A stretch of DNA of 64,000 bases, from positions 2,249 through 66,248 of the forward strand of contig JADGCQ010000008.1 in NCBI GenBank assembly GCA_015228925.1, in the 5' to 3' direction. Under the pieces are notes generated by a model, which saw nothing but the letters and a program-made list of their open reading frames with translations, was not told the DNA's origin and did no database searches. This document shows positions 1 through 64,000 of the stretch, one piece after another. Position numbers and translations under genes: made by a program. Numbering within the stretch: the first letter of the stretch is position 1; each line of letters opens with the position of its first letter. This DNA is from Magnetococcales bacterium. GTDB taxonomy: Bacteria > Pseudomonadota > Magnetococcia > Magnetococcales > UBA8363.

Positions 1-30
1 AGTGGCCCAATAAAAGCTACGAATGTCCGT

Positions 31-58
31 GACAACAACGGCTCCTGCCGTTGTTGTC
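31..58 (-). terminator. 12-bp perfect hairpin downstream of the 82-aa gene (possible terminator or mRNA stability element)
   Basis: GACAACAACGGC-TCCT-GCCGTTGTTGTC; no clear U-tract; the loop reads AGGA on the minus strand. Confidence 0.4.
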
Positions 59-80
59 CACCCGGCGACAGGTACAACCA

Positions 81-329
81 CTAAACCATGATGCGGTCCA
101 CCGGCGCAAATCTTTCATATTCCACTTCCCGACGACTGGCGCGATTGGACGACTGCTGCGCCAAGTGCCGACGTTGGTGCCAAGCATGTTCCGACGCAAC
201 ATCCAAAACAACAACCCCCAGCATGGGATCCAGTTGATCTAGGCGCGTGAGCAGGTCATGCAGTTGGTGCTTTTCCACCAGAAGACCACGAATCACCCGG
301 CCATCGAACAATTCAACAACATATTTCAT
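81..329 (-). CDS. hypothetical protein (82 aa)
   Basis: ATG preceded by a GAGGAG RBS and a sigma54-like promoter; downstream hairpin; no recognised family. Confidence 0.65.
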   Translation of the reverse strand: MKYVVELFDGRVIRGLLVEKHQLHDLLTRLDQLDPMLGVVVLDVASEHAWHQRRHLAQQSSNRASRREVEYERFAPVDRIMV

Positions 330-397
330 TGCAAGCTCCTCTCATTTTTATTCTGGCTGACACCCTGATCGACTGTTTTTATCCCTGATAAGGATTA

Positions 398-413
398 TGC
401 AAATGCCAGGCCA
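398..413 (-). promoter_or_regulatory. sigma54 (-24/-12) promoter candidate
   Basis: Minus strand TGGCCTGGCATTTGCA = GG-N10-GC, about 70 bp upstream of the ATG at 329. Confidence 0.55.
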
Positions 414-717
414 TTAACGGAGGATTTTCTTGTACGTGATCCCTGTTGTTTCCGGTCGTTGCTTTTTTATATCGATGTGTTTGAAAATAATATCATTATT
501 GATGTTGGTGCAGGTGCCATCCAAACACGCGAAACCGCCATAGGGATGACCCATCCCGTGTTGGTTTTTCCACATGCCTGGGAACATTTTGACGATGCCC
601 GGCACCTTTGACGGTAAACTTGGAAAAAAGCCTGGGAGAACACCGATTCCGCGAGGGGGATTAGGAAAACAATGCCCGAAGATGTTATGATTACCAAACT
701 TGGGACGATCAACGCAT

Positions 718-2856
718 TTATTCGTAGAATAAATCGATGACTTGCGTTGGCATACCCACATCTTTTTTAACTTGTTCAGCCATGTGGATCGCCGTTTTAC
801 TATCACGATAATTGACACGAACGGAAAACCATTTTTTATTATCTTTAACAAGCAGGTGAACGTAGGGATCCAACCCTTTTTCGGCCAATACAGATGCCAA
901 TCGTTCGGCATTTTCCCGGTTGAGAAAAGATCCGGTTTGCACAACAAAGAGTTGTCCTGCGGCCCGGAGCGTCTGTTCACTCACCAGAGGTGTTTGGCTA
1001 TGACCAGCTCCCTCCACCACGTTGCCAGCAGGCTGCTTGTGGGAAATCGCGTCGTTACCGGCAGACTGTTTGTGGGAAGTCGCCTCACTTGGACCACCCA
1101 CCGGAAGAGGATTGGTCATTTCTGGGGAAGCTGCCACCTTGGGTGGTGGGATAGTGGACTTGGTTGGCCGTTGTACGGGGCTTGATAAAGGCGGAGAAGC
1201 CGGTGAAGCCTGAAAATTGACAGCGGTTTCCTCGATGATTGCGGCGACGCTCTGCCCGATGGGATCCGGGTTAGCGGGGGTCTTGGCCCGGGGGGAGGTT
1301 CTGTTCCAAGGTTTGGGAATGGGGATTGGCGGGACGGAAGTGATCAAAACCGGCGTGGGAACCGGGATTTTGGCCGTTTGGCCGGTTTGTTTGGCCACCT
1401 GCATGGCGTTGGACTCATGAACCTTCGGAGACGGCAAGGGTTCTTTTCTTTCCGCAGAGACATCCTTGTCTGCGGGTTCAACGGCAGATGTGCCGCGTGG
1501 TTCATCGCCCCCGGCAGATTGCTTCTTGGGTGGAGGCGGTTCGGGCTGAACAGCACCGCTAGGGGAAACATGGCTTGGAGGAACCAATTTTTCGACCGAC
1601 GCCGGAGAGGATCCGACCTGAGGTGCGGATTCAACCTGCGGGGGTTGGTATTCCGTCCGACTTTCGGCACTATTTTTTCGTTCCCTGGGAACCCACGGTT
1701 CCGCCTGTACGTGGGAATTGTTCTCTCCAGGGGGAGACACCGGACTGTAGATAACACGCGATGAAGATCCGGTAGTTTCCTGTTTTGAAGGGGTATCTTT
1801 GTTGGTTTCCGGGGTTACGGCGTCGTCTTTCTTCAGGGGAGCCGGGGCCGGAAGGAGATCATCCAGTTTGACGACTTCGGTAACCTGACGAACGGCATCA
1901 AGATTCTCGAAGGAGACGCCGCGAATAAAATGAAACACCAACCAACCCGTCAAAGTCAGCAAACACACCACGACAATCCAAGAGCGCACGGCACGCATCA
2001 AAAAACCTTGCGCCTCTGGTTCGCCATCAACGGCCCGGCATACAAGACCGCGACTGATGACCTTTTGCGGACGGACCTTGAGCAAAGCGGCAACTTGATT
2101 AAGAATCTCGTTGATATGTCCTGGATTCCCCTGACTTCTTGAAAAAATTTCCACCCAGGCAACCCAGGAAACCCGATAGTGATCTCCCCAATTTTTTTTC
2201 AGGTGAAAGTGAATATAATCCCACACTTCACTGCGAGTTAACGGCGTGACATCCCCTGTACCGATCAAGAGGCGTTCGAGTGGCAGGTAAGGTGGTGAAT
2301 TGAGCAGATCCAGAAGGTCGTAAGTTCCGCAAAGGAGGGTTTGGAGGGGACGAAACTCCTGGTAGATGAATCGGGTCGAGAGTTCCAGCAAAGAGGCGTT
2401 TTCCGAGGTCAGCAGATGGGCCTGATCGACCGCGATAAGAAGCTTTCTCCCGGTTTGGGCACGTTTTTCCAAAGCACCGATCAAATCTTCGCTGGTAGGC
2501 AAACCATCGGGGGAGAGGGATTCCCAATCGGGATCAATGGCTCGAATCAGGAGTTCTAGGAAGCGGACGGTGTTGTTATCGGGGGTATCGAACAGGATCA
2601 TGTCCCGATTTTCCGGGAGGATCCCCTGGAGACGATAAAGAAGAAGGCTTTTCCCAGAACCTTCGGCACCGACAACGCAAATAACCCCCTCACCCCGAAC
2701 GATGGAGGAACGTAAAACACGCCAAACAGGGGCATGACTTGCGACCGGAAAGTAAGGCTGGGAGCGTTTTTGCTGCGCGAAAGCCTGCCGCCTGCCCAAC
2801 TGATCCGGCTTGATTGCCACTTCCATGGTTAAATCCGTGAAATTGTCTAAACCCAT
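718..2856 (-). CDS. ExeA-like AAA ATPase with TM helix, Pro-rich linker and C-terminal SPOR domain
   Basis: Walker A GAEGSGKS; Walker B-like IAVDQAH; SQGNPGHIN motif; TM segment SWIVVVCLLTLTGWLVFHF; SPOR-like FVVQTGSFLNRENAERL. Confidence 0.8.
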   Translation of the reverse strand: MGLDNFTDLTMEVAIKPDQLGRRQAFAQQKRSQPYFPVASHAPVWRVLRSSIVRGEGVICVVGAEGSGKSLLLYRLQGILPENRDMILFDTPDNNTVRFLELLIRAIDPDWESLSPDGLPTSEDLIGALEKRAQTGRKLLIAVDQAHLLTSENASLLELSTRFIYQEFRPLQTLLCGTYDLLDLLNSPPYLPLERLLIGTGDVTPLTRSEVWDYIHFHLKKNWGDHYRVSWVAWVEIFSRSQGNPGHINEILNQVAALLKVRPQKVISRGLVCRAVDGEPEAQGFLMRAVRSWIVVVCLLTLTGWLVFHFIRGVSFENLDAVRQVTEVVKLDDLLPAPAPLKKDDAVTPETNKDTPSKQETTGSSSRVIYSPVSPPGENNSHVQAEPWVPRERKNSAESRTEYQPPQVESAPQVGSSPASVEKLVPPSHVSPSGAVQPEPPPPKKQSAGGDEPRGTSAVEPADKDVSAERKEPLPSPKVHESNAMQVAKQTGQTAKIPVPTPVLITSVPPIPIPKPWNRTSPRAKTPANPDPIGQSVAAIIEETAVNFQASPASPPLSSPVQRPTKSTIPPPKVAASPEMTNPLPVGGPSEATSHKQSAGNDAISHKQPAGNVVEGAGHSQTPLVSEQTLRAAGQLFVVQTGSFLNRENAERLASVLAEKGLDPYVHLLVKDNKKWFSVRVNYRDSKTAIHMAEQVKKDVGMPTQVIDLFYE

Positions 2857-2977
2857 CGTGGGATAGGCATTACCAGCTCATCAGCATGGTCCCCCCAGAT
2901 GGAACACACAATAACACGTATTTTCCCCCCTCAAAACAGTCGATCTTTGGTACTGACGATTTGTCAGGAATTTTTTC

Positions 2978-3352
2978 TCAGGCGGCCACCCTGGAATGGA
3001 GAGATTCGGAATGGTTTGCCATCAGCGTGACCAACCCCGTCAGCAGGGGAGACAGGGGAGGGACATTAAAGGCGGGTCGTTTGAGGACATCTTGGAAAAA
3101 GGATCGGGAAAAATCAATTTGCCGTGCGGTGGAGGATTGAAGAATGATTTCCCATTGACCAAGAAGGTTGAACCAACCATCCACGGTCAGGAAACCCGAT
3201 GGAGCCGATGGCACGTCATAACGCTGCAAGGTGGCGATCAGGGTATTTGTCAAAAGGGAGGCGCATTCCAGACGCTCCGCCTTGGCTTCTTGGGATAACC
3301 CTTCGAGGCGTTCAAATAATTCACGATCAGGATGGGTACGTTGCGCAAACAT
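2978..3352 (-). CDS. hypothetical protein (124 aa)
   Basis: AGGAG RBS upstream, helical protein-like composition, co-oriented with neighbours. Confidence 0.7.
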   Translation of the reverse strand: MFAQRTHPDRELFERLEGLSQEAKAERLECASLLTNTLIATLQRYDVPSAPSGFLTVDGWFNLLGQWEIILQSSTARQIDFSRSFFQDVLKRPAFNVPPLSPLLTGLVTLMANHSESLHSRVAA

Positions 3353-3415
3353 GATGCTAAACTCCTACCTTGTCCGGCCTATCTTGAGGGTTGGTAGACG
3401 GCTTTCCAGTCGGGA

Positions 3416-3859
3416 TCAATCTTTCCGGCTGGCCGCTTCCGAGTAGATACGATAACCTTTCAACGGCAACGCCGCCGTCTGCACCAAGTCTTCGTTGCGT
3501 TCCACATCTGTGGTGGAAGAGACCAACTGCCACGTCAGGGGCGAATGGCTGGGCGACAGACTCTCCATCCCCTGCATCGACGACGGATAACCACCCAGGG
3601 ATTCCTCAGGAAAGGGGACAGGTTCCTGATGCGCCATCGATGGCTCCATGGACAAAGCGTCCACGGAATCAATCCCCTTGTGGGCGGTTCGGGCTGTTTG
3701 TTGATCCGCAGATTCGGTTTTCATATCGGCCAGCGTGTTTTCAAAGCGGCCAGACTCGGAAACTTCCTGCCGGGATTGCGGTTGGATTCCATGGCCTGGC
3801 CTGAACAAATTTTTCAGGCTGTAGGTCAGCATGGGCGATACGGAATTGGCTTCGCTCAT
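3416..3859 (-). CDS. hypothetical protein (probable start MSEANS at 3859)
   Basis: AGGAG RBS before the ATG at 3859 and a sigma54-like promoter upstream; no family recognised. Confidence 0.65.
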   Translation of the reverse strand: MSEANSVSPMLTYSLKNLFRPGHGIQPQSRQEVSESGRFENTLADMKTESADQQTARTAHKGIDSVDALSMEPSMAHQEPVPFPEESLGGYPSSMQGMESLSPSHSPLTWQLVSSTTDVERNEDLVQTAALPLKGYRIYSEAASRKD

Positions 3860-3909
3860 AAACACACTCCTTGTTTCCCAGGTGTGGAGGGGAATCAAGG
3901 AAACGAATC

Positions 3910-3925
3910 TGCAAGACCGGTACCA
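3910..3925 (-). promoter_or_regulatory. sigma54 (-24/-12) promoter candidate
   Basis: Minus strand TGGTACCGGTCTTGCA, near consensus TGGCAC-N5-TTGCA, about 50 bp before the ATG at 3859. Confidence 0.65.
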
Positions 3926-4106
3926 AACCAATACATATGGTGTTGGGGGCACTTTGAGTGGTAAAACAGGGTTGGACTTGCTTCAACGGGTCATTTGAAG
4001 GCATCCTATGCGTCAAGAATCCAACAGTCCACCCCCTTGCCCCACGAATGGGAAGGGTTGATATTTTATTTCAGACAACATTCCTCATTGATCTAAGGAT
4101 GATACC

Positions 4107-5036
4107 GTGAGCAGCCTCATGCATGATAGAGATGGAAAAATCTGGATGGACGGTTCGTTGGTTGCGTGGCGGGAGGCCAAAGTGCATGTCCTGACCCACA
4201 CACTCCACTACGGTTGTGGTGTTTTTGAAGGGATCCGATGCTATGCGACCCAGCAGGGACCGGCTGTCTTTCGATTGCCGGAACACATCGCCCGTTTGTT
4301 CCAGTCGGCGCATATCATGCGGATGACGATCCCCTGGTCTCAGGAGGAGATTCAACAAGCCTGCCTCATGGTGTTGCGTGCCAACGGATTGGGATCGGGA
4401 TATTTGCGTCCCATTATTTTTTATGGTGCCGAGAGTATGGGATTGAATCCTGGAGCCTGTAAGGTTCATGCAAGCATTGCCGCCTGGGAATGGGGGGCCT
4501 ATCTGGGCGAGGAGGGGATGGACAAGGGGATCCGGGTCAAAACGTCGTCCTACACCCGACATCATCCCAACGTCACTATGACCCGCGCCAAAACGGTGGG
4601 TAATTATCCCAACTCGATCCTGGCCAAAACCGAGGCGTTATCCTGTGGTTTTGATGAAGCCTTGCTGTTGGATACCGAAGGCTATGTTTCCGAGGGGTCG
4701 GGGGAAAATATTTTTATCCTGAAAGACCGCACCCTGATTACCCCTCCCTTGGATTCCGCCCTTGCGGGCATCACCCGGGATACGGTATTCACCCTGGCGC
4801 AACAGATGGGTTATCAGATACACCAACAGCGATTCCCCAGGGATGAAGTCTATATTGCCGATGAGGCGTTTTTCACCGGGACCGCTGCCGAAATCACCCC
4901 GATTCGTGAGTTGGACGGGCGCAAGATCGGACTGGGGACGGCAGGTCCGGTTACCAAGGCCATTCAAAAACGTTTTTTTGATGTGGTTCAAGGTCGCGAT
5001 GACAATCACAGAAACTGGCTGACCTTTTTGGGATAA
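4107..5036 (+). CDS. ilvE: branched-chain amino acid aminotransferase
   Basis: HTLHYGCGVFEGIRCY, EGSGENIF, LAGITR, EAFFTGTAAEITP class IV PLP motifs. Confidence 0.96.
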   Translation: MSSLMHDRDGKIWMDGSLVAWREAKVHVLTHTLHYGCGVFEGIRCYATQQGPAVFRLPEHIARLFQSAHIMRMTIPWSQEEIQQACLMVLRANGLGSGYLRPIIFYGAESMGLNPGACKVHASIAAWEWGAYLGEEGMDKGIRVKTSSYTRHHPNVTMTRAKTVGNYPNSILAKTEALSCGFDEALLLDTEGYVSEGSGENIFILKDRTLITPPLDSALAGITRDTVFTLAQQMGYQIHQQRFPRDEVYIADEAFFTGTAAEITPIRELDGRKIGLGTAGPVTKAIQKRFFDVVQGRDDNHRNWLTFLG

Positions 5037-5040
5037 CACC

Positions 5041-6720
5041 ATGACCAAACATACCTACATCTTCACCATGAAAAATGTCACCAAGGTGGTGCCACCCAAA
5101 CGGCTCATCCTGGAAGATATTACGTTGGCTTTTTTACCAGGGGCCAAGATTGGCGTTCTGGGGTTGAACGGTTCGGGCAAATCGAGTCTACTCAAAATCA
5201 TGGCGGGACTGGATACCGAAATCAACGGTGAGGCCCGGCCTGCACCGGACATTCGGGTGGGATTTTTATCCCAGGAACCCGAATTGGATCCATCCAAAGA
5301 TGTCCGTGGCAATGTGGAGGAGGGGGTTGGCAAACTCAAGGCTTTGCTGGATCAGTTCAATGAAGTCAGTATGCGTTTTGGGGAAGTGACCGACGATCAG
5401 GAAATGACGGCACTCATTGAACAGCAGGCGGTGCTTCAGGATGAGATTGATCGCCTGGATGGGTGGGATTTGGACAGAAAGTTGGAAATTGCCGCCGATG
5501 CCTTGCGCCTCCCCCCCTGGGAAGCAAACATCAACGTGTTATCGGGTGGCGAAAAGCGTCGGGTCGCCTTGTGCCGCTTGTTGTTATCGGCACCGGACCT
5601 GTTGCTTTTGGACGAACCAACCAACCACCTGGATGCTGAGAGTGTCGCTTGGTTGGAGCGGTATCTTCAGGATTATCCGGGAACGGTGGTTGCGGTGACC
5701 CATGATCGGTATTTTCTCGACAACGTTGCCGGTTGGATTTTAGAACTGGATCGGGGACGGGGGATTCCTTGGAAGGGCAATTATTCATCCTGGCTGGAGC
5801 AAAAAGAGGCGCGGCTGGCGCAGGAAAAACGGGAAGATGAATCCCGGCAAAAGAAATTGCGTGCCGAATTGGAATGGATTCAATCTTCGGCCCGCGCCCG
5901 GCAAACCAAAAGCAAGGCCAGATACACCTCCTATGAGGCGATGTTGGCGCAATCCCGTGAAGTACGACGCGAGACCAGCACCCTTTATATTCCCCCTGGT
6001 CCACGTTTGGGGGATGTTGTCCTGGAGGCCAAGGATCTTTGCAAAGGGTTTGGCGATCATCTTCTGATCGAAAATCTTACCTTTCTTCTTCCACGGGGGG
6101 CTATTCTGGGGGTCATCGGCGGGAATGGATCGGGAAAAACGACTTTTCTAAAAATGTTGACCGGTGGGGAAGCCCCGGATTCCGGGACCATCCGTATCGG
6201 TGAGACGGTCAAATTGTCGCATGTGGATCAAAGCCGCACCAGTCTGGATGGTGAAAAATCGGTTTGGGAAGTGATTTCCGAGGGCAATGAGAACATTACG
6301 CTGGGTGGCAAAGATATATCGTCGCGTGCCTTTGTCTCCTGGTTTAACTTCAAGGGATCGGACCAGCAGAAAAAAGTTAAATTTCTCTCTGGCGGCGAAC
6401 GCAACCGGGTTCATTTGGCAGGGATTGTCAAGAGCAGCGGCAATGTATTGTTATTGGACGAACCGACCAACGACCTGGATGTGGAAACGTTGAGGGCCTT
6501 GGAAGATGCCATCAATGATTTTCCTGGGAGTGCGGTGGTTGTTTCCCATGATCGCTGGTTCTTGGATCGCATTGCAACCCATATTTTGGCATTTGAGGGT
6601 GATTCCAAGGTGGTGTTTTTTGAGGGCAACTACCAAGATTATGAGGCGTACAAACGCAAGACTTTGGGGGCGGAGGCGGTACAACCGCACCGGGTCCACT
6701 ATAAAAAACTCAGCCATTGA
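5041..6720 (+). CDS. ettA: energy-dependent translational throttle ABC-F protein
   Basis: Twin ABC domains; GAKIGVLGLNGSGKS; GIPWKGNYSSWLEQK; LSGGERNRVHLA. Confidence 0.95.
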   Translation: MTKHTYIFTMKNVTKVVPPKRLILEDITLAFLPGAKIGVLGLNGSGKSSLLKIMAGLDTEINGEARPAPDIRVGFLSQEPELDPSKDVRGNVEEGVGKLKALLDQFNEVSMRFGEVTDDQEMTALIEQQAVLQDEIDRLDGWDLDRKLEIAADALRLPPWEANINVLSGGEKRRVALCRLLLSAPDLLLLDEPTNHLDAESVAWLERYLQDYPGTVVAVTHDRYFLDNVAGWILELDRGRGIPWKGNYSSWLEQKEARLAQEKREDESRQKKLRAELEWIQSSARARQTKSKARYTSYEAMLAQSREVRRETSTLYIPPGPRLGDVVLEAKDLCKGFGDHLLIENLTFLLPRGAILGVIGGNGSGKTTFLKMLTGGEAPDSGTIRIGETVKLSHVDQSRTSLDGEKSVWEVISEGNENITLGGKDISSRAFVSWFNFKGSDQQKKVKFLSGGERNRVHLAGIVKSSGNVLLLDEPTNDLDVETLRALEDAINDFPGSAVVVSHDRWFLDRIATHILAFEGDSKVVFFEGNYQDYEAYKRKTLGAEAVQPHRVHYKKLSH

Positions 6721-6776
6721 ACGTGAGTCGGTCATGGATTGATCCGAATCGGTTCCTGGTGCAAAAAGGTCATACC

Positions 6777-7700
6777 ATGCCCAGCATTCGTGGACGTTTG
6801 GTCCGTTGGATTGTGCAAAAGGTGACAACCAAGGGGACCACCTACCAAAAGCCCATCTCCCAGCAGCGGCGGGAGATGGAAGAGCGGATGGGGCGGATCA
6901 AAGTTTCGCGGAAAGTTCGTATCCAGCGGGTGGATTGTTCTGGCGTTCCGGGGGAGTGGGTTATTCCCCGGAACCTTGTGGGCAACCGTGTGGTGTTATA
7001 CTGCCATGGTGGGGGGTACTATAACTGTTCTTTGGGGACTCATCGGGCGTTTGTGGCCCGTTTGGCACTGGCCCTTAAGGCCCGCGTGTTGCAGTTTGAC
7101 TATCGTTTGGCTCCAGAGCATCCCTTTCCGGCGGCGGTGGCGGATAGTTTGAAGGTCTATCGTTGGTTGCTTTCCCAGGCGGTAGATCCAACATCCATCA
7201 TGATTGCTGGAGAATCGGCGGGGGGCAATCTGGTGATGACGACTCTGTTGGGGGCAAAAAACGGAGGACTGGCGTTGCCGGCGTGTGCGGTTTGCCTGTC
7301 TCCCCATGTCGATTTTACTTTTTCAGGAAAATCCATTCGAGACAATGCCAAGAGCGAGTTGTTGTATACCCTCAAAGAACTGGAATGGACGCGAGAGATT
7401 TATCTGGGGGATCGGGCTTCCGATAACCAACTGTGGAAAGATGCGATGGTATCGCCGATGATGGCTGATCTTTCGGGGTTACCTCCGTTATTGATCCATG
7501 TGGATGATACGGAGATGCTACGGGATGATGGGGTGACTTTGGCGGAGAGGGCAAAGCTGGCGGGTGTGGTGACGGAATTAAGGGTTTGGGAGGGGTTGTT
7601 TCATGCGTTTGCGTTGGTTTCGATGATCCCAGAGGCGGGGAGGGTGTTGAAGGAGATTGCGGTATTTGGGGAAAAACATTGGGGAATGAAAATTTCCTAA
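6777..7700 (+). CDS. alpha/beta hydrolase, hormone-sensitive-lipase family esterase
   Basis: HGGGY oxyanion motif, YRLAPEHPFPA, GESAGG nucleophile elbow, GLFHAF; start placed at MPSIRG. Confidence 0.9.
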   Translation: MPSIRGRLVRWIVQKVTTKGTTYQKPISQQRREMEERMGRIKVSRKVRIQRVDCSGVPGEWVIPRNLVGNRVVLYCHGGGYYNCSLGTHRAFVARLALALKARVLQFDYRLAPEHPFPAAVADSLKVYRWLLSQAVDPTSIMIAGESAGGNLVMTTLLGAKNGGLALPACAVCLSPHVDFTFSGKSIRDNAKSELLYTLKELEWTREIYLGDRASDNQLWKDAMVSPMMADLSGLPPLLIHVDDTEMLRDDGVTLAERAKLAGVVTELRVWEGLFHAFALVSMIPEAGRVLKEIAVFGEKHWGMKIS

Positions 7701-7701
7701 A

Positions 7702-7908
7702 AAAAATTATTAAAAGAAAAAAGGGGTCTGGGGGATTGCCCCCAGGGTTTTGTCTTTGATTTTAAACAAAAAGGTTTCCATGCTCCGCTTTTGACCTTGT
7801 TTTTGACTTTATTTAGATTCAAAAGCAAATTCAAAATCGAAGAATGAAGCTTTTTATTTAAAGTCAAAACCCTGGGGAAAGAATTCCTAGAGACCCCTTC
7901 TTTTTTTT
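7702..7908. mobile_element. REPIN/MITE-like element, copy 1 (right arm degenerate)
   Basis: Left arm TATTAAAAGAAAAAAGGGGTCTGGGGGATTGCCCCCAGGGTTTTG is identical to copy 2; shares internal CGAAGAATGAAGCTTTTTATTTAAA; lies between convergent genes. Confidence 0.8.
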
Positions 7909-7937
7909 CAATCGTTTTTAAGGGGGAGGGGACCACA

Positions 7938-10178
7938 TCAGACCCGTTGCGATTTCGGCGGCTGACAAGAACCGTTCCAATGACTCGGTGGCGGATTCTG
8001 CCGAAATTCCGCAATTCTCGCCAAATAAATTTCATATAAACGGTCCTCAGGATCCTTCTGCAACAGATTTTTCAACCCCTGTTCCGCAAGATCCCATTCC
8101 CTTTTTCGGAACCAAGCAATCGCCTTGTGAAAAGACTCCAAACGAGAACGCATCTCAGGGGTGACCTGATTCCGAAACCCAACGGGGGCATAAATAGAAA
8201 AAACCTCATCGGAATCCTCCCAAACAACCCTGTCCAATTCACGAAAAACCATCTGTGGAACCAGTGCTTTTGTTTTTTCCCCCACCAAAACAGGTGCCGA
8301 ATAATAACCCGCCCAATCGATCAAATATCTCACCTGATGGCTTGGTTCCCCAAAAATCATCAGATCATTGCGAAATTCCGATTTGATAACGCCATACGTC
8401 ACCGTCCCCGACTGAATGGCAAAATCACACCGAACCAACGGCCAACCTCGCATCTGAAGTTCATCCTCAAGCGTTTCCAAACGGACCTTCATCGCCATAA
8501 GGGCCGACATGGCGTTGCTTCCATGCTTCGGATCCGCCACCGGTCCACCCCAATAAGCGATCAATAATTCGCCATCGCCATATTCAAAATTGCCAAGATA
8601 TTGATAAATAACTTCCGTTAACGGTTTAAGAAAACATTGTACCCACTGAACCAATTCCGTCGCATCCAATTCTTTCGATACCCTTGAAAAATCCCGGATC
8701 ATACACATCACGACGGTTACTTCCGTGAGTCCCCCGTGTGTCACCAAAGAAGCACCAGAACGGATGGTTTTATCGATCAGTTCGATGGGGGTCTTCGTGC
8801 CAAAAATGGCCACGATTTTGTTACGTTTGCGTGAAATGCCAAACACATCGATAACCCAGTCAGCCACAAATAACAGCCACAAAAGCGTCAAGGAAGGGGC
8901 TAATGGAATGTAAAGATCCCACTGTTTCCATAAATAAATCGTGGTCATCAGCATTACAAATGTAAACAGGCACGCGGCAAGCAACCGCCAGGGCCAAGCG
9001 ACCCAAGGAAAAACAAAGATCACCATCAACCCTATGGCTGCCAGCAAAAGCGACTCAGGCCATGGAGAGCTTTCTGGTAAATTCTTAAAAGTGCCATCCA
9101 ACATGCCGCTGATGATATTGGCGTGAAACTCAACACTTGGGAATCCCGATTGCACAGGAACCGTCAACAGCGGTCTCATTCCCGCGCCAACAGAGGAACC
9201 AATGAGGACAATCGCTGCATCCAAATCTTTTTTTTCGGGACCATGCTCAAGAATATCGATGACCGAATAATAGGGAAAACTCCCCTTTGCTCCCCTGTAG
9301 GGGACAAGAATGGATCCTTTGGCATCAACCCTGATTTTATGCGGCCCCAGTGAAATCCACTCCAGATCAGTCTCCTTGCCTTGGTTCTGTTCACGGGAAC
9401 GGACCCCCAGTGTTAAAGGAGGGTCTCCAAGGATGGCGCGGATGATCCCAAGAGAAAGGGATTGGTACAAAGAACCCGCATAGACCTGGAGGAGGGGGGT
9501 GTGACGGACGACACCATCGGGATCCATCGTCGGTGTGTCGAGAAAGCCGGCACCAGAGGTTGCATCTTGGATTTCGGCAATATTGGACACATAACCAAAT
9601 GCATTGACAGAATTAATTTCATTATATCCCAACTCGCTTAGAGTTATGACGGCCTGGGGCAATTTTCCCACATCGGTCGCACCAGACAATGCCGTCTGTC
9701 TGAAATTAAATCCCAAGACGACAGGACGATCACGCAGACTTTGGGAAAAAATTCGGTCCGTGTCCAAGGATGGGCGAAGTTTAAGAAATTGGGTCAAAAA
9801 CGCAGAATCCTGACTGAGTGGACCTTTGGCCAAGGATTCCAGCGAGGACAAACCCGATCCAGAATCGGTACCTGGAAAAACCAAGTCAAATCCCAATACC
9901 CCAATGCGATAATGGTCAAAAAGGGTATCCACCAGAGAAGCCAAGCGATCCCGCGACCATGGCCATGGTCCCAGTCGCGTCAAACTCTTTTCGTCGATAT
10001 CGACAATGATGATACGGGGATCCTTGGAACCGGAAGCGGTATGGAGAACCTTGAAATCGTAGGCAATCGACTCAAGCCGGTCCAACACAGGCAGGCGAAA
10101 AATTCCAAAACCCTGGATCAGGAAAAGGATCGTGATTCCGATCAATAAAAGATATCGGCCAACCTGCCAGTGGGTCAC
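7938..10178 (-). CDS. CHASE2 sensor with TM helices, degenerate class III adenylate/guanylate cyclase domain and C-terminal TPR-like tail
   Basis: IIIVDIDEKSL...GPWPWSRD, DPDGVVR and VEFHANII CHASE2 motifs; cyclase fold recognisable but catalytic residues substituted. Confidence 0.85.
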   Translation of the reverse strand: MTHWQVGRYLLLIGITILFLIQGFGIFRLPVLDRLESIAYDFKVLHTASGSKDPRIIIVDIDEKSLTRLGPWPWSRDRLASLVDTLFDHYRIGVLGFDLVFPGTDSGSGLSSLESLAKGPLSQDSAFLTQFLKLRPSLDTDRIFSQSLRDRPVVLGFNFRQTALSGATDVGKLPQAVITLSELGYNEINSVNAFGYVSNIAEIQDATSGAGFLDTPTMDPDGVVRHTPLLQVYAGSLYQSLSLGIIRAILGDPPLTLGVRSREQNQGKETDLEWISLGPHKIRVDAKGSILVPYRGAKGSFPYYSVIDILEHGPEKKDLDAAIVLIGSSVGAGMRPLLTVPVQSGFPSVEFHANIISGMLDGTFKNLPESSPWPESLLLAAIGLMVIFVFPWVAWPWRLLAACLFTFVMLMTTIYLWKQWDLYIPLAPSLTLLWLLFVADWVIDVFGISRKRNKIVAIFGTKTPIELIDKTIRSGASLVTHGGLTEVTVVMCMIRDFSRVSKELDATELVQWVQCFLKPLTEVIYQYLGNFEYGDGELLIAYWGGPVADPKHGSNAMSALMAMKVRLETLEDELQMRGWPLVRCDFAIQSGTVTYGVIKSEFRNDLMIFGEPSHQVRYLIDWAGYYSAPVLVGEKTKALVPQMVFRELDRVVWEDSDEVFSIYAPVGFRNQVTPEMRSRLESFHKAIAWFRKREWDLAEQGLKNLLQKDPEDRLYEIYLARIAEFRQNPPPSHWNGSCQPPKSQRV

Positions 10179-10278
10179 TCAATTCCCCCTTACCCTAAAT
10201 TCCCGCTGGTACTCATGAAGCGTGACACACATATTTTTGACTCGGGACTGCAATTTTAAAAGGACTATGGTGGGCGAT

Positions 10279-11946
10279 TCAGGGGTCATATCCTGGAATT
10301 TTTTCTGGGATGACATCATCGATCTGTTTGGGGTTCAAATAGGTTTGCGCATATTCCAGATAGACTTTCTCCTTGATGAACACTTTAAAAAGGTCTGGGT
10401 CGATGTGCTGGTCTTTTTTCATGAATCCTAATATTTTCAATGATTCAGAAAGGGTTTTAGCAGGTTTATAGGGCCTGTCGGCTGCCGTCAAGGCCTCAAA
10501 GATATCGGCGATGGCCATGATTTTAGCACCGACAGACATCTGATCCCCTGTGAGACCATCGGGATAACCTCTGCCATTGATGGCTTCATGGTGCGATCCC
10601 GCCATTTCTGGGACACGACGTAAATGTTTGGGAAATGGGAGGGTTCGTAGCATATTTTGGGTCGCAACGACATGGTGATTAATGATCGTTCGTTCTTCCG
10701 GGGTCAAGGTTCCTTTGGCAATGTTCAGATTTTTTATTTCGTCCTCGGTCAGAAAATTCACCTTGGTACCGGTGCCATCGGTCCATTGGGTCTTGCCAAT
10801 TTCCAGAACCCTGTTTTGCCGCTCGGCAGACATAAATTCACCCCCGACATTGACCTCCCGAACGAACGCTTGATCGGATTTGATTTTGGCGATGGACTGG
10901 TTGAAATCTTCTTCCATCGCGGCGATGGCCGCATGATCCCCTTGTTCCATGGCCTCCATTTTTCGGCGTAGGAAGGCGATTTCGGCATCCCGTTTCAAAA
11001 CCTCAAAACGGGTATCGACGGTATGAATTCGGTCATGGATTGTTTCAAGTTTTGTTGCTTTGTCTACCACATATTCCGGGGTCACCACTTTGCCGCAATC
11101 GTGCATCCACGCCGCAATGCGCAGTTCGTAGATATCCTCTTCCGTGGGGTGGTAATCCTTTAACACGCCATCCTCACAACGCCTAGCGGCCTTGGCCAGT
11201 AACTCGGATAACACGGGTACCCGTTCGCAGTGCCCCCCGGTGTACTCTGACTTGTCGTCGATGGCGTTGGCGATGGCTTCGATGAACGATTCAAACAGCT
11301 TTTTCAAATCTTCGATCAAACGCTGATTGGTCATGGAAATAGCCGCTTGAGAAGCCAAGGATTCGGCCAGTTGCTGATCAGCCTTTGAAAAAGCGATAAT
11401 ATTTCCCGTGTGCGCATCTTTGGCGTTGATTAACTGCAACACACCGATAATTTCATTTTCATGATTTTTCAGGGGGACTGTCAAAAAGGATTTAGAACGG
11501 TAACCGGTCATCTGGTCAAACTTTTTAGTTCCCGAAAAATCATAGCCTTCCGCTTCGTAGGCGTCGGGTATATTAATGGTGGTATCGCGAAGAGCTGCCG
11601 CCGCTGCGATCATTTGCAGGTTGGGTTGGCCATTTTTATAAAGGGGGAGGGCAGGGTAGGGGATATCAACCCCCGTGGTCCCCCCCATGGCGATGTTGAG
11701 TGAATCGGTACGGATAATCTCAAACTTCAGCGTCTCTTCCACAGTTTTCGTATACATGGTGCCGGCATCGGCATTGGTTAAATCCTTGGCTCCCAGGAGA
11801 ATGTTTTCCAGCAACCTTTTGGTGTCCCTTTCGGAAGAAAGGGCAATGCCCAATTGATTGAGTTTATCAACCCGCGCTAGCAAATTGGACACATCCTGTA
11901 TTTCGGACGTTTTTCCAACTTGGTCGTCAATCGTTTTGGACCCCAT
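10279..11946 (-). CDS. GAF plus HD-GYP domain phosphodiesterase
   Basis: GAF SFLTVPLKNHENEIIGVLQLIN; YTGGHCERV, HDCGK, HHEAINGRGYP, IADIFEALT. Confidence 0.92.
   Translation of the reverse strand: MGSKTIDDQVGKTSEIQDVSNLLARVDKLNQLGIALSSERDTKRLLENILLGAKDLTNADAGTMYTKTVEETLKFEIIRTDSLNIAMGGTTGVDIPYPALPLYKNGQPNLQMIAAAAALRDTTINIPDAYEAEGYDFSGTKKFDQMTGYRSKSFLTVPLKNHENEIIGVLQLINAKDAHTGNIIAFSKADQQLAESLASQAAISMTNQRLIEDLKKLFESFIEAIANAIDDKSEYTGGHCERVPVLSELLAKAARRCEDGVLKDYHPTEEDIYELRIAAWMHDCGKVVTPEYVVDKATKLETIHDRIHTVDTRFEVLKRDAEIAFLRRKMEAMEQGDHAAIAAMEEDFNQSIAKIKSDQAFVREVNVGGEFMSAERQNRVLEIGKTQWTDGTGTKVNFLTEDEIKNLNIAKGTLTPEERTIINHHVVATQNMLRTLPFPKHLRRVPEMAGSHHEAINGRGYPDGLTGDQMSVGAKIMAIADIFEALTAADRPYKPAKTLSESLKILGFMKKDQHIDPDLFKVFIKEKVYLEYAQTYLNPKQIDDVIPEKIPGYDP
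11644..11661 (+). other. three overlapping KOPS motifs (GGGNAGGG) oriented toward dif
   Basis: GGGGAGGGCAGGGTAGGG; also coding sequence on the minus strand (Y-P-A-L-P region). Confidence 0.45.
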
Positions 11947-12151
11947 ACATTTCCCTTCACTTGAGAGACTTGAGCCGATGCTCGCAGCATTTTGCCGGAT
12001 TATACATTATTTGACAATGAGACAAACTTGTTTTGTTGCGCCTCCATTTTTTTTGCCAACCATATCCATTCCTCCGCACCCCATCGTGGTTATTTTCAAT
12101 AATTATGCCAACAATTGGCGCGGCTATCTTTAGGATGGTTTGGTCGTAAGA

Positions 12152-12179
12152 ATTTAACATAACGTCGATGTTGCGCACA
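12152..12179 (-). other. second dif-like XerCD site, inverted relative to the main dif
   Basis: Minus strand TGTGCGCAACA-TCGACG-TTATGTTAAAT: perfect XerD arm, 6-bp centre, XerC arm 8/11 to E. coli GGTGCGCATAA. Confidence 0.75.
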
Positions 12180-12209
12180 GGTTTTCTGGCTTTTATTAAT
12201 AATATAAAC

Positions 12210-12237
12210 AAGTCGCATAAGATGTATTATGTTAAAT
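12210..12237 (+). other. dif site (XerCD chromosome dimer resolution)
   Basis: AAGTCGCATAA-GATGTA-TTATGTTAAAT: XerD arm identical to E. coli dif, CGCATAA core in the XerC arm, 6-bp centre, intergenic AT-rich context. Confidence 0.9.
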
Positions 12238-12381
12238 TGCCACCAGGATCAAAGTATAGACTTGTAGGTTACATTAATTTGTCGCTGTGGCCAATCAGAA
12301 ACATCATTGTATATGATCACTATCATCATAAATTAGAATTATGGTCAAAATTGGCTCACTTTACGGAAGATGAAATTAATG

Positions 12382-12559
12382 AAAACCTTATGAACCTGTA
12401 TGTGTTTCTATTCATAACGAGAAACATCGCGGTCATGTAGATATTTCTCGTTTTCCATCGCGCCAATCAGATTGAGAAACACTTAGATCTCGTAATCATT
12501 TCCATTAGCGCATGTGCGGTTGAAAAAACGTGGAAACTGCCACGTCATGCCCGTCTTTC
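12382..12559. repeat. cluster 1 of 27-bp dyad boxes GAAAC-N17-RTTTC
   Basis: Boxes at 12382-12408, 12421-12447, 12476-12502 and 12533-12559, each with a 17-nt spacer. Confidence 0.7.
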
Positions 12560-12905
12560 CAAATAGACCCCATGGCCCCACACCGCACGCCCCACCGTCT
12601 ATCTTCGGTTCGTCGGCGCGGTTCAAAACAATCTGTGCATGGGGCGATCATATATATTCATAATGATTATATGGTACATCATTTAATGTGTGTTTGTCAT
12701 GCGCCGTGGCGTACTAGAATCCATGAAAACAACATGGCCCTCTCACCCGTGTTGGAAGAATGTTCCCGTTGCAGACCTTAGACAAACCGTGACAATCCGA
12801 ATCATTCATACCCCATTGCGCTTCCTGTTTTTAGCATATCTTGCCGTCATCGTGTGATGGGATTAAGATCCAAACCTTCCATGTCGCGGGTTACCTGTGT
12901 TAAAG

Positions 12906-13027
12906 GAATGTTTTACAGCGACAGATGGTTTCTTGATCGATAGAAGAAATACTACAGTGGCCTAAGTGTTTCTCATAGGCAAGATCATTAACGAAATTTA
13001 GAAACATCCCCTGTCCGTAACCGTTTC
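12906..13027. repeat. cluster 2 of 27-bp dyad boxes GAAAC-N17-GTTTC
   Basis: Boxes at 12906-12932 (left half degenerate), 12946-12972 and 13001-13027, each with a 17-nt spacer. Confidence 0.7.
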
Positions 13028-13051
13028 CATTAATTGAAAGTGCCTTCAATC

Positions 13052-15058
13052 ATGCGTCCCATTCTGGTTACCAGTGCCCTCCCCTACGCCAACGGTTCCA
13101 TCCATTTAGGCCATTTGGTGGAATACATTCAGACCGACATTTGGGTCCGTTTCCATAAAATTCGTGGCCGAGATTGTCTTTATTTTTGTGCCGACGATAC
13201 CCATGGAACGCCCATCATGATTCGCGCTCGCAATGAAGGGATCACCCCGGAAGCGTTGGTTGCGCGCATCCATGGGGAACATGTCGCCGACTTTCACGAT
13301 TTCTTGATTGGCTTTGACCATTATCATTCTACCAACTCCGAAGAAAACAAAATCCTCAGCGAAGAGGTTTATATCGCCAATCGTGAGGCTGGTCACATTC
13401 ACACAGCATCCGTGATGCAAGCCTATTGTGCCAAGGACGGTCTCTTTTTACCGGACCGCTTTATTCGTGGTGTTTGCCCATCCTGTGGTGCTTTGGACCA
13501 ATACGGTGATGCCTGTGAAGTCTGTTCGGCAACCTATTCCCCTCTGGAATTAAAGGAAGCACGGTGTGCTTTGTGTGGCACCTCTCCCGAAGAGCGGGCA
13601 TCAGAGCATTATTTTTTTAAATTGGGTGATTTTGAACCGTTCCTGAGGGAGTGGACCCGATCGGGCGCGTTGCAGGTGCAGATGGCCAACAAATTGTCGG
13701 AATGGTTTGAAGAAGGGTTGAAAGCCTGGGACATCTCCAGAGATGGACCCTACTTTGGTTTTGAAATTCCCGGCGCACCGGGAAAATACTTCTACGTCTG
13801 GCTAGACGCCCCAGTTGGCTATATGGCATCGTCATGGAGCTATTTTAAACAACATGGGATTGATTTCGACCGATACTGGCGTGACCCTGATCAAGTCGAA
13901 ATCTACCATTTCATCGGCAAAGATATCCTTTATTTTCATACCCTGTTCTGGCCTGCCATGCTCAAGGGGGCGGGTTTCAGAACACCGACCGGGGTTTTTG
14001 CGCATGGCTTCTTGACCGTCAATGGTCAAAAAATGTCCAAATCCCGGGGGACTTTCATCACGGCCAGAAGCTATCTCGAACAGCTTGATCCCGAATATTT
14101 GCGGTATTATTACGCCGCCAAGTTGACCAAGGGGGTGGATGACATCGATCTTAACCTGGACGATTTCGTGCAACGGGTCAATGCGGACATGGTGGGCAAG
14201 GTGGTCAATTTGGCTTCGCGGACGGCTGGTTTTATCCACAAGCATTTTCAAGGTCAACTTTCTGCGACCTATCCCGACGATCAAGGATTGTTCCAATCAT
14301 TCTTAACGGAAGCCGATACCATTGCCTCCTACTATCAGGAACGTGACTTCTCAAAAGCCATGCGGGCCATCATGGCCTTGGCGGACAGAGCCAACCGTTT
14401 CGTCGAAGAAAAAGCCCCTTGGACCTTGGCCAAGGAGAAACGGATGGTAGAATTACAGGATACGTGTTCGGTGGCGTTGAACCTTTTTCGGCTGCTGGTG
14501 ATGCAATTGCATCCGGTCTTGCCGGCGATGGCGGAAAAAACAAGGGTATTTCTTAATCTGCAAGATATCAATTGGTCTACAACAATTGTCCCATTGGCTG
14601 GGGTGACGATTGCCCCCTTCAGTCCGTTGATGGTGCGCGTGGACAGTCAGAAAGTACAAGCGATGGTGCAAGCTTCGTTGGCGACGGTTACGCCGGTGGT
14701 GGATGGGGTGAAAAAGGAAGAAAAAGGAGAAACAATCACCATGGAGACGTTCATGGGGGTTGATTTGCGCGTGGCGCGGATTACACAGGCTGAGGAGGTC
14801 GCGGGGGCGGATAAATTATTGCGGTTGCTCTTGGACGTGGGAGAATTGGGGTCACGGACTGTCTTGGCGGGGATACGGGGATCTTATACACCGGGGGATT
14901 TGTTGGGGCGTATGGTGGTGCTGGTGGCCAATTTGGAGGCGAGAAAGATGAAGTTCGGAGTCTCTGAGGGGATGGTGTTGGCTGCGGGGGACGGAAAAGG
15001 TCGATTATCGCTGATTGGCCCAGATGAAGGGGCGTCACCGGGAATGCGGGTCAAATAG
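13052..15058 (+). CDS. metG: methionine--tRNA ligase with C-terminal tRNA-binding domain
   Basis: [11 protein letters not shown] (HIGH-type), KMSKS, Cys zinc knuckles, C-terminal OB fold [10 protein letters not shown]; start placed at MRPILV. Confidence 0.97.
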
Positions 15059-15095
15059 GGCGATCAAGTCGAAGTTTCTTTTATTTGCCTTCCTA

Positions 15096-15116
15096 TGTAT
15101 ATTGTGAGAATATACA
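15096..15116. promoter_or_regulatory. inverted-repeat operator of the brnTA module
   Basis: TGTATATT-GTGAG-AATATACA immediately upstream of the toxin ATG at 15121. Confidence 0.6.
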
Positions 15117-15120
15117 GGTC

Positions 15121-15441
15121 ATGGTTGACTTTGAAAAAATTACCGGCTTTGATTGGGACCAGTGCAACCAGCGCAAAAACGCAGATAAACACGGTGTCAG
15201 TCAGCCGGAGGCGGAACAGGTGTTTTTTAACGATCCGTTGCTACTGGTCGAGGATGTTGGCCATAGCCAGTCAGAAAAGCGCATTCATGCTCTCGGAAAA
15301 ACCAACACAGACCGAATGCTGCATGTGGTCTTCACTTTGCGGAATGATGAAACATTGATTCGGGTAATTTCAGCAAGAGACATGCATCGCAAGGAGCGAC
15401 TACGCTATGACCAGGAAGCATCAGCCAATCCCCATTTTTAA
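15121..15441 (+). CDS. brnT: BrnT family ribonuclease toxin (type II TA)
   Basis: FDWD..N..KNADKHGVS..EAEQVFF and IRVISAR motifs. Confidence 0.9.
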   Translation: MVDFEKITGFDWDQCNQRKNADKHGVSQPEAEQVFFNDPLLLVEDVGHSQSEKRIHALGKTNTDRMLHVVFTLRNDETLIRVISARDMHRKERLRYDQEASANPHF

Positions 15442-15679
15442 GACGGAAGCAGAGGAACGGGCCTTTTGGGAATCCAACGATTCGTCCAGCTATGTAGACT
15501 GGACCCAAGCGGAACGGGTCCGCCTGCCCAACCTAAAGCCATCCACCAAAGCCATCTCCCTACGTCTGCCTGTTTCTCTACTGGAACAGATAAAAGTGAC
15601 CGCCAATAAACAGGACGTCCCTTATCAGTCATTGATTAAGATTTGGTTGGCGGAAAGAGTGGGTGTTGCAAGCCATTGA
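15407..15679 (+). CDS. brnA: BrnA/CopG-family ribbon-helix-helix antitoxin
   Basis: IPIFKTEAEERAFW, ISLRLP, VPYQSLIKIWL; overlaps the toxin 3' end. Confidence 0.88.
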   Translation: MTRKHQPIPIFKTEAEERAFWESNDSSSYVDWTQAERVRLPNLKPSTKAISLRLPVSLLEQIKVTANKQDVPYQSLIKIWLAERVGVASH

Positions 15680-15729
15680 TGATGCTCTAACTCACGATAA
15701 AAGAACACCACGGATCATGTTCCGTTGGT

Positions 15730-17103
15730 CTATCCAACGATATTATAAATCCTCTTCCTGAATCCCACCCCTAACTCCTCCCGTGCGATTCGCTCACAGG
15801 CGGCAATATCCACCCCCTCCAGCCCTTCGATTGCCGTCGCCTGAACATCCTTCACATAATGCTTGACTGCTAAGCAAAACCCCTTCACCGCCTCATAAGA
15901 ACCCGCCAGCGACGGTCTGCAATGACGATCATAGACCATGGCATTCTGAGCATTGAGCGAAATGGAGACCGCATCCACCAATCCCGCAAACAACGGCGTC
16001 ACATCCCGTCCATACACCAAATTGGCCAATCCATCCGTGTTCACCCGAATCCGTTGACACCCCCTACCCTTCGCCCAACGGGCAACCTCCAACAACACCG
16101 ATAACCGCAACGTCGGTTCACCATAGCCGCAAAACACCAACTCCTCATATGCAGAAATGTCTCCCAACGCCGCGATGATCTCCTGCGCCTTGGGATTGTG
16201 ATGCAACGTCAGATCATAATGATGTACCCACGGCTTTTCCCACTTGGGACAAAATTGACACCGTAACGTACACCCCCCCGTCAGGTTGACATAGAGTCCT
16301 TTGCCGATGGCATAGGTCAACGTCTCCTTTTCCGGTGCCTCCAAACCAAATAAGCGCAGATAATTGGCGGTTGTCTGCGTCGCCAACTCTTCCAGGGATA
16401 TCCCCTTGACCTGAGCCAATACCCGTGCCACCTCAACGACGAAAGAGGGTTCATTGCGCTTACTGCGATGGGGCGTCGGGGCCAAATAGGGGGCATCCGT
16501 CTCCACCAAGAGTCGATCCAATGGAACCTCCGCAGCAACCTGCCGCAATGCTTGTGCACCACGAAACGTCAGAATACCCGAAAAACTGATATGATAGCCA
16601 AAATCAAGTGCCCAACGCGCCATGGCCAGCGATCCGGTAAAGCAATGAATCACCCCGCCACATCCCCTGCCCCCCTCCTCCTCCAAGACCCGAATGGTAT
16701 CACTTTCAGCCTCACGGGTATGAATGACCAACGGTAAATGACGCGCAACCGCGACCCGAATATGATCACGAAATACCCGTTCCTGCGCCTCTTTCGATGA
16801 ATGATTATAATGAAAGTCAAATCCCGTCTCACCCACAGCCACCATCTTGGGATGGTTCAACGCATTGAACAAGGCTGCCGTCACCCCCTCCCCCGCTTCT
16901 GCGGCATAATGGGGATGAATGCCAGCCGTGGTCGTGAGTTGTGGGTAAGACTCCACCAGATGGATTAACTCTTCAACTTCCGTTAATCGAGTGGAAATTG
17001 TATTAATGAAAGTCACTCCCGCTTGTTCGGCACGCTGGAGTATGGATTCCAAGTCCTGAGAAAAATCAGGAAAATTCAAATGACAATGGCTATCCGCAAG
17101 CAT
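15730..17103 (-). CDS. tatD: TatD family DNase fused to a TatD-associated radical SAM domain
   Basis: DSHCHL, GIHPH, VGETG, IHTRE, IHCFTG, ETDAPYL, then CTLRCQFC (CX3CX2C) and FCGYGEPT; start placed at MLADSH. Confidence 0.92.
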   Translation of the reverse strand: MLADSHCHLNFPDFSQDLESILQRAEQAGVTFINTISTRLTEVEELIHLVESYPQLTTTAGIHPHYAAEAGEGVTAALFNALNHPKMVAVGETGFDFHYNHSSKEAQERVFRDHIRVAVARHLPLVIHTREAESDTIRVLEEEGGRGCGGVIHCFTGSLAMARWALDFGYHISFSGILTFRGAQALRQVAAEVPLDRLLVETDAPYLAPTPHRSKRNEPSFVVEVARVLAQVKGISLEELATQTTANYLRLFGLEAPEKETLTYAIGKGLYVNLTGGCTLRCQFCPKWEKPWVHHYDLTLHHNPKAQEIIAALGDISAYEELVFCGYGEPTLRLSVLLEVARWAKGRGCQRIRVNTDGLANLVYGRDVTPLFAGLVDAVSISLNAQNAMVYDRHCRPSLAGSYEAVKGFCLAVKHYVKDVQATAIEGLEGVDIAACERIAREELGVGFRKRIYNIVG

Positions 17104-17129
17104 TTTTTCCCCCTGGTATACCGCCAAAT

Positions 17130-17332
17130 AAAACTATTAAAAGAAAAAAGGGGTCTGGGGGATTGCCCCCAGGGTTTTGATTTTAAACAAAAAGCTCCCA
17201 TTTTTGCTTTGAATTTTCTTTTAAATTTAAACAAAGTCAACAGCGAAGAATGAAGCTTTTTATTTAAATTCAAAAGCAAATTCAAAACCCTGGGGGCAAT
17301 CCCCCAGACCCCTTTTTTCTTTTAATAATTTT
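17130..17332. mobile_element. REPIN/MITE-like element, copy 2 (intact 46-bp terminal inverted repeats)
   Basis: 17135-17180 and 17282-17327 are perfect reverse complements; each arm holds a CTGGGGG-N4-CCCCCAG hairpin. Confidence 0.88.
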
Positions 17333-17370
17333 TCATGGGGTGTTGACCAATGATCGCATATCAACGCGAC

Positions 17371-18825
17371 TTAAGCATTGTCATTCACCTCAGCCGATGG
17401 ACCATTTCCCCTATTTCCTGAATTTTTTCTCCTTTTTCGGCGGCGTTTTTTCCCAGGAGTCCCCCCTTCCCCCACTCCTTGGGTTTGGCCACTGACTCCA
17501 GAGTCAGCAGGCACCACCGATTGAGGGGCTTCCCGGTGACTGGAAACAACACCCGGCATCTCTCCAGAAGAACCATCCTGCACCGACACAGTTTTTTTCC
17601 GGTTTTTCCTTTTCCGCGAGCGTCGTTTTTCGTTCCCCAGATTTTCATTTTCCGCAAGATGTTTCGGACCTCCGCGATCATGAGGCGGAGCAGCCACCGC
17701 CGCGACCACGACCTCCTCTGTTATCTTCTCCTCGAAGTCTTCGGATACCGTTGGCATGGCAGAAGTGACTGCCGGTTTTTCGGGCAACAAGTCAGCCGCA
17801 GGACAATTTTCCCGCGTCCCATCGGCAAACTGGCATGTCACCCTTCCACGTAACGGCTGCACACTGCGAATGAGTACCTCCCGACCATCCCGGGTCCAAC
17901 GATTTTCTTTGACCACAGGCAATGATTCTCGCAGATGAATATAAGCTTCATTTTCATACGCCAAGCAACACATCAAACGGCCACAGACCCCTGAAATACC
18001 ATCTGGATTGAGGGATAAATCCTGGTTCTTGGCCATTCTGACCGATACCGGATGAAATTTCTGCAAATATTGTGAACAACAAAAATCTTTCCCACAATGG
18101 CCGACCCCTCCCAAAAGACGGGTTTCATCCCGAACGCCCACATGCCGCATCTCCACACGAACACTGAGTTCTTCCGATAATTGTTTGACCAAATCGCGGA
18201 AATCGACCCGAACTTCCGAAGTAAAATAAAAGATTGCCTTGGTACCACCGGGTTGATAAATCACGCGGGATAGTTTCATCGGCAATGCTGCCCGTCGAAT
18301 CATATCCCGACCCAAAATCTTGGCTTTAAGCTCTTTCTCCCGACGGGCATCGGCCTGACTGGACTCGTGTTCCCCAATTTTGCGGATAATGCGCGTGATG
18401 CTGCCCGGATAAAGCTTTCTTGGATCATTTTTTCCGGTATAGACCATGTTGGAAACAAATATGACACACCCCTCCGCTTCACCATCTTTTGTTTGCAACA
18501 ACAACCGATCCCCTGGGGCCAGATCGGGAAAACTGGCAACCAAACGATAGACCATACTGGATTCACGCAATCGGATTCCCAAGATCCGTCTCTCTGGTCT
18601 CCCAGAGCGCGAGGCTGGCCTCTGCGGCTTCCGTGTCGGGCTGTCATGGGAAAGTATGGGGTAATCCACATCCCCCCCATCATCGTGGGACTCTCCAGAA
18701 GAGTCCGCCGTGCGGTCGAGATTCCCTCCCGCTTCACCGGCTACCGACGGCTGATATTCCCCCTGGAGGCAATCCGATTGGCTTTCATCCAGATTTTGTT
18801 GTTCACCCTCAAGACCAATGCTCAA
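17371..18825 (-). CDS. PSP1 domain protein (RicT/YaaT family) with disordered extensions
   Basis: RVDFRDLVK, VGVRDE, CGKDFCC, SVRMAKNQDLSLNP..ISGVCGRLMCCL. Confidence 0.9.
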   Translation of the reverse strand: MSIGLEGEQQNLDESQSDCLQGEYQPSVAGEAGGNLDRTADSSGESHDDGGDVDYPILSHDSPTRKPQRPASRSGRPERRILGIRLRESSMVYRLVASFPDLAPGDRLLLQTKDGEAEGCVIFVSNMVYTGKNDPRKLYPGSITRIIRKIGEHESSQADARREKELKAKILGRDMIRRAALPMKLSRVIYQPGGTKAIFYFTSEVRVDFRDLVKQLSEELSVRVEMRHVGVRDETRLLGGVGHCGKDFCCSQYLQKFHPVSVRMAKNQDLSLNPDGISGVCGRLMCCLAYENEAYIHLRESLPVVKENRWTRDGREVLIRSVQPLRGRVTCQFADGTRENCPAADLLPEKPAVTSAMPTVSEDFEEKITEEVVVAAVAAPPHDRGGPKHLAENENLGNEKRRSRKRKNRKKTVSVQDGSSGEMPGVVSSHREAPQSVVPADSGVSGQTQGVGEGGTPGKKRRRKRRKNSGNRGNGPSAEVNDNA

Positions 18826-19784
18826 AGAACAGCTCCCGAAATCCGCAACACCTTGATAAAAATTCCTTCAAGAAGCAGACGTTTGTTAATATTATTGGTT
18901 TCTGCCAATGAAAAAAATTCGTTGGCGAAGCTCTCCACCGTCAACCATGCACGCACACGCTGCGGTCGGCTTCCAGAGGTCACACAGTCACGAACTTTTT
19001 GGGTAATCCATTGACGCATGACAAACTGCGCCAGTGCAAAACGTTCGGCCTGGGACCAATACTCGGCCACTTCACACAATTTTCCCAAGCGTCCCGCCCG
19101 CATCAGTTGTTCCATTTCCTGAATCAGTTGCTGACACTCCGTAAGCTGCCCCTCGCGGACAAAACGCAAAGCAAACCCCAAATCACCTTCCGAATAGTTC
19201 CGTACCGTTTCCCATTGGTCATCCGCCAAATCGATCTGTCCCCGAAGAATGTGAGAAAAATCTTCTTGGGATAAGGCATGGAAATAATACTTCACGCAAC
19301 GGGAACGAATCGTCGCCAACAGCACCCCCGGACGACACGTCACCAAAATCACCACAGAATTGGCCGGCGGTTCTTCCAAAGTTTTGAGCAATGCATTGGC
19401 CGCTGCCGCATTCATCTGCGCCGCATCATCGACAATCGCCACTTTCCAATTGGACTCCATGGGAGTCAGGGAAAGAAACCGAGTCAATTCACGGATTTGA
19501 TCGACCGAAATTCTGGTTTTCCCCTCTTCTTTTTCCACCCACTGCAAATCGGCATGACACCGCAGTTCCACCTTGTGGCAGGCTGCACACTGTTGACACC
19601 CCAGTTGCGATGCTCCCGCATTCTGGGGATTGGTACACAAAAGGGCCTGGGCATAGTGATGGGCGACCGTCGCTTTCCCAATGCCCGATGGTCCGGCAAA
19701 AAGGGAGGAATGGGCCAAGTCTCCCGAATGCAGACCCGACTGCAACCCCCGAATGATTTCATGATGCCCGATAAGTTCACGCAA
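18822..19784 (-). CDS. holB: DNA polymerase III delta-prime subunit
   Basis: GPSGIGKA, CQQCAAC zinc module, AANALLKTLEEPP, TIRSRC; follows tmk. Confidence 0.93.
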   Translation of the reverse strand: MRELIGHHEIIRGLQSGLHSGDLAHSSLFAGPSGIGKATVAHHYAQALLCTNPQNAGASQLGCQQCAACHKVELRCHADLQWVEKEEGKTRISVDQIRELTRFLSLTPMESNWKVAIVDDAAQMNAAAANALLKTLEEPPANSVVILVTCRPGVLLATIRSRCVKYYFHALSQEDFSHILRGQIDLADDQWETVRNYSEGDLGFALRFVREGQLTECQQLIQEMEQLMRAGRLGKLCEVAEYWSQAERFALAQFVMRQWITQKVRDCVTSGSRPQRVRAWLTVESFANEFFSLAETNNINKRLLLEGIFIKVLRISGAVL

Positions 19785-20445
19785 CTTCAGGAAAACCCCC
19801 CTTGACCGCTTTCCAAACCGCTTCCATAACGATTTCTTCGGAACTCATGGCATCGATCACCCGAAACCGCCTGGGATCATTCCGGGCAAGCGTGATAAAT
19901 CCCTCATGGACCCGTTGGTGAAAAGCCGCCTCTTCCATTTCAAAGCGGGCTTCAGCACCTTGACCGTTGAGAAGCCCCCATTTTTCCTTTGCCCGCTCGA
20001 TCCCATCCTGGGGATCCATGGTCAACAAGATGGTCAGATCGGGAACCCATCCTCCCAGTGCCCATCCATGCAACATCTCAATAAACGACCTCTCCATCCC
20101 GCGCCCAAATCCCTGATAGGCCAGAGTGCTATCAAAAAAACGGTCACAAACGACCCATTTTCCTTGTTTTAACGCAGGCTGAATCAATTGTCGGACATGT
20201 TCAATCCGGGCAGCGGTCATCAGCAGCAACTCGGTCTTTGCATCCATGGTCTCTGGAGACCCCGATACCAAAAGGTGTCTGAGCCGCTCCGAGAAAGGAC
20301 ATCCACCCGGTTCCCGCGTCCGCACAACCTCGATGCCACAACGCTCCAACCGTTGGGATAATCGTTGGGATTGGGTCGATTTGCCAACCCCATCGCCCCC
20401 TTCAAAGGAGATAAACTTCCCTTGAAAAGGACCGCGATCATTCAT
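19777..20445 (-). CDS. tmk: thymidylate kinase
   Basis: FEGGDGVGKSTQ, TREPGG, CDRFFDSTLAYQG. Confidence 0.96.
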   Translation of the reverse strand: MNDRGPFQGKFISFEGGDGVGKSTQSQRLSQRLERCGIEVVRTREPGGCPFSERLRHLLVSGSPETMDAKTELLLMTAARIEHVRQLIQPALKQGKWVVCDRFFDSTLAYQGFGRGMERSFIEMLHGWALGGWVPDLTILLTMDPQDGIERAKEKWGLLNGQGAEARFEMEEAAFHQRVHEGFITLARNDPRRFRVIDAMSSEEIVMEAVWKAVKGGFPEVA

Positions 20446-20456
20446 GGCCGACCGGT

Positions 20457-21461
20457 TCAGGGGTGACGTTTGCCGCGCCGCTGATAAGTATCCACATTCT
20501 TTTCATGTTCCTCCAGGGTAGATGAAAATACGTGTGCCCCATTGCCATTGGCTACAAAATACAAAGATCGGGTAGACTCGGGATAAAACACCGCATGGAT
20601 AGAGGCGCGTCCAGGATTGCAAATGGGGGTGGGAGGCAATCCCTTGCGCATATAGGTATTGTACGGGGTCGATGTGGTCAAATGCTTCCGGGTGATGTTG
20701 CCGTCAAAATTTGCGATACCATAAATGACCGTGGGATCGCTCTGCAACATCATATCGCGCTTGAGGCGATTTTGAAACACGCCAGAGATCAACGGACGCT
20801 CAGACCCCTGCCCCGTCTCCTTCTCGACAATGGAAGCAAGAATCAGTGCCTGGTATGCGGTAAACTTGAAATCCTTGGGGCGATGATCCCACTCCTCCTG
20901 CAACGTCTTTTTGGCCCTTGCCACCATCCGACGGGTCATATCCACAACCAGATCACCGCTACGATAAAAATAGGTGTCTGGAAACATCCACCCCTCCAAA
21001 TGGCCACCATCCAGACGCAGACCCTGCGCAAACATCGGATCCAGCACCACACTCCCGGCATCCTTCCAGCCTTGCTTTTCCATCAACACAACAATTTCTT
21101 TGAGCGAAAGACCCTCCGGGACCACAAAGCGCAGCTTGGTAACACCCGTTCCATCCTGTAGCTGCGCAAGAACAGCACCGGGGAGCCGTCCCTGTTCAAA
21201 ACGGTACTCCCCGGCTTGGACAACAAGCTGATTGGTCACTTTCGCCAACAACACCATCCAAAAAGCGGAAGAGACAACCCCTTGCGCTTCCAGAACCCGC
21301 GAAACCCTGTGCAGATTCCATCCCTTCTGGATGGAGATTATTTTTGTTTCTGGCACCTGTCGGCGATAAAACGACACAAAATCAAAACCCACAGCTCCCG
21401 ACACAACGACCAACACAGTCAGGATAATCCAACCAACTCTTAAAATTTTCCTACCGTTCAA
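20457..21461 (-). CDS. mltG: endolytic transglycosylase
   Basis: N-terminal TM, EGWMFPDTY, LASIVEKE, LQSDPTV, YNTY..GLPPTPICNPG; TTG start overlapping the fabF stop. Confidence 0.94.
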   Translation of the reverse strand: MNGRKILRVGWIILTVLVVVSGAVGFDFVSFYRRQVPETKIISIQKGWNLHRVSRVLEAQGVVSSAFWMVLLAKVTNQLVVQAGEYRFEQGRLPGAVLAQLQDGTGVTKLRFVVPEGLSLKEIVVLMEKQGWKDAGSVVLDPMFAQGLRLDGGHLEGWMFPDTYFYRSGDLVVDMTRRMVARAKKTLQEEWDHRPKDFKFTAYQALILASIVEKETGQGSERPLISGVFQNRLKRDMMLQSDPTVIYGIANFDGNITRKHLTTSTPYNTYMRKGLPPTPICNPGRASIHAVFYPESTRSLYFVANGNGAHVFSSTLEEHEKNVDTYQRRGKRHP

Positions 21462-22702
21462 CGCACACGCTTCAGCAGCAAACTCGAATTCGTCCCACCA
21501 AATCCAAAGGAATTGGTCAAGGCACACGCCATGTCCACATCCCTTGCCGTATGGGGTACGTAATCAAGGTCACACTCTGGATCGGGAGAGTCCAAATTAA
21601 TGGTCGGAGGCACCACCTGGTGATAAAGGGCCAACGCCGTAAAAATCGCCTCAACCCCTCCCGCCGCACCCAAGAGATGGCCTGTCATCGATTTGGTCGA
21701 AGAAACCAACAATTGCTTCTTAGCCTCCTCCGCGCCAAAAACCAACTTCATCGCCTGTGTTTCCACAGCGTCTCCCAAAGGGGTCGATGTCCCGTGGGCA
21801 TTGATGTAGCGAACCGCATCGGGATTCGTTTTGGCATCGTTGAGCGCATTACGCATACACGTCGCTGCACCCATCCCATCGGGCGACGGTGCCGTGATAT
21901 GGTAAGCATCTCCCGACATCCCATAACCCGCCACTTCGGCGTAGATGACAGCCCCGCGCTTTTGGGCCATTTCCATCTCTTCCAGGACAACAACCCCCGC
22001 CCCTTCCGCAATGACAAAGCCATCGCGGTCTTTATCCCACGGGCGGGAAGCCTTCGTCGGTTCATCATTGCGTGTGGACAATGCTTTGGCGGCGGCAAAT
22101 CCTCCGACCCCCAATTCGCAAATCGCCGCTTCGGCCCCACCGGCGATCATAACATCCGCATCGCCCCGACGGATCATCGCCATGGCGTCGCCGATGGCGT
22201 GATTGCCCGTTGCACAAGCCGTCACAGGGGCATGATTCGGACCCTTCAACCCAAACAATATCGCTACATGACCCGAAATCAAATTGATCAATGACATGGG
22301 GATGAAAAACGGCGAAATTCGTCGTGGTCCCTTCTCTTTCAAAACCATCGCCTGATTTTGAATCGCCGTCAAACCACCAATGCCGGAACCGATGGTCACG
22401 CCAATACGATGCGCGTTTTCCTCGGTAACCACAATGCCGGCCTCTTTCCATGCCAACTGCGCCGCCGCCAGCCCAAAATGCATGAAAAGGTCCATCTTGC
22501 GAAGCTCTTTTTTATCAAGCCAATCTTCCGCCTTGAACCCCCTGCATTCACCGGCTATCCGGCTTGCATATTCTGTGGCATCAAAACGGGTGATCGTCCC
22601 GACACCCGAACGACCCGATATCAAACCGGACCACGTTTCCTGGGTTCCCACGCCAAGTGGGGTGACCAACCCTAGGCCTGTTATGACCACACGACGGTTC
22701 AC
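21458..22702 (-). CDS. fabF: 3-oxoacyl-ACP synthase II
   Basis: TACATG, INAHGTST, KSMTGHLLGAAG, NSFGFGG. Confidence 0.97.
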   Translation of the reverse strand: MNRRVVITGLGLVTPLGVGTQETWSGLISGRSGVGTITRFDATEYASRIAGECRGFKAEDWLDKKELRKMDLFMHFGLAAAQLAWKEAGIVVTEENAHRIGVTIGSGIGGLTAIQNQAMVLKEKGPRRISPFFIPMSLINLISGHVAILFGLKGPNHAPVTACATGNHAIGDAMAMIRRGDADVMIAGGAEAAICELGVGGFAAAKALSTRNDEPTKASRPWDKDRDGFVIAEGAGVVVLEEMEMAQKRGAVIYAEVAGYGMSGDAYHITAPSPDGMGAATCMRNALNDAKTNPDAVRYINAHGTSTPLGDAVETQAMKLVFGAEEAKKQLLVSSTKSMTGHLLGAAGGVEAIFTALALYHQVVPPTINLDSPDPECDLDYVPHTARDVDMACALTNSFGFGGTNSSLLLKRVR

Positions 22703-22811
22703 GTTCCTGGTTCTCCCTGAAATATGTCTGTTGAAATACGCACCTTACCAGACCTCTGCCATCGCCCGTCACCATCCGTCCTTCGCAAGACCGCTTGTCA
22801 CCATGGCAAAA

Positions 22812-23048
22812 TCATGAAGTCTGTTTTTCGATGTATGCAATCGCTTGGCGTACTGTTTGAATTTTTTCCGCCGCATCATCTGGAATTTCCATCCCAAACT
22901 CTTCTTCCAACGCCATCACCAGTTCCACCGTATCCAAAGAGTCGGCTCCAAGATCGTCCACAAAGTTGGCATCATCGGTCACCTGGCTTGCTTCCACCTG
23001 GAGCTGTTCTACAACGATTTTCTTGACTCTCTCGGCAATTGTACTCAT
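22812..23048 (-). CDS. acpP: acyl carrier protein
   Basis: [20 protein letters not shown]. Confidence 0.98.
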
Positions 23049-23121
23049 TATTTTCCCCTGTTATAGGATTGTGGTCCATCACGTTGGCCGAACCGGGATA
23101 CGAAACCTGACATATCCCCGA

Positions 23122-23859
23122 TCAACCCATATACATTCCCCCATTCACATGCAAGGTCTCACCGGTAATATATCGAGATGAATCGGCAGCCAGGAAACAG
23201 ACAGCATGAGCCACATCTTCGGGTGTACCCATCGCCCCCATCGGAATCCGGGAGAGGATAGCCTCACTCGCTTTGGGATTCAACTTATCTGTCATAGCCG
23301 TCCGAATAAAGCCAGGGGCAACGCAATTGGCTGTAATATTCCTCGAAGCAACTTCCGCCGCCAGACTTTTGGTAAACCCCATCAGCCCCGCTTTGGAGGC
23401 GGCATAGTTGGCTTGACCGGCATTACCCGTCGCCCCCACCACCGAGGCGATGTTGACGATCCGACCATACCGGGCTTTCATCATGGGTTTCAATATCAAC
23501 CGGGTCAACTTGAAAATACTCGTCAGATTGACCGAAAGGACACTATCCCACTCATCGTCCTTCATACGCATCAACAAATTATCCCGGGTGATTCCCGCAT
23601 TATTGACCAGGATATCCACCTTTCCAAAAACATCCATCACCTGATCGACAACCCGGGACAAATCGTCAGACTTGGTAACATCCGCTTCGATGGCGATGGA
23701 CTCCGGCGCCAAAAGACGCACTTCCGCCAACGCATCCTGAAGATCACCGGGGACATTGCTCATCAAGACCACCCTAGCTCTCCGCCTGGCCATATCATTG
23801 GCGATCACCCGTCCAATACCGCTACTGGAACCGGTGACAATGGCAATACGGCCCTCCAT
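23122..23859 (-). CDS. fabG: 3-oxoacyl-ACP reductase
   Basis: TGSSSGIG, NNAGITRD, YAASK. Confidence 0.96.
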   Translation of the reverse strand: MEGRIAIVTGSSSGIGRVIANDMARRRARVVLMSNVPGDLQDALAEVRLLAPESIAIEADVTKSDDLSRVVDQVMDVFGKVDILVNNAGITRDNLLMRMKDDEWDSVLSVNLTSIFKLTRLILKPMMKARYGRIVNIASVVGATGNAGQANYAASKAGLMGFTKSLAAEVASRNITANCVAPGFIRTAMTDKLNPKASEAILSRIPMGAMGTPEDVAHAVCFLAADSSRYITGETLHVNGGMYMG

Positions 23860-24845
23860 TAAACCGACGCCCTTCTGCCAAGACCCACCGCCGTCCCCAT
23901 CAGGATCTCATCTTCTTGAATCGCCGCTATGTCCCCAGGAACACTGACGCCATAAATCCTGGCATCGCCCGCCATTCTTTTCAACATTCCAGAAAGAACC
24001 CGCCCTGTCCCCAGTTCAATAAACGTATCCACCCCCAATTCCAACAACCGTTCCATGGAATCCTGCCAACGGACCGGAGCGGTCACCTGTTCCACCAGCA
24101 ACTGCCGCACTTCCTCGGCACTTTGCACCTCTTTCCCAGTCACATTGGCGATCAAGGGGGTTTTTAAATCAGACATCGCCGTTTCCGCCAAGGCTTTTTC
24201 CATCACGGTAGCCGCCGGTGCCATCAACGGACAATGAAAAGGGGCTGCCACCGCCAATGCGATACAACGACGTGCCCCTTTCAGTTTGGCCAGTTCCAAT
24301 GCCCGATCCACCGCCTCTTTATGGCCGGAAATCACAACTTGGGCGGACGTGTTATAATTGGCCGGAACGCAGACCTTCCCCGTATCCCTGGCCGCATCCT
24401 GGCAAACCTCTTCCACCACATCCATATCCATATTCATCATGGCCGCCATGGCCCCAACGCCTGGGGGGACCGCCTCGCGCATGGATTGCCCGCGCAAGCG
24501 CACCAATCGAATCGCATCCGCCTTGGAAAACCCGCCAGCCGCCGCTATGGCAGCATATTCCCCCAAAGAGTGCCCCGCCACATAGTCTGGAACCAATCCG
24601 GTCTCCTCAACCATATGGGTCAGTGCCGCCAGCCCCGTCGTCACCAAAGCGGGCTGCGCATTCTCGGTCCAGGTCAATTTTTCCTTGGGACCATCAAACA
24701 TCAGCCGCGTTAAAGAAAAATCAACAACCCGGTCCGCCAGATGAAACACATCGCCAACCTGGCCACCAAGCTGGGCCAACTCTTGACCCATCCCAACATC
24801 CTGCGCCCCTTGCCCAGGAAACAAAAAAGCAATTTTCCCCATCAC
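23859..24845 (-). CDS. fabD: malonyl-CoA-ACP transacylase
   Basis: FPGQGAQ, AQPAL, GHSLGEY, APFHC. Confidence 0.96.
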   Translation of the reverse strand: MMGKIAFLFPGQGAQDVGMGQELAQLGGQVGDVFHLADRVVDFSLTRLMFDGPKEKLTWTENAQPALVTTGLAALTHMVEETGLVPDYVAGHSLGEYAAIAAAGGFSKADAIRLVRLRGQSMREAVPPGVGAMAAMMNMDMDVVEEVCQDAARDTGKVCVPANYNTSAQVVISGHKEAVDRALELAKLKGARRCIALAVAAPFHCPLMAPAATVMEKALAETAMSDLKTPLIANVTGKEVQSAEEVRQLLVEQVTAPVRWQDSMERLLELGVDTFIELGTGRVLSGMLKRMAGDARIYGVSVPGDIAAIQEDEILMGTAVGLGRRASV

Positions 24846-25085
24846 TCAATCCTCTGGATTATGAATGGATGCCTCAAGAAGAACCAAAACCTTTCCCATA
24901 CCAACGTTCTTCCTGACCCAATGTGTTTGTCCCATCCAGTCGCAACAGCCCAACCTGCCACCCGATGGTCGTATCACGCGCCCTTGCCAACCTGGCACAC
25001 CAACCTAGCGTTCTTTAATGTATGCAAATCCAGGTCCATCCGCAACGGTCCAACATACCAGCACACCCTCAACCAAGGCCAATAT

Positions 25086-25631
25086 TCAAGAATGATGGCC
25101 GTGTCCACTACGGATCAGCTCGTCTTTAATATCGTTAAGCTCCAAAAAATCGTCAGCCTGCCGCCGCAGTTCATCGGCGATCATGGGTGGCTGCGTCAAC
25201 AAAGAACTGATGACCGTCACATGTTTGCCTTGGTCCTGTACCGCCTCCACAACACTACGGAAATCGCCGTCTCCCGAAAATAGGACGGCATGGTCATAAT
25301 AGGGGGCCATCCGCAACATCCCCACCGCGATCTCAATATCCATATTACCCTTGGTCCGCTTGTGCCCCGTCACCGGATCCACATATTCCTTGATGGGCTT
25401 GGTGATCACGGCAAAGCCATTGTACGCCAGCCAATCCACCAACGGACGAATCGGAGAATAATCCTGATCATCCCCCAAGGCCGTATAATAATAGGCACGA
25501 ACCAAACGGCACCGCTTTTGAAAATAAATTAACAATTTTTTATAGTCAAAATCAAACCCCAGCGAGCGAATCGCCGCATAAAGATTCGATCCATCGATAA
25601 AAATAGTTGCCCGTTCATCGGCGTGAAACAT
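25086..25631 (-). CDS. NYN domain protein (LabA/DUF88, PIN-like)
   Basis: IFIDGSNL, KGNMDIEIAV, LFSGDGDF, ELRRQADDF. Confidence 0.9.
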   Translation of the reverse strand: MFHADERATIFIDGSNLYAAIRSLGFDFDYKKLLIYFQKRCRLVRAYYYTALGDDQDYSPIRPLVDWLAYNGFAVITKPIKEYVDPVTGHKRTKGNMDIEIAVGMLRMAPYYDHAVLFSGDGDFRSVVEAVQDQGKHVTVISSLLTQPPMIADELRRQADDFLELNDIKDELIRSGHGHHS

Positions 25632-25637
25632 GTTTTT

Positions 25638-26099
25638 CTACCTTTCAGCATTCCGGGAATCCCCAGTGACACCAGAGCCACGGGAATTTTCATCCGGTAT
25701 CGGACGTGTTGTAATGGCCAAACGCTTGGCCCCCATCAATCGGGCTTCATCCAGGGCAAACACCACCGCGCCATGGGAGGTTTCCTGATCGGCCTCCACC
25801 GCAATCAACCGCTCGCTTTGACCTCCCGCAATCCGAAGCAACCGTTGCCTGAATGCGTTTTTTTCTACCGACTCACCGTCAATGGCATAGCTTCCCTTCT
25901 TATCCACCGTGATCGTGATACGCTCCAACTCCCCTTCAGCCATTGTGCCCGTCCTCGCCATGGGGGCACTGATATCCATCAACTGCTGTGCGCTGAAACT
26001 GGTGGTCACCATGAAAAAAATCAACAATAAAAAAACAACATCAACGAGCGGTGTGATATCCAACGACAATGACCGATCCACTCTGCGTCTGAATCCCAT
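25638..26099 (-). CDS. exbD: ExbD/TolR biopolymer transporter
   Basis: DITPLVDVVFLLLIFFMV. Confidence 0.92.
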   Translation of the reverse strand: MGFRRRVDRSLSLDITPLVDVVFLLLIFFMVTTSFSAQQLMDISAPMARTGTMAEGELERITITVDKKGSYAIDGESVEKNAFRQRLLRIAGGQSERLIAVEADQETSHGAVVFALDEARLMGAKRLAITTRPIPDENSRGSGVTGDSRNAER

Positions 26100-26113
26100 C
26101 GCACCACCATACT

Positions 26114-26719
26114 TTAGTTTTCCGACTTGATATGTTCAACGACCGTCATCGTAAACTGCTCCAATTCGGCGACATGACGATCGATCACCCGATGGAAATA
26201 CCGATGAAACGCCAAGGATGGAATCGCAACCGTCAAACCACCCACCGTCGTGTACAAGGCCTCGCCAATGCCACCCGCCAACGCACCCGGATCACCCACA
26301 CCCCGAACCGAAATGACCGAAAACACATCGATCATCCCTGTGACCGTCCCCAACAACCCCAACAAAGGGGCCACAGCGGCGATGGTCCCCAACAAAGTGA
26401 GATAGCGTTCCAGATGGATCACTTCAATGCGACCACACTCTCCCACCGCTTCCTTAATGACGCTGCGACGCTCGCCTGCCAACCGCAACCCGCATAACAC
26501 AATCCTGCCATAGGTACAACCACAGCGAACACAGGCATCCATGGCTTTGTTAATCTCGCCACGACCGACCCAGGAGGCGATCTCCTTGACCGCTTTTTCC
26601 GGTATGACCTGCTCTTTGCGCAAGGCCCACAGCCGCTCGATCACAATGGCCAAGGCGACCACGGAACAGATACCAATCGGTATCATGACCACGCCACCCT
26701 TGACAATGATTTCAAGCAT
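26114..26719 (-). CDS. exbB: MotA/TolQ/ExbB proton channel protein
   Basis: APLLGLLGTVTGMI, GIGEALYTTVGGL; start placed at MLEIIVKGG. Confidence 0.9.
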   Translation of the reverse strand: MLEIIVKGGVVMIPIGICSVVALAIVIERLWALRKEQVIPEKAVKEIASWVGRGEINKAMDACVRCGCTYGRIVLCGLRLAGERRSVIKEAVGECGRIEVIHLERYLTLLGTIAAVAPLLGLLGTVTGMIDVFSVISVRGVGDPGALAGGIGEALYTTVGGLTVAIPSLAFHRYFHRVIDRHVAELEQFTMTVVEHIKSEN

Positions 26720-26935
26720 GACCCGCCCGAACACTCCCGTCAACGTTGCTCCATCCTGCATCTGGGCCTGCGTCTGGGCCTGCGTCCAGGCGCAACAACG
26801 CACCGCAAACCAGCGCGTTTTCCACACCTCTTCCGACGCATGAAGAAGGCATCCCACACCTGTGTGCTAGAACTGAATGCTTACGTGTTTTGATTTTTCT
26901 ATTGGATGCGTGCATAGCGGAATGAAATGAATGAT

Positions 26936-27010
<75 letters not shown>

Positions 27011-27078
27011 TGAAATAATAAAGTAAAATAACCGTGTTCTCTTTTTACAAAGCTTTTAATAAAACAGACTTCCATTAA

Positions 27079-27155
27079 TGGAGGCCGGGGTGGGATTCGA
27101 ACCCACGAATAAAGGTTTTGCAGACCTCAGCGTTTGACCGCTTCGCCACCCGGCC
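27079..27155 (-). tRNA. tRNA-Cys(GCA)
   Basis: GGCCGGGT...GAGGT-CTGCAAA-ACCTT...GTTCGAATC...CCGGCCTCCA. Confidence 0.96.
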
Positions 27156-27164
27156 TTAAAAAAT

Positions 27165-27239
<75 letters not shown>

Positions 27240-27317
27240 ATACCGACCACAGTGCCACTTCAGGCTAAGGCAAGATCACGGAAACCTTCTTCAATCCGTC
27301 GCACCCTGGTGGCGTAT

Positions 27318-27346
27318 AATCTATTCAATGAAGCACCCCACGTCAA
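27318..27346 (-). promoter_or_regulatory. sigma70 promoter of the tRNA operon
   Basis: Minus strand TTGACG-N17-TAGATT with an A-rich UP-like tract upstream. Confidence 0.65.
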
Positions 27347-27365
27347 GTAGATTTATTTTGTTGTT

Positions 27366-27914
27366 TTAATTGTTTTTTTGAATCATGGGCCAAGCATCCC
27401 TGAAATACCGGAAACCGGAAACTAGGGAGAAAATAGTTGAAATATAAAGAAAAAACAATCCAATTTGTTGGAGCGGAACGTCCATCAACCCATCCTGCAC
27501 CAACAGCATCAGGATGGCCGCCATCTGAAATCCTGTCTTCCATTTGGCCTCCGAGGAGACCAAAATATGGCGTCCCAATCCTGCCATCCGTTCCCGCAAC
27601 GCCATGACCAGCACTTCTCTGGCCAGAGTGACCATCACCAGCAACAACGGTGCCCGTTGCATCCCCACCAACAGCACCAAGGCTGAAATCACCAGCAGTT
27701 TATCGGCAATGGGGTCAAAAAATCGCCCAAAATTGGTTGCCATGCCGTGTTGTCTGGCAAAATAGCCATCAAACCAGTCTGTCAACGCCGCCATTCCAAA
27801 CAGTGCCGTGGATATTATCAGACCCCAACGCCCAGGAACATAGGCAAACCCTACGAAAAAAGGTATCAAGGCGATCCGCAGTGCCGTCAAGGAGTTGGGA
27901 AGATTCCAAACCAT
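27366..27914 (-). CDS. pgsA: CDP-diacylglycerol--glycerol-3-phosphate 3-phosphatidyltransferase
   Basis: NLPNSLT, TDWFDGYFAR, FGRFFDPIADK; uvrC-pgsA-tRNA synteny. Confidence 0.95.
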   Translation of the reverse strand: MVWNLPNSLTALRIALIPFFVGFAYVPGRWGLIISTALFGMAALTDWFDGYFARQHGMATNFGRFFDPIADKLLVISALVLLVGMQRAPLLLVMVTLAREVLVMALRERMAGLGRHILVSSEAKWKTGFQMAAILMLLVQDGLMDVPLQQIGLFFLYISTIFSLVSGFRYFRDAWPMIQKNN

Positions 27915-27929
27915 GGATAATCCAAAAAC

Positions 27930-29804
27930 TCATTTTTTCAAATGCTGTTCAATACGCCTTGCCAATTCAGCGGAAATGCCCGGAACCGACATCAAGGATT
28001 CGGTATCCGCCTCCTGCATGGCACTCACCGAACCGAACTGACGCAACAAGGCCCGTTTTTTTTTCGACCCGATACCGGGTATTTCGTCCAACACGCTGCG
28101 GCGTTGTTCCTTTTGCCGGCGCACCCGGTGAAAACCGACGGCAAAACGGTGCGCCTCATCCCGAATCTTTTGCAATAGCAGCAGAACCGGAGATCCGTGG
28201 GGCAGTATAATCGGGGACTCCCTGCCCTGCAAGAAAAGTCTTTCCCTGCCCGCATTTCTCTGAGGGCCTTTGGCGATGGCGCAAAATGTGATGCCATCGA
28301 TCTGCAACTCTGCCGCCACCGCCAACACCGCATGAAGTTGTCCCACGCCACCATCCAATAAAATCAGGTCGGGCCAAGGTTGGGTAACACCCTCTTCCCC
28401 CTCACCCTCCTTGAGGGACAGCAATCTGCGTTCTAAAACGTCCGCCATCCTTGCGGTATCATCGGCCAGGGAATCATCATCCAACGCATAACGTCGATAC
28501 GCCTCCTTCTGAAATCCCTGAGCCGTAAACACCACCTGGGAACCCGTAGCGTGGGTATCCTGGAAGTGGGATATGTCATACGCCTCAATCCGCTCCGGGA
28601 TCTGCGGCATTTCCAAGATCCGTCCCAGCTCCACCCTGTCTCGACTCTGGAGGCTGTGGTAACCAATACGCCGCAACAACAGTTCTTCTGCGTTCTTTTC
28701 CGCCATCTCCAGCAGTTGCCGCTTTTCCCCCCGCACAGGCCGCAAAAAATGGACCGCCGATCCACGCAATCGTGTCAAAACCTGCGCCAACCACCCCTCT
28801 TCCACCATATCCACGTTGATCAACACTTCGGGGGGTGGCCAAGTGCTTTCCATTTTTCCCAACCCCTGATCAAAACGGTTATCCGGGTTGGCATAATATT
28901 GTGCCAAAAAGGTACTCATGACCTCTTCCAGTGCCACCTCACCCGCATTTTCTGGAAAAAAACTGCGACTGCCCAACAACAGACCACGACGAACAAATAA
29001 AAACAAGGCGATTACCACACCATCCTGTTTTAAAACAACCGCCACATCAAGGTCCAACTCCTTGGAAAGGTTGAGTCGTCTGCGATCCTGCACCTGTTTC
29101 AAACAATGCAGACGATCCCGCAGACGGGCCGCCTCCTCAAAATCCAACGCCTCCGATGCCATCCACATCGCCTTCTTCATATCGCGTTCGATGGCCTTGT
29201 CCCGCCCTTCCAGAAACAATACCAAGTGACCAACGCGGGCTGCATACGCTTCCCCACCTTCGCGCCCACAGCATGGCGCGGTACACCGTTTGATTTGATA
29301 CTGCAAACAAGGGCGGCTTCGATTCGCAAATTGCAGGTCACTGCACTGCCGAATCGGAAAAACCTTCTGTAACCATTTGAGCGTATCACGAACCGCATGT
29401 ACCGAAGGGTAAGGGCCAAAAAAACGTCCCCCCTCCCGGCGTTGGCCCCGATACAATGACAACCGTGGAAAGGGATGCTGATGGTTCAAATGCAGATAGG
29501 GGTGTGATTTATCATCTTTCAACAACACATTGTAGGGTGGTTTGTACCGCTTGATCAGATTGGCTTCCAGGATCAACGCCTCATTTTCGGTCTCGGTGAG
29601 GGTCATCTCCAGTTTTTTGGCCTGTCGCAACATCGCCTCGGTGCGCGGACCGTGACTGCCCGTAAAATAAGAGCTTGTCCGTTTTCTTAGACTTTTCGCC
29701 TTGCCAACATAAACAACCCGTCCCCCCTCATCCAAAAACCGATAGACCCCAGGCCCATCGGGTAAAGACTCTGCCATTTTTTTCAGGTCGTCTTCCAACG
29801 CCAT
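27930..29804 (-). CDS. uvrC: excinuclease ABC subunit C
   Basis: PGVY...YVGKAK GIY-YIG, UVR domain, EAYDISH, LLDGG.GQ, RDEAHRFA, HhH; start placed at MALEDD. Confidence 0.96.
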   Translation of the reverse strand: MALEDDLKKMAESLPDGPGVYRFLDEGGRVVYVGKAKSLRKRTSSYFTGSHGPRTEAMLRQAKKLEMTLTETENEALILEANLIKRYKPPYNVLLKDDKSHPYLHLNHQHPFPRLSLYRGQRREGGRFFGPYPSVHAVRDTLKWLQKVFPIRQCSDLQFANRSRPCLQYQIKRCTAPCCGREGGEAYAARVGHLVLFLEGRDKAIERDMKKAMWMASEALDFEEAARLRDRLHCLKQVQDRRRLNLSKELDLDVAVVLKQDGVVIALFLFVRRGLLLGSRSFFPENAGEVALEEVMSTFLAQYYANPDNRFDQGLGKMESTWPPPEVLINVDMVEEGWLAQVLTRLRGSAVHFLRPVRGEKRQLLEMAEKNAEELLLRRIGYHSLQSRDRVELGRILEMPQIPERIEAYDISHFQDTHATGSQVVFTAQGFQKEAYRRYALDDDSLADDTARMADVLERRLLSLKEGEGEEGVTQPWPDLILLDGGVGQLHAVLAVAAELQIDGITFCAIAKGPQRNAGRERLFLQGRESPIILPHGSPVLLLLQKIRDEAHRFAVGFHRVRRQKEQRRSVLDEIPGIGSKKKRALLRQFGSVSAMQEADTESLMSVPGISAELARRIEQHLKK

Positions 29805-29806
29805 GG

Positions 29807-30583
29807 TCAAACCCGACGAACCGCCCAATAAATCAGGATAACACCGGACAAAATCATGGGGAGACACAACCATTGTCCCATGCTCAACCCCAGAGAAAGC
29901 AATCCCAGATGGGCATCCGGTTCCCGAAAAAATTCAACAATAAAGCGACAGCACCCATAGCCAACCAAAAATGTGCCGAACAACACCCCCCATTTTTGTT
30001 TTTTCCTCCCCATCCACCACAACACCGCAAACAACAACACCCCTTCCAGGAGGGCCTCATAAATTTGGCTGGGATGCCTGGGGTAGGGACCGCCATGGGG
30101 AAACACCATGGCCCAGGGGACATCCGTTGTCCTCCCCCACAACTCCCCATTGATAAAATTACCAATCCGACCCAAAAACAGTCCCACCGGAACCACCGGA
30201 GAGACCAAATCTCCCAACGCCAAACAATGAATATTTTTTCTTTTGGCAAAAATACAGATGGCAATCGCCACGCCGATCAACCCCCCATGAAAGGCCATCC
30301 CCCCTTCCCAAATCCTAAAAACAGCCCATGGATTGGCCAGATAATAGGTGGATTGATAAAAGATGATGTATCCCAACCGTCCTCCCAAAATCACCCCCCC
30401 AAGAATCCAGACCAAAAAATCGCCCAATTCCTCTTTGGAAAGGGCCAAACCCATACGCCGGGCCTGAATTTTCAACAATGGCCAGCCCAATAAAAAAGCG
30501 AGGCTATACATCACGCCGTACCAACGGACCGCAATCGGTCCCACGGCAAAAAGGATGGGATTGATGTCAGGATGTAAGATCAT
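29807..30583 (-). CDS. lgt: prolipoprotein diacylglyceryl transferase
   Basis: VRWYG, GGRLGY, GGMAFHGG, RIGNFINGELWGR, RHPSQIYE. Confidence 0.96.
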   Translation of the reverse strand: MILHPDINPILFAVGPIAVRWYGVMYSLAFLLGWPLLKIQARRMGLALSKEELGDFLVWILGGVILGGRLGYIIFYQSTYYLANPWAVFRIWEGGMAFHGGLIGVAIAICIFAKRKNIHCLALGDLVSPVVPVGLFLGRIGNFINGELWGRTTDVPWAMVFPHGGPYPRHPSQIYEALLEGVLLFAVLWWMGRKKQKWGVLFGTFLVGYGCCRFIVEFFREPDAHLGLLSLGLSMGQWLCLPMILSGVILIYWAVRRV

Positions 30584-31430
30584 CGACCGGGTTTTCCAGG
30601 GAGTTCATGATTTCGGTATAACATCCAAGTATCTTAAAATCGCTTGTAAAAAATGCCAATTCTTCCAATGCCAGCCGACAGTGGGGGTCATCCGGTTTTC
30701 CTTGAAAATCCAGATGAAAATGATAACTCCAATGTTTCCCAGGGATGGGACGTGACTCCAGGCGTGTCAGGTTGACATTATTGGTGGCAAACCCCCCCAA
30801 ACATTTGTATAAAGCAGCCGGGATATTTCGGACCTCAAAAAACAAGCTGGTCTTATGCGGGGCACGGGCATCTGAAGCCAGTTCTTTTTGTGAAATCACC
30901 AAAAAGCGGGTGGTATTGAGGGCATTGCCCTGGATGGCCCGCATCAAAATTTTCAACCCATACAGTTCAGCGCACAATTCCGAAGCGATGGCCGCTTCAT
31001 GAATTTCCTGACGCGCCACCAAATCACTGGCCGCCCCCGCCGTATCATACGCCGAGACCCGGTTCCACCCCCGCTCCCGAATAAATACCCGACATTGCGC
31101 CAATGCCTGGGGATGGGAAAAGACGGTATGAATATCCTCGATGCGGGATTCCTGCAAACCCAGCAGACAATGGTTTACCCGGAGGTAGTATTCCCCCACA
31201 ATATGGAGATGGTGCGCGGCCAACAAGTCATAACTATCACTGATGCCACCCGCCATGCTGTTTTCCACCGGGACAACACCCAGGTGCGCCTGCCCATCCA
31301 CCACCATGGAGAACACATCTTCAAATGTTTTACACGCGACATACTGTTCCCCAGGAAAACATTCCCGACATGCCTGTTCGCTATAGGCCCCTTTCATCCC
31401 CTGAAAGGCGATTCGACGCATACCGTTCAC
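30567..31430 (-). CDS. pheA: prephenate dehydratase with ACT domain
   Basis: FQGMKGAYS, PVENS, SHPQALAQC, NTTRF, LTRLESRP. Confidence 0.93.
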   Translation of the reverse strand: MNGMRRIAFQGMKGAYSEQACRECFPGEQYVACKTFEDVFSMVVDGQAHLGVVPVENSMAGGISDSYDLLAAHHLHIVGEYYLRVNHCLLGLQESRIEDIHTVFSHPQALAQCRVFIRERGWNRVSAYDTAGAASDLVARQEIHEAAIASELCAELYGLKILMRAIQGNALNTTRFLVISQKELASDARAPHKTSLFFEVRNIPAALYKCLGGFATNNVNLTRLESRPIPGKHWSYHFHLDFQGKPDDPHCRLALEELAFFTSDFKILGCYTEIMNSLENPVDDLTS

Positions 31431-31518
31431 CGATTGGCTCCAATTCTATAAGATAGACAACACACCCAGCGCATACAATACCCCGTTCACCCTCTCCAAC
31501 CCAAGGAATCACCGTATT

Positions 31519-32307
31519 TTGCCACCCATCATTCCTGAAACCCACCTGACCATTTGGCCCATCGATCCCCTATCCAAGGAAAAAGCGACCCGTTGGTCCC
31601 TGAAACTTGGTCTACCGCTGGTCGATCATCCCCCCATTTCCTCCATGGACACACCCATTCTGGCCGTTGATCAAGGACGGCTGGAATTTCGCCTGGGGAC
31701 GACCCATCAAAAAGGGATTTTCGCCGAGTTCTCGGCCCACAAGACGCGCATCATCCAACGTCAGGAGGGGAAAAATGGTCTCTTGGCACGCGCCGTCGGT
31801 TTGCGTAAACTATCCTCACCCCGCATCTTAGACGCCACCGCCGGATTGGGTCATGATAGTTTTCTCCTGGCGATTTATGGCTGCCAAGTTCAATCTTTCG
31901 AGCGTTCCCCATGGATTGCCGCACTCCTGGAGGATGCCATGGAACGGGGATATTCCGATCCCGAAACCCGGGAGATCCTGGAACAAAGGATGACACTACA
32001 CAGTGCCGATGCGGTCAATTTTTTGCAACAACCCACCACCACTTCCAAAGTCGATGTCGTCTATCTTGATCCCATGTTTACCAAAAACAAACGTTCGGCC
32101 TTATCCAGGAAAGAGATGCAACTGTTGCGCCTTCTTGTGGGCCAGGATGAGGATGCCCCCCGATTGCTCCATGCGGCACGCGCCTACAAACCGCGCCGGG
32201 TTGTTGTCAAACGCCCCGTGAAGGCCCCTGTCATCGAAGGTAATGCACCGCATTTTTCCATTACAGGAACGACCATTCGTTATGATGTTTACCTCCCGGA
32301 GGTTTGA
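31519..32307 (+). CDS. rsmJ: 16S rRNA m2G1516 methyltransferase family
   Basis: ILDATAGLGHD, VVYLDPMF, RVVVKRP, IRYDVY. Confidence 0.9.
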   Translation: MPPIIPETHLTIWPIDPLSKEKATRWSLKLGLPLVDHPPISSMDTPILAVDQGRLEFRLGTTHQKGIFAEFSAHKTRIIQRQEGKNGLLARAVGLRKLSSPRILDATAGLGHDSFLLAIYGCQVQSFERSPWIAALLEDAMERGYSDPETREILEQRMTLHSADAVNFLQQPTTTSKVDVVYLDPMFTKNKRSALSRKEMQLLRLLVGQDEDAPRLLHAARAYKPRRVVVKRPVKAPVIEGNAPHFSITGTTIRYDVYLPEV

Positions 32308-35300
32308 GTGAGCGATTTGCAACAATGGAGAGCCAGGATGGCGCAACTGGCCCAAATCACGGCAACGACCATGGCCATCGACCGCCATCGTCTGCAACGA
32401 CGCCGTTTTCAGCTTTCCAGGAGACCGCCGACCGAACCCTTGCCATTCCCCGCTTTGGAAAAACTGGAAAAACAGGTTCAGGCCGCCGTTGAACGCCATC
32501 AACGCCGCAACCTTGTCCGGCCAACCCCTTCCTATACCATGGCCTTGCCCATCAGTGAACATCGGCAGGAAATTTCCCGCCTGATCAGCACGCATCAGGT
32601 GGTGGTCATTTGCAGTGAAACCGGTTCGGGCAAAACCACCCAACTCCCCAAACTGTGTTTGGACTTGCAGCGCGGGTCGGCGGGATTTATCGGCATGACC
32701 CAACCCCGGCGCATCGCCGCCCGCTCCCTGACCCATTTTCTCGCCAAAGACCTGGGCTGCGCACCGGCAGGAGAATGGGTGGGATATAAAATGCGCTTTG
32801 ACGATACCGTCCGGGAATCCTCTTTTGTCAAGATCATGACCGATGGTCTTTTGTTGGCCGAACTGACAGGCGATCCCCTGTTACTGCATTATGATACGAT
32901 TATTATCGATGAAGCACACGAACGCAGCCTGAACATCGATTTTCTCCTGGGCTATCTTAAAACAATCCTGTCCAAGCGTCCTGATCTTAAAATCATCATC
33001 AGTTCCGCAACCTTGGATCATGAAAAATTTTCCCGCCATTTTGGCCAAGCTCCCGTCATGGTGGTCCCTGGGCGGACCTACCCCGTGGAGGTGCATTATC
33101 GACCGCTGCAACCTGATCCCGAACAAGAAACCGAGGGTGATCTGGCGGGGGCGATTTTTTCCAGCATCCGCCATCTGCACCGGACAGAAGCCCCAGGAGA
33201 TATTCTGGTTTTCCTCCCCGGAGAATCGGATATCCGGGAGATGTCGCTCCTGTTACGAAAACAATGGCAATCCGATTATGAAATTCTCCCCCTCCATGCC
33301 CGCCTCGCTTCCCGCGATCAAGACCGGATTTTCACCCCTGGGGCCAAACCCCGCATCATTCTGGCGACCAATGTGGCGGAAACCTCCATTACCGTTCCCG
33401 GCATCCGCCACATTATCGATCCCGGTTTGGCAAAAATAAAACGACACCATTGGCGGGGGAGCATCCAACGATTATCTCTGGAAAAAATATCCCGCGCTTC
33501 CGCCGATCAACGCAAAGGGCGTTCGGGGCGTGTTGGTCCTGGAACATGTATCCGCTTGTATACCCAGGAAGATTATGAGGCACGCCCCCCCTACACCGAT
33601 CCTGAAATATTACGAACTTCGCTGGCCGCGACCATCCTGGTCATGCAAGCGCAGGGGCTTGGTCATATTGAACAGTTTCCCTTTATGGATCCCCCTTCCC
33701 CCTCAGCGGTGCAGGAAGGATGGCGACTCCTGGCGGAATTGGAGGCGGTCGATCCCCAAGGAAATTTAACGGAAGTTGGGAAAAAACTGGCTCGCCTCCC
33801 TGTTGATCCCAGGATTGGCCGGATGATTCTTGCGGCCCCACAGCACCAATGTTTGGATGAAATTCTCATCATTGCCGCCGCCCTGAGCATTCCCGATCCC
33901 AGGGAATGGCCGCTCAATCGGTTGGAACTGGCGGAGGAGTCCCACCTCCGTTTCGCCGACAAGAACTCAGACTTTATTATGTTTCTAAATATTTGGTCCC
34001 ATTTAGAAAATCTAAGGAAAACCGCCCCATCGAAAACCAGTTTGAACAACACCTTAAAGGGGGAATTTATTGTTTCCGGGAGAGTACGAGAATGGTGGGA
34101 AATCTATGCGCAACTGAAGAAAATCACCAAGGAGATGGGATATTCCTCGCAACCTGCCCAGGAAATCCGCTATGCAGCCATCCATAAAGCGATTCTTGCC
34201 GGTCATTTCAGCATGGTTGGGCTGAAGAAACAAAAGAATGAATTTTCCGGTTGTCGCGATACCCTTTTCCACATCCATCCAGGTTCTGCATTATTCAAAA
34301 AATCACCCTCGTGGATTGTCACTGCGGAAATGGTGGAAACCTCACGATTATATGCCAGAACTTGTGCCCGGGTTGAACCGGAATGGATTGAAGAGGCGGC
34401 AGGAGCGGCCTGTAAAAAAGAGTATTATGAAGCCTATTGGGACAATAAATTGGGCAAAGTCATGGCGTTCCAAAAAGTTTCCTACGGTGGACTCCCTTTG
34501 ATCGTCCATCGAAAGGTTCATTTTGGCCCCATTGATCCCATCGAATCGCGCCGCATTTTTATCCAAGAGGCACTGGTGGGTCACCGTCTACGGACGGAGG
34601 CCTCTTTTCTTGCCCATAATCGTGAACTGATCCGAGAAATCCGGGATCAAGAACACAAGGCGCGGCGACGGGATTTGCTGATTGGAGAAGCGGAGCTTTT
34701 TGCCCTCTATGATCGGCTTGTTCCGCAAACCACGTATTGCGCCAGTCATTTTTTTAGTTGGTATCTGCATGGCGTCAAGGAAAATCCCCATCTGCTCCAT
34801 TTTGCCCCCCATGAACTGTTACGCCACCATGAACAAGCAACCTTACAGGAACAATTTCCCGGTCATTTATCCATGGCGGGTCAAACATTTTCTTTGGAAT
34901 ATCATTTTAATCCGGGTGCTGGCGAAGATGGGATTAGTGTATTGATTCCCTTAGCCGCTATCCACCAATGCCATCCACACCCTTTTGAATGGTTGGTTCC
35001 GGGCATGTTATTGGAAAAGGTGACCGCTGTATTGAAAGCGTTACCGAAAGCTTGGCGTAAACAACTGGTGCCGGTACCGGAAACCGCCGCCATGTGTCGG
35101 GATCATCTTACCCCCTATGCGTCACAATCGTTGACGCTGGCCCTTGCCAAGGTCTTGCAGCAGCACCGAGGTGTCGTCATCCCTGCCGAAGCGTGGCGCG
35201 ATCTGGTCATTGCGGACCATTTGCGTATGAATTTTAAGGTGATTGCCGATGGTGGCGGCCAGGTATTGCACCAGGGACGAGATTTGGAAGCGATAAAAAA

Positions 35301-36216
35301 TTTATTGGGACCAAAGGCAAAGCAGGAATTCCGCGCACTTTTAACATCGGGCATCGAGCAAAAAGGTGTGACACGATGGACCTTTGGTGACCTCCCTGCG
35401 ACCGTGGAAATTTCCACGGGTGGCGGTATGGTGATCGGTTTTCCAGCATTGGTTGACGAAACTCAGAGTGTCTCCTTGCAGGTGATGGATCATCCGGGGT
35501 TAGCAGAAAAGGCGATGCGTCGTGGGATGATCCGACTGTTTGCCTTGCATCTGCCCCAGCAGATACGGCAGTTGCGCTCTCTATTAACATTTTCGGCGGG
35601 TGCGGTGTTGATTCATCTTCCCACCCAAAAGCGGGGTTCTTTGACCAGTGAGGTAATCGACTTGGTTTTTGACCGTGTTTTTATTCGGGATTCTTTGGCT
35701 GAGATCACCAGCAAGGACATTTTCCAGGAGAGGATACGGGAGGGCCAGGGAAAGGTTTTTCGGGAGGCGGAATTCATACGGTGTTTGATGGAGGAGATCA
35801 TCGATGGGTATCGGATCATTCAATTGTTGATGAAAACTGGAAAATCTGATTCAGGGATCATTCCTGAGTTAAAGGAGCAGCTTGGGGGGTTAATTGGACC
35901 GGAATTTTTGTGGGAAACCCCTTTCAATTGGTTACGGCAGTATCCGCGTTATTTAAAGGCGATTCACAAACGATTGGAGCGGAGGGATTTATCGCCTTTG
36001 AAAGACAGGGAGAAGGGGGCTGTGATTAAGCCTTTTGAGGAGTTGTTGCGGATGGGACAGGTACGTTTGGACAAGGGGGAAACGGATCCTGAGTTAGAAA
36101 CTTTTCGGTGGATGGTTGAGGAATTTCGGGTTTCTCTATTTGCTCAGGAATTAGGGACTTCGGTTCCGGTTTCACCCAAGAGACTGCAAGAACAGTGGCG
36201 GAAGGTTTTTGTATAA
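32308..36216 (+). CDS. hrpA: ATP-dependent RNA helicase HrpA
   Basis: ETGSGKTTQLPK, DEAH, SAT, QRKGRSGR, C-terminal RWMVEEFRVSLFAQELGT. Confidence 0.95.
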   Translation: MSDLQQWRARMAQLAQITATTMAIDRHRLQRRRFQLSRRPPTEPLPFPALEKLEKQVQAAVERHQRRNLVRPTPSYTMALPISEHRQEISRLISTHQVVVICSETGSGKTTQLPKLCLDLQRGSAGFIGMTQPRRIAARSLTHFLAKDLGCAPAGEWVGYKMRFDDTVRESSFVKIMTDGLLLAELTGDPLLLHYDTIIIDEAHERSLNIDFLLGYLKTILSKRPDLKIIISSATLDHEKFSRHFGQAPVMVVPGRTYPVEVHYRPLQPDPEQETEGDLAGAIFSSIRHLHRTEAPGDILVFLPGESDIREMSLLLRKQWQSDYEILPLHARLASRDQDRIFTPGAKPRIILATNVAETSITVPGIRHIIDPGLAKIKRHHWRGSIQRLSLEKISRASADQRKGRSGRVGPGTCIRLYTQEDYEARPPYTDPEILRTSLAATILVMQAQGLGHIEQFPFMDPPSPSAVQEGWRLLAELEAVDPQGNLTEVGKKLARLPVDPRIGRMILAAPQHQCLDEILIIAAALSIPDPREWPLNRLELAEESHLRFADKNSDFIMFLNIWSHLENLRKTAPSKTSLNNTLKGEFIVSGRVREWWEIYAQLKKITKEMGYSSQPAQEIRYAAIHKAILAGHFSMVGLKKQKNEFSGCRDTLFHIHPGSALFKKSPSWIVTAEMVETSRLYARTCARVEPEWIEEAAGAACKKEYYEAYWDNKLGKVMAFQKVSYGGLPLIVHRKVHFGPIDPIESRRIFIQEALVGHRLRTEASFLAHNRELIREIRDQEHKARRRDLLIGEAELFALYDRLVPQTTYCASHFFSWYLHGVKENPHLLHFAPHELLRHHEQATLQEQFPGHLSMAGQTFSLEYHFNPGAGEDGISVLIPLAAIHQCHPHPFEWLVPGMLLEKVTAVLKALPKAWRKQLVPVPETAAMCRDHLTPYASQSLTLALAKVLQQHRGVVIPAEAWRDLVIADHLRMNFKVIADGGGQVLHQGRDLEAIKNLLGPKAKQEFRALLTSGIEQKGVTRWTFGDLPATVEISTGGGMVIGFPALVDETQSVSLQVMDHPGLAEKAMRRGMIRLFALHLPQQIRQLRSLLTFSAGAVLIHLPTQKRGSLTSEVIDLVFDRVFIRDSLAEITSKDIFQERIREGQGKVFREAEFIRCLMEEIIDGYRIIQLLMKTGKSDSGIIPELKEQLGGLIGPEFLWETPFNWLRQYPRYLKAIHKRLERRDLSPLKDREKGAVIKPFEELLRMGQVRLDKGETDPELETFRWMVEEFRVSLFAQELGTSVPVSPKRLQEQWRKVFV

Positions 36217-36228
36217 GCTGTTATCTTT

Positions 36229-38160
36229 TTACAACGCGCTTTCTTGCGACTCCAGCGTGGAAGATAATTCTTCCCATTGACCCATGACGACCGCCAAACG
36301 AGATTCCAAACGGCTATTTTCCGCTAAATCATGCAATAGCTGTTCCTTGTTCTCCTTCGTATGTGCTAGAGGATCGGCCAATTTTTCCCGTATCGTCCCC
36401 AGTGCCGATTCCAACGTCTCGATTTCCTGTTCCAACCGTTTGATCCGGTTACGTAAATCACGAGTCGCCAGATCCATGGTCTTGCGCTGCTGCGCCGCCT
36501 CGCGACGACGATCTTTCTGATTGGGTTTATTCATGTTCGGCGTTTGGGAGGAGGTTCCTTTCTGGCTGGAAATCTGATTGAGATAATCATCCAGATCCCC
36601 CTCCCACAAACGGACCCGACCATCGGCAATCAACCAAAACCGATCACACACCGTTTCCATCAGGTCACGATCATGGGTCACCAAAATCATGGACCCCGAA
36701 TAACCCGATAACCCCTCTTCAAGGGCCGCTCTGGACTCCATATCCAAATGGTTGGTGGGTTCATCGAGCAGCAGCAGGTTGGGACCGGATAAAAACAATC
36801 GCGCCAACGCCAAACGGGCTTTCTCTCCCCCAGAAAGAACCGAAACAACCTTGAACGCATCGTCTCCAGAAAACAAAAATCCCCCCAAAAGTGTTCGGAC
36901 TTTTTGCGTCGGAGTCCCTGTTTTGGCCGCTCGTTGCGCCGATTCCATGATTGTTTCCCCGGCGATCAATGCCTCCATGGCATGTTGGGCAAAATGACCA
37001 CTGGCAACCCGATCACCCAACGTGACCGACCCCCGATCCGGTAACAGCGTTTGGTTGATGATCTTGAGCAAAGTCGATTTTCCCGCCCCATTGGGACCGA
37101 GCAATCCCACTTTTTGCCCACGCTCCAGACTGAGATTGACCTCTGAGAAAACATGAACCGATCCAAAGGTTTTGGCTACATCATGCAAATGCAACATCTC
37201 ACGCGCTGAAGGGGGCGGTTCTGGGAGACGGACCCGTTCCAGATGACGGGCATTGGCGGCGACGGTCACCGTCTCAATTTTATCCAAACGCTTGACCCGG
37301 CTCTGCACCTGTTTGGCCTTGCTGGCCTTGGCGCGAAAACGACTGATGAACCGTTCCAGATGTGCAACTTCCCGTATCTGTTTTTCCGCCAGTTTTTCCT
37401 GTTGCATGAGTTTTTCCTGGCGCATGATCAAATAGCGTTCAAAACCAACGGAGTATCGAACAATACGCATATTTTCGATGGCTACGGTCACTTTTGTGGT
37501 CCGGTTGATAAATCCCCGATCATGAGAGATAATGATATGCGTCGCAGGCGAGGATTGGATAAAACGTTCCAGCCAAGCCGAAGACTCCAGGTCCAAATGG
37601 TTGGTTGGTTCATCCAAGAGCAACAGGTCGGCCCGTGAAAACAACAGACGTGCCAAAGCAATCCGCATCCGCCATCCGCCGGAAAAGGTATCCAAAGGGC
37701 GTTGTTGGTCCTCATTGGAGAAGCCTAGCCCATGAAGAATCATCCCTGCCCGACTTTCGGCACTGAATGAACCCAAAACCTCCAATTGGTGGTCGATTTC
37801 GCCGATTTGTTCCACCAGGGCATCCGGGGGTAAATTCTGTTCCAGGAGTTTTTGGTTCAAGACCTGCCGCTGCCGTCGCAATTGCATCAATTCCGCATCC
37901 CCTTCGAGGGTCTCCTCCAGAATGGGACGTTGGGACGGGGTCAATTCCTGGGCCAGGATGCCCAGTTTGATCCCCCCTGCCAGACGTACCCGTCCTTCAT
38001 CGCACTCCTGAGTACCGGCGATCATATGGAACAAGGTCGTTTTTCCCGAACCATTGGGGCCAATCATCGCCACTTTTTCCCCCAGGTTGATGGTCAGGCT
38101 GGAGGCGGAAAAAAGCGACTTGGAACCAAAACTTTTTTGAATGTTTTCGATGAAAAGCAT
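36229..38160 (-). CDS. ABC-F family ATPase (YheS-like)
   Basis: Twin ABC domains, FSGGWRMR, LSGGEKARLAL, no TM, C-terminal coiled coil. Confidence 0.92.
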   Translation of the reverse strand: MLFIENIQKSFGSKSLFSASSLTINLGEKVAMIGPNGSGKTTLFHMIAGTQECDEGRVRLAGGIKLGILAQELTPSQRPILEETLEGDAELMQLRRQRQVLNQKLLEQNLPPDALVEQIGEIDHQLEVLGSFSAESRAGMILHGLGFSNEDQQRPLDTFSGGWRMRIALARLLFSRADLLLLDEPTNHLDLESSAWLERFIQSSPATHIIISHDRGFINRTTKVTVAIENMRIVRYSVGFERYLIMRQEKLMQQEKLAEKQIREVAHLERFISRFRAKASKAKQVQSRVKRLDKIETVTVAANARHLERVRLPEPPPSAREMLHLHDVAKTFGSVHVFSEVNLSLERGQKVGLLGPNGAGKSTLLKIINQTLLPDRGSVTLGDRVASGHFAQHAMEALIAGETIMESAQRAAKTGTPTQKVRTLLGGFLFSGDDAFKVVSVLSGGEKARLALARLFLSGPNLLLLDEPTNHLDMESRAALEEGLSGYSGSMILVTHDRDLMETVCDRFWLIADGRVRLWEGDLDDYLNQISSQKGTSSQTPNMNKPNQKDRRREAAQQRKTMDLATRDLRNRIKRLEQEIETLESALGTIREKLADPLAHTKENKEQLLHDLAENSRLESRLAVVMGQWEELSSTLESQESAL

Positions 38161-38282
38161 GAAAAAGGGCCTGTAATGAAACCGATGGTGAGGTAGGATG
38201 GGGGGGTCATTCTATGGGAGTGATCTGAAAATGGGCAGGATCAAAATGTATCCATGCAATACAACCGGGAAAATGGTGATCC

Positions 38283-39134
38283 ATGAATCTTACCTCACGG
38301 CAACGACGGGAACTGGATTACCACCGCGATCACGCCAAAACCTGTCGGCAAAATCATCGCCCTTCCGACATCGGGGTGATCACCAATGACAAACGCCGAT
38401 GGTGGAATGGGTATTGGACCATGTACACCCTCCTCCGTCAACGACCGAGTGGAGGCGAAACGGCCCTGGTGGTGGGATGCGGCAAAGGAGAGGACGCCAT
38501 ACTCCTGACTCGATTGGGTTATCGGGTGACCGCCTTTGATCTCAGTCCCGACATGATCGCCCTGGCGCGAGAACTGGCCGATGAAGCGGGGTTATCCATC
38601 GATTATCACGTCATGACGGCGGAAAATCCCGACCTGCCAAGCCACTCTTTTGGTTTAATTCTGGCCAGGGACATCCTGCACCATGTGGAAGTCCCCAGAG
38701 TTTTGGAACAATTGTCACGATTGGCCAAACCCAGTGCCATGATCATGATTAACGAAAATTACACCCACTCTCTGGTCCAAAAAATACGGGATTCCTGGTT
38801 GGTCAATGCCCTCCTCTATCCCCGTCTGGTTTCTTTCGTCTATAAAAGGGAAAAACCCTATATTACGGCGGACGAGTCCAAGTTGAATGAACAGGATCTT
38901 AAAGCATGTCAAAACATTCTTGAAACACCCGATATTCAATTTTTCAATCTGTTCGTAACCCGGATCATTCCCGACAGCCATGTGCTTTTGGCACGCCTGG
39001 ATCGATTGCTGCTCATGATCCTCAAACCCATCGCCCCATGGCTCGCCGGAAGGTTTATTCTGTTTGGGAAGACACGAGCTTCCCCTCCTCCAATTCCAAC
39101 GGAGTTGCAGAAACCCCCTCCAAAACATGGATGA
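38283..39134 (+). CDS. class I SAM-dependent methyltransferase
   Basis: LVVGCGKG, AFDLSPDMI, ILHHV. Confidence 0.85.
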   Translation: MNLTSRQRRELDYHRDHAKTCRQNHRPSDIGVITNDKRRWWNGYWTMYTLLRQRPSGGETALVVGCGKGEDAILLTRLGYRVTAFDLSPDMIALARELADEAGLSIDYHVMTAENPDLPSHSFGLILARDILHHVEVPRVLEQLSRLAKPSAMIMINENYTHSLVQKIRDSWLVNALLYPRLVSFVYKREKPYITADESKLNEQDLKACQNILETPDIQFFNLFVTRIIPDSHVLLARLDRLLLMILKPIAPWLAGRFILFGKTRASPPPIPTELQKPPPKHG

Positions 39135-40035
39135 AAAAATGGAAGTACCGTTTCAAGGTTTCCATAAACTGTTCCAAATCTCGACGATCACGAACATACG
39201 GGGTACAACCGGGTTTAAAACTGGGAGAGTGCAATGTCAGGGAAAATACCGTCAGGCCACGTTGTAAAAGGGTAACGGTCAACCGTTCCAGCTCATCCGC
39301 GCTGTGCCCTTCCGGCGATAAACGGATCCGCTCCAACAGGCGGGTACGTGAAAGAATCCCAGGTAATCGCAATCGCTTGAGCCGGGGGCTGGAGGCAAAC
39401 CGATACAGTTGAGTGGCGCGACGGCGTGAACTGGCCAGCTTGCCGATAAAATCACCTGTCGCAGGAACGGAAAGAATCGATTGGTCGGCCATCCGTTGCG
39501 GATAATTGCTTGTGCGTGAAAAATCGGGGCCTCCGCCAGCTTGAAAGGAAAACGGCGGAGCCGGACTTAAATCAACTTCATAACCCAACTCATGAAGGAT
39601 GGCGGGCGTATTGGGACCGATACCATAACGCCCTGCCTTGTAAACCTTGGGTTGGCTCCCCATCACCGCTTGAATTTGCCGGGTGAGTATCGTCAGTTTT
39701 TCCCGTTCCACCGCAACAGGCAGATTACCTGGGAAACTGTTGGCATGGGTCAACGCCTCCACCAAGGGGGGGGTCACCCAGGGGTGGAGATGGGCACCCA
39801 TCACGGCACGACCGCCATCGATCAATTCCTTGAGGGGACGCCATCCTGCCTCCTGACTGGCCACGGGATAATCCATGACATAAATCGGTCGGATACCAAA
39901 GCGATCACACATCTCCTGACATCGGTGGATTTCCGCCATCGCCTGTACCGATGTCTGTCCCCGGTCGAAAGGGGCCGACCAATCAAATTCTTCTTCCGTA
40001 TCCACAACAACCAGGAGAATGGGTGGTAACGACAT
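39055..40035 (-). CDS. polysaccharide deacetylase family protein (WalW-like)
   Basis: VVVDTEEEFDW, GAHLHPW, YKAGRYG, TLHSPS. Confidence 0.85.
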   Translation of the reverse strand: MSLPPILLVVVDTEEEFDWSAPFDRGQTSVQAMAEIHRCQEMCDRFGIRPIYVMDYPVASQEAGWRPLKELIDGGRAVMGAHLHPWVTPPLVEALTHANSFPGNLPVAVEREKLTILTRQIQAVMGSQPKVYKAGRYGIGPNTPAILHELGYEVDLSPAPPFSFQAGGGPDFSRTSNYPQRMADQSILSVPATGDFIGKLASSRRRATQLYRFASSPRLKRLRLPGILSRTRLLERIRLSPEGHSADELERLTVTLLQRGLTVFSLTLHSPSFKPGCTPYVRDRRDLEQFMETLKRYFHFFIHVLEGVSATPLELEEGKLVSSQTE

Positions 40036-40338
40036 GATCGCTCCTTAAGATCATTAAAAAATCAAAGATACACCCTAATATGGCGATGGCATACCCAATG
40101 CTTTCACACCCTGGGTAGCCCACTCCGTGGCTATTTCCAAATGGGAAAATAGGGTTCAAATCTTGCTTTCGTCAACCATCCCCAGAGAGAACATTGACCT
40201 CCAGACAACAAGGCAGGACAATGCCGCCTGAGTTTTGAAGAATGGTCATCCTCGCAAGATTTGATGGCGCATCTTCAATCCTCAAAGCCGTATGAAACAA
40301 CGAGCCAACCTGCGCCCGGAAAGGGCCAAAATGCGTCC

Positions 40339-41778
40339 ATGATCCGAATTTTCAAGCATTTTATATCCCAATGGTCGATTCTGTTGCTGGTTGCCGAAAG
40401 TCTGGTGGGCATCCTGGCGGTCCATGTCGGTGTATGGATCCGTTTTTCGGGGGAAGCCCCCAGTGATTACAGCGATGGCAACGAACTCCTGATACGCTCC
40501 CTGTTTTTTTCCCTGGTCATGGTCATGAGCATGGCCGCCACAGGCCGCTATCAAAGAGTGTTGGACGATGGCTTCAGTGCTGAAGTCCTTCGGGTTGGTA
40601 TTAGCTTCGTCATCGGAATGATTGCATTTGGCCTTATTTTTTATGTCTTTCCAGATGTTTTTATCGGTCGCGGAACCAACGGTCTTGCCATGGCGTTCGC
40701 CTTTGTTCTATTCCTGGCGATTCGATGGATCTTCTACCATTATGTGATCGATATCGACGCACTCAAACGCAAAATCATGGTGTTTGGGGATGGCGAAAAC
40801 GCCCTCTTGGTTTATAATCTCGTAGATACAACCCCTTTCGGTGTCTGCATCGTCGGCTGCTGGCCCATTCCTGGACAAACCAGAGCCATACCGGCTGAAC
40901 TCGTCATCGATTCCAACGAAGACCTCGTTGACTGGGTGAAAAAAAATGATATCAACGAAATCGTCCTGGCCATGGATACGCAATTTCCCAACATGTATAC
41001 CAAGGAAATCCTCGATTGCAAAAGCAATGGGGTAAAAATTTTTGATCTTCCGGGTTTCTTTGAACGGGAAAACCATATCATCAACATGGATATTCTTAGC
41101 CCCGAATGGTGGATCCACCATTCCGATGGGCTGGATCAGGGGGCCGGAAAAGAATTTTCCAAAAAATTGTTTGATGTTTCCCTAACCTTGTTGCTACTTG
41201 CCATCGTCTGGCCAATCATGCTTCTGACGATCCTGGCCATTCTTATCGAAAGCAAGGGACGTGGACCTATTTTTTACATGCAAGAACGGGTTGGGTATGG
41301 CGGAAAGGTGTTCAATGTTCTCAAATTCCGCAGTATGCGTACCGATGCCGAAGGGGATGGGGTGGCCCGTTGGGCAAGCCAAAACGATGACCGCATCACC
41401 CGGGTGGGCAAGATCATCCGCAATACCAGAATCGATGAATTGCCGCAGTTCTTCAATGTTCTGCGTGGAGAGATGAGTTTGGTAGGACCAAGACCGGAAA
41501 GACCCGCTTTTGTCCATGTCCTTAAAAGCAAAATACCCTACTATGCTGAAAGATTGCGCGTCAAACCCGGCATAACAGGATGGGCGCAGGTACGCCACGG
41601 ATACAGTGCGTCGGATGAAGACGCTGCGGAAAAGTTGAAACATGATCTTTACTACGTCAAAAACCAAAGCCTGTTTTTAGACCTGCTGGTACTGATCCAT
41701 TCCGTTGAGGTCGTCCTCTTCGGTTCTGGGGCAACAGCCCCCATCCATCAAGGAAAGAAAACACATGATCGGGAATGA
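40339..41778 (+). CDS. priming sugar transferase, PEP-CTERM/XrtA-system type
   Basis: TM helices; KFRSM, DDRITRVG, RIDELPQ, GEMSLVGPRPERP, KPGITGWAQ; start placed at MIRIFK. Confidence 0.92.
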   Translation: MIRIFKHFISQWSILLLVAESLVGILAVHVGVWIRFSGEAPSDYSDGNELLIRSLFFSLVMVMSMAATGRYQRVLDDGFSAEVLRVGISFVIGMIAFGLIFYVFPDVFIGRGTNGLAMAFAFVLFLAIRWIFYHYVIDIDALKRKIMVFGDGENALLVYNLVDTTPFGVCIVGCWPIPGQTRAIPAELVIDSNEDLVDWVKKNDINEIVLAMDTQFPNMYTKEILDCKSNGVKIFDLPGFFERENHIINMDILSPEWWIHHSDGLDQGAGKEFSKKLFDVSLTLLLLAIVWPIMLLTILAILIESKGRGPIFYMQERVGYGGKVFNVLKFRSMRTDAEGDGVARWASQNDDRITRVGKIIRNTRIDELPQFFNVLRGEMSLVGPRPERPAFVHVLKSKIPYYAERLRVKPGITGWAQVRHGYSASDEDAAEKLKHDLYYVKNQSLFLDLLVLIHSVEVVLFGSGATAPIHQGKKTHDRE

Positions 41779-41915
41779 ACTGTACCCACAACAGCTTTTG
41801 CGGTATGGTGTGGTTTTGGGATATGAGTTCCATGCCGCCCGGTTGGGAGTGCGCATGAGTCACGGGAACGTTTTCCCTCCGTCAATCACCATCAAGAGCT
41901 AAACGCATCCTGGTC

Positions 41916-43487
41916 ATGCAACAGGAATCTGGATTACGCGATTTTTATTTTCAGGTAGTCATTCATTTGCGCGGAATGTGGCGTCACCGTTGGCAAATGG
42001 TATTTTCTACTTGGTTTGTGTGTATTGCCGGCTGGGGTGCCGTCGCACTCATGGAGGATCAATACGTCGCCCGTGCCCAGGTGCAAATCGACGATCCTCG
42101 TGAAAATATTTCTCAATTCCTCGAAAAGGACTCCATCGCCCTAGACGTAACCCGCGAAGCCAAACGAATCCTGAACCGACTGCTGGAACGGGACAATCTG
42201 CTCAAGATTATTCGGGAAACCGATCTGGCCTTCCGTGTTTCCAACGATACCGAAAAAGAAGAGGTACTTCGGGAACTTCGGGCGCAACTGGTCGTCAAAC
42301 AGGCCGCCAACAACGTCTATCAAATCGTTCACCGTCACTCCGAGGCGCGCCTGACCCAACAGGTGGTTGAGGTGTTGCTTGAAAGTCTTCCGCTGGATAA
42401 CGTCAAAGAATACCGCGAGGATAACGCCCGTACCGCAGAGGAATTCCTAGGGCAACAGGTCAACGATTTTGAACACAAGGTTATCGATGCGGAACGCCAA
42501 CTGAGAGAATTCAAAGCCAGAAATATGTTGCTTCTCCCTGGGAAGGATGGCGGCTATTACGAGCGCATGCATGGCATGGTGCAAAAGGTGGAAGAGGATG
42601 AAAGCACTCTCAAGGAATTGGACAGACGTGAAGAGGAAATGACACGGCAACTGGCGCAAATGAACAGTACCAGCACCTCGCCAACGGCAGAGGTTGATGG
42701 ACGCATCGAAGAATTAAACGCGCAACTCAACGAACTTTTTGAAAAAACCTACGTGAAAAACGGCGTCAAGATGAGGCTCTATACCGAGAATCATTCGGAA
42801 GTCATGTCTCTACGCAAATCCATCGAGATGTTACAACAGCAAAAAAAAGAAATTACCGATCGGTTACGGCAGGAAGCGGAAAATCCTGATCGGTGGGAAA
42901 TGGAATCCAATCCGATCTATCGTCGCCTCAAAGCGACGCTCAGCGAACTCGAGGTTGAAAAAGCGACCGTCCAATCCCGTTTGATGGAGACCAAGCAAAA
43001 ACTTGCCAAACTCAAGGAAATGGAATCCTCCCTCCCCAATATTGAAAACGAAATGTTGCGATTGCAAAGTTATCTGGAGATGTCGAAGAAGAAAATGCTC
43101 TCTATGCTGGACAAAGAGGGTTCTGCACGTTTTACGGGAGATATTGCCGAAGGGTTGAGCCGCTATGTCCATTTTAAAGTGTTGGAACGCCCCTCTGTTC
43201 CTGACCGTCCCGTAGGTCCAGATCGCGTGCTGTTCTGCTCCGTCGTTTTGGCGGGAGGGCTTTCTGCGGGAATCGCCCTTGGTTTGTTTTTGACGGTCAT
43301 TCGACCTGTTTTCGACAGTCCCGCTTCCATGCGGAAAGTATTAGGTTTGCCAGTTTTAGGGATGGTATCCATGGTAGACGAAGGGGTCAGTAATCGTTGG
43401 AAAAGTTCAAATCCTGCATTCTTCGCGGCTTTCCTTGGAATATTTTTATGTTTCCTGGCGGTGTTATATCTGGGTGGCAGACTTTAG
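41916..43487 (+). CDS. polysaccharide chain-length determinant / co-polymerase (Wzc N-part, XrtA-type)
   Basis: Two TM segments flanking a long coiled coil; YTENHSEV, PDRPVGPDR, LGLPVLG. Confidence 0.88.
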   Translation: MQQESGLRDFYFQVVIHLRGMWRHRWQMVFSTWFVCIAGWGAVALMEDQYVARAQVQIDDPRENISQFLEKDSIALDVTREAKRILNRLLERDNLLKIIRETDLAFRVSNDTEKEEVLRELRAQLVVKQAANNVYQIVHRHSEARLTQQVVEVLLESLPLDNVKEYREDNARTAEEFLGQQVNDFEHKVIDAERQLREFKARNMLLLPGKDGGYYERMHGMVQKVEEDESTLKELDRREEEMTRQLAQMNSTSTSPTAEVDGRIEELNAQLNELFEKTYVKNGVKMRLYTENHSEVMSLRKSIEMLQQQKKEITDRLRQEAENPDRWEMESNPIYRRLKATLSELEVEKATVQSRLMETKQKLAKLKEMESSLPNIENEMLRLQSYLEMSKKKMLSMLDKEGSARFTGDIAEGLSRYVHFKVLERPSVPDRPVGPDRVLFCSVVLAGGLSAGIALGLFLTVIRPVFDSPASMRKVLGLPVLGMVSMVDEGVSNRWKSSNPAFFAAFLGIFLCFLAVLYLGGRL

Positions 43488-43595
43488 ACGGACAGGGTAT
43501 CTTAAGGGTGCGGGATCAACTATTTATTGGCCAGCGTGGCTGTATTGTGTTATTTTCCACGATGAATTAATGTCGGCTTTAAGTCTTCACCTGAA

Positions 43596-44477
43596 GTGCC
43601 GACCGTTTCGACTGCCCGCCAACGCTGGAATCAACTCATGGCCGAATTGCAGGTTCGCAAAAAAATCACTCTGGACTTTGAGAAACTCCGCTCCCGTGGC
43701 GTTTTGACACCGGACTCGGGCCGAAGTGTGGTAGCCGAGGAGTATCGGATCATCAAGCGACCGCTTCTACTGGGCGGTTTGGGTAGCGACAGCGATAAGT
43801 TCGACAAACGCAAACGGAAAATGATCATGGTGACCAGTGCCTTCCCAAAAGAGGGCAAAACCTTCACCGCAATCAACCTGGCCATGAGTCTGGCAGCGGA
43901 AATGGATTCGACGGTTCTATTGGTTGACGGGGATGTGGCCAAACCATCGGTGGCGCGTCTATTGGGTTTCAAGGCCAAGGAAGGGTTGATCGATTGTCTG
44001 TTGAACAAAGTGGATAATTTTACCGATGTCCTCATCCGCACCAATGTCCCCAAGTTGATGATTCTCCCCTCTGGGCGGAGGCACCATCATGCCACGGAAT
44101 TGTTGGCCAGTGAAAACATGCGCCTGTTGCTCGACCAAATCATGGATGATCCCGATCGGATTGTGGTATTTGATTCACCACCCTTGCTGGTGACGACCGA
44201 GGCCCGGGAACTGGCGCGAAACATGGGTCAGATCGTCATGGTGGTCGAGGCGGAGCGGACACCCCAATACGCCGTCAAAGATGCCCTGCAACAGCTTGAC
44301 AATCTTGAGATTGTTGGATTGGTCCTCAACAAGATTCGCAAACGTTCCAGTGGCGGCTATTACTATTATGGCTACGGTGGTTATGGCGGCTATGGCGGCT
44401 ATGGCAGTTACGGTAGCTATGGCTCGGAAGAGCCACAACCCAAACGAAGCTGGATCAAGCGTCTATTTGGACTCTAG
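43596..44477 (+). CDS. BY-kinase tyrosine autokinase (XrtA-associated type)
   Basis: AEEYRIIKRPL, SAFPKEGKT, LLVDGD, VVFDSPP, C-terminal Tyr cluster. Confidence 0.92.
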   Translation: MPTVSTARQRWNQLMAELQVRKKITLDFEKLRSRGVLTPDSGRSVVAEEYRIIKRPLLLGGLGSDSDKFDKRKRKMIMVTSAFPKEGKTFTAINLAMSLAAEMDSTVLLVDGDVAKPSVARLLGFKAKEGLIDCLLNKVDNFTDVLIRTNVPKLMILPSGRRHHHATELLASENMRLLLDQIMDDPDRIVVFDSPPLLVTTEARELARNMGQIVMVVEAERTPQYAVKDALQQLDNLEIVGLVLNKIRKRSSGGYYYYGYGGYGGYGGYGSYGSYGSEEPQPKRSWIKRLFGL

Positions 44478-44484
44478 GTATCCC

Positions 44485-45609
44485 ATGACTCCCCCCATTT
44501 TATGTGTTGTCGGGGCTAGGCCCAATTTTATGAAAATGGCCGCGATCCTGCCGGCCCTGAGGGGGTTGTCTACCCCGCTGGAAACTCGATTGATCCATAC
44601 CGGGCAACATTATGACGCCGCGATGAAGGAGACGTTCTTTCGGCAGTTGGGAATACCCGAACCCGATATGGACCTGGGGGTTGGTTCGGGAACACATGCC
44701 GTTCAAACCGCCACAATCATGAGTCGATTTGAGCCGGTCATGGATGCCGAACCCCCGTTGGCAGTTTTGGTGGTCGGGGATGTCAACTCGACTATCGCCT
44801 GCGCCCTCGTCGCAGCGAAAAAAAGTGTTCCAGTGATTCATGTGGAGGCGGGTCTGCGCAGCCGGGATCGGAGTATGCCCGAAGAGATCAACCGCATACT
44901 CACCGACCAACTATCGCACTATCTTTTTACCACCGAACGCAGTGCCCATGACAATCTTCTGGCGGAAGGGATCGGGGAAGAACGTATTTTCTTTGTCGGC
45001 AACGTCATGATTGACACCTTGTTCCGACTGCTTCCTCAAGCCCCTTCCTTGACGGAAGTATTTCGCGCCAATCCTGGTGATACAAACATCTCGCTGACAA
45101 CGGGGATGGCCTATGGCTTGGTGACCTTGCATCGCCCTGCCAATGTCGATGATCCGCAAACGCTCACTATGCTGATGCGGTGTCTGGCAGAGCAGAGCAA
45201 AAAACTGCCGTTGGTGTTTCCCGTTCATCCGCGCACGCGAAAGCGGATGCACGATATGGGGTTGGCGTCATTGCTTGGCCAAAGCGCGATCATCTTCCTA
45301 CCGCCGGTCAGCTACCTGGAGATGTTGTCATTAATGAAATCTGCCAAGGTTATTCTCACCGATTCGGGCGGTGTACAGGAAGAATCCACCGCTTTGGGGT
45401 GCCCCTGCCTGACTCTGCGTGACAATACAGAACGCCCCATCACCGTTTCCGAGGGGACCAATACCATCGTTGGCCGCGATCCCGCAAAAATCGCCCATGA
45501 ACTGGATGAGATTCTGGCCAGAGGTGGGAAAACGGGTCGGATACCCGAATTTTGGGACGGTCACGCCGCCCAGCGGATTGCCGAACAGTTGAGCCGATCA
45601 TTACGATGA
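44485..45609 (+). CDS. wecB: UDP-N-acetylglucosamine 2-epimerase (non-hydrolysing)
   Basis: GARPNFMK, HTGQHY, HVEAGLRS, PEEINR, TDSGGVQEE; start placed at MTPPIL. Confidence 0.95.
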   Translation: MTPPILCVVGARPNFMKMAAILPALRGLSTPLETRLIHTGQHYDAAMKETFFRQLGIPEPDMDLGVGSGTHAVQTATIMSRFEPVMDAEPPLAVLVVGDVNSTIACALVAAKKSVPVIHVEAGLRSRDRSMPEEINRILTDQLSHYLFTTERSAHDNLLAEGIGEERIFFVGNVMIDTLFRLLPQAPSLTEVFRANPGDTNISLTTGMAYGLVTLHRPANVDDPQTLTMLMRCLAEQSKKLPLVFPVHPRTRKRMHDMGLASLLGQSAIIFLPPVSYLEMLSLMKSAKVILTDSGGVQEESTALGCPCLTLRDNTERPITVSEGTNTIVGRDPAKIAHELDEILARGGKTGRIPEFWDGHAAQRIAEQLSRSLR

Positions 45610-45658
45610 AGAGGGCTTCAGGCGTTCATCCCGTCCCGAATCCTCATGGAATCAAGTC

Positions 45659-46552
45659 ATGCCGGTAACACCACCATCCATCCCCCCGATCATGAATGCT
45701 TTTACAGTCGATGTGGAAGATTATTTTCACGTCGCCCTGTTTGAAAAGCATGTTTCCTGCGACCGTTGGTCCACCATGGAACACCGTGTGGAGAGGAACA
45801 CCGATCGGATTTTGGAGATGATGGCACAGAGGGACATTCACGGTACATTTTTTGTTTTGGGTTGGATTGCTGAACGCTACCCAGCATTGGTACGTCGCAT
45901 TTCCGACCAGGGCCATGAAATTGCCAGCCATGGGATGCATCATATTCGGGTCACGTTGCAATCCCCAGAGGTATTTTTCCAGGATGTCCAGGAATGTAAA
46001 CACAAGCTGGAGGACATTTGTGGCCAGCCGGTGCGTGGCTATCGCGCTTCGACCTACTCCATTGGTCGTGATAATTTGTGGGCTTTGGACGTTCTGAAAA
46101 AGGCCGGATATCGCTATAGTTCGAGTATCTATCCCATTCGCCATGATCTTTACGGTTGGCCCGACGCCCCTCGCTTTGCATTTTATCCTCGGCGGGATGA
46201 AAACAAGGGTGATGGCCTCTTGGAGATACCAATCTCGACACTGGAGTGGCTGGGACGACGCATCCCCTGCGGTGGCGGTGGTTATTTTCGTCTCTACCCC
46301 CTCGCCTTTTCCATCTGGGCATTGCGGCATCTTAACAAGAAAGAGGGTGAAAGTGCGGTATTCTATTTGCATCCATGGGAGCTGGACCCTGGACAACCAC
46401 GGTTACCTGGTTTGCCCATGAAGGTCCGCTTTCGGCATTATTTAAATTTGGAAAAAATGGATGCCCGACTGCACTGTCTGCTTGATTCATTACGATGGGA
46501 TCGGATGGATCGGGTATTCGCACATCGGTTGGAGATGGAGAACAAGAGATGA
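45659..46552 (+). CDS. XrtA-system polysaccharide deacetylase
   Basis: TVDVEDYF, TFFVLGW, GHEIASHG, GGGYFRL, YLHPWELDP. Confidence 0.92.
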   Translation: MPVTPPSIPPIMNAFTVDVEDYFHVALFEKHVSCDRWSTMEHRVERNTDRILEMMAQRDIHGTFFVLGWIAERYPALVRRISDQGHEIASHGMHHIRVTLQSPEVFFQDVQECKHKLEDICGQPVRGYRASTYSIGRDNLWALDVLKKAGYRYSSSIYPIRHDLYGWPDAPRFAFYPRRDENKGDGLLEIPISTLEWLGRRIPCGGGGYFRLYPLAFSIWALRHLNKKEGESAVFYLHPWELDPGQPRLPGLPMKVRFRHYLNLEKMDARLHCLLDSLRWDRMDRVFAHRLEMENKR

Positions 46553-47598
46553 GTCGAATCCTCGCAGGAGTCACTGTCCGTGGTATGCAGGTGCAGGACA
46601 GGTCAGCCTGGGACCGGTTTGTTATGACAGCACCACAGGCAACCTTTTTTCACCGATGGGGTTGGCAACAGGTGTTGGAAAAGGCGTTTGGTCACGAAAC
46701 CTATTATTTATTGGCGGAAGCGGACGGAGAAATTGTCGGGATACTCCCGTTGGGACGCATCAAAAGTTTTTTATTTGGTGATGTTCTGGTATCGACCCCC
46801 TTCTGTGTAACCGGAGGTATTGTGGCGGTCGATGGTGCCGTCGCCATGCTTTTGGAGCAGGAAGCGGTTGCATTGGCCCATCGATTGCGTGTGGATCATC
46901 TGGAAATGCGCTCTGCCCACCCCATGCATCCACAGTGGTTGCACAAGGATCTTTACTATACGTTCAAGAAGGACATTTCACCCAATCCAGAGGCCAACCT
47001 GAAAGCGATCCCCCGTAAGCAGCGTGCCGAAGTACGCCGAGGCGTTGATCATGGCCTGACAGGGATAATCGACCCAGATGTGGCGGGAGCTTGTTATGAT
47101 GTTTATTCCGAGAGCGTTCGCAATCTGGGGACACCGGTGTTTCCACGCCGCCTCTTTACGGTACTGAAAGAGGTCTTTGGTGATGATTGTGATGCCCTGG
47201 TGATTATGCATCAATCTCGTCCCGTCGCCGCAGTATTGAATTTTTACTTCCGCGATCAAGTGTTACCCTATTATGGTGGCGGTGTCACCCAGGGACGCGG
47301 GCTTGGGGCGACCCATTTTATGTATTGGGATCTGATGAACCGCAGTGCCAAAGATCGTGGCGTGGTAACTTTTGATTTTGGCCGCAGCAAGGTTGGCAGC
47401 GGTTCTTATGATTTTAAACGCTATTTTGGCTTTGAACCCAAAGCATTACACTATGCATATCATTTGGTCGCGGGCAAAGAGATGCCGGATGTCAATCCCA
47501 ACAATCCTAAATACCGATTATTCATCGACTTGTGGAAAAAGCTGCCCCTGGGGGTCAGTCGAACACTTGGGCCGATGATTGCGAAGAATCTGGGTTGA
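46549..47598 (+). CDS. FemAB-related GNAT-fold protein, XrtA/PEP-CTERM system
   Basis: IPRKQRAEVR, SVRNLGTPVFP, FDFGRSK, NPNNPKY; start placed at MSRIL. Confidence 0.9.
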   Translation: MSRILAGVTVRGMQVQDRSAWDRFVMTAPQATFFHRWGWQQVLEKAFGHETYYLLAEADGEIVGILPLGRIKSFLFGDVLVSTPFCVTGGIVAVDGAVAMLLEQEAVALAHRLRVDHLEMRSAHPMHPQWLHKDLYYTFKKDISPNPEANLKAIPRKQRAEVRRGVDHGLTGIIDPDVAGACYDVYSESVRNLGTPVFPRRLFTVLKEVFGDDCDALVIMHQSRPVAAVLNFYFRDQVLPYYGGGVTQGRGLGATHFMYWDLMNRSAKDRGVVTFDFGRSKVGSGSYDFKRYFGFEPKALHYAYHLVAGKEMPDVNPNNPKYRLFIDLWKKLPLGVSRTLGPMIAKNLG

Positions 47599-47609
47599 AG
47601 GGGAAATTG

Positions 47610-48770
47610 ATGGCCGTTAGCGGAATGGGTGACTCCCAGGGAACGCCCCTCTCGGTTGCTTTGGTACGGCAACGTTATACCCCCTATGGGGGGGCGGAAA
47701 GGTTTGTGGAGCGGGTTGTGGAGACGCTGAGTCGCCAGGGGATGGCGGTCACGGTGGTTGCGCGGCAGTGGCACCCTGAGGCTGGAAATGGCGTTGACAT
47801 ACACTGTAATCCCTTCCATCTGGGACGGTTATGGCGGGATTATGGATTTTCCCGTTGCGTGCAACGCCATTGGTTGGGACGACCGGGATGGATGGTGCAA
47901 TCCCACGAACGGATTCCCGGGTGCAACTTATATCGTGCCGGCGACGGGGTTCATGCGCAATGGTTGGCCTATCGCGCCCGTATGCAAAATCCGCTACAAC
48001 GGTTGGCCACTCGGATCAACCCCTATCACCGTTATCTGCTGGCGATGGAACGTCGCTTGTTTGGTCATCCCGAACTGCGGGCTGTGATCTGCAATTCACA
48101 GATGGTGCGTCATGAGATTCAATCGTGGTTTGAAGTTCCCGATGAGAAGTTGCATGTCATTTATTCCGGGGTGGATACCGAGGCATTTCATCCACATTTT
48201 GGGAAAGAGTATGCCCAAAAAGTTCGATTGGAATGGGGTATTCCTGGAGATGCCACCTTGTTTTTGTTTGTTGGTTCTGGTTATGAACGCAAGGGGTTAT
48301 TGACCTTGCTCAGGGCGATGATGCGGGTTGAGGATGCTTGGTTGCTGGTGGTTGGCCGTGATGGTCAGGGGGAAAAATTTAAACAAATCGCCAAGCGATT
48401 CAAAATATCGGGCCGTATCCGTTTTGCCGGAGGACGTGAAGATGTGCGGCCTTTTTATGCCGCAGCCGATGCACTGGTTCTTCCTACCTTGTACGATCCT
48501 TTCCCCAATGTTGTCTTGGAAGCGATGGCTTGCGGACTTCCTGTGATCACCAGCCATCAATGTGGTGCCTCGGACTTTTTCAAGGAAGGGCGAGCCGGAT
48601 TATTGTGCGACGCCTGGGATGCGGAGACCTTGGCACGGCATCTTGCGGACATGATGGATTCCCGACGACGGCGGCAATTGGGCCAAGAGGGACGCTCCTT
48701 GGCGGAAACATTGACGTGGGAAAGGGTGGGCATCCAGTTGGATGCGTTGTATCGTCGCATCATGGCTTGA
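47610..48770 (+). CDS. GT4 glycosyltransferase (WabG/RfaG-like)
   Basis: YGGAERF, QSHERIPG, RAGDGVH, VGSGYERKG, YDPFPNVVLEAMACG. Confidence 0.9.
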   Translation: MAVSGMGDSQGTPLSVALVRQRYTPYGGAERFVERVVETLSRQGMAVTVVARQWHPEAGNGVDIHCNPFHLGRLWRDYGFSRCVQRHWLGRPGWMVQSHERIPGCNLYRAGDGVHAQWLAYRARMQNPLQRLATRINPYHRYLLAMERRLFGHPELRAVICNSQMVRHEIQSWFEVPDEKLHVIYSGVDTEAFHPHFGKEYAQKVRLEWGIPGDATLFLFVGSGYERKGLLTLLRAMMRVEDAWLLVVGRDGQGEKFKQIAKRFKISGRIRFAGGREDVRPFYAAADALVLPTLYDPFPNVVLEAMACGLPVITSHQCGASDFFKEGRAGLLCDAWDAETLARHLADMMDSRRRRQLGQEGRSLAETLTWERVGIQLDALYRRIMA

Positions 48771-48823
48771 AAGCAATCAATCCCTTTTTCCGGTTTCCTG
48801 ACTCAAGAGGATCTCAGTCGAAC

Positions 48824-49843
48824 ATGCTTACAAAACCTATTGCCGTCGTCACGGGAGGAGCTGGTTTTATCGGCAGTCACATGACGGATCGCCTTTTGGA
48901 TGCAGGGTTTGCGGTACGGATCATCGATAATTTAAGTGGCGGACGATTATCCAATCTGGCCCACCGTTCCAGGAATAGTGATTTATCTGTGGAACAATGT
49001 GACATTTGTAACCTTTCTCAGGACAGTGCCATTTTCAAAGATGCCCAGTTGGTCTTTCATTTTGCCGGTATTGGCGATATCGTCCCTTCCATTGAGCAAC
49101 CTGTCGCATACATGGCCACCAATGTGCAGGGTACAGTCCGGGTCTTGGAAGCGGCCCGCCATGGCGGTCAGGTAAAACGTTTTGTCTATGCCGCCTCTTC
49201 TTCGTGTTATGGCTTGGCCGAGACGCCAACGCGGGAGGATTTCCCCATCCAACCGCAATATCCCTATGCTTTGAGTAAATATCTGGGGGAACAAGCGGTT
49301 TTACATTGGGGCAAAGTCTATGGACTTCCTGTTAATTCCATGCGCATCTTTAACGCCTATGGTCCCCGTGTACGGACCACAGGGGCTTATGGGGCGGTAT
49401 TTGGGGTGTTTTTTCGGCAAAAACTGGCGGGAAAACCCTATACAGTCGTCGGCGATGGTACGCAAAGTCGTGATTTTATTTATGTAACCGACGTGGCGGA
49501 AGCCTTTTTCCAAGCAAGCCAACATGGTCATCCCGGTGAAATTTATAATATTGGTGCGAACAATCCGCGAACGGTTCTGGAATTGGTCCAATTGTTGGGT
49601 GGGGAGATGGTATTTGTCCCCAAGCGTCCAGGGGAACCGGATTGCACCTGGGCCAATATTGATAAAATCACCCAGCATTTGGGGTGGCGACCACAGGTCG
49701 ATTTTCCAACGGGGGTTGCGACCATGATGAAAGATATCGAAAATTGGCGGGATGCCCCCTTATGGGATGTTGACAGTATCGCCGAAGCGACGCGAACATG
49801 GTTTCAGTACATGGACCCCCAACAGTCGGCTAAACGATCTTGA
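48824..49843 (+). CDS. NAD-dependent nucleotide-sugar epimerase/dehydratase (extended SDR)
   Basis: TGGAGFIGS, ASSSCYG, YALSK, FNAYGP; start placed at MLTKPI. Confidence 0.92.
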   Translation: MLTKPIAVVTGGAGFIGSHMTDRLLDAGFAVRIIDNLSGGRLSNLAHRSRNSDLSVEQCDICNLSQDSAIFKDAQLVFHFAGIGDIVPSIEQPVAYMATNVQGTVRVLEAARHGGQVKRFVYAASSSCYGLAETPTREDFPIQPQYPYALSKYLGEQAVLHWGKVYGLPVNSMRIFNAYGPRVRTTGAYGAVFGVFFRQKLAGKPYTVVGDGTQSRDFIYVTDVAEAFFQASQHGHPGEIYNIGANNPRTVLELVQLLGGEMVFVPKRPGEPDCTWANIDKITQHLGWRPQVDFPTGVATMMKDIENWRDAPLWDVDSIAEATRTWFQYMDPQQSAKRS

Positions 49844-51000
49844 TGTTTCCATATCAATCCATTCCCAACCCGCTTTTTCCAGATTCATACATGAACCTTC
49901 CCCTGTCCGAAAAAGAATTTTTTCTTGAATTATTTCGCGGGAAAACCCTGTGCCTCTCCCTGATTTCTTATGAAGGTGCGGAGGCTGTTACCGCGTTTGA
50001 AGCGTGCCTCAAAGAATTGGTCGCAGCGGATATTCGGCTGGTTTTGCTGATTCGGGAGAACGGCCCAAAGGGGAGCCATCGGGAATTTTCCTTTCTGACG
50101 GACCACGATTATTGTTGGCATTCTTCGCAATCCCAGACCCCCCCATCTTTGCCGGCGGATCTGTGGAAACAAAAGTCGGGGATTTTTCCTATATTGATCG
50201 AAGCGGACGATACGGCAACCTTTTTGGAGCGGATTGTTACATTGTCGGTTTCTTGGCGTATTTCGCGGATGATTTTTATCGAAGAACGGGGCGGAATCAC
50301 CGATGAACGGGGTAATTTGGCTAATTTTATTAATTTTAAAAGATTATCGGAACTCAATCATTCCCTGGAATGGGCCGATCAATATTTCCATAAAATATTA
50401 TTGAAATCTATACACACACTTCTTTCTCATGGCGTTGGGGCGGTAGGTCTATGCCGGATGATTGATTTTCAACGAGAATTATTTACCTACGAAGGGTGTG
50501 GTACTTTCTTTTCCTGTAAACATTATTGCGAGGTCAGAGGGTTGGTCTGGGATGATTTTCCCAAAGTCGCGGCCTTGATTCACCAGGGGGTCAAGGAAAA
50601 CTATCTGCTGCCCCGTTCGGAAGAACGGATTTCCAAGATCCTCCTCAATGGTTTTGGTGCCTTTATCGCGATCCATCATCTGGCAGGCATCTGCGGATTG
50701 TTTACCGAAGGTTATGAACAGGACAATGCGGGTGAGGTGGTGGCCTTGTATGCCCTGACCCGGTTTCAGGGAGAGGGTATCGGTGTCCGGCTGGTGCAAC
50801 GGCTGAAAGAGGAAGGGCAAGAAAAAGGATTGGCCTATTTATTTGCCTGTACGCAACAATCCAAAGTGATGGATTTTTTCCAAAGGCAAGGGTTCATCGC
50901 GGCGGCATCCTCCCAGATTCCCCAAGCCAAATGGGATGGTTATGATCCGGCCAGAAAGGATTCCGTCCGTTGTTTTGTCTTCAACCTGAAGGAACCATGA
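49840..51000 (+). CDS. ArgA-like protein: degenerate amino-acid-kinase domain plus GNAT acetyltransferase
   Basis: ELFTYEGCGT linker, LLPRS, FQGEGIG acetyl-CoA loop, FFQRQGF. Confidence 0.7.
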   Translation: MMFPYQSIPNPLFPDSYMNLPLSEKEFFLELFRGKTLCLSLISYEGAEAVTAFEACLKELVAADIRLVLLIRENGPKGSHREFSFLTDHDYCWHSSQSQTPPSLPADLWKQKSGIFPILIEADDTATFLERIVTLSVSWRISRMIFIEERGGITDERGNLANFINFKRLSELNHSLEWADQYFHKILLKSIHTLLSHGVGAVGLCRMIDFQRELFTYEGCGTFFSCKHYCEVRGLVWDDFPKVAALIHQGVKENYLLPRSEERISKILLNGFGAFIAIHHLAGICGLFTEGYEQDNAGEVVALYALTRFQGEGIGVRLVQRLKEEGQEKGLAYLFACTQQSKVMDFFQRQGFIAAASSQIPQAKWDGYDPARKDSVRCFVFNLKEP

Positions 51001-51004
51001 CCCT

Positions 51005-52096
51005 ATGGAACACATCGTCATCGTTGGCGCAGGCGTCATGGGGACGGCGACGGCGCATCGGTTGTTGGAACGGGGATTTGCGGTAACCCTGTTGGAAAAA
51101 TCCCTTCCAGGGGCCGAATCTTCGGCGGCGGCGGCGGGGATATTGGGGGCGCAATCGGAAGTTTCGGGAACTGGTCCTTTTCTTGAGTTGTGCTTGGCCA
51201 GCAGGGCACTGTTTGGCGAGTATGTCCGGGAATTGCAGGAACTCTCTGGGGTTTGTGTCGATTTTGAAACATCTGGGGTCTTGGAAGTGGCGTTAACCCC
51301 GTCCGAGGGACGCCTCGCTGCCGGACGGGCGCAATGGATGTTGGACAGAGGGCTTGAAGTATCGCTATTGGACCGGGAGGAGGCCCGCCGTTTGGAGCCG
51401 GGTTTGACCGAACGGATGGTGGGGGCCAATTATTATCCCAGGGATTGCCAACTTGACCCCATCCGTCTGGCCAGTGCCTTGGCGGCGGCGGTGGGTCAGT
51501 TGGGCGGTCGTTTCCAGACGGGATTGCAGGTATTGGGGATTGAAACCCACCAGGGGAGCGTCACGGGGGTGCGTACCACCACCGGGGTGATCCAGGGAGA
51601 TGCGGTGGTGATTGCCAGTGGGGCTTGGAGTACGGGACTGGGGGGTCTTCCGGCGGTACGCACCCCAGTCAAACCCATGTCGGGACAGATAATTCAAGTA
51701 CAGACCCGTCCGGCAGCGTTGCGGCATGTACTCTATGGTTATCAGGGCTATGTCGTCCCCAGGCGGGATGGCCGGGTTCTGATGGGATCCACCCTTGAGG
51801 AACGGGGATTTGATAAAGCGGTCACCCTGGATGGGATCCATCGGATCACGAGCATGGCGCGGGAAATGGCTCCGTGCCTGGGAGAAGCACGCTTGGCGGC
51901 TACCTGGTCGGGATTGCGTCCTGCCCCAGGCGACGGCTTGCCCATGTTGGGTGAATCGCGACATGTGCGCGGATTGTTCTTTGCCACGGGACATTATCGC
52001 AACGGTATCCTGCTGACCCCCATCACCGGCACCATTATCGCCGATTTGGTGGAGAAAAAATCTCCCGTCGTGGACGTCACCCCGTTTCTCCCATGA
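51005..52096 (+). CDS. thiO: glycine oxidase ThiO / DAO-family FAD oxidoreductase
   Basis: VGAGVMG, SAAAAGIL, YVVPRRDG, WSGLRP, TGHYRNGILL. Confidence 0.82.
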   Translation: MEHIVIVGAGVMGTATAHRLLERGFAVTLLEKSLPGAESSAAAAGILGAQSEVSGTGPFLELCLASRALFGEYVRELQELSGVCVDFETSGVLEVALTPSEGRLAAGRAQWMLDRGLEVSLLDREEARRLEPGLTERMVGANYYPRDCQLDPIRLASALAAAVGQLGGRFQTGLQVLGIETHQGSVTGVRTTTGVIQGDAVVIASGAWSTGLGGLPAVRTPVKPMSGQIIQVQTRPAALRHVLYGYQGYVVPRRDGRVLMGSTLEERGFDKAVTLDGIHRITSMAREMAPCLGEARLAATWSGLRPAPGDGLPMLGESRHVRGLFFATGHYRNGILLTPITGTIIADLVEKKSPVVDVTPFLP

Positions 52097-53223
52097 GCAT
52101 TGCCCCTCCCCTCCCCGCCCCGCCCCGGCAGCGGGTCGCTGTGGCCATGTCGGGTGGAGTCGATTCGTCGGTTGCCGCCGCTTGGCTGCTGGACCAGGGC
52201 TATGATGTGGTGGGATTGACCATGCGCTTGTGGGATCATTGTGAAACGGAGAGCGGTGGGACCACTACCAACCAGCGCAGTTGTTGCGGCACGGAGGATG
52301 TGGAAGATGCCCGGCGGGTGGCGCAGACGTTGAGCATTCCCTTTTACGTTCTCGCCATGCAACACCGTTTTGAGCAGGATGTGGTCATCCCTTTTGTACA
52401 GGACTACGCCGCCGGTCGTACCCCCAATCCCTGCATACGATGCAATCAAATCATCAAGTTTCAGCATTTGTTGGAACAGGCGCACGCTTTGGGGGCTGAA
52501 TTTTTGGCCACGGGACATTATGCGCAGCTTCTTTACTCCCCCGGTCAACCACCAAGATTGTTTTGTGGCGAGGATCCCAGGAAAGATCAATCTTATTTTT
52601 TGGCCAACACCCCTTGGGAACTCTTGGCAAAGGTTCGGTTTCCTTTGGGAGAGATCACCAAGGAAGAAACACGCCGTCTTGCCCAACAATTTGGGCTGCA
52701 TTTGGCGCAAAAACGGGAAAGCCAGGATGTATGTTTTGTCCCGGATGGTGATTATCGGTCTTTTTTTCGGCGGCGTGGTTTGCTGGATCGGCCCGGTCCC
52801 ATACGGGGGGTGGATGGGACGGTATTGGGACAACATTCGGGGATTCACCGTTACACCATTGGTCAGAGAAAGGGATTGGGGATTTCTGCCCCGCACCCAC
52901 TTTTTGTGATCGCCATGGATGTCTCCCAAAATGTGTTGGTTGTCGGTCCTGAGTCGGCTTTGTATGGAAAAATGGCCCGATTGTATCATTTAAACTGGCT
53001 GGTTCCCGATATGAACAACCGTCAACACTTGGAAGTGATGGCAAAAATTCGATATGCATCCCCCCCGGTTTCTGCTACTTTGGAATTTGGGGGAGAGAAA
53101 AATGGAGAAGCAATGATCCATTTTCATGCACCACAGAGGGCGATCACGCCGGGGCAGGCTTGTGTATTCTATCAAGGGCGGCAGGTTCTTGGGGCAGGGT
53201 GGATTGAATCGGTATTGGGTTAA
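52093..53223 (+). CDS. mnmA: tRNA 2-thiouridine(34) synthase
   Basis: AMSGGVDS, TPNPCIRCN, ATGHYA, KDQSYFL, ESQDVCF, TIGQRKG, TPGQ. Confidence 0.96.
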   Translation: MSIAPPLPAPPRQRVAVAMSGGVDSSVAAAWLLDQGYDVVGLTMRLWDHCETESGGTTTNQRSCCGTEDVEDARRVAQTLSIPFYVLAMQHRFEQDVVIPFVQDYAAGRTPNPCIRCNQIIKFQHLLEQAHALGAEFLATGHYAQLLYSPGQPPRLFCGEDPRKDQSYFLANTPWELLAKVRFPLGEITKEETRRLAQQFGLHLAQKRESQDVCFVPDGDYRSFFRRRGLLDRPGPIRGVDGTVLGQHSGIHRYTIGQRKGLGISAPHPLFVIAMDVSQNVLVVGPESALYGKMARLYHLNWLVPDMNNRQHLEVMAKIRYASPPVSATLEFGGEKNGEAMIHFHAPQRAITPGQACVFYQGRQVLGAGWIESVLG

Positions 53224-53259
53224 ACTCAGGATCAGGATTATGATAATCGAGAGACGCCA

Positions 53260-53697
53260 ATGAACGAAAATAAATTGCTTGATCATATTAATTTTTTTAA
53301 AATTTTTTCCCTGGAGGAAAAAAGGCTGATCTTGGAATCCGAGAGTTATTTTGAAAGTTTTGAGCCGGGGGATGTGATTATTGAAGAGGGGGCAGAGGAG
53401 AGCAACCTGTATATCATCATCAAGGGTGAGGCCAAAGTCACCAAGAGCAGCCACCCTGAGAACGTTCTGGCGACTTTGGGTGGGGGGACGGTGATGGGAG
53501 AGTTATCCTTTTTGACCAAACGGCCACGATCCAGCAATGTGGTGGCGGTGGGAAAGGTGGTTTGTTTTTCTTTGAATGCGGAATCAATGTTGCAGCTTGA
53601 TTCGGCCATGCAACACAAGATCAAGGATCAATTGATCGAGGTCTTGATTGGCCGTTTGGATGAGATGAACAATATTTATTTAAACTTGGTGCGCTAA
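53260..53697 (+). CDS. stand-alone cyclic-nucleotide-binding domain protein
   Basis: IIEEG...LYIIIKG...MGELSFL...RSSNV. Confidence 0.88.
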   Translation: MNENKLLDHINFFKIFSLEEKRLILESESYFESFEPGDVIIEEGAEESNLYIIIKGEAKVTKSSHPENVLATLGGGTVMGELSFLTKRPRSSNVVAVGKVVCFSLNAESMLQLDSAMQHKIKDQLIEVLIGRLDEMNNIYLNLVR

Positions 53698-53727
53698 CCA
53701 GCAAGATCCCCCCCGCAATCATGCCTA

Positions 53728-53870
53728 TGGGGCATTTTTTGCCCCACGAAAAATCCCCCCCTTTTCCCGGCCATGGGATAAAATTCTCCGCATCATCAAC
53801 ATTCTATACATTTATTCAATAAATTTTATTGAATTGCACGCATATTGCATGGAGTCTCCATAGCCGATAT
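53728..53870 (+). promoter_or_regulatory. flagellin upstream control region
   Basis: Dyad TGGGGCA-N5-TGCCCCA (53728-53746); palindrome ATTCAATAAA-T-TTTATTGAAT (53814-53834); imperfect sigma54-like TTGCAC-N5-TTGCA (53834-53849); sigma28 -10-like GCCGATAT (53863-53870). Confidence 0.45.
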
Positions 53871-53899
53871 TTTCACAATCCTTGAAGGAAATGGAACCC

Positions 53900-56194
53900 A
53901 TGGCACTTTCCATCAATACCAATCTTTCCTCTTTGAACGCGCAGCGGCACTTGTTGGATTCCACCGGGGAAATGAATCAGGTGTTTGCCCGCCTGAGTTC
54001 GGGTTTGCGCATCAATCGGGCGGGAGACGATGCGGCGGGATTGGCCATATCCAACCGCATGACCCTCCAGGTTAGGGGATTGACCCAGGCGGTGCGCAAT
54101 GCCAACGATGGTATTTCCATCTCCCAGGTGGCGGAAGGTGCCTTGGCGGAAACCAGCAACATGTTGCAACGGTTGAATGAACTGGCGGTACAAGCGGCCA
54201 ACGACACCAATACCTCCAAGGATCGACAAAGCCTTCAGGACGAGATCAACCAATTGCTTTCGGAAATCGAGCGGATTTCTCAAGAGACCGAGTTCAACAA
54301 CTGGCCCATGCTCAACGGCAGCATTCTGCCGCTCGTGTTTCAGGTTGGGGCACGCGAAAATCAGACCATCAACGTGCAATTGGCCGATGCCCGCGCCTCT
54401 GTTTTGCTGGCGCAGCCTGGGGTTGCCAATCCCAACGCCAAGGAAAGTCTGCTTAATCCCCAAATCAAGGGGATGCTGGTCAAGGTACCCACCACGATTT
54501 CTGCCGGATCCAAACTGTTTCATCCCGACGTAGCCGTAGGGATTCAGGCCATCACCAATGCCAACGCCACCAGTGCATCCCCCTGGACGACCGACCCGAC
54601 CGAAGTTGCCGATAGCATGGTCACGGCGTTTGGTGCGGGCATCGCGGTGGAAACCGCCGCCGACCAAGCCCTTTCCACAGGGACCGCCACCACCCATGGC
54701 AGTGATATTGTCCGCGCCCTCACCGCAACCGTGACGGTAGCCAACGCCGTGGCGACAGCGGTGACAGCAGCGGGAGGTGCTGGCACCACGACCACCGCCA
54801 TCAACGGATGGGATCTCACCAGTGCCGCCTATGACACCATCGAAGAGGTCGCCAACGCCATTACCGCTTTGGATGCCACCGTGAGTGCGGCGGAAGCCTC
54901 GGTCATCGCCGCCGCCCGGTTTGCCGCCGCCGAGACCAACGCCAGTATTTTGGATGTCCGCAACTCCGCCGCCGCCCGTTCACTCATGAATGCCGACACC
55001 GGCAATGCAATCAACTATTCCCAAGCGCAGGTGGTTGCCGCCGCCAGTTTTAAAGCGGCAGAAAGTTTGACCGGCACCACCATCACCACCCAGATTACCG
55101 CCGACAATCCTGCAAACGTTGCCGCACTGGTCACATCGGGGTTAACCGCAACCAACGTCCCCACCGCCAACCAAGCGGCCATTGCCACGGCGATTACGGG
55201 GGCCATTCCCGGAACTGCCGAGGATGCTATCCGCGCCGCCATGAACGCCGATGCCAGCAGCAATCTCACCAAGGATGAAGCGACCCTGATCGTCACCGCT
55301 GCCATGGCATTGGACGGCGGTTCCACGGTTGCGCAATCGGTGGCCTCAGCCAATGCCACCGGGACCAAAGATAATATCATCCGTCAGATCGATGCCATCG
55401 CCCCGACGACGAGCATTGCCACGGTGGTGGATGTGGCAGTCAATGCCGCCGGAGTCAACGATGTTCCGGTGGGCAATGTGAACGCCGTCATCCGGGCCAT
55501 TGATGCGGGTGTGAGTTTGGGACGGGATATTGAGACTATCGCTGCCCTGGCTATGGCGGCGGATGGGAGTCGTAAGCTGACCATCGACAATGCCAAGGTC
55601 ATTGCCGCTGCCGGTTTGGCCGCTGCCGCCCCAAACGGCAGTACGACCGCCGCCTCGACTGCCGCCAGCAACATGGCCAAGGTGATCAATGCCCGCGATT
55701 ATGCGGTGGCCTATGCGGCCAAATATGGGGCACCCCCGACAGCGGGCAGCATCATCATGGTCCCCGATTGGATGATCGACACCAGCGGCAATACCAAGTT
55801 TCCCCCCAGTCCCCTTATCGATGTGACGGGATCTTCCATCCCCGCCGATCCCACGATTCCATTTTCTCAAACCACCATCACCAACGGGAGCAATCCCGCC
55901 ATGGGGGGTGCGGAGGCGGCAGGGATGATGCTCGCCATCATCAGCAAGGCGATCAACAAGGTCTCTTCCATTCGGTCGGAGTTGGGTTCCATTGAGAATC
56001 GTTTTGAGGCCAACATTGCCAACCTGAACAATGTCATTGAAAACGTCTCGGCATCCCGTTCCAGAATTCTGGATGCCGATATCGCCTCCGAGACCGCCAA
56101 CATGACCCGTATATCTATTCTGCAACAGGCGGGAACCGCCGTATTGGCCCAGGCCAACCAGCAACCCCAATTGGTACTGAAACTGTTGCAATAG
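53900..56194 (+). CDS. fliC: large flagellin (764 aa) with an Ala/Thr-rich repeated central region
   Basis: [34 protein letters not shown]; C-terminal [11 protein letters not shown]...AVLAQAN. Confidence 0.95.
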
Positions 56195-56265
56195 AAGGAC
56201 TCGGCTGGCTCATCTTGACAAGATTTTCTTTTTAAAAGTTTTTCACCCAGACCTGATCTTGTCGG

Positions 56266-59200
56266 TCAGTGATCTTTGTCCAATGCACTGGGAAAATTCA
56301 ACTCATCGGGCATATTTTCAAGGTACGGTGGTGGTTCAATACCAAGACGTTTAAGAAGATCATCCAACAACATCCAATCCCCTTCCGGGGTTACCAGATC
56401 TCCCCGAATATAGGCCCGCAGACACCATTGCAATCGTCCTTCCCGTTTTTCGGGATGGCGGGCCAAATCTTCCAATAACACCCGATCTTCCGGGGTGCTT
56501 CTGCGGGCGATGTGCCGCGCCAGGGCAGACCACAGGGGTTCCGGGCGCTGTAATTTTTTATAATAGGCCATTGCTTGTTGAAATGCCCTGTCATCTCCTC
56601 CCTGATGAAACGAAAGCCGACAGGCATGATGGAATAATTCTATTTCTGGTCCAAAAGGTTCTTTATTAATAGAATCATGTTCTAGCTGCCCATGGGCCAA
56701 CAGAGCGCGGGTGCCTGCACGACCTGGAGACAACACTTCCGTCGTCAACAAATCCAAATGGGAATTCCGCTTTGGGTCCATTTTGATGTCATGCGCCAAG
56801 TCATGCGCCCAGTCGCGCACCCAGTCGCGCGCCAAGTCGCGCGCCAAGTCGCGCGCCCAGTCGCGCGCCAAGTAGTGCGCCAAGTACCGCGCCAAGTCGC
56901 GCGCCAAGTACCGCGCCAAGTCGTGCGCCAAGTCGTGCGCCCAGTCGTGCGCCAAGTCGTGCGCCAAGTACCGCGCCAAGTCGTGCGCCAAGTACCGCGT
57001 CAAGTCGCGCGCCCAATCACGCTCCAAGTCACGCGCCAAGTCACGCGATTTCCTGCTTTCAGCCCCTGGAAATAACCAGCAAAAGGAAGTTTGCCCAAGT
57101 GACAAGGCCAACTCAAAACCAAGAACAAAGAGAAGGTTTTGACCAGAAAACCCCCACTGACGGCGTCTTCCAGGCCAAGTTTGTATGAGAAGACTTTCAC
57201 TCCAACCTGGCCAGATGGAAACACCGCCATTGAGGAGTCGTCCCACGGCAAGCCCCTTGTCCCCCTCTGGGGCATCATTCATGGCGTGCAGGAACAGCGT
57301 GAAGCCAGGGCGAGCATGATCACGCATTGGTTGTAAACCGATCATTTCCAACCCTGTATTCAACCGCTGACAAGCCATCCAATTGGCATTGTTAGCTCCC
57401 TCACTCTGCCATTGGCGCTGAATGATGGCTTTACTCTCCTCTTTCCTACTGACTTTCCAAGCGTCCAACCCTTGATCGGTACCACGTTTCCAATCTTTCG
57501 CCAGCGCAATACCACTCCTCTTAGACCACTCTTTGACATGTTTCAATAAATCATCAGCAAGAAAAGTTCCTGCCAACCATAATCCATATTCTTCATCTTC
57601 GCATAGATGAGAAAATACTGGTTCTAACCGTTCCGGGTTGATATCAGCGACTAGGGCGGCCCAAAGACGTAATGTTTCCCACCAAAAGCCAAGGTGTCTC
57701 CATTGAGCAACCAATACAATCCGCCCTTGATCACCTTCTATGGTAGCTTGCAGATGCCAAGCGGTGAGAAATTCTTGAAAACTCAGATGGGCAAAAGAAA
57801 GTTTATAGTCAGTGCGATCCACCAACACCCCGGCGGGACCAGAAAGCCAGGATAAGAAACCATCCTTATGGGCTGAATCCCAGTCGGACGGTAAATATTT
57901 GGCCATCTCCTCCCAGGATTGCACCAAACTTTTTCTTCCGGTTTTTTCATCATACCCTGTTTCCTGCATCCCATGGGCCAGTGCTGCGACAACACGAAAG
58001 CGTTCGGCCCCAGAATCGGGACGCCAACGATGCCGTTCTCCCCGCACCCCCTCCTGTTCCCTACGGTCGGGCAGTGCTGACAGGAGATTATCCAAAGTGA
58101 CCTGATAAAGCTTGTGCCGACGGTCCGGGAGAGGGCTGGTGCGGCTGACCAGGAGCATCATGGTCAGCAACAAAGCGGTACGGGCCAAATCATGAGCTTC
58201 GGGGGTATGAAACAATCGGTCTATAAATTCTTCGGTCGCTTTTTTCCCGGCCACCTGATCGCTACCATGAATGTGCTGAAAAAAATTCCCGGAGAGTTTC
58301 CTGATTTCTCTATCATCCAGAGGCTGAACATCCCACACCGTAAAACCCTCATTGTAGGTGGGACTATCGCCATACGGACGACTACTGAGAACCACCTTCA
58401 TGCCACTGTTCTTTTTCATGAAAACCAACAATTTTTGACGGAAATCTTGGCCCAACTCCCCCAGTTCATCCCACCCATCCACCAATAAAACTGGAGTAAC
58501 TGTTTTCGTTCTGGCAAACTGAAGGAAAAAGGCCTCTTGCCATTCTTTCAGCCCATATTCCGCCAACCACGATCCCAAAAATGATTCCAGATTATGGAAT
58601 TTTTCTTCGACATTCTGCCAATACCGCGCCAAAGCTCGCAGTTCCACGAAAAACGGAAACGTATCCTCACGTGTTAATAATTGCCGAAAGGTCCACCGCA
58701 TCCAGGTGGTCTTGCCCGACCCCGCCACACCGCGCACAACCAGGGGTTTACTCAGAGATAGCACCTCTTCAGGTTCCAGTGTCTTTCCCTCTTCAAGCTT
58801 ATCTGGATCATATCCCTTACCCAAGCGCAAAGAAACATACATGTTTTCCAGCGTGGCATCCACCACCTTGTCCTTTGCTGGTCCCGACGCAGCTGCCCCC
58901 ACATGGCGCAAATCCCATCGGTCAAAGAGAAAAGCCAGTTTTTCCCGATATGCCCGCAAGAAAGGGGCACTCATGACACTTTCTGGCTGCGGTGCAGCAA
59001 ATGGCCAGTTCTCATAACCTCGAAAAAAAATCCAGGCGTCATCAGCCGATTGAGCTACTTGATCAGGTTTTAAATTGAACAATGCACACACAACACTGAC
59101 CAGCGCATTACCCGCTTTTTCCCAGTTTTCTTTCCTGAAATCGGCAAAAGCAGGCTTACTTTCCAACTTGGTTTTGTCGTCCATCCTAAAAGCATGGGGA

Positions 59201-59559
59201 AAACAATGATCTGGATCATGGATATGTTCAAGCCAATCGGAATTTCCTGCAAAAACACAGGCAATGATCTGTTTATTACCGCGAATCTTCTTAAAATTTT
59301 GAATTTCAAGTTCCACATAAGGGGATTTGGCAGATTCGGGGGTACAGAGGAGGATTAAGAACTCGGATTGTTCTAATGCAGCGACTATCTTTCCATCCAA
59401 ATCGGCCCCTGCGGCAATCTTGGCGGTATCGAAAAAAATAGTTTCATCGTTCAGTTCATTTTTAAAGCGTTCGATGGAAAACAATCGTTTACGCAACCAT
59501 TGGGCTTGGTCGGTATTCTCCCGACTGTAGCTGATAAACGCCTTATATGGAAACCCCAT
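56266..59559 (-). CDS. TIR-NACHT (STAND NTPase) protein with a C-terminal tetrapeptide repeat; putative defence NLR
   Basis: AFISYS TIR box with Glu in SPYVELEI; Walker A GVAGSGKTT; Walker B LLVDGWDE; SSRP; FAHLSFQEFLTA winged-helix motif. Confidence 0.9.
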   Translation of the reverse strand: MGFPYKAFISYSRENTDQAQWLRKRLFSIERFKNELNDETIFFDTAKIAAGADLDGKIVAALEQSEFLILLCTPESAKSPYVELEIQNFKKIRGNKQIIACVFAGNSDWLEHIHDPDHCFPHAFRMDDKTKLESKPAFADFRKENWEKAGNALVSVVCALFNLKPDQVAQSADDAWIFFRGYENWPFAAPQPESVMSAPFLRAYREKLAFLFDRWDLRHVGAAASGPAKDKVVDATLENMYVSLRLGKGYDPDKLEEGKTLEPEEVLSLSKPLVVRGVAGSGKTTWMRWTFRQLLTREDTFPFFVELRALARYWQNVEEKFHNLESFLGSWLAEYGLKEWQEAFFLQFARTKTVTPVLLVDGWDELGELGQDFRQKLLVFMKKNSGMKVVLSSRPYGDSPTYNEGFTVWDVQPLDDREIRKLSGNFFQHIHGSDQVAGKKATEEFIDRLFHTPEAHDLARTALLLTMMLLVSRTSPLPDRRHKLYQVTLDNLLSALPDRREQEGVRGERHRWRPDSGAERFRVVAALAHGMQETGYDEKTGRKSLVQSWEEMAKYLPSDWDSAHKDGFLSWLSGPAGVLVDRTDYKLSFAHLSFQEFLTAWHLQATIEGDQGRIVLVAQWRHLGFWWETLRLWAALVADINPERLEPVFSHLCEDEEYGLWLAGTFLADDLLKHVKEWSKRSGIALAKDWKRGTDQGLDAWKVSRKEESKAIIQRQWQSEGANNANWMACQRLNTGLEMIGLQPMRDHARPGFTLFLHAMNDAPEGDKGLAVGRLLNGGVSIWPGWSESLLIQTWPGRRRQWGFSGQNLLFVLGFELALSLGQTSFCWLFPGAESRKSRDLARDLERDWARDLTRYLAHDLARYLAHDLAHDWAHDLAHDLARYLARDLARYLAHYLARDWARDLARDLARDWVRDWAHDLAHDIKMDPKRNSHLDLLTTEVLSPGRAGTRALLAHGQLEHDSINKEPFGPEIELFHHACRLSFHQGGDDRAFQQAMAYYKKLQRPEPLWSALARHIARRSTPEDRVLLEDLARHPEKREGRLQWCLRAYIRGDLVTPEGDWMLLDDLLKRLGIEPPPYLENMPDELNFPSALDKDH
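56782..57045 (-). repeat. in-frame 12-bp tandem repeat, 22 units, encoding (R/H)(D/Y)(L/W)A
   Basis: Consensus minus-strand unit CGCGACTTGGCG; protein RDLA RDLE RDWA RDLT RYLA HDLA ... HDIK. Confidence 0.95.
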
Positions 59560-59569
59560 GACTCCCCCA

Positions 59570-62500
59570 TCATTTAACCAAAGGTTTGGCTTGCAACGCC
59601 ATCATAATCGTTTCATAACCTGTGGTCAACTCTGAGGGAACTTCCAGGGGTTTCCAACGCCCTTCCATCCTTTGAAGGGCTTGCCGGTTCAGCGTAAAAT
59701 AATCGCCTAAATATTGTCCCTGCTGAAAATGTTGTCTGGCTTGCGATAATTTTCCATGGCGTTGATTGGCCAAGCCCAGAAGAAGATGGATCACCGCCAT
59801 ATCCCGATGGGCATCACGGGGGGCCTGTTTTTCCACCTCGGAAAAGTCGGTCTCAATATGGTTGGGATCCAATAACATTTTGCGAATCACCCGATGGCCC
59901 GGACCAAAATTGGCATCATCCGGGTTATACGCCCGCTCGATACTCTCCCGCTTGATCACCTCCGGCGTCCCCAACAACAACGCCGAATAAATCCCAAACT
60001 TTTCCAACCAACGGGGATTCATCACCGAAGGTTCCAAAAATTCCTCAATCGCCAACGAAGATGCCGTCCATTTGAATAGGGTCTCAAATTGTCCCGCCTC
60101 CCAAAAACTGATCTGAAACATCAAGTGCAACATCGTCTGGTCCGGCATCTCCCGCAAACCATCCAGCACAACCCGCATATGGTCGAATAACGCTTGACTA
60201 TCCCCCCCATTTTCCCACTTGCTGTGAAACACATTGGCACTCGCGGTGACATGATTCAACCGCGATAATTTTTGAAATTCCTCTTTTCCCGATTGTTCCG
60301 CCAAGTGTGATTCCCACGCCGATTTTTCATTCACCTGCTCCAACGCCTCCGCCACCAACCCCATCCCCTGCAACGCCTGCGAATAATTGTCAATCAATAC
60401 CGTATCCCACGGGCGCAACCGAACCGCCTCCTTCAACAACAACGCCCCCGTCTCTCCCAAGCCATTGTCCTTCATCACCTTCGCCCGCTGCACCATCTCA
60501 TCCACGCTCAACGTCCCCAAGTCGGGATGAACCCCCGTGATGTCGGGCAATTTTACATCCTTCAAACCATCGATAAAAATCACCCCCTGAGGCGTCCCCA
60601 AGGCCAAGGTATCCTCACCCTCATCATAGGCCTGACTCAAGATCGGGGTCGTCAAAGGTAACGTGCGATAATTGGCATGGGAATCTTCCAAACCGTGAAT
60701 CGTCAACGATCCCCCCGCATCCCCAGCCAGCAACAAAACCCCCGCCTCGGAATCCTTCCACGCCATCAACGTCGTCGCCGATGAAACCCCATTCTCAATG
60801 ACTTTTTCCACCTTCCAGGTGTTGGTGTTCAACAGCGCAATCTGACCGCTCGCCAACGCCAAAGCGACCCGATTCCCCCCCGGAATCGAGGTCATGTCCA
60901 GGACAATCCCCCCCGGCAACGCCGTCTCGCTGATGATTTTGCGGGTGTTTAAATCAAACTGAATCACCTTCCCTTCCGCCGCTCCTTGCCAGCGAACATT
61001 AACGGCAATCAGAATGCGCCCCGGTGTCGGCAACACAATAAAATTATTAATCTCTCCGGTCACCAGCCACTGGGCATTGTCATGATTTTCCGCCAACAGA
61101 AAATAAGGGGTCAAACCGTTCTCCCCCAGCCGATAAATGCCGCTCCCCTTTTGGCCAAATCGCTGGGATACCACCACAAAATCGGGGGAAACAAAGCCAA
61201 TGAAATGGATGGAATCCCCCAAGGATTGCGCCGTCAATACTTGGTTTTTCTCCGGGTGTCCCGGGACAACCCGTTTCACCTGCCCATCCGCCGTCCCCAC
61301 CAAAAACTGACCATCCGGCAGCACCGCCGCTACCGTCGCCCCCTCCGAACCCGCAACCATTTCCGGCAAACTCGCCTCATCGGCAAACCGTTGCAAGATC
61401 CCATACCCCTTGGCCAAACATTGATGGTCCGCCAATAAGGAAGGGCCAACCATGGCAAAGGTTTGAATCATCCGCGCCTGATTCACCGTGATGCGCTCGG
61501 TCGGACCCTGCAACGCCCCACACACCATGGCATACCATGCGTCCCCCTCCTTCCCCTTCCACAACTGCCGCACCGGCAATACCGTGGGGATAAAATGCCG
61601 ATCTTCCACCGGCAAGATCTCATACACCGCCCCCTGGACAATCAAACCAAACAGATGCCCCTCATCCGAATAAGCCACCTGACTGAACCGCTCCGGGGCT
61701 TCATAAACCATGGTTTCCCGCCCACTGGCCAGTTCCCACTCCACCAAACCCGGTTTACGGTTGGTATCGGGCGGCCAAACCACTGCCACCGCCAAACGGT
61801 TGTCATCGGGAGAAAAAGCCAGGTCAAAAAGCCCCCCTTCCAATTTTTTATCCCATAAATACCGCCCATCCGCGACCCCCACCATCCCCACATGACCATC
61901 ATGGGTGTACCAAGCGACCCAATCCCCCCCATGGGACATCCTGAACTCCGCCGGACGATCATGAATCGGTTGTTGCCAAACCATCCGATCCCCCGGCAAA
62001 TCCCACCGGGTCACCATCCCTGGCCCATAGGCCCAAAAAATAGAATTTCCATCATTTGTTATCGCAACTGAGGCCGACCCCTGTTTTCCGGCTGGGGTTT
62101 TATTCCCCCGCCACACCACCGTCAACGCCCCACCCTGGGCCACATCGTACACCATGATCGAACCATCCTCACACCCCAGCACCAGCCGGTCCCGATCCCG
62201 CGCCTTGGCCATCCAAGAACAAGATTGCCCATGATCCGCCAACACGGTAAACCGCATTTCACCCAACGCAAAGCGGAGCAAACGACCCCGTTTCTGTCCA
62301 AGAATGAATACCGTTTCGCCATCGGTCGCCATCGCCGAAGTCAAGCTCAACCCCGCATCATGATCGGCTTGGCGAATGGACCCATTCCCCTCATAAACCA
62401 CCACCTTGTCTTCCGCCACCACCACCAGACGACCATCACCCAAGACGTGCAACCCTTTGCCGATCAAGGGCCGTTTCAGGTTATAAACCTGCTCGGACGG

Positions 62501-63385
62501 CAAGTGTCCCAGGGTGTCCCACAACCCCGTCCGCGTCAGCCAGTCGGGGTGAATGCCATAGGCATCAAACCCTTTTTTCACCCCGTTGCGAATGCGTCCT
62601 TGGGAAACCTCCAGATGCGCCGTTTGCGTCCATGACTCTGCTAGGTTTTTGTGTGCCTGTTCCAAATTATGGACCGCCTGCCCCTTTTGATACCACGCAA
62701 AGAGACCCAAACCCGTCATGATCACCGCAATCATGACCGACAGCGTGATAGCCGCCTGCATGATTTGGCGGCTACGGCGTTGCTGAAATAGAATCAATCG
62801 CTCCGGGGCCACCCGCAACAAGCTACTCGCCACCCGTGCCAGTTCCGTCCCCCACGCTGTCCCTTGGTTCCAACGAAAGTCGGCCCAGGCCGGTTCATCC
62901 TCCAATTGATTGATCGTCTCCCCCTGGAAATCGATCCGATAACGCAACGCCCGTGGCAGACATTGATCGGGTGCGGGGATCGTTTCCAATGTCTCCCCGC
63001 TGCCCGAAGTGAGCAGAGGTGTCCCTTTGAAAAGACAAAAAATAATGTTTTCCGCCCCACGATGCTGTTTAAAATAACGGATTTCCTGATCGACCCACTC
63101 CGACCGGGCAGCATGGGGGGTGCAGATGACAATCAAAAATTCCGATTGGCGCAGACTTTCTTTAATTTTTTCTGACAAACTTGGGATGGTGCCGATGGCC
63201 GCTTCGTCAATAAACAGCCTGTCATCGGTAATCTGCTCCTTGAACAAAGTCGCCAACTGTATGTCATCCTTGGGCATTTTCATACGCGAAAGAAAATAAC
63301 GAAACCATTGGGCACGCCGTTTATCTTTACGACTGTAGGAAATGAACGCTTTATAGGGAAAAGCGGATAGAGCCATGACGACCAA
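59570..63385 (-). CDS. TIR domain, single TM helix, WD40-like beta-propeller region and TPR-like helical C-terminus
   Basis: AFISYS TIR with SEWVDQEI; TM AAITLSVMIAVIMTGLGLFAWY; blades such as LAFSPDDNRLAV, LVLGCEDGSIMVYD, LLAGDAGGSLTIH; TPR-like VIHLLLGLANQRHGKLSQARQHFQQG. Confidence 0.85.
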   Translation of the reverse strand: MVVMALSAFPYKAFISYSRKDKRRAQWFRYFLSRMKMPKDDIQLATLFKEQITDDRLFIDEAAIGTIPSLSEKIKESLRQSEFLIVICTPHAARSEWVDQEIRYFKQHRGAENIIFCLFKGTPLLTSGSGETLETIPAPDQCLPRALRYRIDFQGETINQLEDEPAWADFRWNQGTAWGTELARVASSLLRVAPERLILFQQRRSRQIMQAAITLSVMIAVIMTGLGLFAWYQKGQAVHNLEQAHKNLAESWTQTAHLEVSQGRIRNGVKKGFDAYGIHPDWLTRTGLWDTLGHLPSEQVYNLKRPLIGKGLHVLGDGRLVVVAEDKVVVYEGNGSIRQADHDAGLSLTSAMATDGETVFILGQKRGRLLRFALGEMRFTVLADHGQSCSWMAKARDRDRLVLGCEDGSIMVYDVAQGGALTVVWRGNKTPAGKQGSASVAITNDGNSIFWAYGPGMVTRWDLPGDRMVWQQPIHDRPAEFRMSHGGDWVAWYTHDGHVGMVGVADGRYLWDKKLEGGLFDLAFSPDDNRLAVAVVWPPDTNRKPGLVEWELASGRETMVYEAPERFSQVAYSDEGHLFGLIVQGAVYEILPVEDRHFIPTVLPVRQLWKGKEGDAWYAMVCGALQGPTERITVNQARMIQTFAMVGPSLLADHQCLAKGYGILQRFADEASLPEMVAGSEGATVAAVLPDGQFLVGTADGQVKRVVPGHPEKNQVLTAQSLGDSIHFIGFVSPDFVVVSQRFGQKGSGIYRLGENGLTPYFLLAENHDNAQWLVTGEINNFIVLPTPGRILIAVNVRWQGAAEGKVIQFDLNTRKIISETALPGGIVLDMTSIPGGNRVALALASGQIALLNTNTWKVEKVIENGVSSATTLMAWKDSEAGVLLLAGDAGGSLTIHGLEDSHANYRTLPLTTPILSQAYDEGEDTLALGTPQGVIFIDGLKDVKLPDITGVHPDLGTLSVDEMVQRAKVMKDNGLGETGALLLKEAVRLRPWDTVLIDNYSQALQGMGLVAEALEQVNEKSAWESHLAEQSGKEEFQKLSRLNHVTASANVFHSKWENGGDSQALFDHMRVVLDGLREMPDQTMLHLMFQISFWEAGQFETLFKWTASSLAIEEFLEPSVMNPRWLEKFGIYSALLLGTPEVIKRESIERAYNPDDANFGPGHRVIRKMLLDPNHIETDFSEVEKQAPRDAHRDMAVIHLLLGLANQRHGKLSQARQHFQQGQYLGDYFTLNRQALQRMEGRWKPLEVPSELTTGYETIMMALQAKPLVK

Positions 63386-63507
63386 TCCTTAGGGCAATGC
63401 GGCAGATGTTGCAGATGGATGTGTTGCGTTAACGCGGTGCAGGATAAACGAAACAGGGGATGGTTACAACATGCAGTGGGTTTTTGCCGATGGAAAACCG
63501 CGCGGTT

Positions 63508-64000
63508 CTAGCGTACTACCGAAAGTTCAATATTATCGAAAGCGACCTCACCATTGCGGTTGATCAGGGCCAAACCATCAAAGCCGTCGCCGATAGAAAC
63601 ATCGCGTCCTTGCAGCAAGGGGTGCCCATCCAGGCTGACGGTCATGTTACCATTATCGGTCCGTTTCCATAGAAGTTCATGGTTGAATCCATCACCCAGA
63701 CCATTCCCCGGTAGAACCGCAATCGACTGCCGTTGATGGTGGTCGTTGGTGCGGATCAATTCTGCCGTTTTGTTACGGTTGGGATCGGCATTGAGGAGCA
63801 GTTGGTACCCCGAACCAACATCCTCGCCCATGAACAGACCCAATCCCGCCTCTCCCTGGGTCGAATCCAAGCGGATCGTAAAACGGACCTGAAAGGCGTT
63901 ATCGACCGCCACCGGAACATGGATGATGGCTGTCCCCTTTTCCACCCCCCTCCCCTTGGCCGATCCTCCCCCTGGGGTCGTCTGCCGATTCAGCATCCCC
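63508..64000 (-). CDS. beta-sandwich (concanavalin/DUF1080-like) domain protein, probably truncated by the window edge
   Basis: Beta-rich pattern GYQLLL, FNHELLW, MTVSLDG, VAFDNIELS; ORF runs to within 4 nt of the window end. Confidence 0.55.
   Translation of the reverse strand, partial: GMLNRQTTPGGGSAKGRGVEKGTAIIHVPVAVDNAFQVRFTIRLDSTQGEAGLGLFMGEDVGSGYQLLLNADPNRNKTAELIRTNDHHQRQSIAVLPGNGLGDGFNHELLWKRTDNGNMTVSLDGHPLLQGRDVSIGDGFDGLALINRNGEVAFDNIELSVVR

Follow-up and report, generated by a model that had tools for sequence, protein, structure and literature searches.

Two 28-bp dif-type sites lie back to back, 30 bp apart and with their XerD arms facing outward, in the 64-kb stretch of Magnetococcales DNA analysed in this study (hereafter the window). 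Because the arrangement is retained in related magnetotactic cocci and recurs in several further bacterial groups, we regard the pair as a form of dif that looks inherited and has probably been selected, and not as a scar or an artefact. Our preferred explanation, in which we place middling confidence and which is judged from the closest listed loci, is that the locus would represent a terminus dif inherited in Magnetococcales as a back-to-back pair, namely a canonical dif and a diverged partner. A preliminary description of this DNA had claimed an inverted pair with this geometry, and the positions and letters of both sites were found to be exactly as given there.

Sequence and position of the two sites

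The features of the locus are listed below, with positions counted from the first letter of the window.

10279..11946, minus strand: gene for a GAF and HD-GYP-type (HD_5) signalling protein, left flank (Pfam HD_5, 5e-40; GAF)
11644..11661, plus strand: last plus-strand KOPS-like motifs before the pair, three overlapping copies of GGGNAGGG
12152..12179, minus strand: site 1, the partner; XerC-like arm TGTGCGCAACA, centre TCGACG, XerD arm TTATGTTAAAT, with the XerD arm toward the HD-GYP gene
12180..12209, no strand: spacer between both XerC arms, 30 bp, 7/30 G+C
12210..12237, plus strand: site 2, the canonical dif; XerC arm AAGTCGCATAA, centre GATGTA, XerD arm TTATGTTAAAT; faces metG
13052..15058, plus strand: metG (methionine-tRNA ligase), right flank (NCBIfam PRK00133, 5e-267)
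13077..13084, minus strand: first minus-strand KOPS-like motif after the pair, a match to GGGNAGGG

Read on the plus strand, site 1 is ATTTAACATAA-CGTCGA-TGTTGCGCACA (12152-12179). As the preliminary description had stated, the XerD arms are perfect at both sites (11/11 each), the centres of site 1 and site 2 are unlike, differing at 6/6 positions, and the spacer is rich in A and T. The similarity between the sites is concentrated in the XerD arm. Outside this arm, site 1 agrees with site 2 at only 5/17 nt, and the two XerC arms are identical at 5/11 positions.

The exact 11-mer TTATGTTAAAT occurs in two copies when both strands of the 64-kb window are searched, only at the two sites, and no extra copy appears in the window when one mismatch is allowed. 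The chance expectation for this 11-mer is a shuffle mean of 0.01, and two or more matches were obtained in 0/100 shuffles. Similarly, a wider dif pattern, consisting of 8 nt of the XerC arm, 6 N, and the XerD arm and allowing at most three mismatches in all, is found in the window only at site 1 and site 2 (expected 0.04; two or more in 0/100 shuffles). A chance pair is ruled out by these shuffle counts for the 11-mer and the wider pattern. When the sites are compared with the general dif layout of an 11-bp XerC arm, a 6-bp centre, and an 11-bp conserved XerD arm, site 2 has all of the elements, whereas site 1 shares the layout and the XerD arm but its XerC arm is weak. According to Table 1 of Carnoy and Roten (PMC2731167), the XerD arm of the E. 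coli K12 dif is identical to TTATGTTAAAT, and site 2 overall resembles the alpha- and delta-proteobacterial dif sites with GATA-type centres in the same table. The G+C content of site 2 is 7/28, compared with approximately 0.45-0.52 in surrounding windows.

The pair sits in a 1.09-kb intergenic region between the HD-GYP gene and metG. The start of metG is likely the ATG at 13052 rather than the TTG at 13034, and the N-terminus from 13052 is common to the related loci L004, L020, and L053, which are introduced below. The five small ORFs of the intergenic region matched 0 PHROG families and no Pfam or NCBIfam entry, and the intergenic DNA had no match by blastn against 50,697 phage records and no family in Rfam. 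The window has approximately 700 bp between site 2 and metG that are absent in L004, L020, and L053, in which metG begins approximately 80-100 bp past the pair. Inside this extra stretch, a perfect 14-bp inverted repeat (12473-12486 and 12962-12975) encloses 475 bp. The resulting unit (12473-12975) could be a small non-autonomous insertion beside dif, and no second copy of it was found in the window or among the 120 listed loci described below.

The remainder of the window holds ordinary chromosomal genes, including ettA, holB, tmk, fab genes, uvrC, an hrpA-like helicase gene, polysaccharide genes, and flagellin, and no xerC, xerD, or ftsK was found among the scanned ORFs of the 64-kb window. 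Two other parts of the window deserve mention. Two adjacent minus-strand ORFs, 56266-59559 and 59570-63385, encode proteins of 1097 and 1271 aa that each start with a TIR_2 domain; the second (59570-63385) also has weak beta-propeller matches, and the two may form a signalling or defence pair. The minus-strand ORF 15730-17127 encodes a TatD-family nuclease fused to a TatD-associated radical SAM domain (TIGR00010 and TIGR04038).

The position of the pair relative to the replication terminus was assessed by strand polarity. We used GGGNAGGG as the KOPS motif, which we take to be the E. coli consensus and which may not be the host's own. All 7 occurrences of this motif left of the pair are on the plus strand, and to the right of the pair 15 are on the minus strand and 2 on the plus strand, counts that apply to the E. 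coli motif and may differ for that of the host. The KOPS-like strand switch at the pair is significant (Fisher p = 1e-4) and lies between 11654 and 13077, an interval that spans the pair. The nearest KOPS-like cluster pointing at the sites is the one at 11644-11661, approximately 490 bp to the left and within the HD-GYP gene. The cumulative GC skew reaches its maximum at 7931 and forms a plateau up to approximately 16 kb, after which it falls. Furthermore, the minus-strand bias of the KOPS-like motif persists at 34-54 kb, where the local GC skew is positive, and the bias therefore does not merely reflect gene-strand skew. Because the KOPS-like strand switch and the GC-skew plateau coincide at the pair, we place the pair at the terminus. 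Within the 64-kb window and with the E. coli KOPS motif, all of the terminus features of a dif are thus present, namely the skew switch, the convergence of KOPS, the intergenic position, and the low G+C content.

Site 2 therefore resembles a canonical E. coli-type dif in its 11-6-11 layout, its identical XerD arm, its intergenic location, its low G+C content, and its position at the skew and KOPS switch. The locus differs from a canonical dif in having two sites, the second of which is inverted, approximately 30 bp away, and provided with its own centre. A single copy was used as a survey criterion for dif by Carnoy and Roten (PMC2731167), and the window departs from it with two sites 30 bp apart.

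Conservation of the pair in Magnetococcales

Genome contigs were scanned for two outward-facing perfect XerD arms located 34-94 nt apart, and at least 120 loci matched. The scan lists pairs only, with single-dif genomes outside its scope, and the identity of the XerD arms in the listed loci is preset by the search pattern. Six of the 120 listed loci belong to Magnetococcales (L004, L020, L051, L053, L094, and L117). The preliminary description had proposed to search related genomes for such pairs, and this comparison found the pair kept at the same intergenic position in 4/6 listed Magnetococcales, flanked by orthologues of the same two genes, the HD-GYP gene and metG (L004, L020, L053, and L117). 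In L094, the HD-GYP gene was found within the available 300-bp flank. In L051, neither the HD-GYP gene nor metG is beside the pair, the partner consists of the XerD arm only, and the spacer is 12 bp. Because the architecture is repeated in six assemblies from other species, an assembly artefact is ruled out.

The related loci are well separated at the protein level. The HD-GYP orthologues at the pair share 78-80% identity with that of the window in L004, L020, and L053, and short N-terminal matches in L117 and L094 share approximately 56%. The MetG protein of the window is 78-79% identical to those of L004, L020, and L053; the corresponding value is 81% for L004 and L053 and 97% for L004 and L020. 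The spacer has a nearly constant length, with 30 bp in the window, 31 bp in each of L004, L020, L053, and L117, and 28 bp in L094. Its letters are not retained, and the mean pairwise identity of the spacers is 0.41 compared with 0.45 after shuffling (14 pairs). The two flanks are likewise at shuffle level (0.56 vs. 0.54 and 0.52 vs. 0.53; 14 pairs), and the conserved columns of the alignment are essentially confined to the two 28-mers.

The XerC arms, which were not demanded by the search pattern, agree at 8-11/11 positions at every site except window site 1. The XerC arm of window site 2 matches the other Magnetococcales arms at 8-11/11 positions, compared with 5-7/11 for that of window site 1, in which the changes are at inner positions. 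The centre GATGTA of site 2 is identical in L004, L020, L094, and L117. The partner has a full XerC arm in 5/6 listed Magnetococcales loci and shares its centre with the main site in three of these six.

Two evolutionary modes can be distinguished among these loci, according to whether the two centres match or have diverged. In L053, L117, and L094, one centre (GATATA or GATGTA) is common to both sites. The two 28-bp sites of L094 (301-384) are identical, and in L053 (approximately 1986-2102) the inverted symmetry extends 15 nt past each XerD arm to give 41-nt arms. The identical sites of L094 and the extended symmetry of L053 indicate that one site is sometimes copied onto the other, and such copying could give a partner the look of conservation even if selection does not act on it directly. 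The G+C-rich partner centres are TCGACG in the window, GCAACG in L004, and ACGACG in L020, and the variant centre of the window matches that of L020 at 5/6 positions and that of L004 at 4/6. In the window the variant centre is the one nearer the HD-GYP gene, whereas in L004 and L020 it is nearer metG. This change of side would be accounted for by one inversion, affecting either the inner cassette or the unit as a whole, and an independent origin of the variant centres in the window and in L004 and L020 is possible.

Proposed function and alternative explanations

In our preferred explanation, site 2 would be the XerC/XerD recombination site that resolves chromosome dimers, and site 1 would be a diverged partner in which the XerD arm is perfect, the centre is G+C-rich and unrelated, and the XerC arm is weakened. 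Because its XerC arm is weakened and its centre is unrelated, we infer from the sequence that site 1 is most likely mainly a XerD-binding site. FtsK guided by KOPS from either replichore would meet a XerD-bound arm first, and it is from the XerD side that FtsK activates XerD. The unlike centres would keep both sites from recombining with each other. According to Bonne et al. (PMC2673442), the nucleotides beside the XerD arm are crucial for activation by FtsK, and according to Graham et al. (PMC2800217), FtsK can reach and stop at XerCD-dif from either side; the proposed mechanism draws on both findings.

Several considerations count against this explanation. In E. coli, one dif works in vivo, with FtsK halting there from either side. 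A second outward XerD arm is therefore not obviously needed. In addition, two fully active sites could undo each other's crossover. The exceptional locus L051, with its XerD-arm-only partner, its 12-bp spacer, and its lack of synteny, also counts against the preferred explanation.

The preliminary description had offered two options, a symmetric terminus in which each site recombines only with its sister copy and the scar of an integrative element exploiting Xer (IMEX) or an empty pdif module, and the comparative data favour the symmetric terminus over a scar or an empty module. The first option is upheld with respect to the KOPS and GC-skew switch, the same intergenic place in 4/6 listed Magnetococcales, and the neutral DNA diverged to shuffle level. 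The degraded XerC arm of site 1 argues against the part of it that supposes two equally active recombination sites. The second option fares poorly: a third dif-like site was not found in the 64-kb window, the intergenic region gave neither a phage nor a PHROG signal, and the position of the pair is fixed across species, without any trace of mobility.

The partner could also be a neutral relic of an old event at dif, either a CTX-type single-stranded IMEX junction or a fold-back inverted duplication, that persists through copying from the real dif, an explanation that we consider unlikely. In the attP of CTX, two dif-like sites are inverted relative to each other and separated by 90 bp (PMC4246890), and by our own derivation an integration of the CTX type would leave an inverted site beside a regenerated dif. 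The recent homogenisation in L053 and L094, which in L053 reaches 15 nt into the outer flank, is consistent with a relic, as are the decayed XerC arm of window site 1 and the stretch of approximately 700 bp between site 2 and metG that is absent in relatives. However, no third dif-like site exists in 64 kb, and the intergenic region yielded no PHROG, phage-DNA, or Rfam match. The position and the spacing of the pair are constant across species whose neutral DNA is saturated, and decay of site 1 would have been uneven, with 11/11 positions of the XerD arm intact and only 5 of the other 17 nt agreeing with site 2. Moreover, at least four separate lineages carry conserved pairs of this kind. An IMEX remnant in the 1.09-kb intergenic region was rejected on these searches, and the two dif-like sites, the only ones found in 64 kb, are inverted rather than direct attL/attR repeats and enclose 30 bp with no phage signal.

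A further explanation, which we regard as slightly less probable than a relic but still a live one, is that the partner is a XerD-only accessory site similar to the XDS of Bacillus subtilis, which would unload or block Smc-ScpAB or another translocating machine beside dif. In Bacillus subtilis, the XDS are dispersed over the terminus region and are not known to abut dif. They are terminus sites at which XerD binding, rather than XerC/XerD recombination, would matter, and this would fit window site 1 with its perfect XerD arm and degraded XerC arm. A canonical dif accompanied by a XerD-arm-only partner is also found at other loci, such as L017, L025, L051, and L054, and the unloading system of XerD and XDS is described in a review (PMC11894783). 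The partner sites of the relatives, by contrast, retain full XerC arms. A partner with a full XerC arm in 5/6 listed Magnetococcales, and with the same centre in three of them, looks like a complete recombination site.

The inverted pairs of Xer sites in the CTX attP and in pdif modules, which the preliminary description had invoked as background, agree with the accounts of these systems in PMC4246890 and PMC13141974, and both systems suggest a further explanation. By analogy with the CTX attP, the pair could be one folded site, in which the single-stranded or cruciform sites anneal to a dif-like hairpin that serves as a docking or recombination substrate; we consider this very improbable. The window resembles the attP of CTX-phi in having two close inverted XerCD-type sites with non-matching centres. 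The XerD arms would pair at 11/11 positions in this inverted geometry, and the centres would form a bubble as in the CTX attP. The identical sites of L094 would suit such folding, and the 5- and 7-nt centres of some Bacteroidota pairs recall the odd centres of CTX attP1 and attP2. The attP of CTX-phi, however, belongs to a phage genome, has its sites 90 bp apart with centres of 12 and 5-7 bp, and acts as folded single-stranded DNA (PMC4246890), whereas in the window both centres are 6 bp, the pair lies on the chromosome in a syntenic position, and only a weak hairpin is predicted. The combination of a stable hairpin, an unpaired centre, and a single-stranded phage genome that characterises a CTX-type attP was not found for the window. 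Its XerC arms pair at just 5/11 positions, and folding of the plus strand (z = -1.7; 14/200 shuffles as good) and of the minus strand (z = -1.7; 11/200) is no better than that of shuffled DNA, by which the hairpin reading was rejected. Furthermore, the identity of the arms within a genome (5, 8, 9, 9, 7, and 11) is no higher than that between genomes, and there is therefore no sign of covariation that would maintain pairing.

We find it hardly credible that the pair is an empty pdif-type C module, a mobile cassette bounded by Xer sites whose cargo has been lost; the inverse orientation with internal XerC arms is the C-module geometry of Acinetobacter (PMC13141974), and pairs 16-26 bp apart are carried by small Acinetobacter contigs (L006, L022, L052, and L065), but the window pair occupies a chromosomal locus at the terminus with no cargo, has the same gene neighbours in 4/6 listed related loci, and is accompanied by no second module or alternating sites in 64 kb. 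The pdif modules of Acinetobacter carry genes, are located on Rep_3 plasmids, alternate with D modules, and change contexts (PMC13141974), whereas the sites of the window pair have just 30 bp between them and keep their place on the chromosome. Only the geometry of a pdif module is thus present here, without cargo or alternation and with a position that is fixed in 4/6 listed related loci. The outward pdif-like pairs of the four Acinetobacter contigs are formally cargo-less C modules, and a megablast search of L006 against plasmids returned four short unannotated matches only.

Earlier reports and pairs in other lineages

In our literature search we came across no account of inverted dif sites a short distance apart on a chromosome, and the accessible portions of the dif surveys of 2009 and 2011 and of a 2017 review describe no such pair. 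The nearest prior report in the sources consulted concerns the opposite dif sites of Lactobacillus delbrueckii ssp. bulgaricus, which lie in a 47.5-kb inverted repeat (PMC5345009). That chromosome is similar to the present case in being a natural chromosome with two inverted dif sites at the terminus. Its dif sites are passengers of the terminus inverted repeat and are regarded as a complication (PMC5345009), whereas only the 28-bp sites are repeated here, 30 bp apart and conserved across species. Because dif is treated as unique and a single copy serves as a survey criterion, surveys would overlook paired sites or collapse them into a single site. The conserved pair provides a natural test of the long-standing question whether the side from which FtsK approaches XerCD-dif matters in vivo. 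It may also connect Xer sites with further functions of the terminus, for instance SMC unloading or translocase blocking. For annotation, the second site should not be called an IMEX junction or a misassembly.

Pairs with two XerC-like arms are also present outside Magnetococcales. Among the 120 listed loci, an ATAA-ended XerC-like arm located 5-7 nt from the XerD arm is present at both sites in 55, at one site in 25, and at neither site in 40, and an outer-flank control found such an arm at both sites in 1/119 loci. Counted per site, the listed loci have a XerC-like arm at 135/240 inner positions compared with 10/238 in the outer-flank control. The 40 listed loci that lack a XerC-like arm represent either palindromes of another kind or pairs that arose by chance in A+T-rich DNA. 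The 55 two-arm loci comprise 39 from Bacteroidota, 5 from Magnetococcales, 4 from Gallibacterium, 2 from Gemmata-like planctomycetes, and one each from Victivallaceae, Methylophagaceae, Sedimenticola, Thiothrix, and Acinetobacter. The spacing is specific to the lineage, with 18-19 in Weeksellaceae, 10-11 in Gallibacterium, and 21-32 in Pontibacter. In the listed loci of Pontibacter (5), Gallibacterium (4), and Weeksellaceae (5), both sites are conserved blocks amid diverged surroundings, and within each of these groups the partner has its own conserved arm and centre.

These pairs raise the broader proposal, which we put forward tentatively and regard as rather less probable than our explanation of the Magnetococcales locus, that several phyla have a distinct architecture of the terminus, a "two-faced dif", which is inherited vertically. 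Its carriers would include Magnetococcales, many Bacteroidota, Gallibacterium, and Gemmata-like planctomycetes. In this architecture, a canonical dif would be coupled to an outward partner at a short, lineage-specific distance, such that XerD would meet FtsK or SMC from both replichores. The inner cassette, consisting of the centres, the XerC arms, and the spacer, could be flipped through exchange at the two XerD cleavage points, and such a flip would explain why the variant centre is nearer the HD-GYP gene in the window but nearer metG in L004 and L020.

The spacing within the sites is itself variable in part of Bacteroidota. In the loci L031, L049, L055, L076, L042, L005, L105, L111, L112, and L120, the XerC-like arm is 5 nt from the XerD arm on one side and 7 nt on the other. 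No phage genes were found near these pairs in a Pfam search of 19 flanking ORFs from 6 full-flank loci, which returned ordinary cellular families only, and on this basis a phage setting for such unequal pairs was rejected. Recurrent palindromes that contain the same 11-mer and have no XerC-like arm were also observed (L036, L063, L078, L100, and L119; L083, L085, and L108; L002). One such unit is conserved in Epilithonimonas and Chryseobacterium, and another recurs on several replicons of a single Stappiaceae MAG.

Follow-up and report, generated by a model that had tools for sequence, protein, structure and literature searches.

The matS site of the MatP system is a 13-bp palindrome dispersed over the terminus domain, across hundreds of kb. 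The accessory DNA of the cer and psi Xer sites is ~180 bp long and abuts the XerC arm. ZapT of Caulobacter gives 10 ChIP peaks over ~0.9 Mb, mostly within ORFs, and no motif is given for them (PMC7188993). Proteobacterial dif sites are described as having no specific genetic environment (PMC2731167). Inverted attP1/attP2 pairs mark CTX-type elements that use Xer (PMC3442271). Here we describe seven symmetric boxes that lie beside a dif site in a 64-kb stretch of DNA, the whole of which is called the window below.

The intergenic region and its genes

The boxes lie in a 1.1-kb intergenic region between metG and a divergent GAF/HD-GYP gene; its G+C content is 42% vs 51.7% for the window. metG, which codes for methionine-tRNA ligase, is on the + strand (13052..15058, ATG at 13052; NCBIfam NF001100, 887.9 bits). 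The divergent gene is of the GAF/HD-GYP signaling type and is on the - strand (10279..11946; Pfam HD_5 and GAF, and NCBIfam). The gene of a CHASE2 sensor protein and that of the GAF/HD-GYP protein together cover 7938-11946 and are transcribed away from dif. The two products may be a signaling pair; the CHASE2 protein has 360 C-terminal residues without any Pfam match.

The brnT-brnA toxin-antitoxin pair is located directly 3' of metG (15085..15679, + strand; PF04365, 3.3e-25, and PF12441, 7.1e-34). It has a palindrome of its own, 21 bp long with perfect 8-5-8 symmetry (15096-15116), just before the likely brnT start (ATG 15121). Elsewhere in the window, a dense period-12 GCGC repeat (~56790-57000) is found within the gene of a TIR-NACHT protein (ORF 56266-59559), and the neighboring gene, 59570-63385, encodes a TIR/beta-propeller protein. 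These look like a pair of defense-type genes.

Architecture of the boxes

Each box is a 27-mer, and the outer pentamers are separated by exactly 17 nt in seven of seven. Direct checking of the sequence gave the same coordinates and spacers as an earlier, sequence-only reading of this DNA. Box 1 (AAAAC-N17-GTTTC, 12382..12408) has a leave-one-out position weight matrix (PWM) score of 13.0, and 0 non-box positions in 64 kb score as high. Box 2 (GAAAC-N17-ATTTC, 12421..12447) scores 22.7, rank 0, with flanks that add to the dyad and give arms of 13 nt (inverted repeat I10). Box 3 (GAAAC-N17-ATTTC, 12476..12502) scores 26.0, rank 0. It overlaps a promoter-like sequence, TTGAGA-16-AATCAT (12472-12499), the only sigma-70-like match on the + strand of the arrays, and over 14 nt its left arm is complementary, without a mismatch, to the right arm of box 6 (I3). 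Box 4 (GAAAC-N17-CTTTC, 12533..12559) scores 10.5, with one non-box position as high; its interior is rich in G and C, and nothing in the second cluster corresponds to it. Box 5 (GAATG-N17-GTTTC, 12906..12932) is the weakest at 6.4, with seven non-box positions as high. It is the sole doubtful member and was accepted mainly from its position, which is homologous to that of box 1. Box 6 (GAAAT-N17-GTTTC, 12946..12972) scores 18.2 and box 7 (GAAAC-N17-GTTTC, 13001..13027), the sole exact dyad, scores 16.7, both at rank 0. The metG ATG follows 24 nt past the end of box 7, the distance read originally.

The boxes form two clusters. Offsets between boxes are +39 and +55 in cluster 1, with a further +57 to box 4, and +40 and +55 in cluster 2; the clusters are 524-525 bp apart. 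These values agree with the earlier ones, but cluster 1 holds four boxes where three per cluster had been counted. The clusters had also been called phased, at ~50 helical turns from each other, which is arithmetic only: neighboring boxes are 3.7, 5.2 and 5.4 turns apart and therefore not on one face. An exact 10-nt direct repeat, GCCAATCAGA, occurs at 12290-12299 and 12462-12471, with a GAAAC within 0-6 nt after each copy. The GAAAC at 12298 could represent one arm, the left, of an eighth box that has decayed; the partner arm reads CTATC.

Aligned outward from the center, the 14 half-sites give the consensus GTAAGTGTTTCY. The counts out of 14 are G8, T8, A7 and A8 for the inner part, then R10, T8, G9, T13, T14, T14, C13 and Y14. 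The site is 29 bp long when the pyrimidine after TTTC, found in 14/14, is included. The central base is C in five boxes, G in one and T in one. An inner TTAC/GTAA half-site, proposed previously, is present, though weak at 7-8 of 14 per position.

Within each box the two arms follow the shared consensus, not one another, and at the weaker inner positions a change in one arm is not matched by a compensating change in the other. This uncompensated variation points to a protein site rather than an RNA hairpin. The general proposal of a binding platform for a dimeric protein is supported as a prediction, by the convergence of the arms on one half-site and by the lack of compensation. Both the half-site matrix and the leave-one-out scores describe repeated, dyad-symmetric boxes with one shared consensus, as expected of an operator array.

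Significance of the motif

The word GAAAC-N17-NTTTC has four matches in 64 kb, and 4/4 are in this region. With the looser set of pentamers used in the sequence-only reading there are 10 matches in the window, seven of them here. Seven of the eight TTTC words in the region are the right arm of some box. When spacers from 0 to 44 were scanned, the sole peak was at spacer 17, and five of the eight GAAA-N19-TTTC matches in the window fell within these 813 nt. The window total of eight compares with 2.70 +/- 1.47 expected and was reached in 1/100 shuffles.

In 20,000 dinucleotide shuffles of 12240-13052, the same spacing gave 0 matches in 19,451, one in 542 and two in 7, against five observed. The maximum over all spacers from 0 to 40 in the same shuffles was three, reached once. 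None of the 20,000 shuffles matched the region. In the leave-one-out PWM ranking, five of seven boxes are above all non-box positions in 64 kb, the exceptions being those at 12533 and 12906. The PWM scan found no further full sites in the remaining 63 kb of the window. Half-sites of at least 9 bits number 69 in the window, with 10 within these 650 bp. The motif is non-random and real.

In a more conservative test, every 4-mer at every spacer in the 64 kb was compared with per-kb Markov simulations. A cluster of five appeared in 6/60 runs, and the test ranked the present cluster first after the coding tandem repeat at 56.8 kb.

A diverged direct repeat

The 141 nt from 12370 share 49.6% of their positions with the DNA 525 nt downstream, more than at any other of the 62,719 offsets compared (runner-up 42.6%, mean 24.8 +/- 3.9%). 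Sliding identity places copy 1, with boxes 1-3, at ~12360-12510 (12360..12510, + strand), where it is above background. Copy 2, with boxes 5-7, is at 12885..13035 on the + strand and is supported by the offset comparison and by direct repeats D5 and D12 at spacing 525. The similarity at this offset stops near 12510, before box 4.

Outside the boxes, identity between the copies is 40% over 90 positions vs 25 +/- 5%, a level reached by 2/2,800 control offsets, and this may be partly an extended flank of the motif. The inner spacers are 35% identical, which 182/2,800 controls reached. The box arms are 80% identical vs 35-40% elsewhere, a figure that is not independent evidence because the boxes were chosen for those arms. 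On these comparisons the clusters are a paralogous, diverged direct repeat of ~150 bp. The DNA between the boxes had been described as not similar, with geometry rather than sequence conserved. The identity outside the boxes contradicts the first statement and paralogy the second: the equal offsets (39/55 and 40/55) are inherited and therefore not independent evidence of selection on geometry.

Paralogy also invites the account that the boxes have no function: an old duplication at this place would be in decay, and its matching parts were picked out. The motif set was indeed defined after looking at the sequence, clusters of five do arise in the conservative simulations, and box 5 is not individually significant. 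A 525-bp duplication cannot, however, account for the likeness among boxes 1-4 within one cluster. A tandem-repeat origin was rejected as well: TRF finds only a 9-nt, 2-copy match inside box 1 and no matching period. The shuffles never exceeded two matches at the spacing or three at any spacing, five boxes top the leave-one-out ranking, and other genomes contain no match of at least 17 bits in 701,888 nt (see below). Absence of function is thus highly improbable.

Search for a binding protein and for relatives

Domain scans were made on sets of 13, 34, 30, 12 and 7 ORFs, which comprise all large ORFs and 44/69 gap ORFs. Among the ORFs scanned, no resolvase, recombinase, transposase or phage domain was found, and no regulator gene adjoins the arrays. 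The only DNA-binding protein found in them is BrnA, a ribbon-helix-helix antitoxin encoded 2 kb off. BrnA is an unlikely candidate for the binder, judging by the different palindrome before its own operon.

The DNA between the clusters was searched for other content. An RNA element was rejected: Rfam gave 0 matches over 11000-14000 at E up to 1, and the 403 nt between the clusters (12503-12905) have no RNA fold signal (z -1.43 and -0.39); no tRNA was found. A hidden gene or pseudogene between the clusters was rejected, as 12 ORFs gave no Pfam match better than E = 0.1; tblastn with the window's own proteins, a test for hidden pseudogenes, gave nothing below E = 0.039. A phage or plasmid origin was rejected on blastn of 11947-13052 against 50,697 phage and 72,556 plasmid records, with 0 matches. 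The known consensuses for IHF, CtrA, DnaA, two LexA types, sigma-54, CRP and FNR have no match in 11947-13052, and no sigma-70-like promoter with at least 8/12 matches is present in the 190 nt before metG.

Relatives were sought through MetG, which led to 80 loci from other bacteria with 701,888 nt scanned. On this DNA the box matrix gives three matches of at least 12 bits (best 15.8) and 0 of at least 17 bits; the seven boxes themselves score 17.3-30.1 on the same matrix, but they are its training set. The motif cluster is absent upstream of metG in all 80, including the closest available relative, a Magnetococcales MAG with a MetG 68% identical (locus L009), where metG is preceded by only ~60-70 nt and a different neighbor gene. 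A conserved control of metG is rejected on this ground, and the motif is therefore lineage-specific. The XerD-type arm is likewise absent from the 80 metG loci. In titles and the beginnings of abstracts, the literature has nothing relevant on the GAAAC-N17-GTTTC motif or on operators with GAAAC and GTTTC, and the literature search likewise found no paper on a metG promoter.

The dif site and the terminus

The dif call was borne out. The site (site B, + strand) is a 28-mer at 12210..12237 with a XerC-type arm, a 6-nt center and a XerD-type arm (12227-12237), and the polarity of GGGNAGGG, the FtsK-orienting word of E. coli, flips there. Over the part of the window counted (3055-63948), GGGNAGGG occurs seven times on the + strand and 0 times on the - strand left of dif, and twice on + and 15 times on - right of it. 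The switch falls in a 1.4-kb gap between 11654 and 13077. It seems from these counts that the E. coli-type FtsK-orienting word holds in this distant lineage. Cumulative GC skew peaks near dif but tracks gene strand. These sequence features place the true terminus in the dif area.

A second, inverted dif-like site (site A, - strand) is located at 12152..12179. It matches site B in 11/11 positions of the XerD arm and 5/11 of the XerC arm, and it has the poorer XerC-type arm and a GC-rich center. Sites A and B are head to head, with 30 nt between their XerC-type arms, and their XerD-type arms form a 12-nt perfect inverted repeat (I7). The DNA hairpin fold of the pair is weak (z -1.89). In its arrangement the pair is similar to attP1/attP2 of CTX-type elements, or else to a XerD-only site. 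On either side of the pair is one copy of a 19-nt direct repeat (12101-12119 and 12337-12355; 79% identity, 236 nt from copy to copy), perhaps by chance. The naming of the XerC and XerD arms follows PMC2731167.

All seven boxes are to the right of dif, 144-817 nt away on its XerD-arm side. Such proximity raises a minor possibility, that of a terminus-specific platform in which a dedicated protein would occupy the seven sites beside dif. Its task might be to keep dif at the septum, like a 'centromere' of the terminus, to arrest the final forks, or to influence XerCD/FtsK. The arrays do lie within the 1.4-kb gap where GGGNAGGG polarity flips, at 144-790 nt from dif. The motif occurs nowhere else in 64 kb, the ORFs scanned include no local regulator gene, and metG has no clear promoter. 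ZapT of Caulobacter, a terminus protein, is without a defined motif (PMC7188993).

Against a platform, the sites are one-sided and two-fold symmetric, hence no polar trap of the Tus or RTP type. Known organisers disperse their sites over hundreds of kb, as matS does, or ~0.9 Mb for ZapT. The boxes are on the XerD side, opposite to the accessory side of cer/psi, and a chromosomal dif needs no accessory sites. The specific form of a compact 'terminus centromere' by a double dif, exactly where the chromosome converges, is quite unlikely; there, a dedicated dimeric protein would link dif with the division machinery or retain the final replication forks in a lineage without MatP, Tus or RTP. If a terminus role is true, the arrays would be, MatP, Tus and RTP apart, the first protein platform at dif that is both compact and defined by its sequence, and they would offer a direct handle on the last steps of chromosome segregation in such bacteria.

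The inverted dif-like site, in the arrangement of CTX-type attP1/attP2 pairs (PMC3442271), brings up another account: the boxes could be the relic of a mobile or recombination element. They would then be res-like sites, the ends or operators of a decayed dif-integrated element, or orphan toxin-antitoxin operators. Three uneven dyads of 26-28 bp across ~121 bp resemble res in size, and the two copies are in direct repeat with 375 nt of no recognizable content between them. A brnTA module is nearby, and the two-turn separation of the half-sites is reminiscent of toxin-antitoxin operator complexes such as FitAB/VapBC.

The searches speak against such an origin: the ORFs scanned contain no recombinase, transposase or phage domain, domain scans found no phage genes beside the dif pair, and none of the 50,697 phage or 72,556 plasmid records is similar. 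Furthermore, all the subsites have the same size, unlike those of Tn3-type res, and the spacing pattern is direct, not mirrored as in transposon ends. The window has no third dif-like site with at least 17/22 matches. Both arms are strongly retained in 12/14 half-sites, which argues that the sites are still in use. A relic is therefore unlikely.

Proposed operator-like sites in a divergent promoter region

Quite possibly, the seven boxes are operator-like sites of one putative dimeric protein in a divergent promoter region, with a role in local transcription control. Operators near metG appear to be the most economical reading of the sequence. Box 7 is near the metG ATG, box 3 is on the promoter-like match and the region is divergent, and local transcription control is therefore most likely among the roles considered. 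The motif is non-random and spacing-specific, the 14 half-sites fall on one consensus, and the DNA between the clusters has no RNA or ORF signal; these observations favor operators.

The following model can be drawn. The boxes would be bound by one sequence-specific protein, either a dimer with two-fold symmetry or a pair of dimers, and each half of it would contact the outer RGAAAC and, more weakly, the inner TTAC. The outer contacts would be 22 bp apart, or two helical turns. The layout would be two diverged copies of a ~150-bp three-site module plus one extra site, with 24 nt between the proximal module and the metG start and with the distal module over the sole sigma-70-like match of the arrays. 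The protein could control metG, a leader upstream of it or some unannotated transcript, or metG together with one of these. Within a module it would bind cooperatively, and a loop may connect the modules. The adjacency to dif would be incidental, because the arrays and dif share one long AT-rich intergenic region. That the sites are real and symmetric, occur only here within the window and fall into paralogous clusters is shown by the sequence; that a protein binds them, controls transcription and forms a loop is what we infer.

Some observations run against operators. Among the ORFs scanned no regulator gene adjoins the arrays, no metG promoter is recognizable, and no regulon is visible in 64 kb. 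The arrays are exactly at the convergence point of GGGNAGGG, which on the operator reading has to be called coincidence. Seven operators for an essential housekeeping synthetase gene would be unusual and have no known precedent. The finding is real and well defined. Should the boxes be ordinary operators, a lineage that has been little studied gains a new regulator motif, and the boxes would be a rare case of multi-site control before an aminoacyl-tRNA synthetase gene. With so short and clearly delimited a probe, the question is testable whether operators or a terminus role is assumed.

Comparison with known systems

The locus is unlike CRISPR, REP and MITE repeats in that only the box arms are alike, TRF finds no array and there is no further copy in 64 kb. 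Compared with a CTX-type element, the dif pair has the inverted XerCD sites; no phage gene or similarity was found.

MatP/matS, Tus/Ter, RTP/Ter and ZapT share with the arrays a location at the replication terminus, here next to dif. A reading along the lines of MatP, Tus or RTP is not supported, however. The matS consensus has 0 matches in 64 kb, and the boxes, instead of being dispersed, are packed into 650 bp, all of them to one side of dif. Unlike the polar Tus/Ter and RTP/Ter sites, which face each other from either side of the terminus, they are dyad-symmetric, all right of dif and none elsewhere in the window.

The accessory sequences of cer and psi are comparable in that the boxes, too, would bind protein beside a XerCD core. 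The Xer-accessory reading is not supported by their position, since the boxes are at least 144 nt off on the XerD-arm side; they extend over 144-817 nt there, and a chromosomal dif with FtsK-orienting polarity around it takes the place of cer or psi.

Operators of the FitAB/VapBC type have elements ~22 bp apart center to center and come several in a row, and brnTA is 2 kb away from the arrays. In contrast, the arrays are not before a toxin-antitoxin operon, and brnTA has the different 21-bp palindrome.

The res sites of Tn3 and gamma-delta are closer in layout, with three uneven dyads of 25-34 bp in ~120 bp. The centers here are 39/55 and 40/55 apart, the triples cover 121-122 bp, and two copies are in direct repeat. 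The res reading of the earlier account is nevertheless not supported, as a res site has its resolvase gene next to it, no resolvase domain is present in the ORFs scanned and all subsites are 27 bp. Tn3-type res subsites differ in inner spacing, whereas the geometry here is identical at 27 bp and a fourth site is present in cluster 1; an active resolvase, of which the ORFs scanned contain no gene, would delete the 525 bp.

Finally, the arrays can be set beside the operators of lambda OL/OR, deo and gal. Those sites are 14-20 bp vs 27-29 bp here, where contacts are two turns apart; here, too, the ORFs scanned include no nearby repressor gene, and the target would be a housekeeping synthetase. 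The likeness is in the arrangement: several dyad sites of one protein fall into two groups separated by a few hundred bp, and one group is at a gene start. Two groups so placed make cooperative binding and looping plausible for the boxes as well.

Follow-up and report, generated by a model that had tools for sequence, protein, structure and literature searches.

A bacterial TIR-NACHT protein carries a TIR domain that groups with the TIR of the adjacent TIR-transmembrane gene

Introduction

TIR-NACHT proteins are already known among the immune receptors of bacteria. According to the accessible part of one survey, the N-terminal effectors of bacterial NACHT (bNACHT) proteins include TIR domains and calcineurin-like phosphoesterases, the NACHT modules bear the signature D[GAS]hDE, and diversification is seen at the C-termini (bioRxiv 10.1101/2022.07.19.500537). 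Single-gene TIR proteins of E. coli with transmembrane (TM) or TPR parts are reported to be antiphage, and the authors write, in the portion of their text available, that features of Toll-like receptors seem absent from bacterial TIR systems (PMC11350192). A survey of Thoeris types I-XI set aside, in its accessible section, the TIRs of Avs proteins and stand-alone TIR genes (bioRxiv 10.64898/2025.12.03.692087). A further principle, described in excerpts of two studies of effector-associated domains (EADs) in conflict systems of multicellular bacteria, is that the same adaptor domain occurs in adjacent genes and acts by homotypic recruitment (PMC7159879, PMC8195603).

Here we describe two adjacent TIR genes, denoted A and B, in a window of 64,000 nucleotides from a Magnetococcales bacterium (contig JADGCQ010000008.1, positions 2,249 to 66,248); coordinates are positions in this window. 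Taken alone, B is an ordinary TIR-NACHT gene. Its neighbor A is a member of a very large protein family with a predicted Toll-like topology.

Results

Both genes lie on the reverse strand, with the stop codon of the upstream gene A followed, after 10 nt, by the ATG of the downstream gene B. Gene A (59570..63385, (-)) encodes a TIR domain, a TM helix, two predicted beta-propellers and an alpha-solenoid, in 1271 aa when read from TTG 63385. A start at ATG 63376, giving 1268 aa, is more likely, because AAGGA is found 9 nt upstream and the public form of the protein has 1268 aa. Gene B (56266..59559, (-)) encodes 1097 aa from an ATG, comprising TIR, NACHT, helical domains, an array of four-residue repeats and a C-terminal helical domain. 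The intergenic gap (59560..59569, (-)) contains GGGGGAG, the ribosome-binding-site-like motif that a preliminary description of this DNA had placed there, and a gap this short with such a motif suggests that A and B are co-expressed. Around A lie B, a flagellin gene and a gene for a secreted 299-aa protein. The last of these, an upstream beta-sandwich gene, had been put forward as a possible third component; its orthologues are found in genomes without A and, in genomes with A, on contigs other than that of A, and it is a conserved bystander.

The TIR domain of A and its C-terminal extension (residues 8-200; 62786..63364, (-)) were delimited by Pfam TIR_2 (PF13676; 39.9 bits, cut-off 28) and by BLASTP to B. 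A single hydrophobic helix follows (residues 211-232; 62690..62755, (-)), at a position that is hydrophobic in most relatives. Its flanks have net charges of +4 (N-side) and +1 (C-side), which predicts an N-in, C-out orientation, with the TIR inside the cytoplasm and the C-terminal domain outside. The AF2 model of residues 240-1271 (pLDDT 72.5, pTM 0.40) contains two blocks built only of beta-strands, and its C-terminus is wholly helical. From this model, Pfam and Foldseek, a first beta-propeller is predicted at residues about 311-622 (61520..62455, (-); model strands 72-383, Pfam 351-534) and a second at about 662-939 (60569..61402, (-); model strands 423-700, Pfam 801-938), the propeller family matches being all below their own family cut-offs. 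The helical part forms an alpha-solenoid at residues about 954-1266 (59588..60526, (-); model helices 715-1027, pLDDT mostly 80-95). Foldseek likens the modeled ectodomain to proteins with tandem WD40 domains and an alpha-solenoid (IFT-A 8bbg_A, E 2.6e-22). Hence, of the architecture TIR-TM-WD40-TPR proposed earlier, the TIR, the one TM helix and two predicted propellers stand; the C-terminus is TPR-like by fold, and no TPR family was matched in A by Pfam.

Like animal Toll-like and IL-1 receptors, A would cross the membrane once, with an outer domain built of repeats and its TIR in the cytoplasm, if the predicted topology is correct, and TLR6 (4om7_A) is a weak sequence match to its TIR (E 0.16). 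In contrast to these receptors, A is reversed, with an N-terminal TIR in a type II arrangement, and is built of propellers and a solenoid, not LRR or Ig domains; the likeness does not imply common descent of whole receptors, and no adaptor is known for A. By description, A also resembles the E. coli antiphage proteins in joining a TIR to a TM or TPR part, as far as the available text of that report describes them (PMC11350192).

The TIR of B (residues 2-170; 59050..59556, (-)) was assigned to the 'TM-type' subfamily by Pfam TIR_2 (41.4 bits, cut-off 28), BLASTP and trees. The NACHT match (PF05729; residues 272-423; 58291-58746, (-)) scores 32.3 bits against a cut-off of 26.7. We read in the sequence a Walker A motif, GVAGSGKTT, at 277-285 (K283 at 58711-58713, (-)) and DGWDE at 361-365. 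Residues 200-830 are modeled by AF2 at pLDDT about 85-97, with a fold nearest by Foldseek to NLRC4 (8fvu_B, 3.5e-9), NOD2 and NLRP3, that is, the NLR-type NBD-HD-WHD. The profile score, motifs and fold agree with the intact NACHT module described before. A 12-bp tandem array of 21.2 copies (TRF; 56793..57047, (-)) encodes the four-residue repeat at residues about 838-923; alignment indels show that its length depends on the strain, and it appears in the model as a low-confidence helix. B shares with bNACHT proteins, as the accessible part of the survey presents them, an N-terminal effector, a NACHT module and a variable C-terminus, and its DGWDE conforms to D[GAS]hDE (bioRxiv 10.1101/2022.07.19.500537). 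It differs in having a TIR of a subfamily that otherwise precedes a TM helix, and a C-terminus without LRR, TPR, WD40 or FGS, where the four-residue repeats and, at the end, a conserved helical domain stand instead.

Among the models of PADLOC-DB 2.0.0, those of Avs/AVAST included, there was no STAND match, and TIR matches were weak (E 1e-4 to 2e-3). The pair corresponds to none of the PADLOC or NCBIfam models, in agreement with the earlier remark that it is not a named system. A and B share with Thoeris ThsB a TIR with a conserved Glu, and there is a weak match to PADLOC PDLC00426 (E 1e-4). Membership of Thoeris was considered and rejected, since the scores on NCBIfam ThcB4, whose cut-off is 220 bits, are 16.9 and 19.8; no known Thoeris effector adjoins the two genes, their neighbors being the flagellin and secreted protein genes.

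The two TIRs are of common origin. BLASTP aligns A 9-197 with B 3-168 at 72/189 identical positions (38%, E 7e-33), and the shared motifs listed in the preliminary description are present in this alignment. The Glu at the catalytic position, likewise reported there for both proteins, is E101 in A (63083-63085, (-)) and E85 in B (59305-59307, (-)). It is invariant in an alignment of 20 subfamily TIRs, and 12/12 subfamily-invariant positions are retained in B. It aligns with the W-x-x-x-E Glu of 7uxr_A and 4om7_A, at weak E values of 0.066 and 0.16, which we take to be the catalytic residue of solved NADase TIRs. The same alignment places a Glu there in the non-enzymatic TLR6, so that the residue is necessary, not sufficient.

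In trees the A and B TIRs form one clade (SH-aLRT 99 with 100 rows; 100/99 with 25 rows), nested within a large 'TIR-then-TM' subfamily. The B TIR has a long branch (0.89-0.95) and falls either beside the genus-specific clade of A TIRs, as its sister, or within it. An HMM of the TM-type TIR gives 234-241 bits for the B lineage versus 9.5-17 bits for the 11 other TIR-bearing members of the B family that match it. The kinship is therefore closer than the common subfamily claimed at first. The best non-self BLASTP matches of the B TIR are the A clade, at 116-129 bits, followed by others at about 80 bits, and in a search of 1.84 billion representatives the A family came top after B itself (E 6.7e-25, 1.7e-22). 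Among the best 150 matches to the B TIR, a hydrophobic 19-mer is present in 133 of the other 147, and neither a B-family NACHT nor any GxxGxGK[ST] motif occurs among them (0/147). The grouping 'all A without B' has support of only 78/63, and a topology that joins B to the G000-type A is not rejected (p-AU 0.096). With timing weakly supported by the tree, capture from the present neighbor is not proven.

These data bear on the idea that B was acquired ready-made as a TIR-NACHT by horizontal transfer, its TIR resembling that of A through broad family membership. TIR-NACHT relatives do exist in other phyla, with 33-40% identity over 98-99% of B, but theirs are the TIRs that score 9.5-17 bits, and the NACHT half of B is 62% identical to a metallophosphoesterase form in a sister species, against about 40% to those TIR-NACHTs. 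The joint clade of the A and B TIRs and the lack of NACHT among the 147 other matches also tell against such an origin, which we consider highly improbable.

The best matches to B in five sister genomes start at B residue 186-240. B residues 200-1087 (56299..58962, (-)) align at 62% identity with residues 349-1221 of a metallophosphoesterase-NACHT protein of sister species G052, repeat array and C-terminal domain included. This protein (L026:3922-7635) and the relative in G051 (L027:5041-8052) are both Metallophos+NACHT, and genome G000 has a paralogue of B of the same kind on contig C216. Unlike B, these sister proteins carry PF00149 in place of the TIR and have other neighbors, namely RecQ, DUF2887 and MCP genes in G052 and a histidine kinase gene in G051; no TIR-TM gene lies beside the relatives in G052, in G051 or on C216. 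In the protein collection most B relatives have PF00149, and fewer have TIR, CHAT, PNP or SEFIR. B has undergone a domain swap.

Of 56 genomes from the order, four match the A ectodomain strongly, and these belong to a single genus: G000, G051 (59%), G052 (43%) and G055 (40%, cut). A is accordingly found in 4/8 species of the genus. B stands beside A at 0/2 assessable loci in sister species. In G052, a convergent methyltransferase gene and then a GloB-type hydrolase gene lie downstream of A, and a divergent cyclase gene upstream; in G051, the 157 nt between A and the contig end hold an ORF cut after 26 codons, whose start is unlike B. A and B are adjacent in 4/4 MAGs of one species-level lineage, as judged from consecutive accession numbers and equally long contigs, and one 6872-nt public contig bridges their junction. 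As the four MAGs are close kin, the adjacency amounts to one observation.

The wider TIR-TM family has at least 541 confirmed loci in species genomes. A fits it: an N-terminal TIR bearing YKAFISYS.../SEFLI..C.P leads directly into a single hydrophobic helix, and the C-terminal domain that follows is large. Among the best 80 of the at least 541 loci, a B-family NACHT lies within 8 kb in 0/80; there is one TIR gene in 78 and a tandem TIR-TM pair in 2. A hydrophobic 19-mer is present in 65/80 of these best related ORFs, nearly always at the TIR end; 15/80 fall below the 19-mer threshold, at least 3 of them cut by a contig end. Members of the family are predicted to be type II single-pass proteins that keep the TIR inside and expose a variable repeat domain outside, and no description of it was found in the literature searched. 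The flanks of the best 80 loci (147/148 ORFs, Pfam) hold mixed housekeeping genes, for example FGGY kinases, enoyl-CoA hydratases, ribosomal L10 and TonB receptors, and no STAND gene; the largest cluster of related neighbors has 6 members.

Co-occurrence of A and B was not found beyond one lineage, which weighs against the two-compartment module proposed in the preliminary description. That the genes do not co-occur elsewhere had been named beforehand as the outcome that would count against it, and this is largely what we found. The pair looks like a domain borrowed from a neighbor, not a conserved two-gene system.

Between genomes of the lineage, A is 93-100% identical in every region, whereas B is 72-91% identical between the same genomes, and its repeat array 46-74%. 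The TIRs differ between strains by 9-28% in B and 4-7% in A. Two genes 10 nt apart evolve at strongly unequal rates, as where A is 97-99% and B about 81% identical. One 2852-nt contig from an RNA library has one end on the A 3' end and extends 2441 nt past it, a weak hint of read-through there in a relative. Within the A 3' end there is a promoter-like site that would serve B alone; such sites are no commoner here than in shuffles.

The setting of the TIR-TM loci among housekeeping genes and not in defence islands weakens a defence role for A. A might instead be a non-immune receptor of the envelope or environment, signaling by TIR oligomerisation or NAD+-derived molecules, and B an unrelated defence gene that recombined with it. 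The housekeeping flanks of the best 80 loci agree with this, as do the conservation of A between strains, not shared by B, and the yield of only weak ThsB-type matches from PADLOC. Yet the catalytic-position Glu is invariant, a patchy presence in half the species of the genus is typical of accessory genes, and antiphage activity is reported, in the available part of that study, for E. coli proteins in which a TIR is joined to a TM or TPR region (PMC11350192). On balance we think a non-immune A doubtful.

Another reading, in line with the preliminary description, is that membrane-bound A and cytosolic B co-assemble through their sister TIRs, so that sensing at the envelope and in the cytosol would feed a single assembly that cleaves NAD+ or makes a signal; the link would have arisen when B captured its TIR. 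The common TIR clade, with every invariant position kept in B, the short gap with its ribosome-binding-site-like motif, the retention of the pair in four MAGs and the bridging contig, and the hint of read-through are all in its favor. As in EAD pairs, one N-terminal domain is found on a STAND-type protein and on the product of an adjacent gene, a precedent for paired adaptor domains; by that principle, as set out in the excerpts, gain of a neighbor-type TIR by B is what coupled proteins would be predicted to show, and it counts against independence (PMC7159879, PMC8195603). EADs differ, in the same excerpts, in being mostly small helical adaptors with lineage-conserved neighborhoods; A and B share an enzyme-type TIR in an unconserved one. 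Restriction to a single species-level lineage also speaks against coupling, both families being otherwise single genes in varied contexts, and so do the low identity of the two TIRs, the long branch and faster strain divergence of the B TIR and, for what such sites are worth, the promoter-like site for B alone. Coupling is possible but, in our judgement, rather unlikely. A bolder form, that B by copying its neighbor's TIR joined the output of a membrane receptor, so that outside and inside signals converge on one NAD+-consuming assembly, seems more doubtful still.

Discussion

We conclude that A and B are probably two self-contained sensor-effectors, the usual effector of B having been replaced by a TIR copied from an A-type gene. 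The swap itself is plain from the comparison with sister species; the activities, topology, triggers and functional independence of the two proteins we infer. B is an NLR-related STAND protein of the bNACHT type, in a lineage whose normal N-terminal effector is a calcineurin-like metallophosphoesterase. About 348 N-terminal residues gave way here to about 199 residues holding an A-type TIR. The donor would be some A-type gene within the genus, and the neighbor A is the simplest candidate. By analogy with described proteins, a trigger binding the helical C-terminal half of B may release the NACHT switch; NTP-dependent oligomerisation would then bring the N-terminal TIRs together, and the clustered TIRs could cleave NAD+ and stop growth, following the logic of abortive infection. 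In A, a ligand would presumably cluster the ectodomains, with their two propellers and solenoid, and lead the cytoplasmic TIRs to assemble.

B is a documented effector swap, from a metallophosphoesterase to a TIR that groups with the TIR of the neighbor, and it illustrates the way in which NLR-like proteins of bacteria trade their effector domains, and the source they draw on. If the A and B TIRs do not co-assemble, the locus is a clean case of adjacent genes that share a domain without forming a system; if they do, it offers a simple model for coupling a receptor to an NLR. Should the two signals converge as in the bolder proposal, the locus would be a bacterial counterpart of the cross-talk between Toll receptors and NLRs, caught soon after its origin, and bacterial NLRs would, more generally, have a way to acquire partners by taking over the effector domain of a neighbor.

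Organization and domains of the gene pair

Genes A and B both lie on the minus strand. Gene A, encoding a predicted membrane protein with a TIR domain, two predicted beta-propellers and a predicted alpha-solenoid, is an ORF of 1271 amino acids read from TTG (59570-63385), and gene B, encoding a TIR-NACHT protein, is an ORF of 1097 amino acids starting with ATG (56266-59559). As the preliminary description had stated, the stop codon of A and the ATG of B are 10 nt apart and the gap contains the RBS-like sequence GGGGGAG. The ATG at 63376 is the more likely start of A than the TTG at 63385, given AAGGA 9 nt upstream of it and a public protein form of 1268 amino acids. A scan for promoters and terminators was not informative, with 8 promoter-like sites in the region vs 6.1 in shuffles and 16 terminator-like sites vs 9.6. 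One promoter-like site (59601-59629, minus strand; TTGACC, 17 nt, TATGAT, 10/12 matches) lies inside the 3' end of A, 42 nt ahead of the start of B. The search of public sequencing runs yielded seven runs with partial matches, from five studies, with no RNA runs among the partial matches listed; a 2852-nt contig of the RNA library X9 is incapable of demonstrating a single A-B transcript.

Pfam identified TIR_2 at residues 14-120 of A (39.9 bits, cut-off 28) and beta-propeller families at 351-534 and 801-938, all of these below their own family cut-offs. Residues 211-232 form the sole long hydrophobic stretch, with a net charge of +4 in the 15 residues before it and +1 after; the same flanks in three A orthologues carry +3/+2, +4/0 and +1/+1. 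This charge bias favours a predicted topology in which the TIR is inside and the remaining ~1040 residues are outside. For residues 240-1271 the AF2 model, which used 7 alignment rows (pLDDT 72.5, pTM 0.40), consists of a helical stalk, two all-beta blocks (72-383 and 423-700, model numbering) and a wholly helical end at 715-1027. Its best Foldseek matches combine two WD40 propellers with an alpha-solenoid, as in IFT-A subunits (8bbg_A, E 2.6e-22), and also include tandem propellers of the UTP/WDR36 type.

In B, Pfam matched TIR_2 with 41.4 bits (residues 8-106) and NACHT with 32.3 bits against a cut-off of 26.7 (residues 272-423). The Walker A of B is GVAGSGKTT (residues 277-285), and DGWDE (361-365) matches D[GAS]hDE, given as the NACHT-clade signature in a preprint (bioRxiv 10.1101/2022.07.19.500537). 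The AF2 model, built on a 43-row alignment (pLDDT 75.9, pTM 0.71), has high confidence for residues 200-830 and about 905-1085; confidence is low for 833-903 and for the TIR, which few alignment rows have. Foldseek neighbours of the model are NLRC4 (8fvu_B, 3.5e-9), NOD2 and NLRP3; a search of whole B against PDB sequences returned nothing at E <= 0.1. A 12-bp tandem array (56793-57047, minus strand; 21.2 copies, 83% matches) encodes a four-residue repeat at residues about 838-923, modelled as a low-confidence helix, and its copy number varies among strains. Such period-4 runs are a trait of the B family, the NACHT relatives of B, with a median of 5 units and a maximum of 20; B has 19. At least 8 units are present in 32 of 119 relatives, and similar arrays are found in the metallophosphoesterase-NACHT relatives.

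The effector domain of B has been exchanged for an A-type TIR

The proposal that both TIR domains belong to one subfamily was borne out. BLASTP aligned them at 38% identity over 189 columns (E 7e-33), and they form one clade in both trees, with an SH-aLRT of 99 in a quick tree of 100 domains and 100/99 in a careful tree of 25 domains. The stem of this clade measures 0.55-0.79 and the B branch is long (0.89-0.95). Within the clade, the grouping of all A sequences without B received 78/63, and the grouping of B with A of the source-genome type was not rejected (p-AU 0.096). Judged from sequence, the shared origin of the two TIR domains is real.

Both domains also keep the glutamate at the catalytic position, as had been noted (A E101, B E85): it is one of 12 invariant positions among 20 TIRs of the A/B type, B and its orthologues included. 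It aligns with the glutamate of the W-x-x-x-E stretch in solved TIRs (7uxr_A, E 0.066; TLR6 4om7_A, E 0.16), the search of PDB sequences with the A TIR having given weak matches only. The residue would be necessary for an enzymatic reading and insufficient as proof of it, since TLR6 carries the same glutamate.

The NACHT family of B is large in the protein collection; most members have a metallophosphoesterase in front, and fewer have TIR, CHAT, PNP or SEFIR. TIR and calcineurin-like phosphoesterases are among the N-terminal effectors of bacterial NACHT proteins, whose C-termini diversify, according to the NACHT preprint (bioRxiv 10.1101/2022.07.19.500537). The two best relatives of B are Metallophos+NACHT proteins of the sister genomes G052 and G051. 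The alignment of B (residues 200-1087) with the G052 protein (349-1221) runs through the repeat array and the C-terminal domain and shows 62% identity. In G051 the relative lies next to a histidine kinase; in G052 the neighbours are RecQ, a DUF2887 protein and a chemoreceptor. Across five sister genomes the best matches to B begin at residue 186-240, and the B TIR is matched there only by TIRs of A orthologues. The source genome also has a more distant Metallophos+NACHT paralogue (44% identity to B). In this paralogue (L114 557-4540, G000:C216), Metallophos (512-749) and NACHT (924-1082) follow an unassigned N-terminal stretch of ~510 residues, and the protein stops about 250 residues past NACHT, near the contig end.

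An HMM built from TM-type TIRs, those followed by a membrane helix as in A, scored the B lineage at 234-241 bits vs 9.5-17 for 11 other matching TIR-bearing members of the B family. With BLASTP, the B TIR has its best non-self matches in the A clade (116-129 bits, 37-38% identity), and TIR-TM-TPR proteins come next at about 80 bits. When phmmer was run against 1.84 billion representatives, A-family proteins ranked directly after B; among the best 150 matches, none of the 147 other proteins has a B-family NACHT or GxxGxGK[ST], and 133 of them have a hydrophobic 19-mer. The effector found in the relatives, together with the HMM, BLASTP, tree and phmmer placements, therefore identifies B, on sequence evidence, as a native metallophosphoesterase-NACHT protein whose first ~348 residues have been exchanged for ~199 with an A-type TIR of this genus. 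Residues 169 and 199 of B bracket the junction, at the point where A continues into its membrane helix.

The pair was found in a single species-level lineage

Strong matches to the A ectodomain were found in 4 of the 56 genomes of the order, all of one genus: the source genome and the sister species G051 (59%), G052 (43%) and G055 (40%, on a 2.2-kb contig). The weak match in G004 (E 1.3e-9), a fifth genome, is another propeller protein. The A gene of G052 has a convergent methyltransferase and a GloB-type hydrolase downstream, a divergent cyclase and an integrase upstream, and no B. That of G051 has a divergent chemoreceptor gene upstream and only 157 nt downstream before the contig ends, where the opening ORF starts unlike B. 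The B TIR alone, searched across the order, matched only B, three A-type TIRs and three weak candidates, whose genomes (G011, G045, G012) lack a B-family NACHT.

Homologues of A and B carry consecutive accessions in three more MAGs (MBF0602865/66, HAT51237/38, MEO5328643/44), on contigs equally long where given, and a 6872-nt contig from a public run spans the A-B junction. These recurrences amount to one observation, since they come from a single species-level lineage in which A is 97-99% identical. Metagenome scans with B and with A returned pattern matches and no confirmed relative.

For the wider TIR-TM family, TIR patterns found at least 598 stretches in species genomes, at least 541 of which were confirmed (a 7-row TIR alignment was used), and the best 80 loci of the at least 541 were examined. 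They are spread over Alpha- and Gammaproteobacteria, Verrucomicrobiota and Bacteroidota, and A orthologues from Magnetococcales account for two of them. A hydrophobic 19-mer is present in 65 of the 80 ORFs, almost always directly behind the TIR, and the C-terminal parts vary among TPR, WD40 and PQQ-like propellers. A B-family NACHT lies within 8 kb in none of these best 80; co-occurrence beyond the one lineage, on which a dedicated module had been made to depend, was not found by the neighbourhood check. The flanking ORFs are a housekeeping mix (Pfam, 147 of 148; one 2008-aa ORF omitted), in which the only NACHT-profile matches are two ClpB-type AAA+ proteins, below cut-off. No conserved partner of the family emerged from the best 80 loci, the largest cluster of related neighbours comprising 6 loci.

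One TIR gene is present in 78 of the best 80 loci and two in tandem in 2, which are pairs of TIR-TM paralogues (L070 5736-10115, L082 7992-16554). With L072 (5585-11537), where a TIR_2-TPR gene adjoins the TIR-TM gene upstream, second TIR genes stand beside TIR-TM genes in 3 of 80 loci. A divergent DUF1302 gene precedes the TIR-TM gene in three Verrucomicrobiota loci (L037, L045, L046), which may be a clade-specific conserved neighbourhood; an unassigned protein of ~875 aa follows in L037 and L046.

Neighbouring genes

The gene upstream of A, suggested earlier as a third component, encodes a 299-aa protein (63508-64000 and beyond; L003 2214-3113) that has no match in Pfam or NCBIfam and whose N-terminus resembles a signal peptide. 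Counting the source genome, orthologues are present in 13 of the 56 genomes of the order; within the genus, 6 of the 7 other species have one. Among these species, G049, G053 and G054 gave no match to the A ectodomain, and in G051 and G052 the gene is on contigs other than that of A; by this distribution we consider it a bystander.

Convergent to B is a gene for a 770-aa flagellin (53882-56194, plus strand) with a ~530-residue insert separating its conserved N and C regions; flagellin-like matches number 19-24 in each of five sister genomes, many of them in tandem arrays. Downstream of the G052 orthologue (L025, G052:C156, 6751-12453) are genes for a 601-aa WD40 protein, a 3'-5' exonuclease, an AAA_15/AAA_21 ATPase and an M48 peptidase, so that the spot beside this flagellin gene looks variable, in G052 with defence-like genes. 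Synteny was rejected as proof of insertion: the genes downstream of the flagellin orthologue differ in G052, but gene order within the genus is not conserved tightly enough for an empty site to be defined. Further away, an exopolysaccharide cluster (40261-51000) encodes a sugar transferase, Wzz-like and ParA/tyrosine-kinase-like proteins, UDP-GlcNAc 2-epimerase, a polysaccharide deacetylase/DUF3473 protein, a FemAB-like protein, GT4 enzymes, an epimerase and a GNAT protein; behind it lie genes for a DAO oxidoreductase, MnmA and a small cNMP-binding protein.

A and B differ in evolutionary tempo

Comparison of the source genome with two sister MAGs gave 93-100% identity for every region of A; for B it gave 72-91%, and 46-74% for the repeat array, with 28-64 gap columns. 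Between the same genomes A stands at 97-99% identity and B at about 81%, a sharp step across 10 nt. Contigs from public runs point the same way: those over A match at about 97% identity in X1 and 86-97% in X5, and B is mostly without contig cover in both at the 80% threshold, such gaps not being evidence of absence. Below 59568, the free end of one X5 contig resembles, by eye, a diverged B-type start. X2 shows 153/1328 differences over part of B (57020-58347) vs 330/4972 over 58414-63385. The step in divergence could reflect diversifying selection on B or replacement of the B allele by recombination.

A dedicated system or two independent proteins

The pair had been proposed to form a two-compartment module built on a shared TIR assembly. 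The architectures and the common origin of the TIRs on which this drew are real, and homotypic recruitment between adjacent genes with the same adaptor domain is a principle set out in two eLife papers (PMC7159879, PMC8195603). Complex prediction for A 1-200 with B 1-190, run without controls, gave a score of 0.01 and a mark of 0.32, which speaks neither for nor against binding. The pair matches no existing defence model: PADLOC and NCBIfam have none that fits A or B, and nothing came near cut-off for A, B or the 299-aa protein.

Our literature search found no paper on the TIR-TM-ectodomain family or on a TIR-receptor/TIR-NACHT pair; preprint supplements may bear on this. In the parts accessible, a TIR survey describes bacterial groups with TPR architectures and no TM forms, E. 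coli TIR proteins carrying TM or TPR parts are reported as antiphage in a study whose authors note an apparent lack of TLR-like features in bacterial TIR systems (PMC11350192), and a survey of Thoeris I-XI excluded TIRs in Avs proteins and stand-alone TIR genes (bioRxiv 10.64898/2025.12.03.692087).

On the evidence, a dedicated two-compartment system of A and B is improbable in our judgement. We lean instead towards two single-gene sensor-effectors with local capture of a domain, a reading that we regard as reasonably probable. The points worth keeping are the effector swap in B and the contrast in evolutionary rate between A and B.
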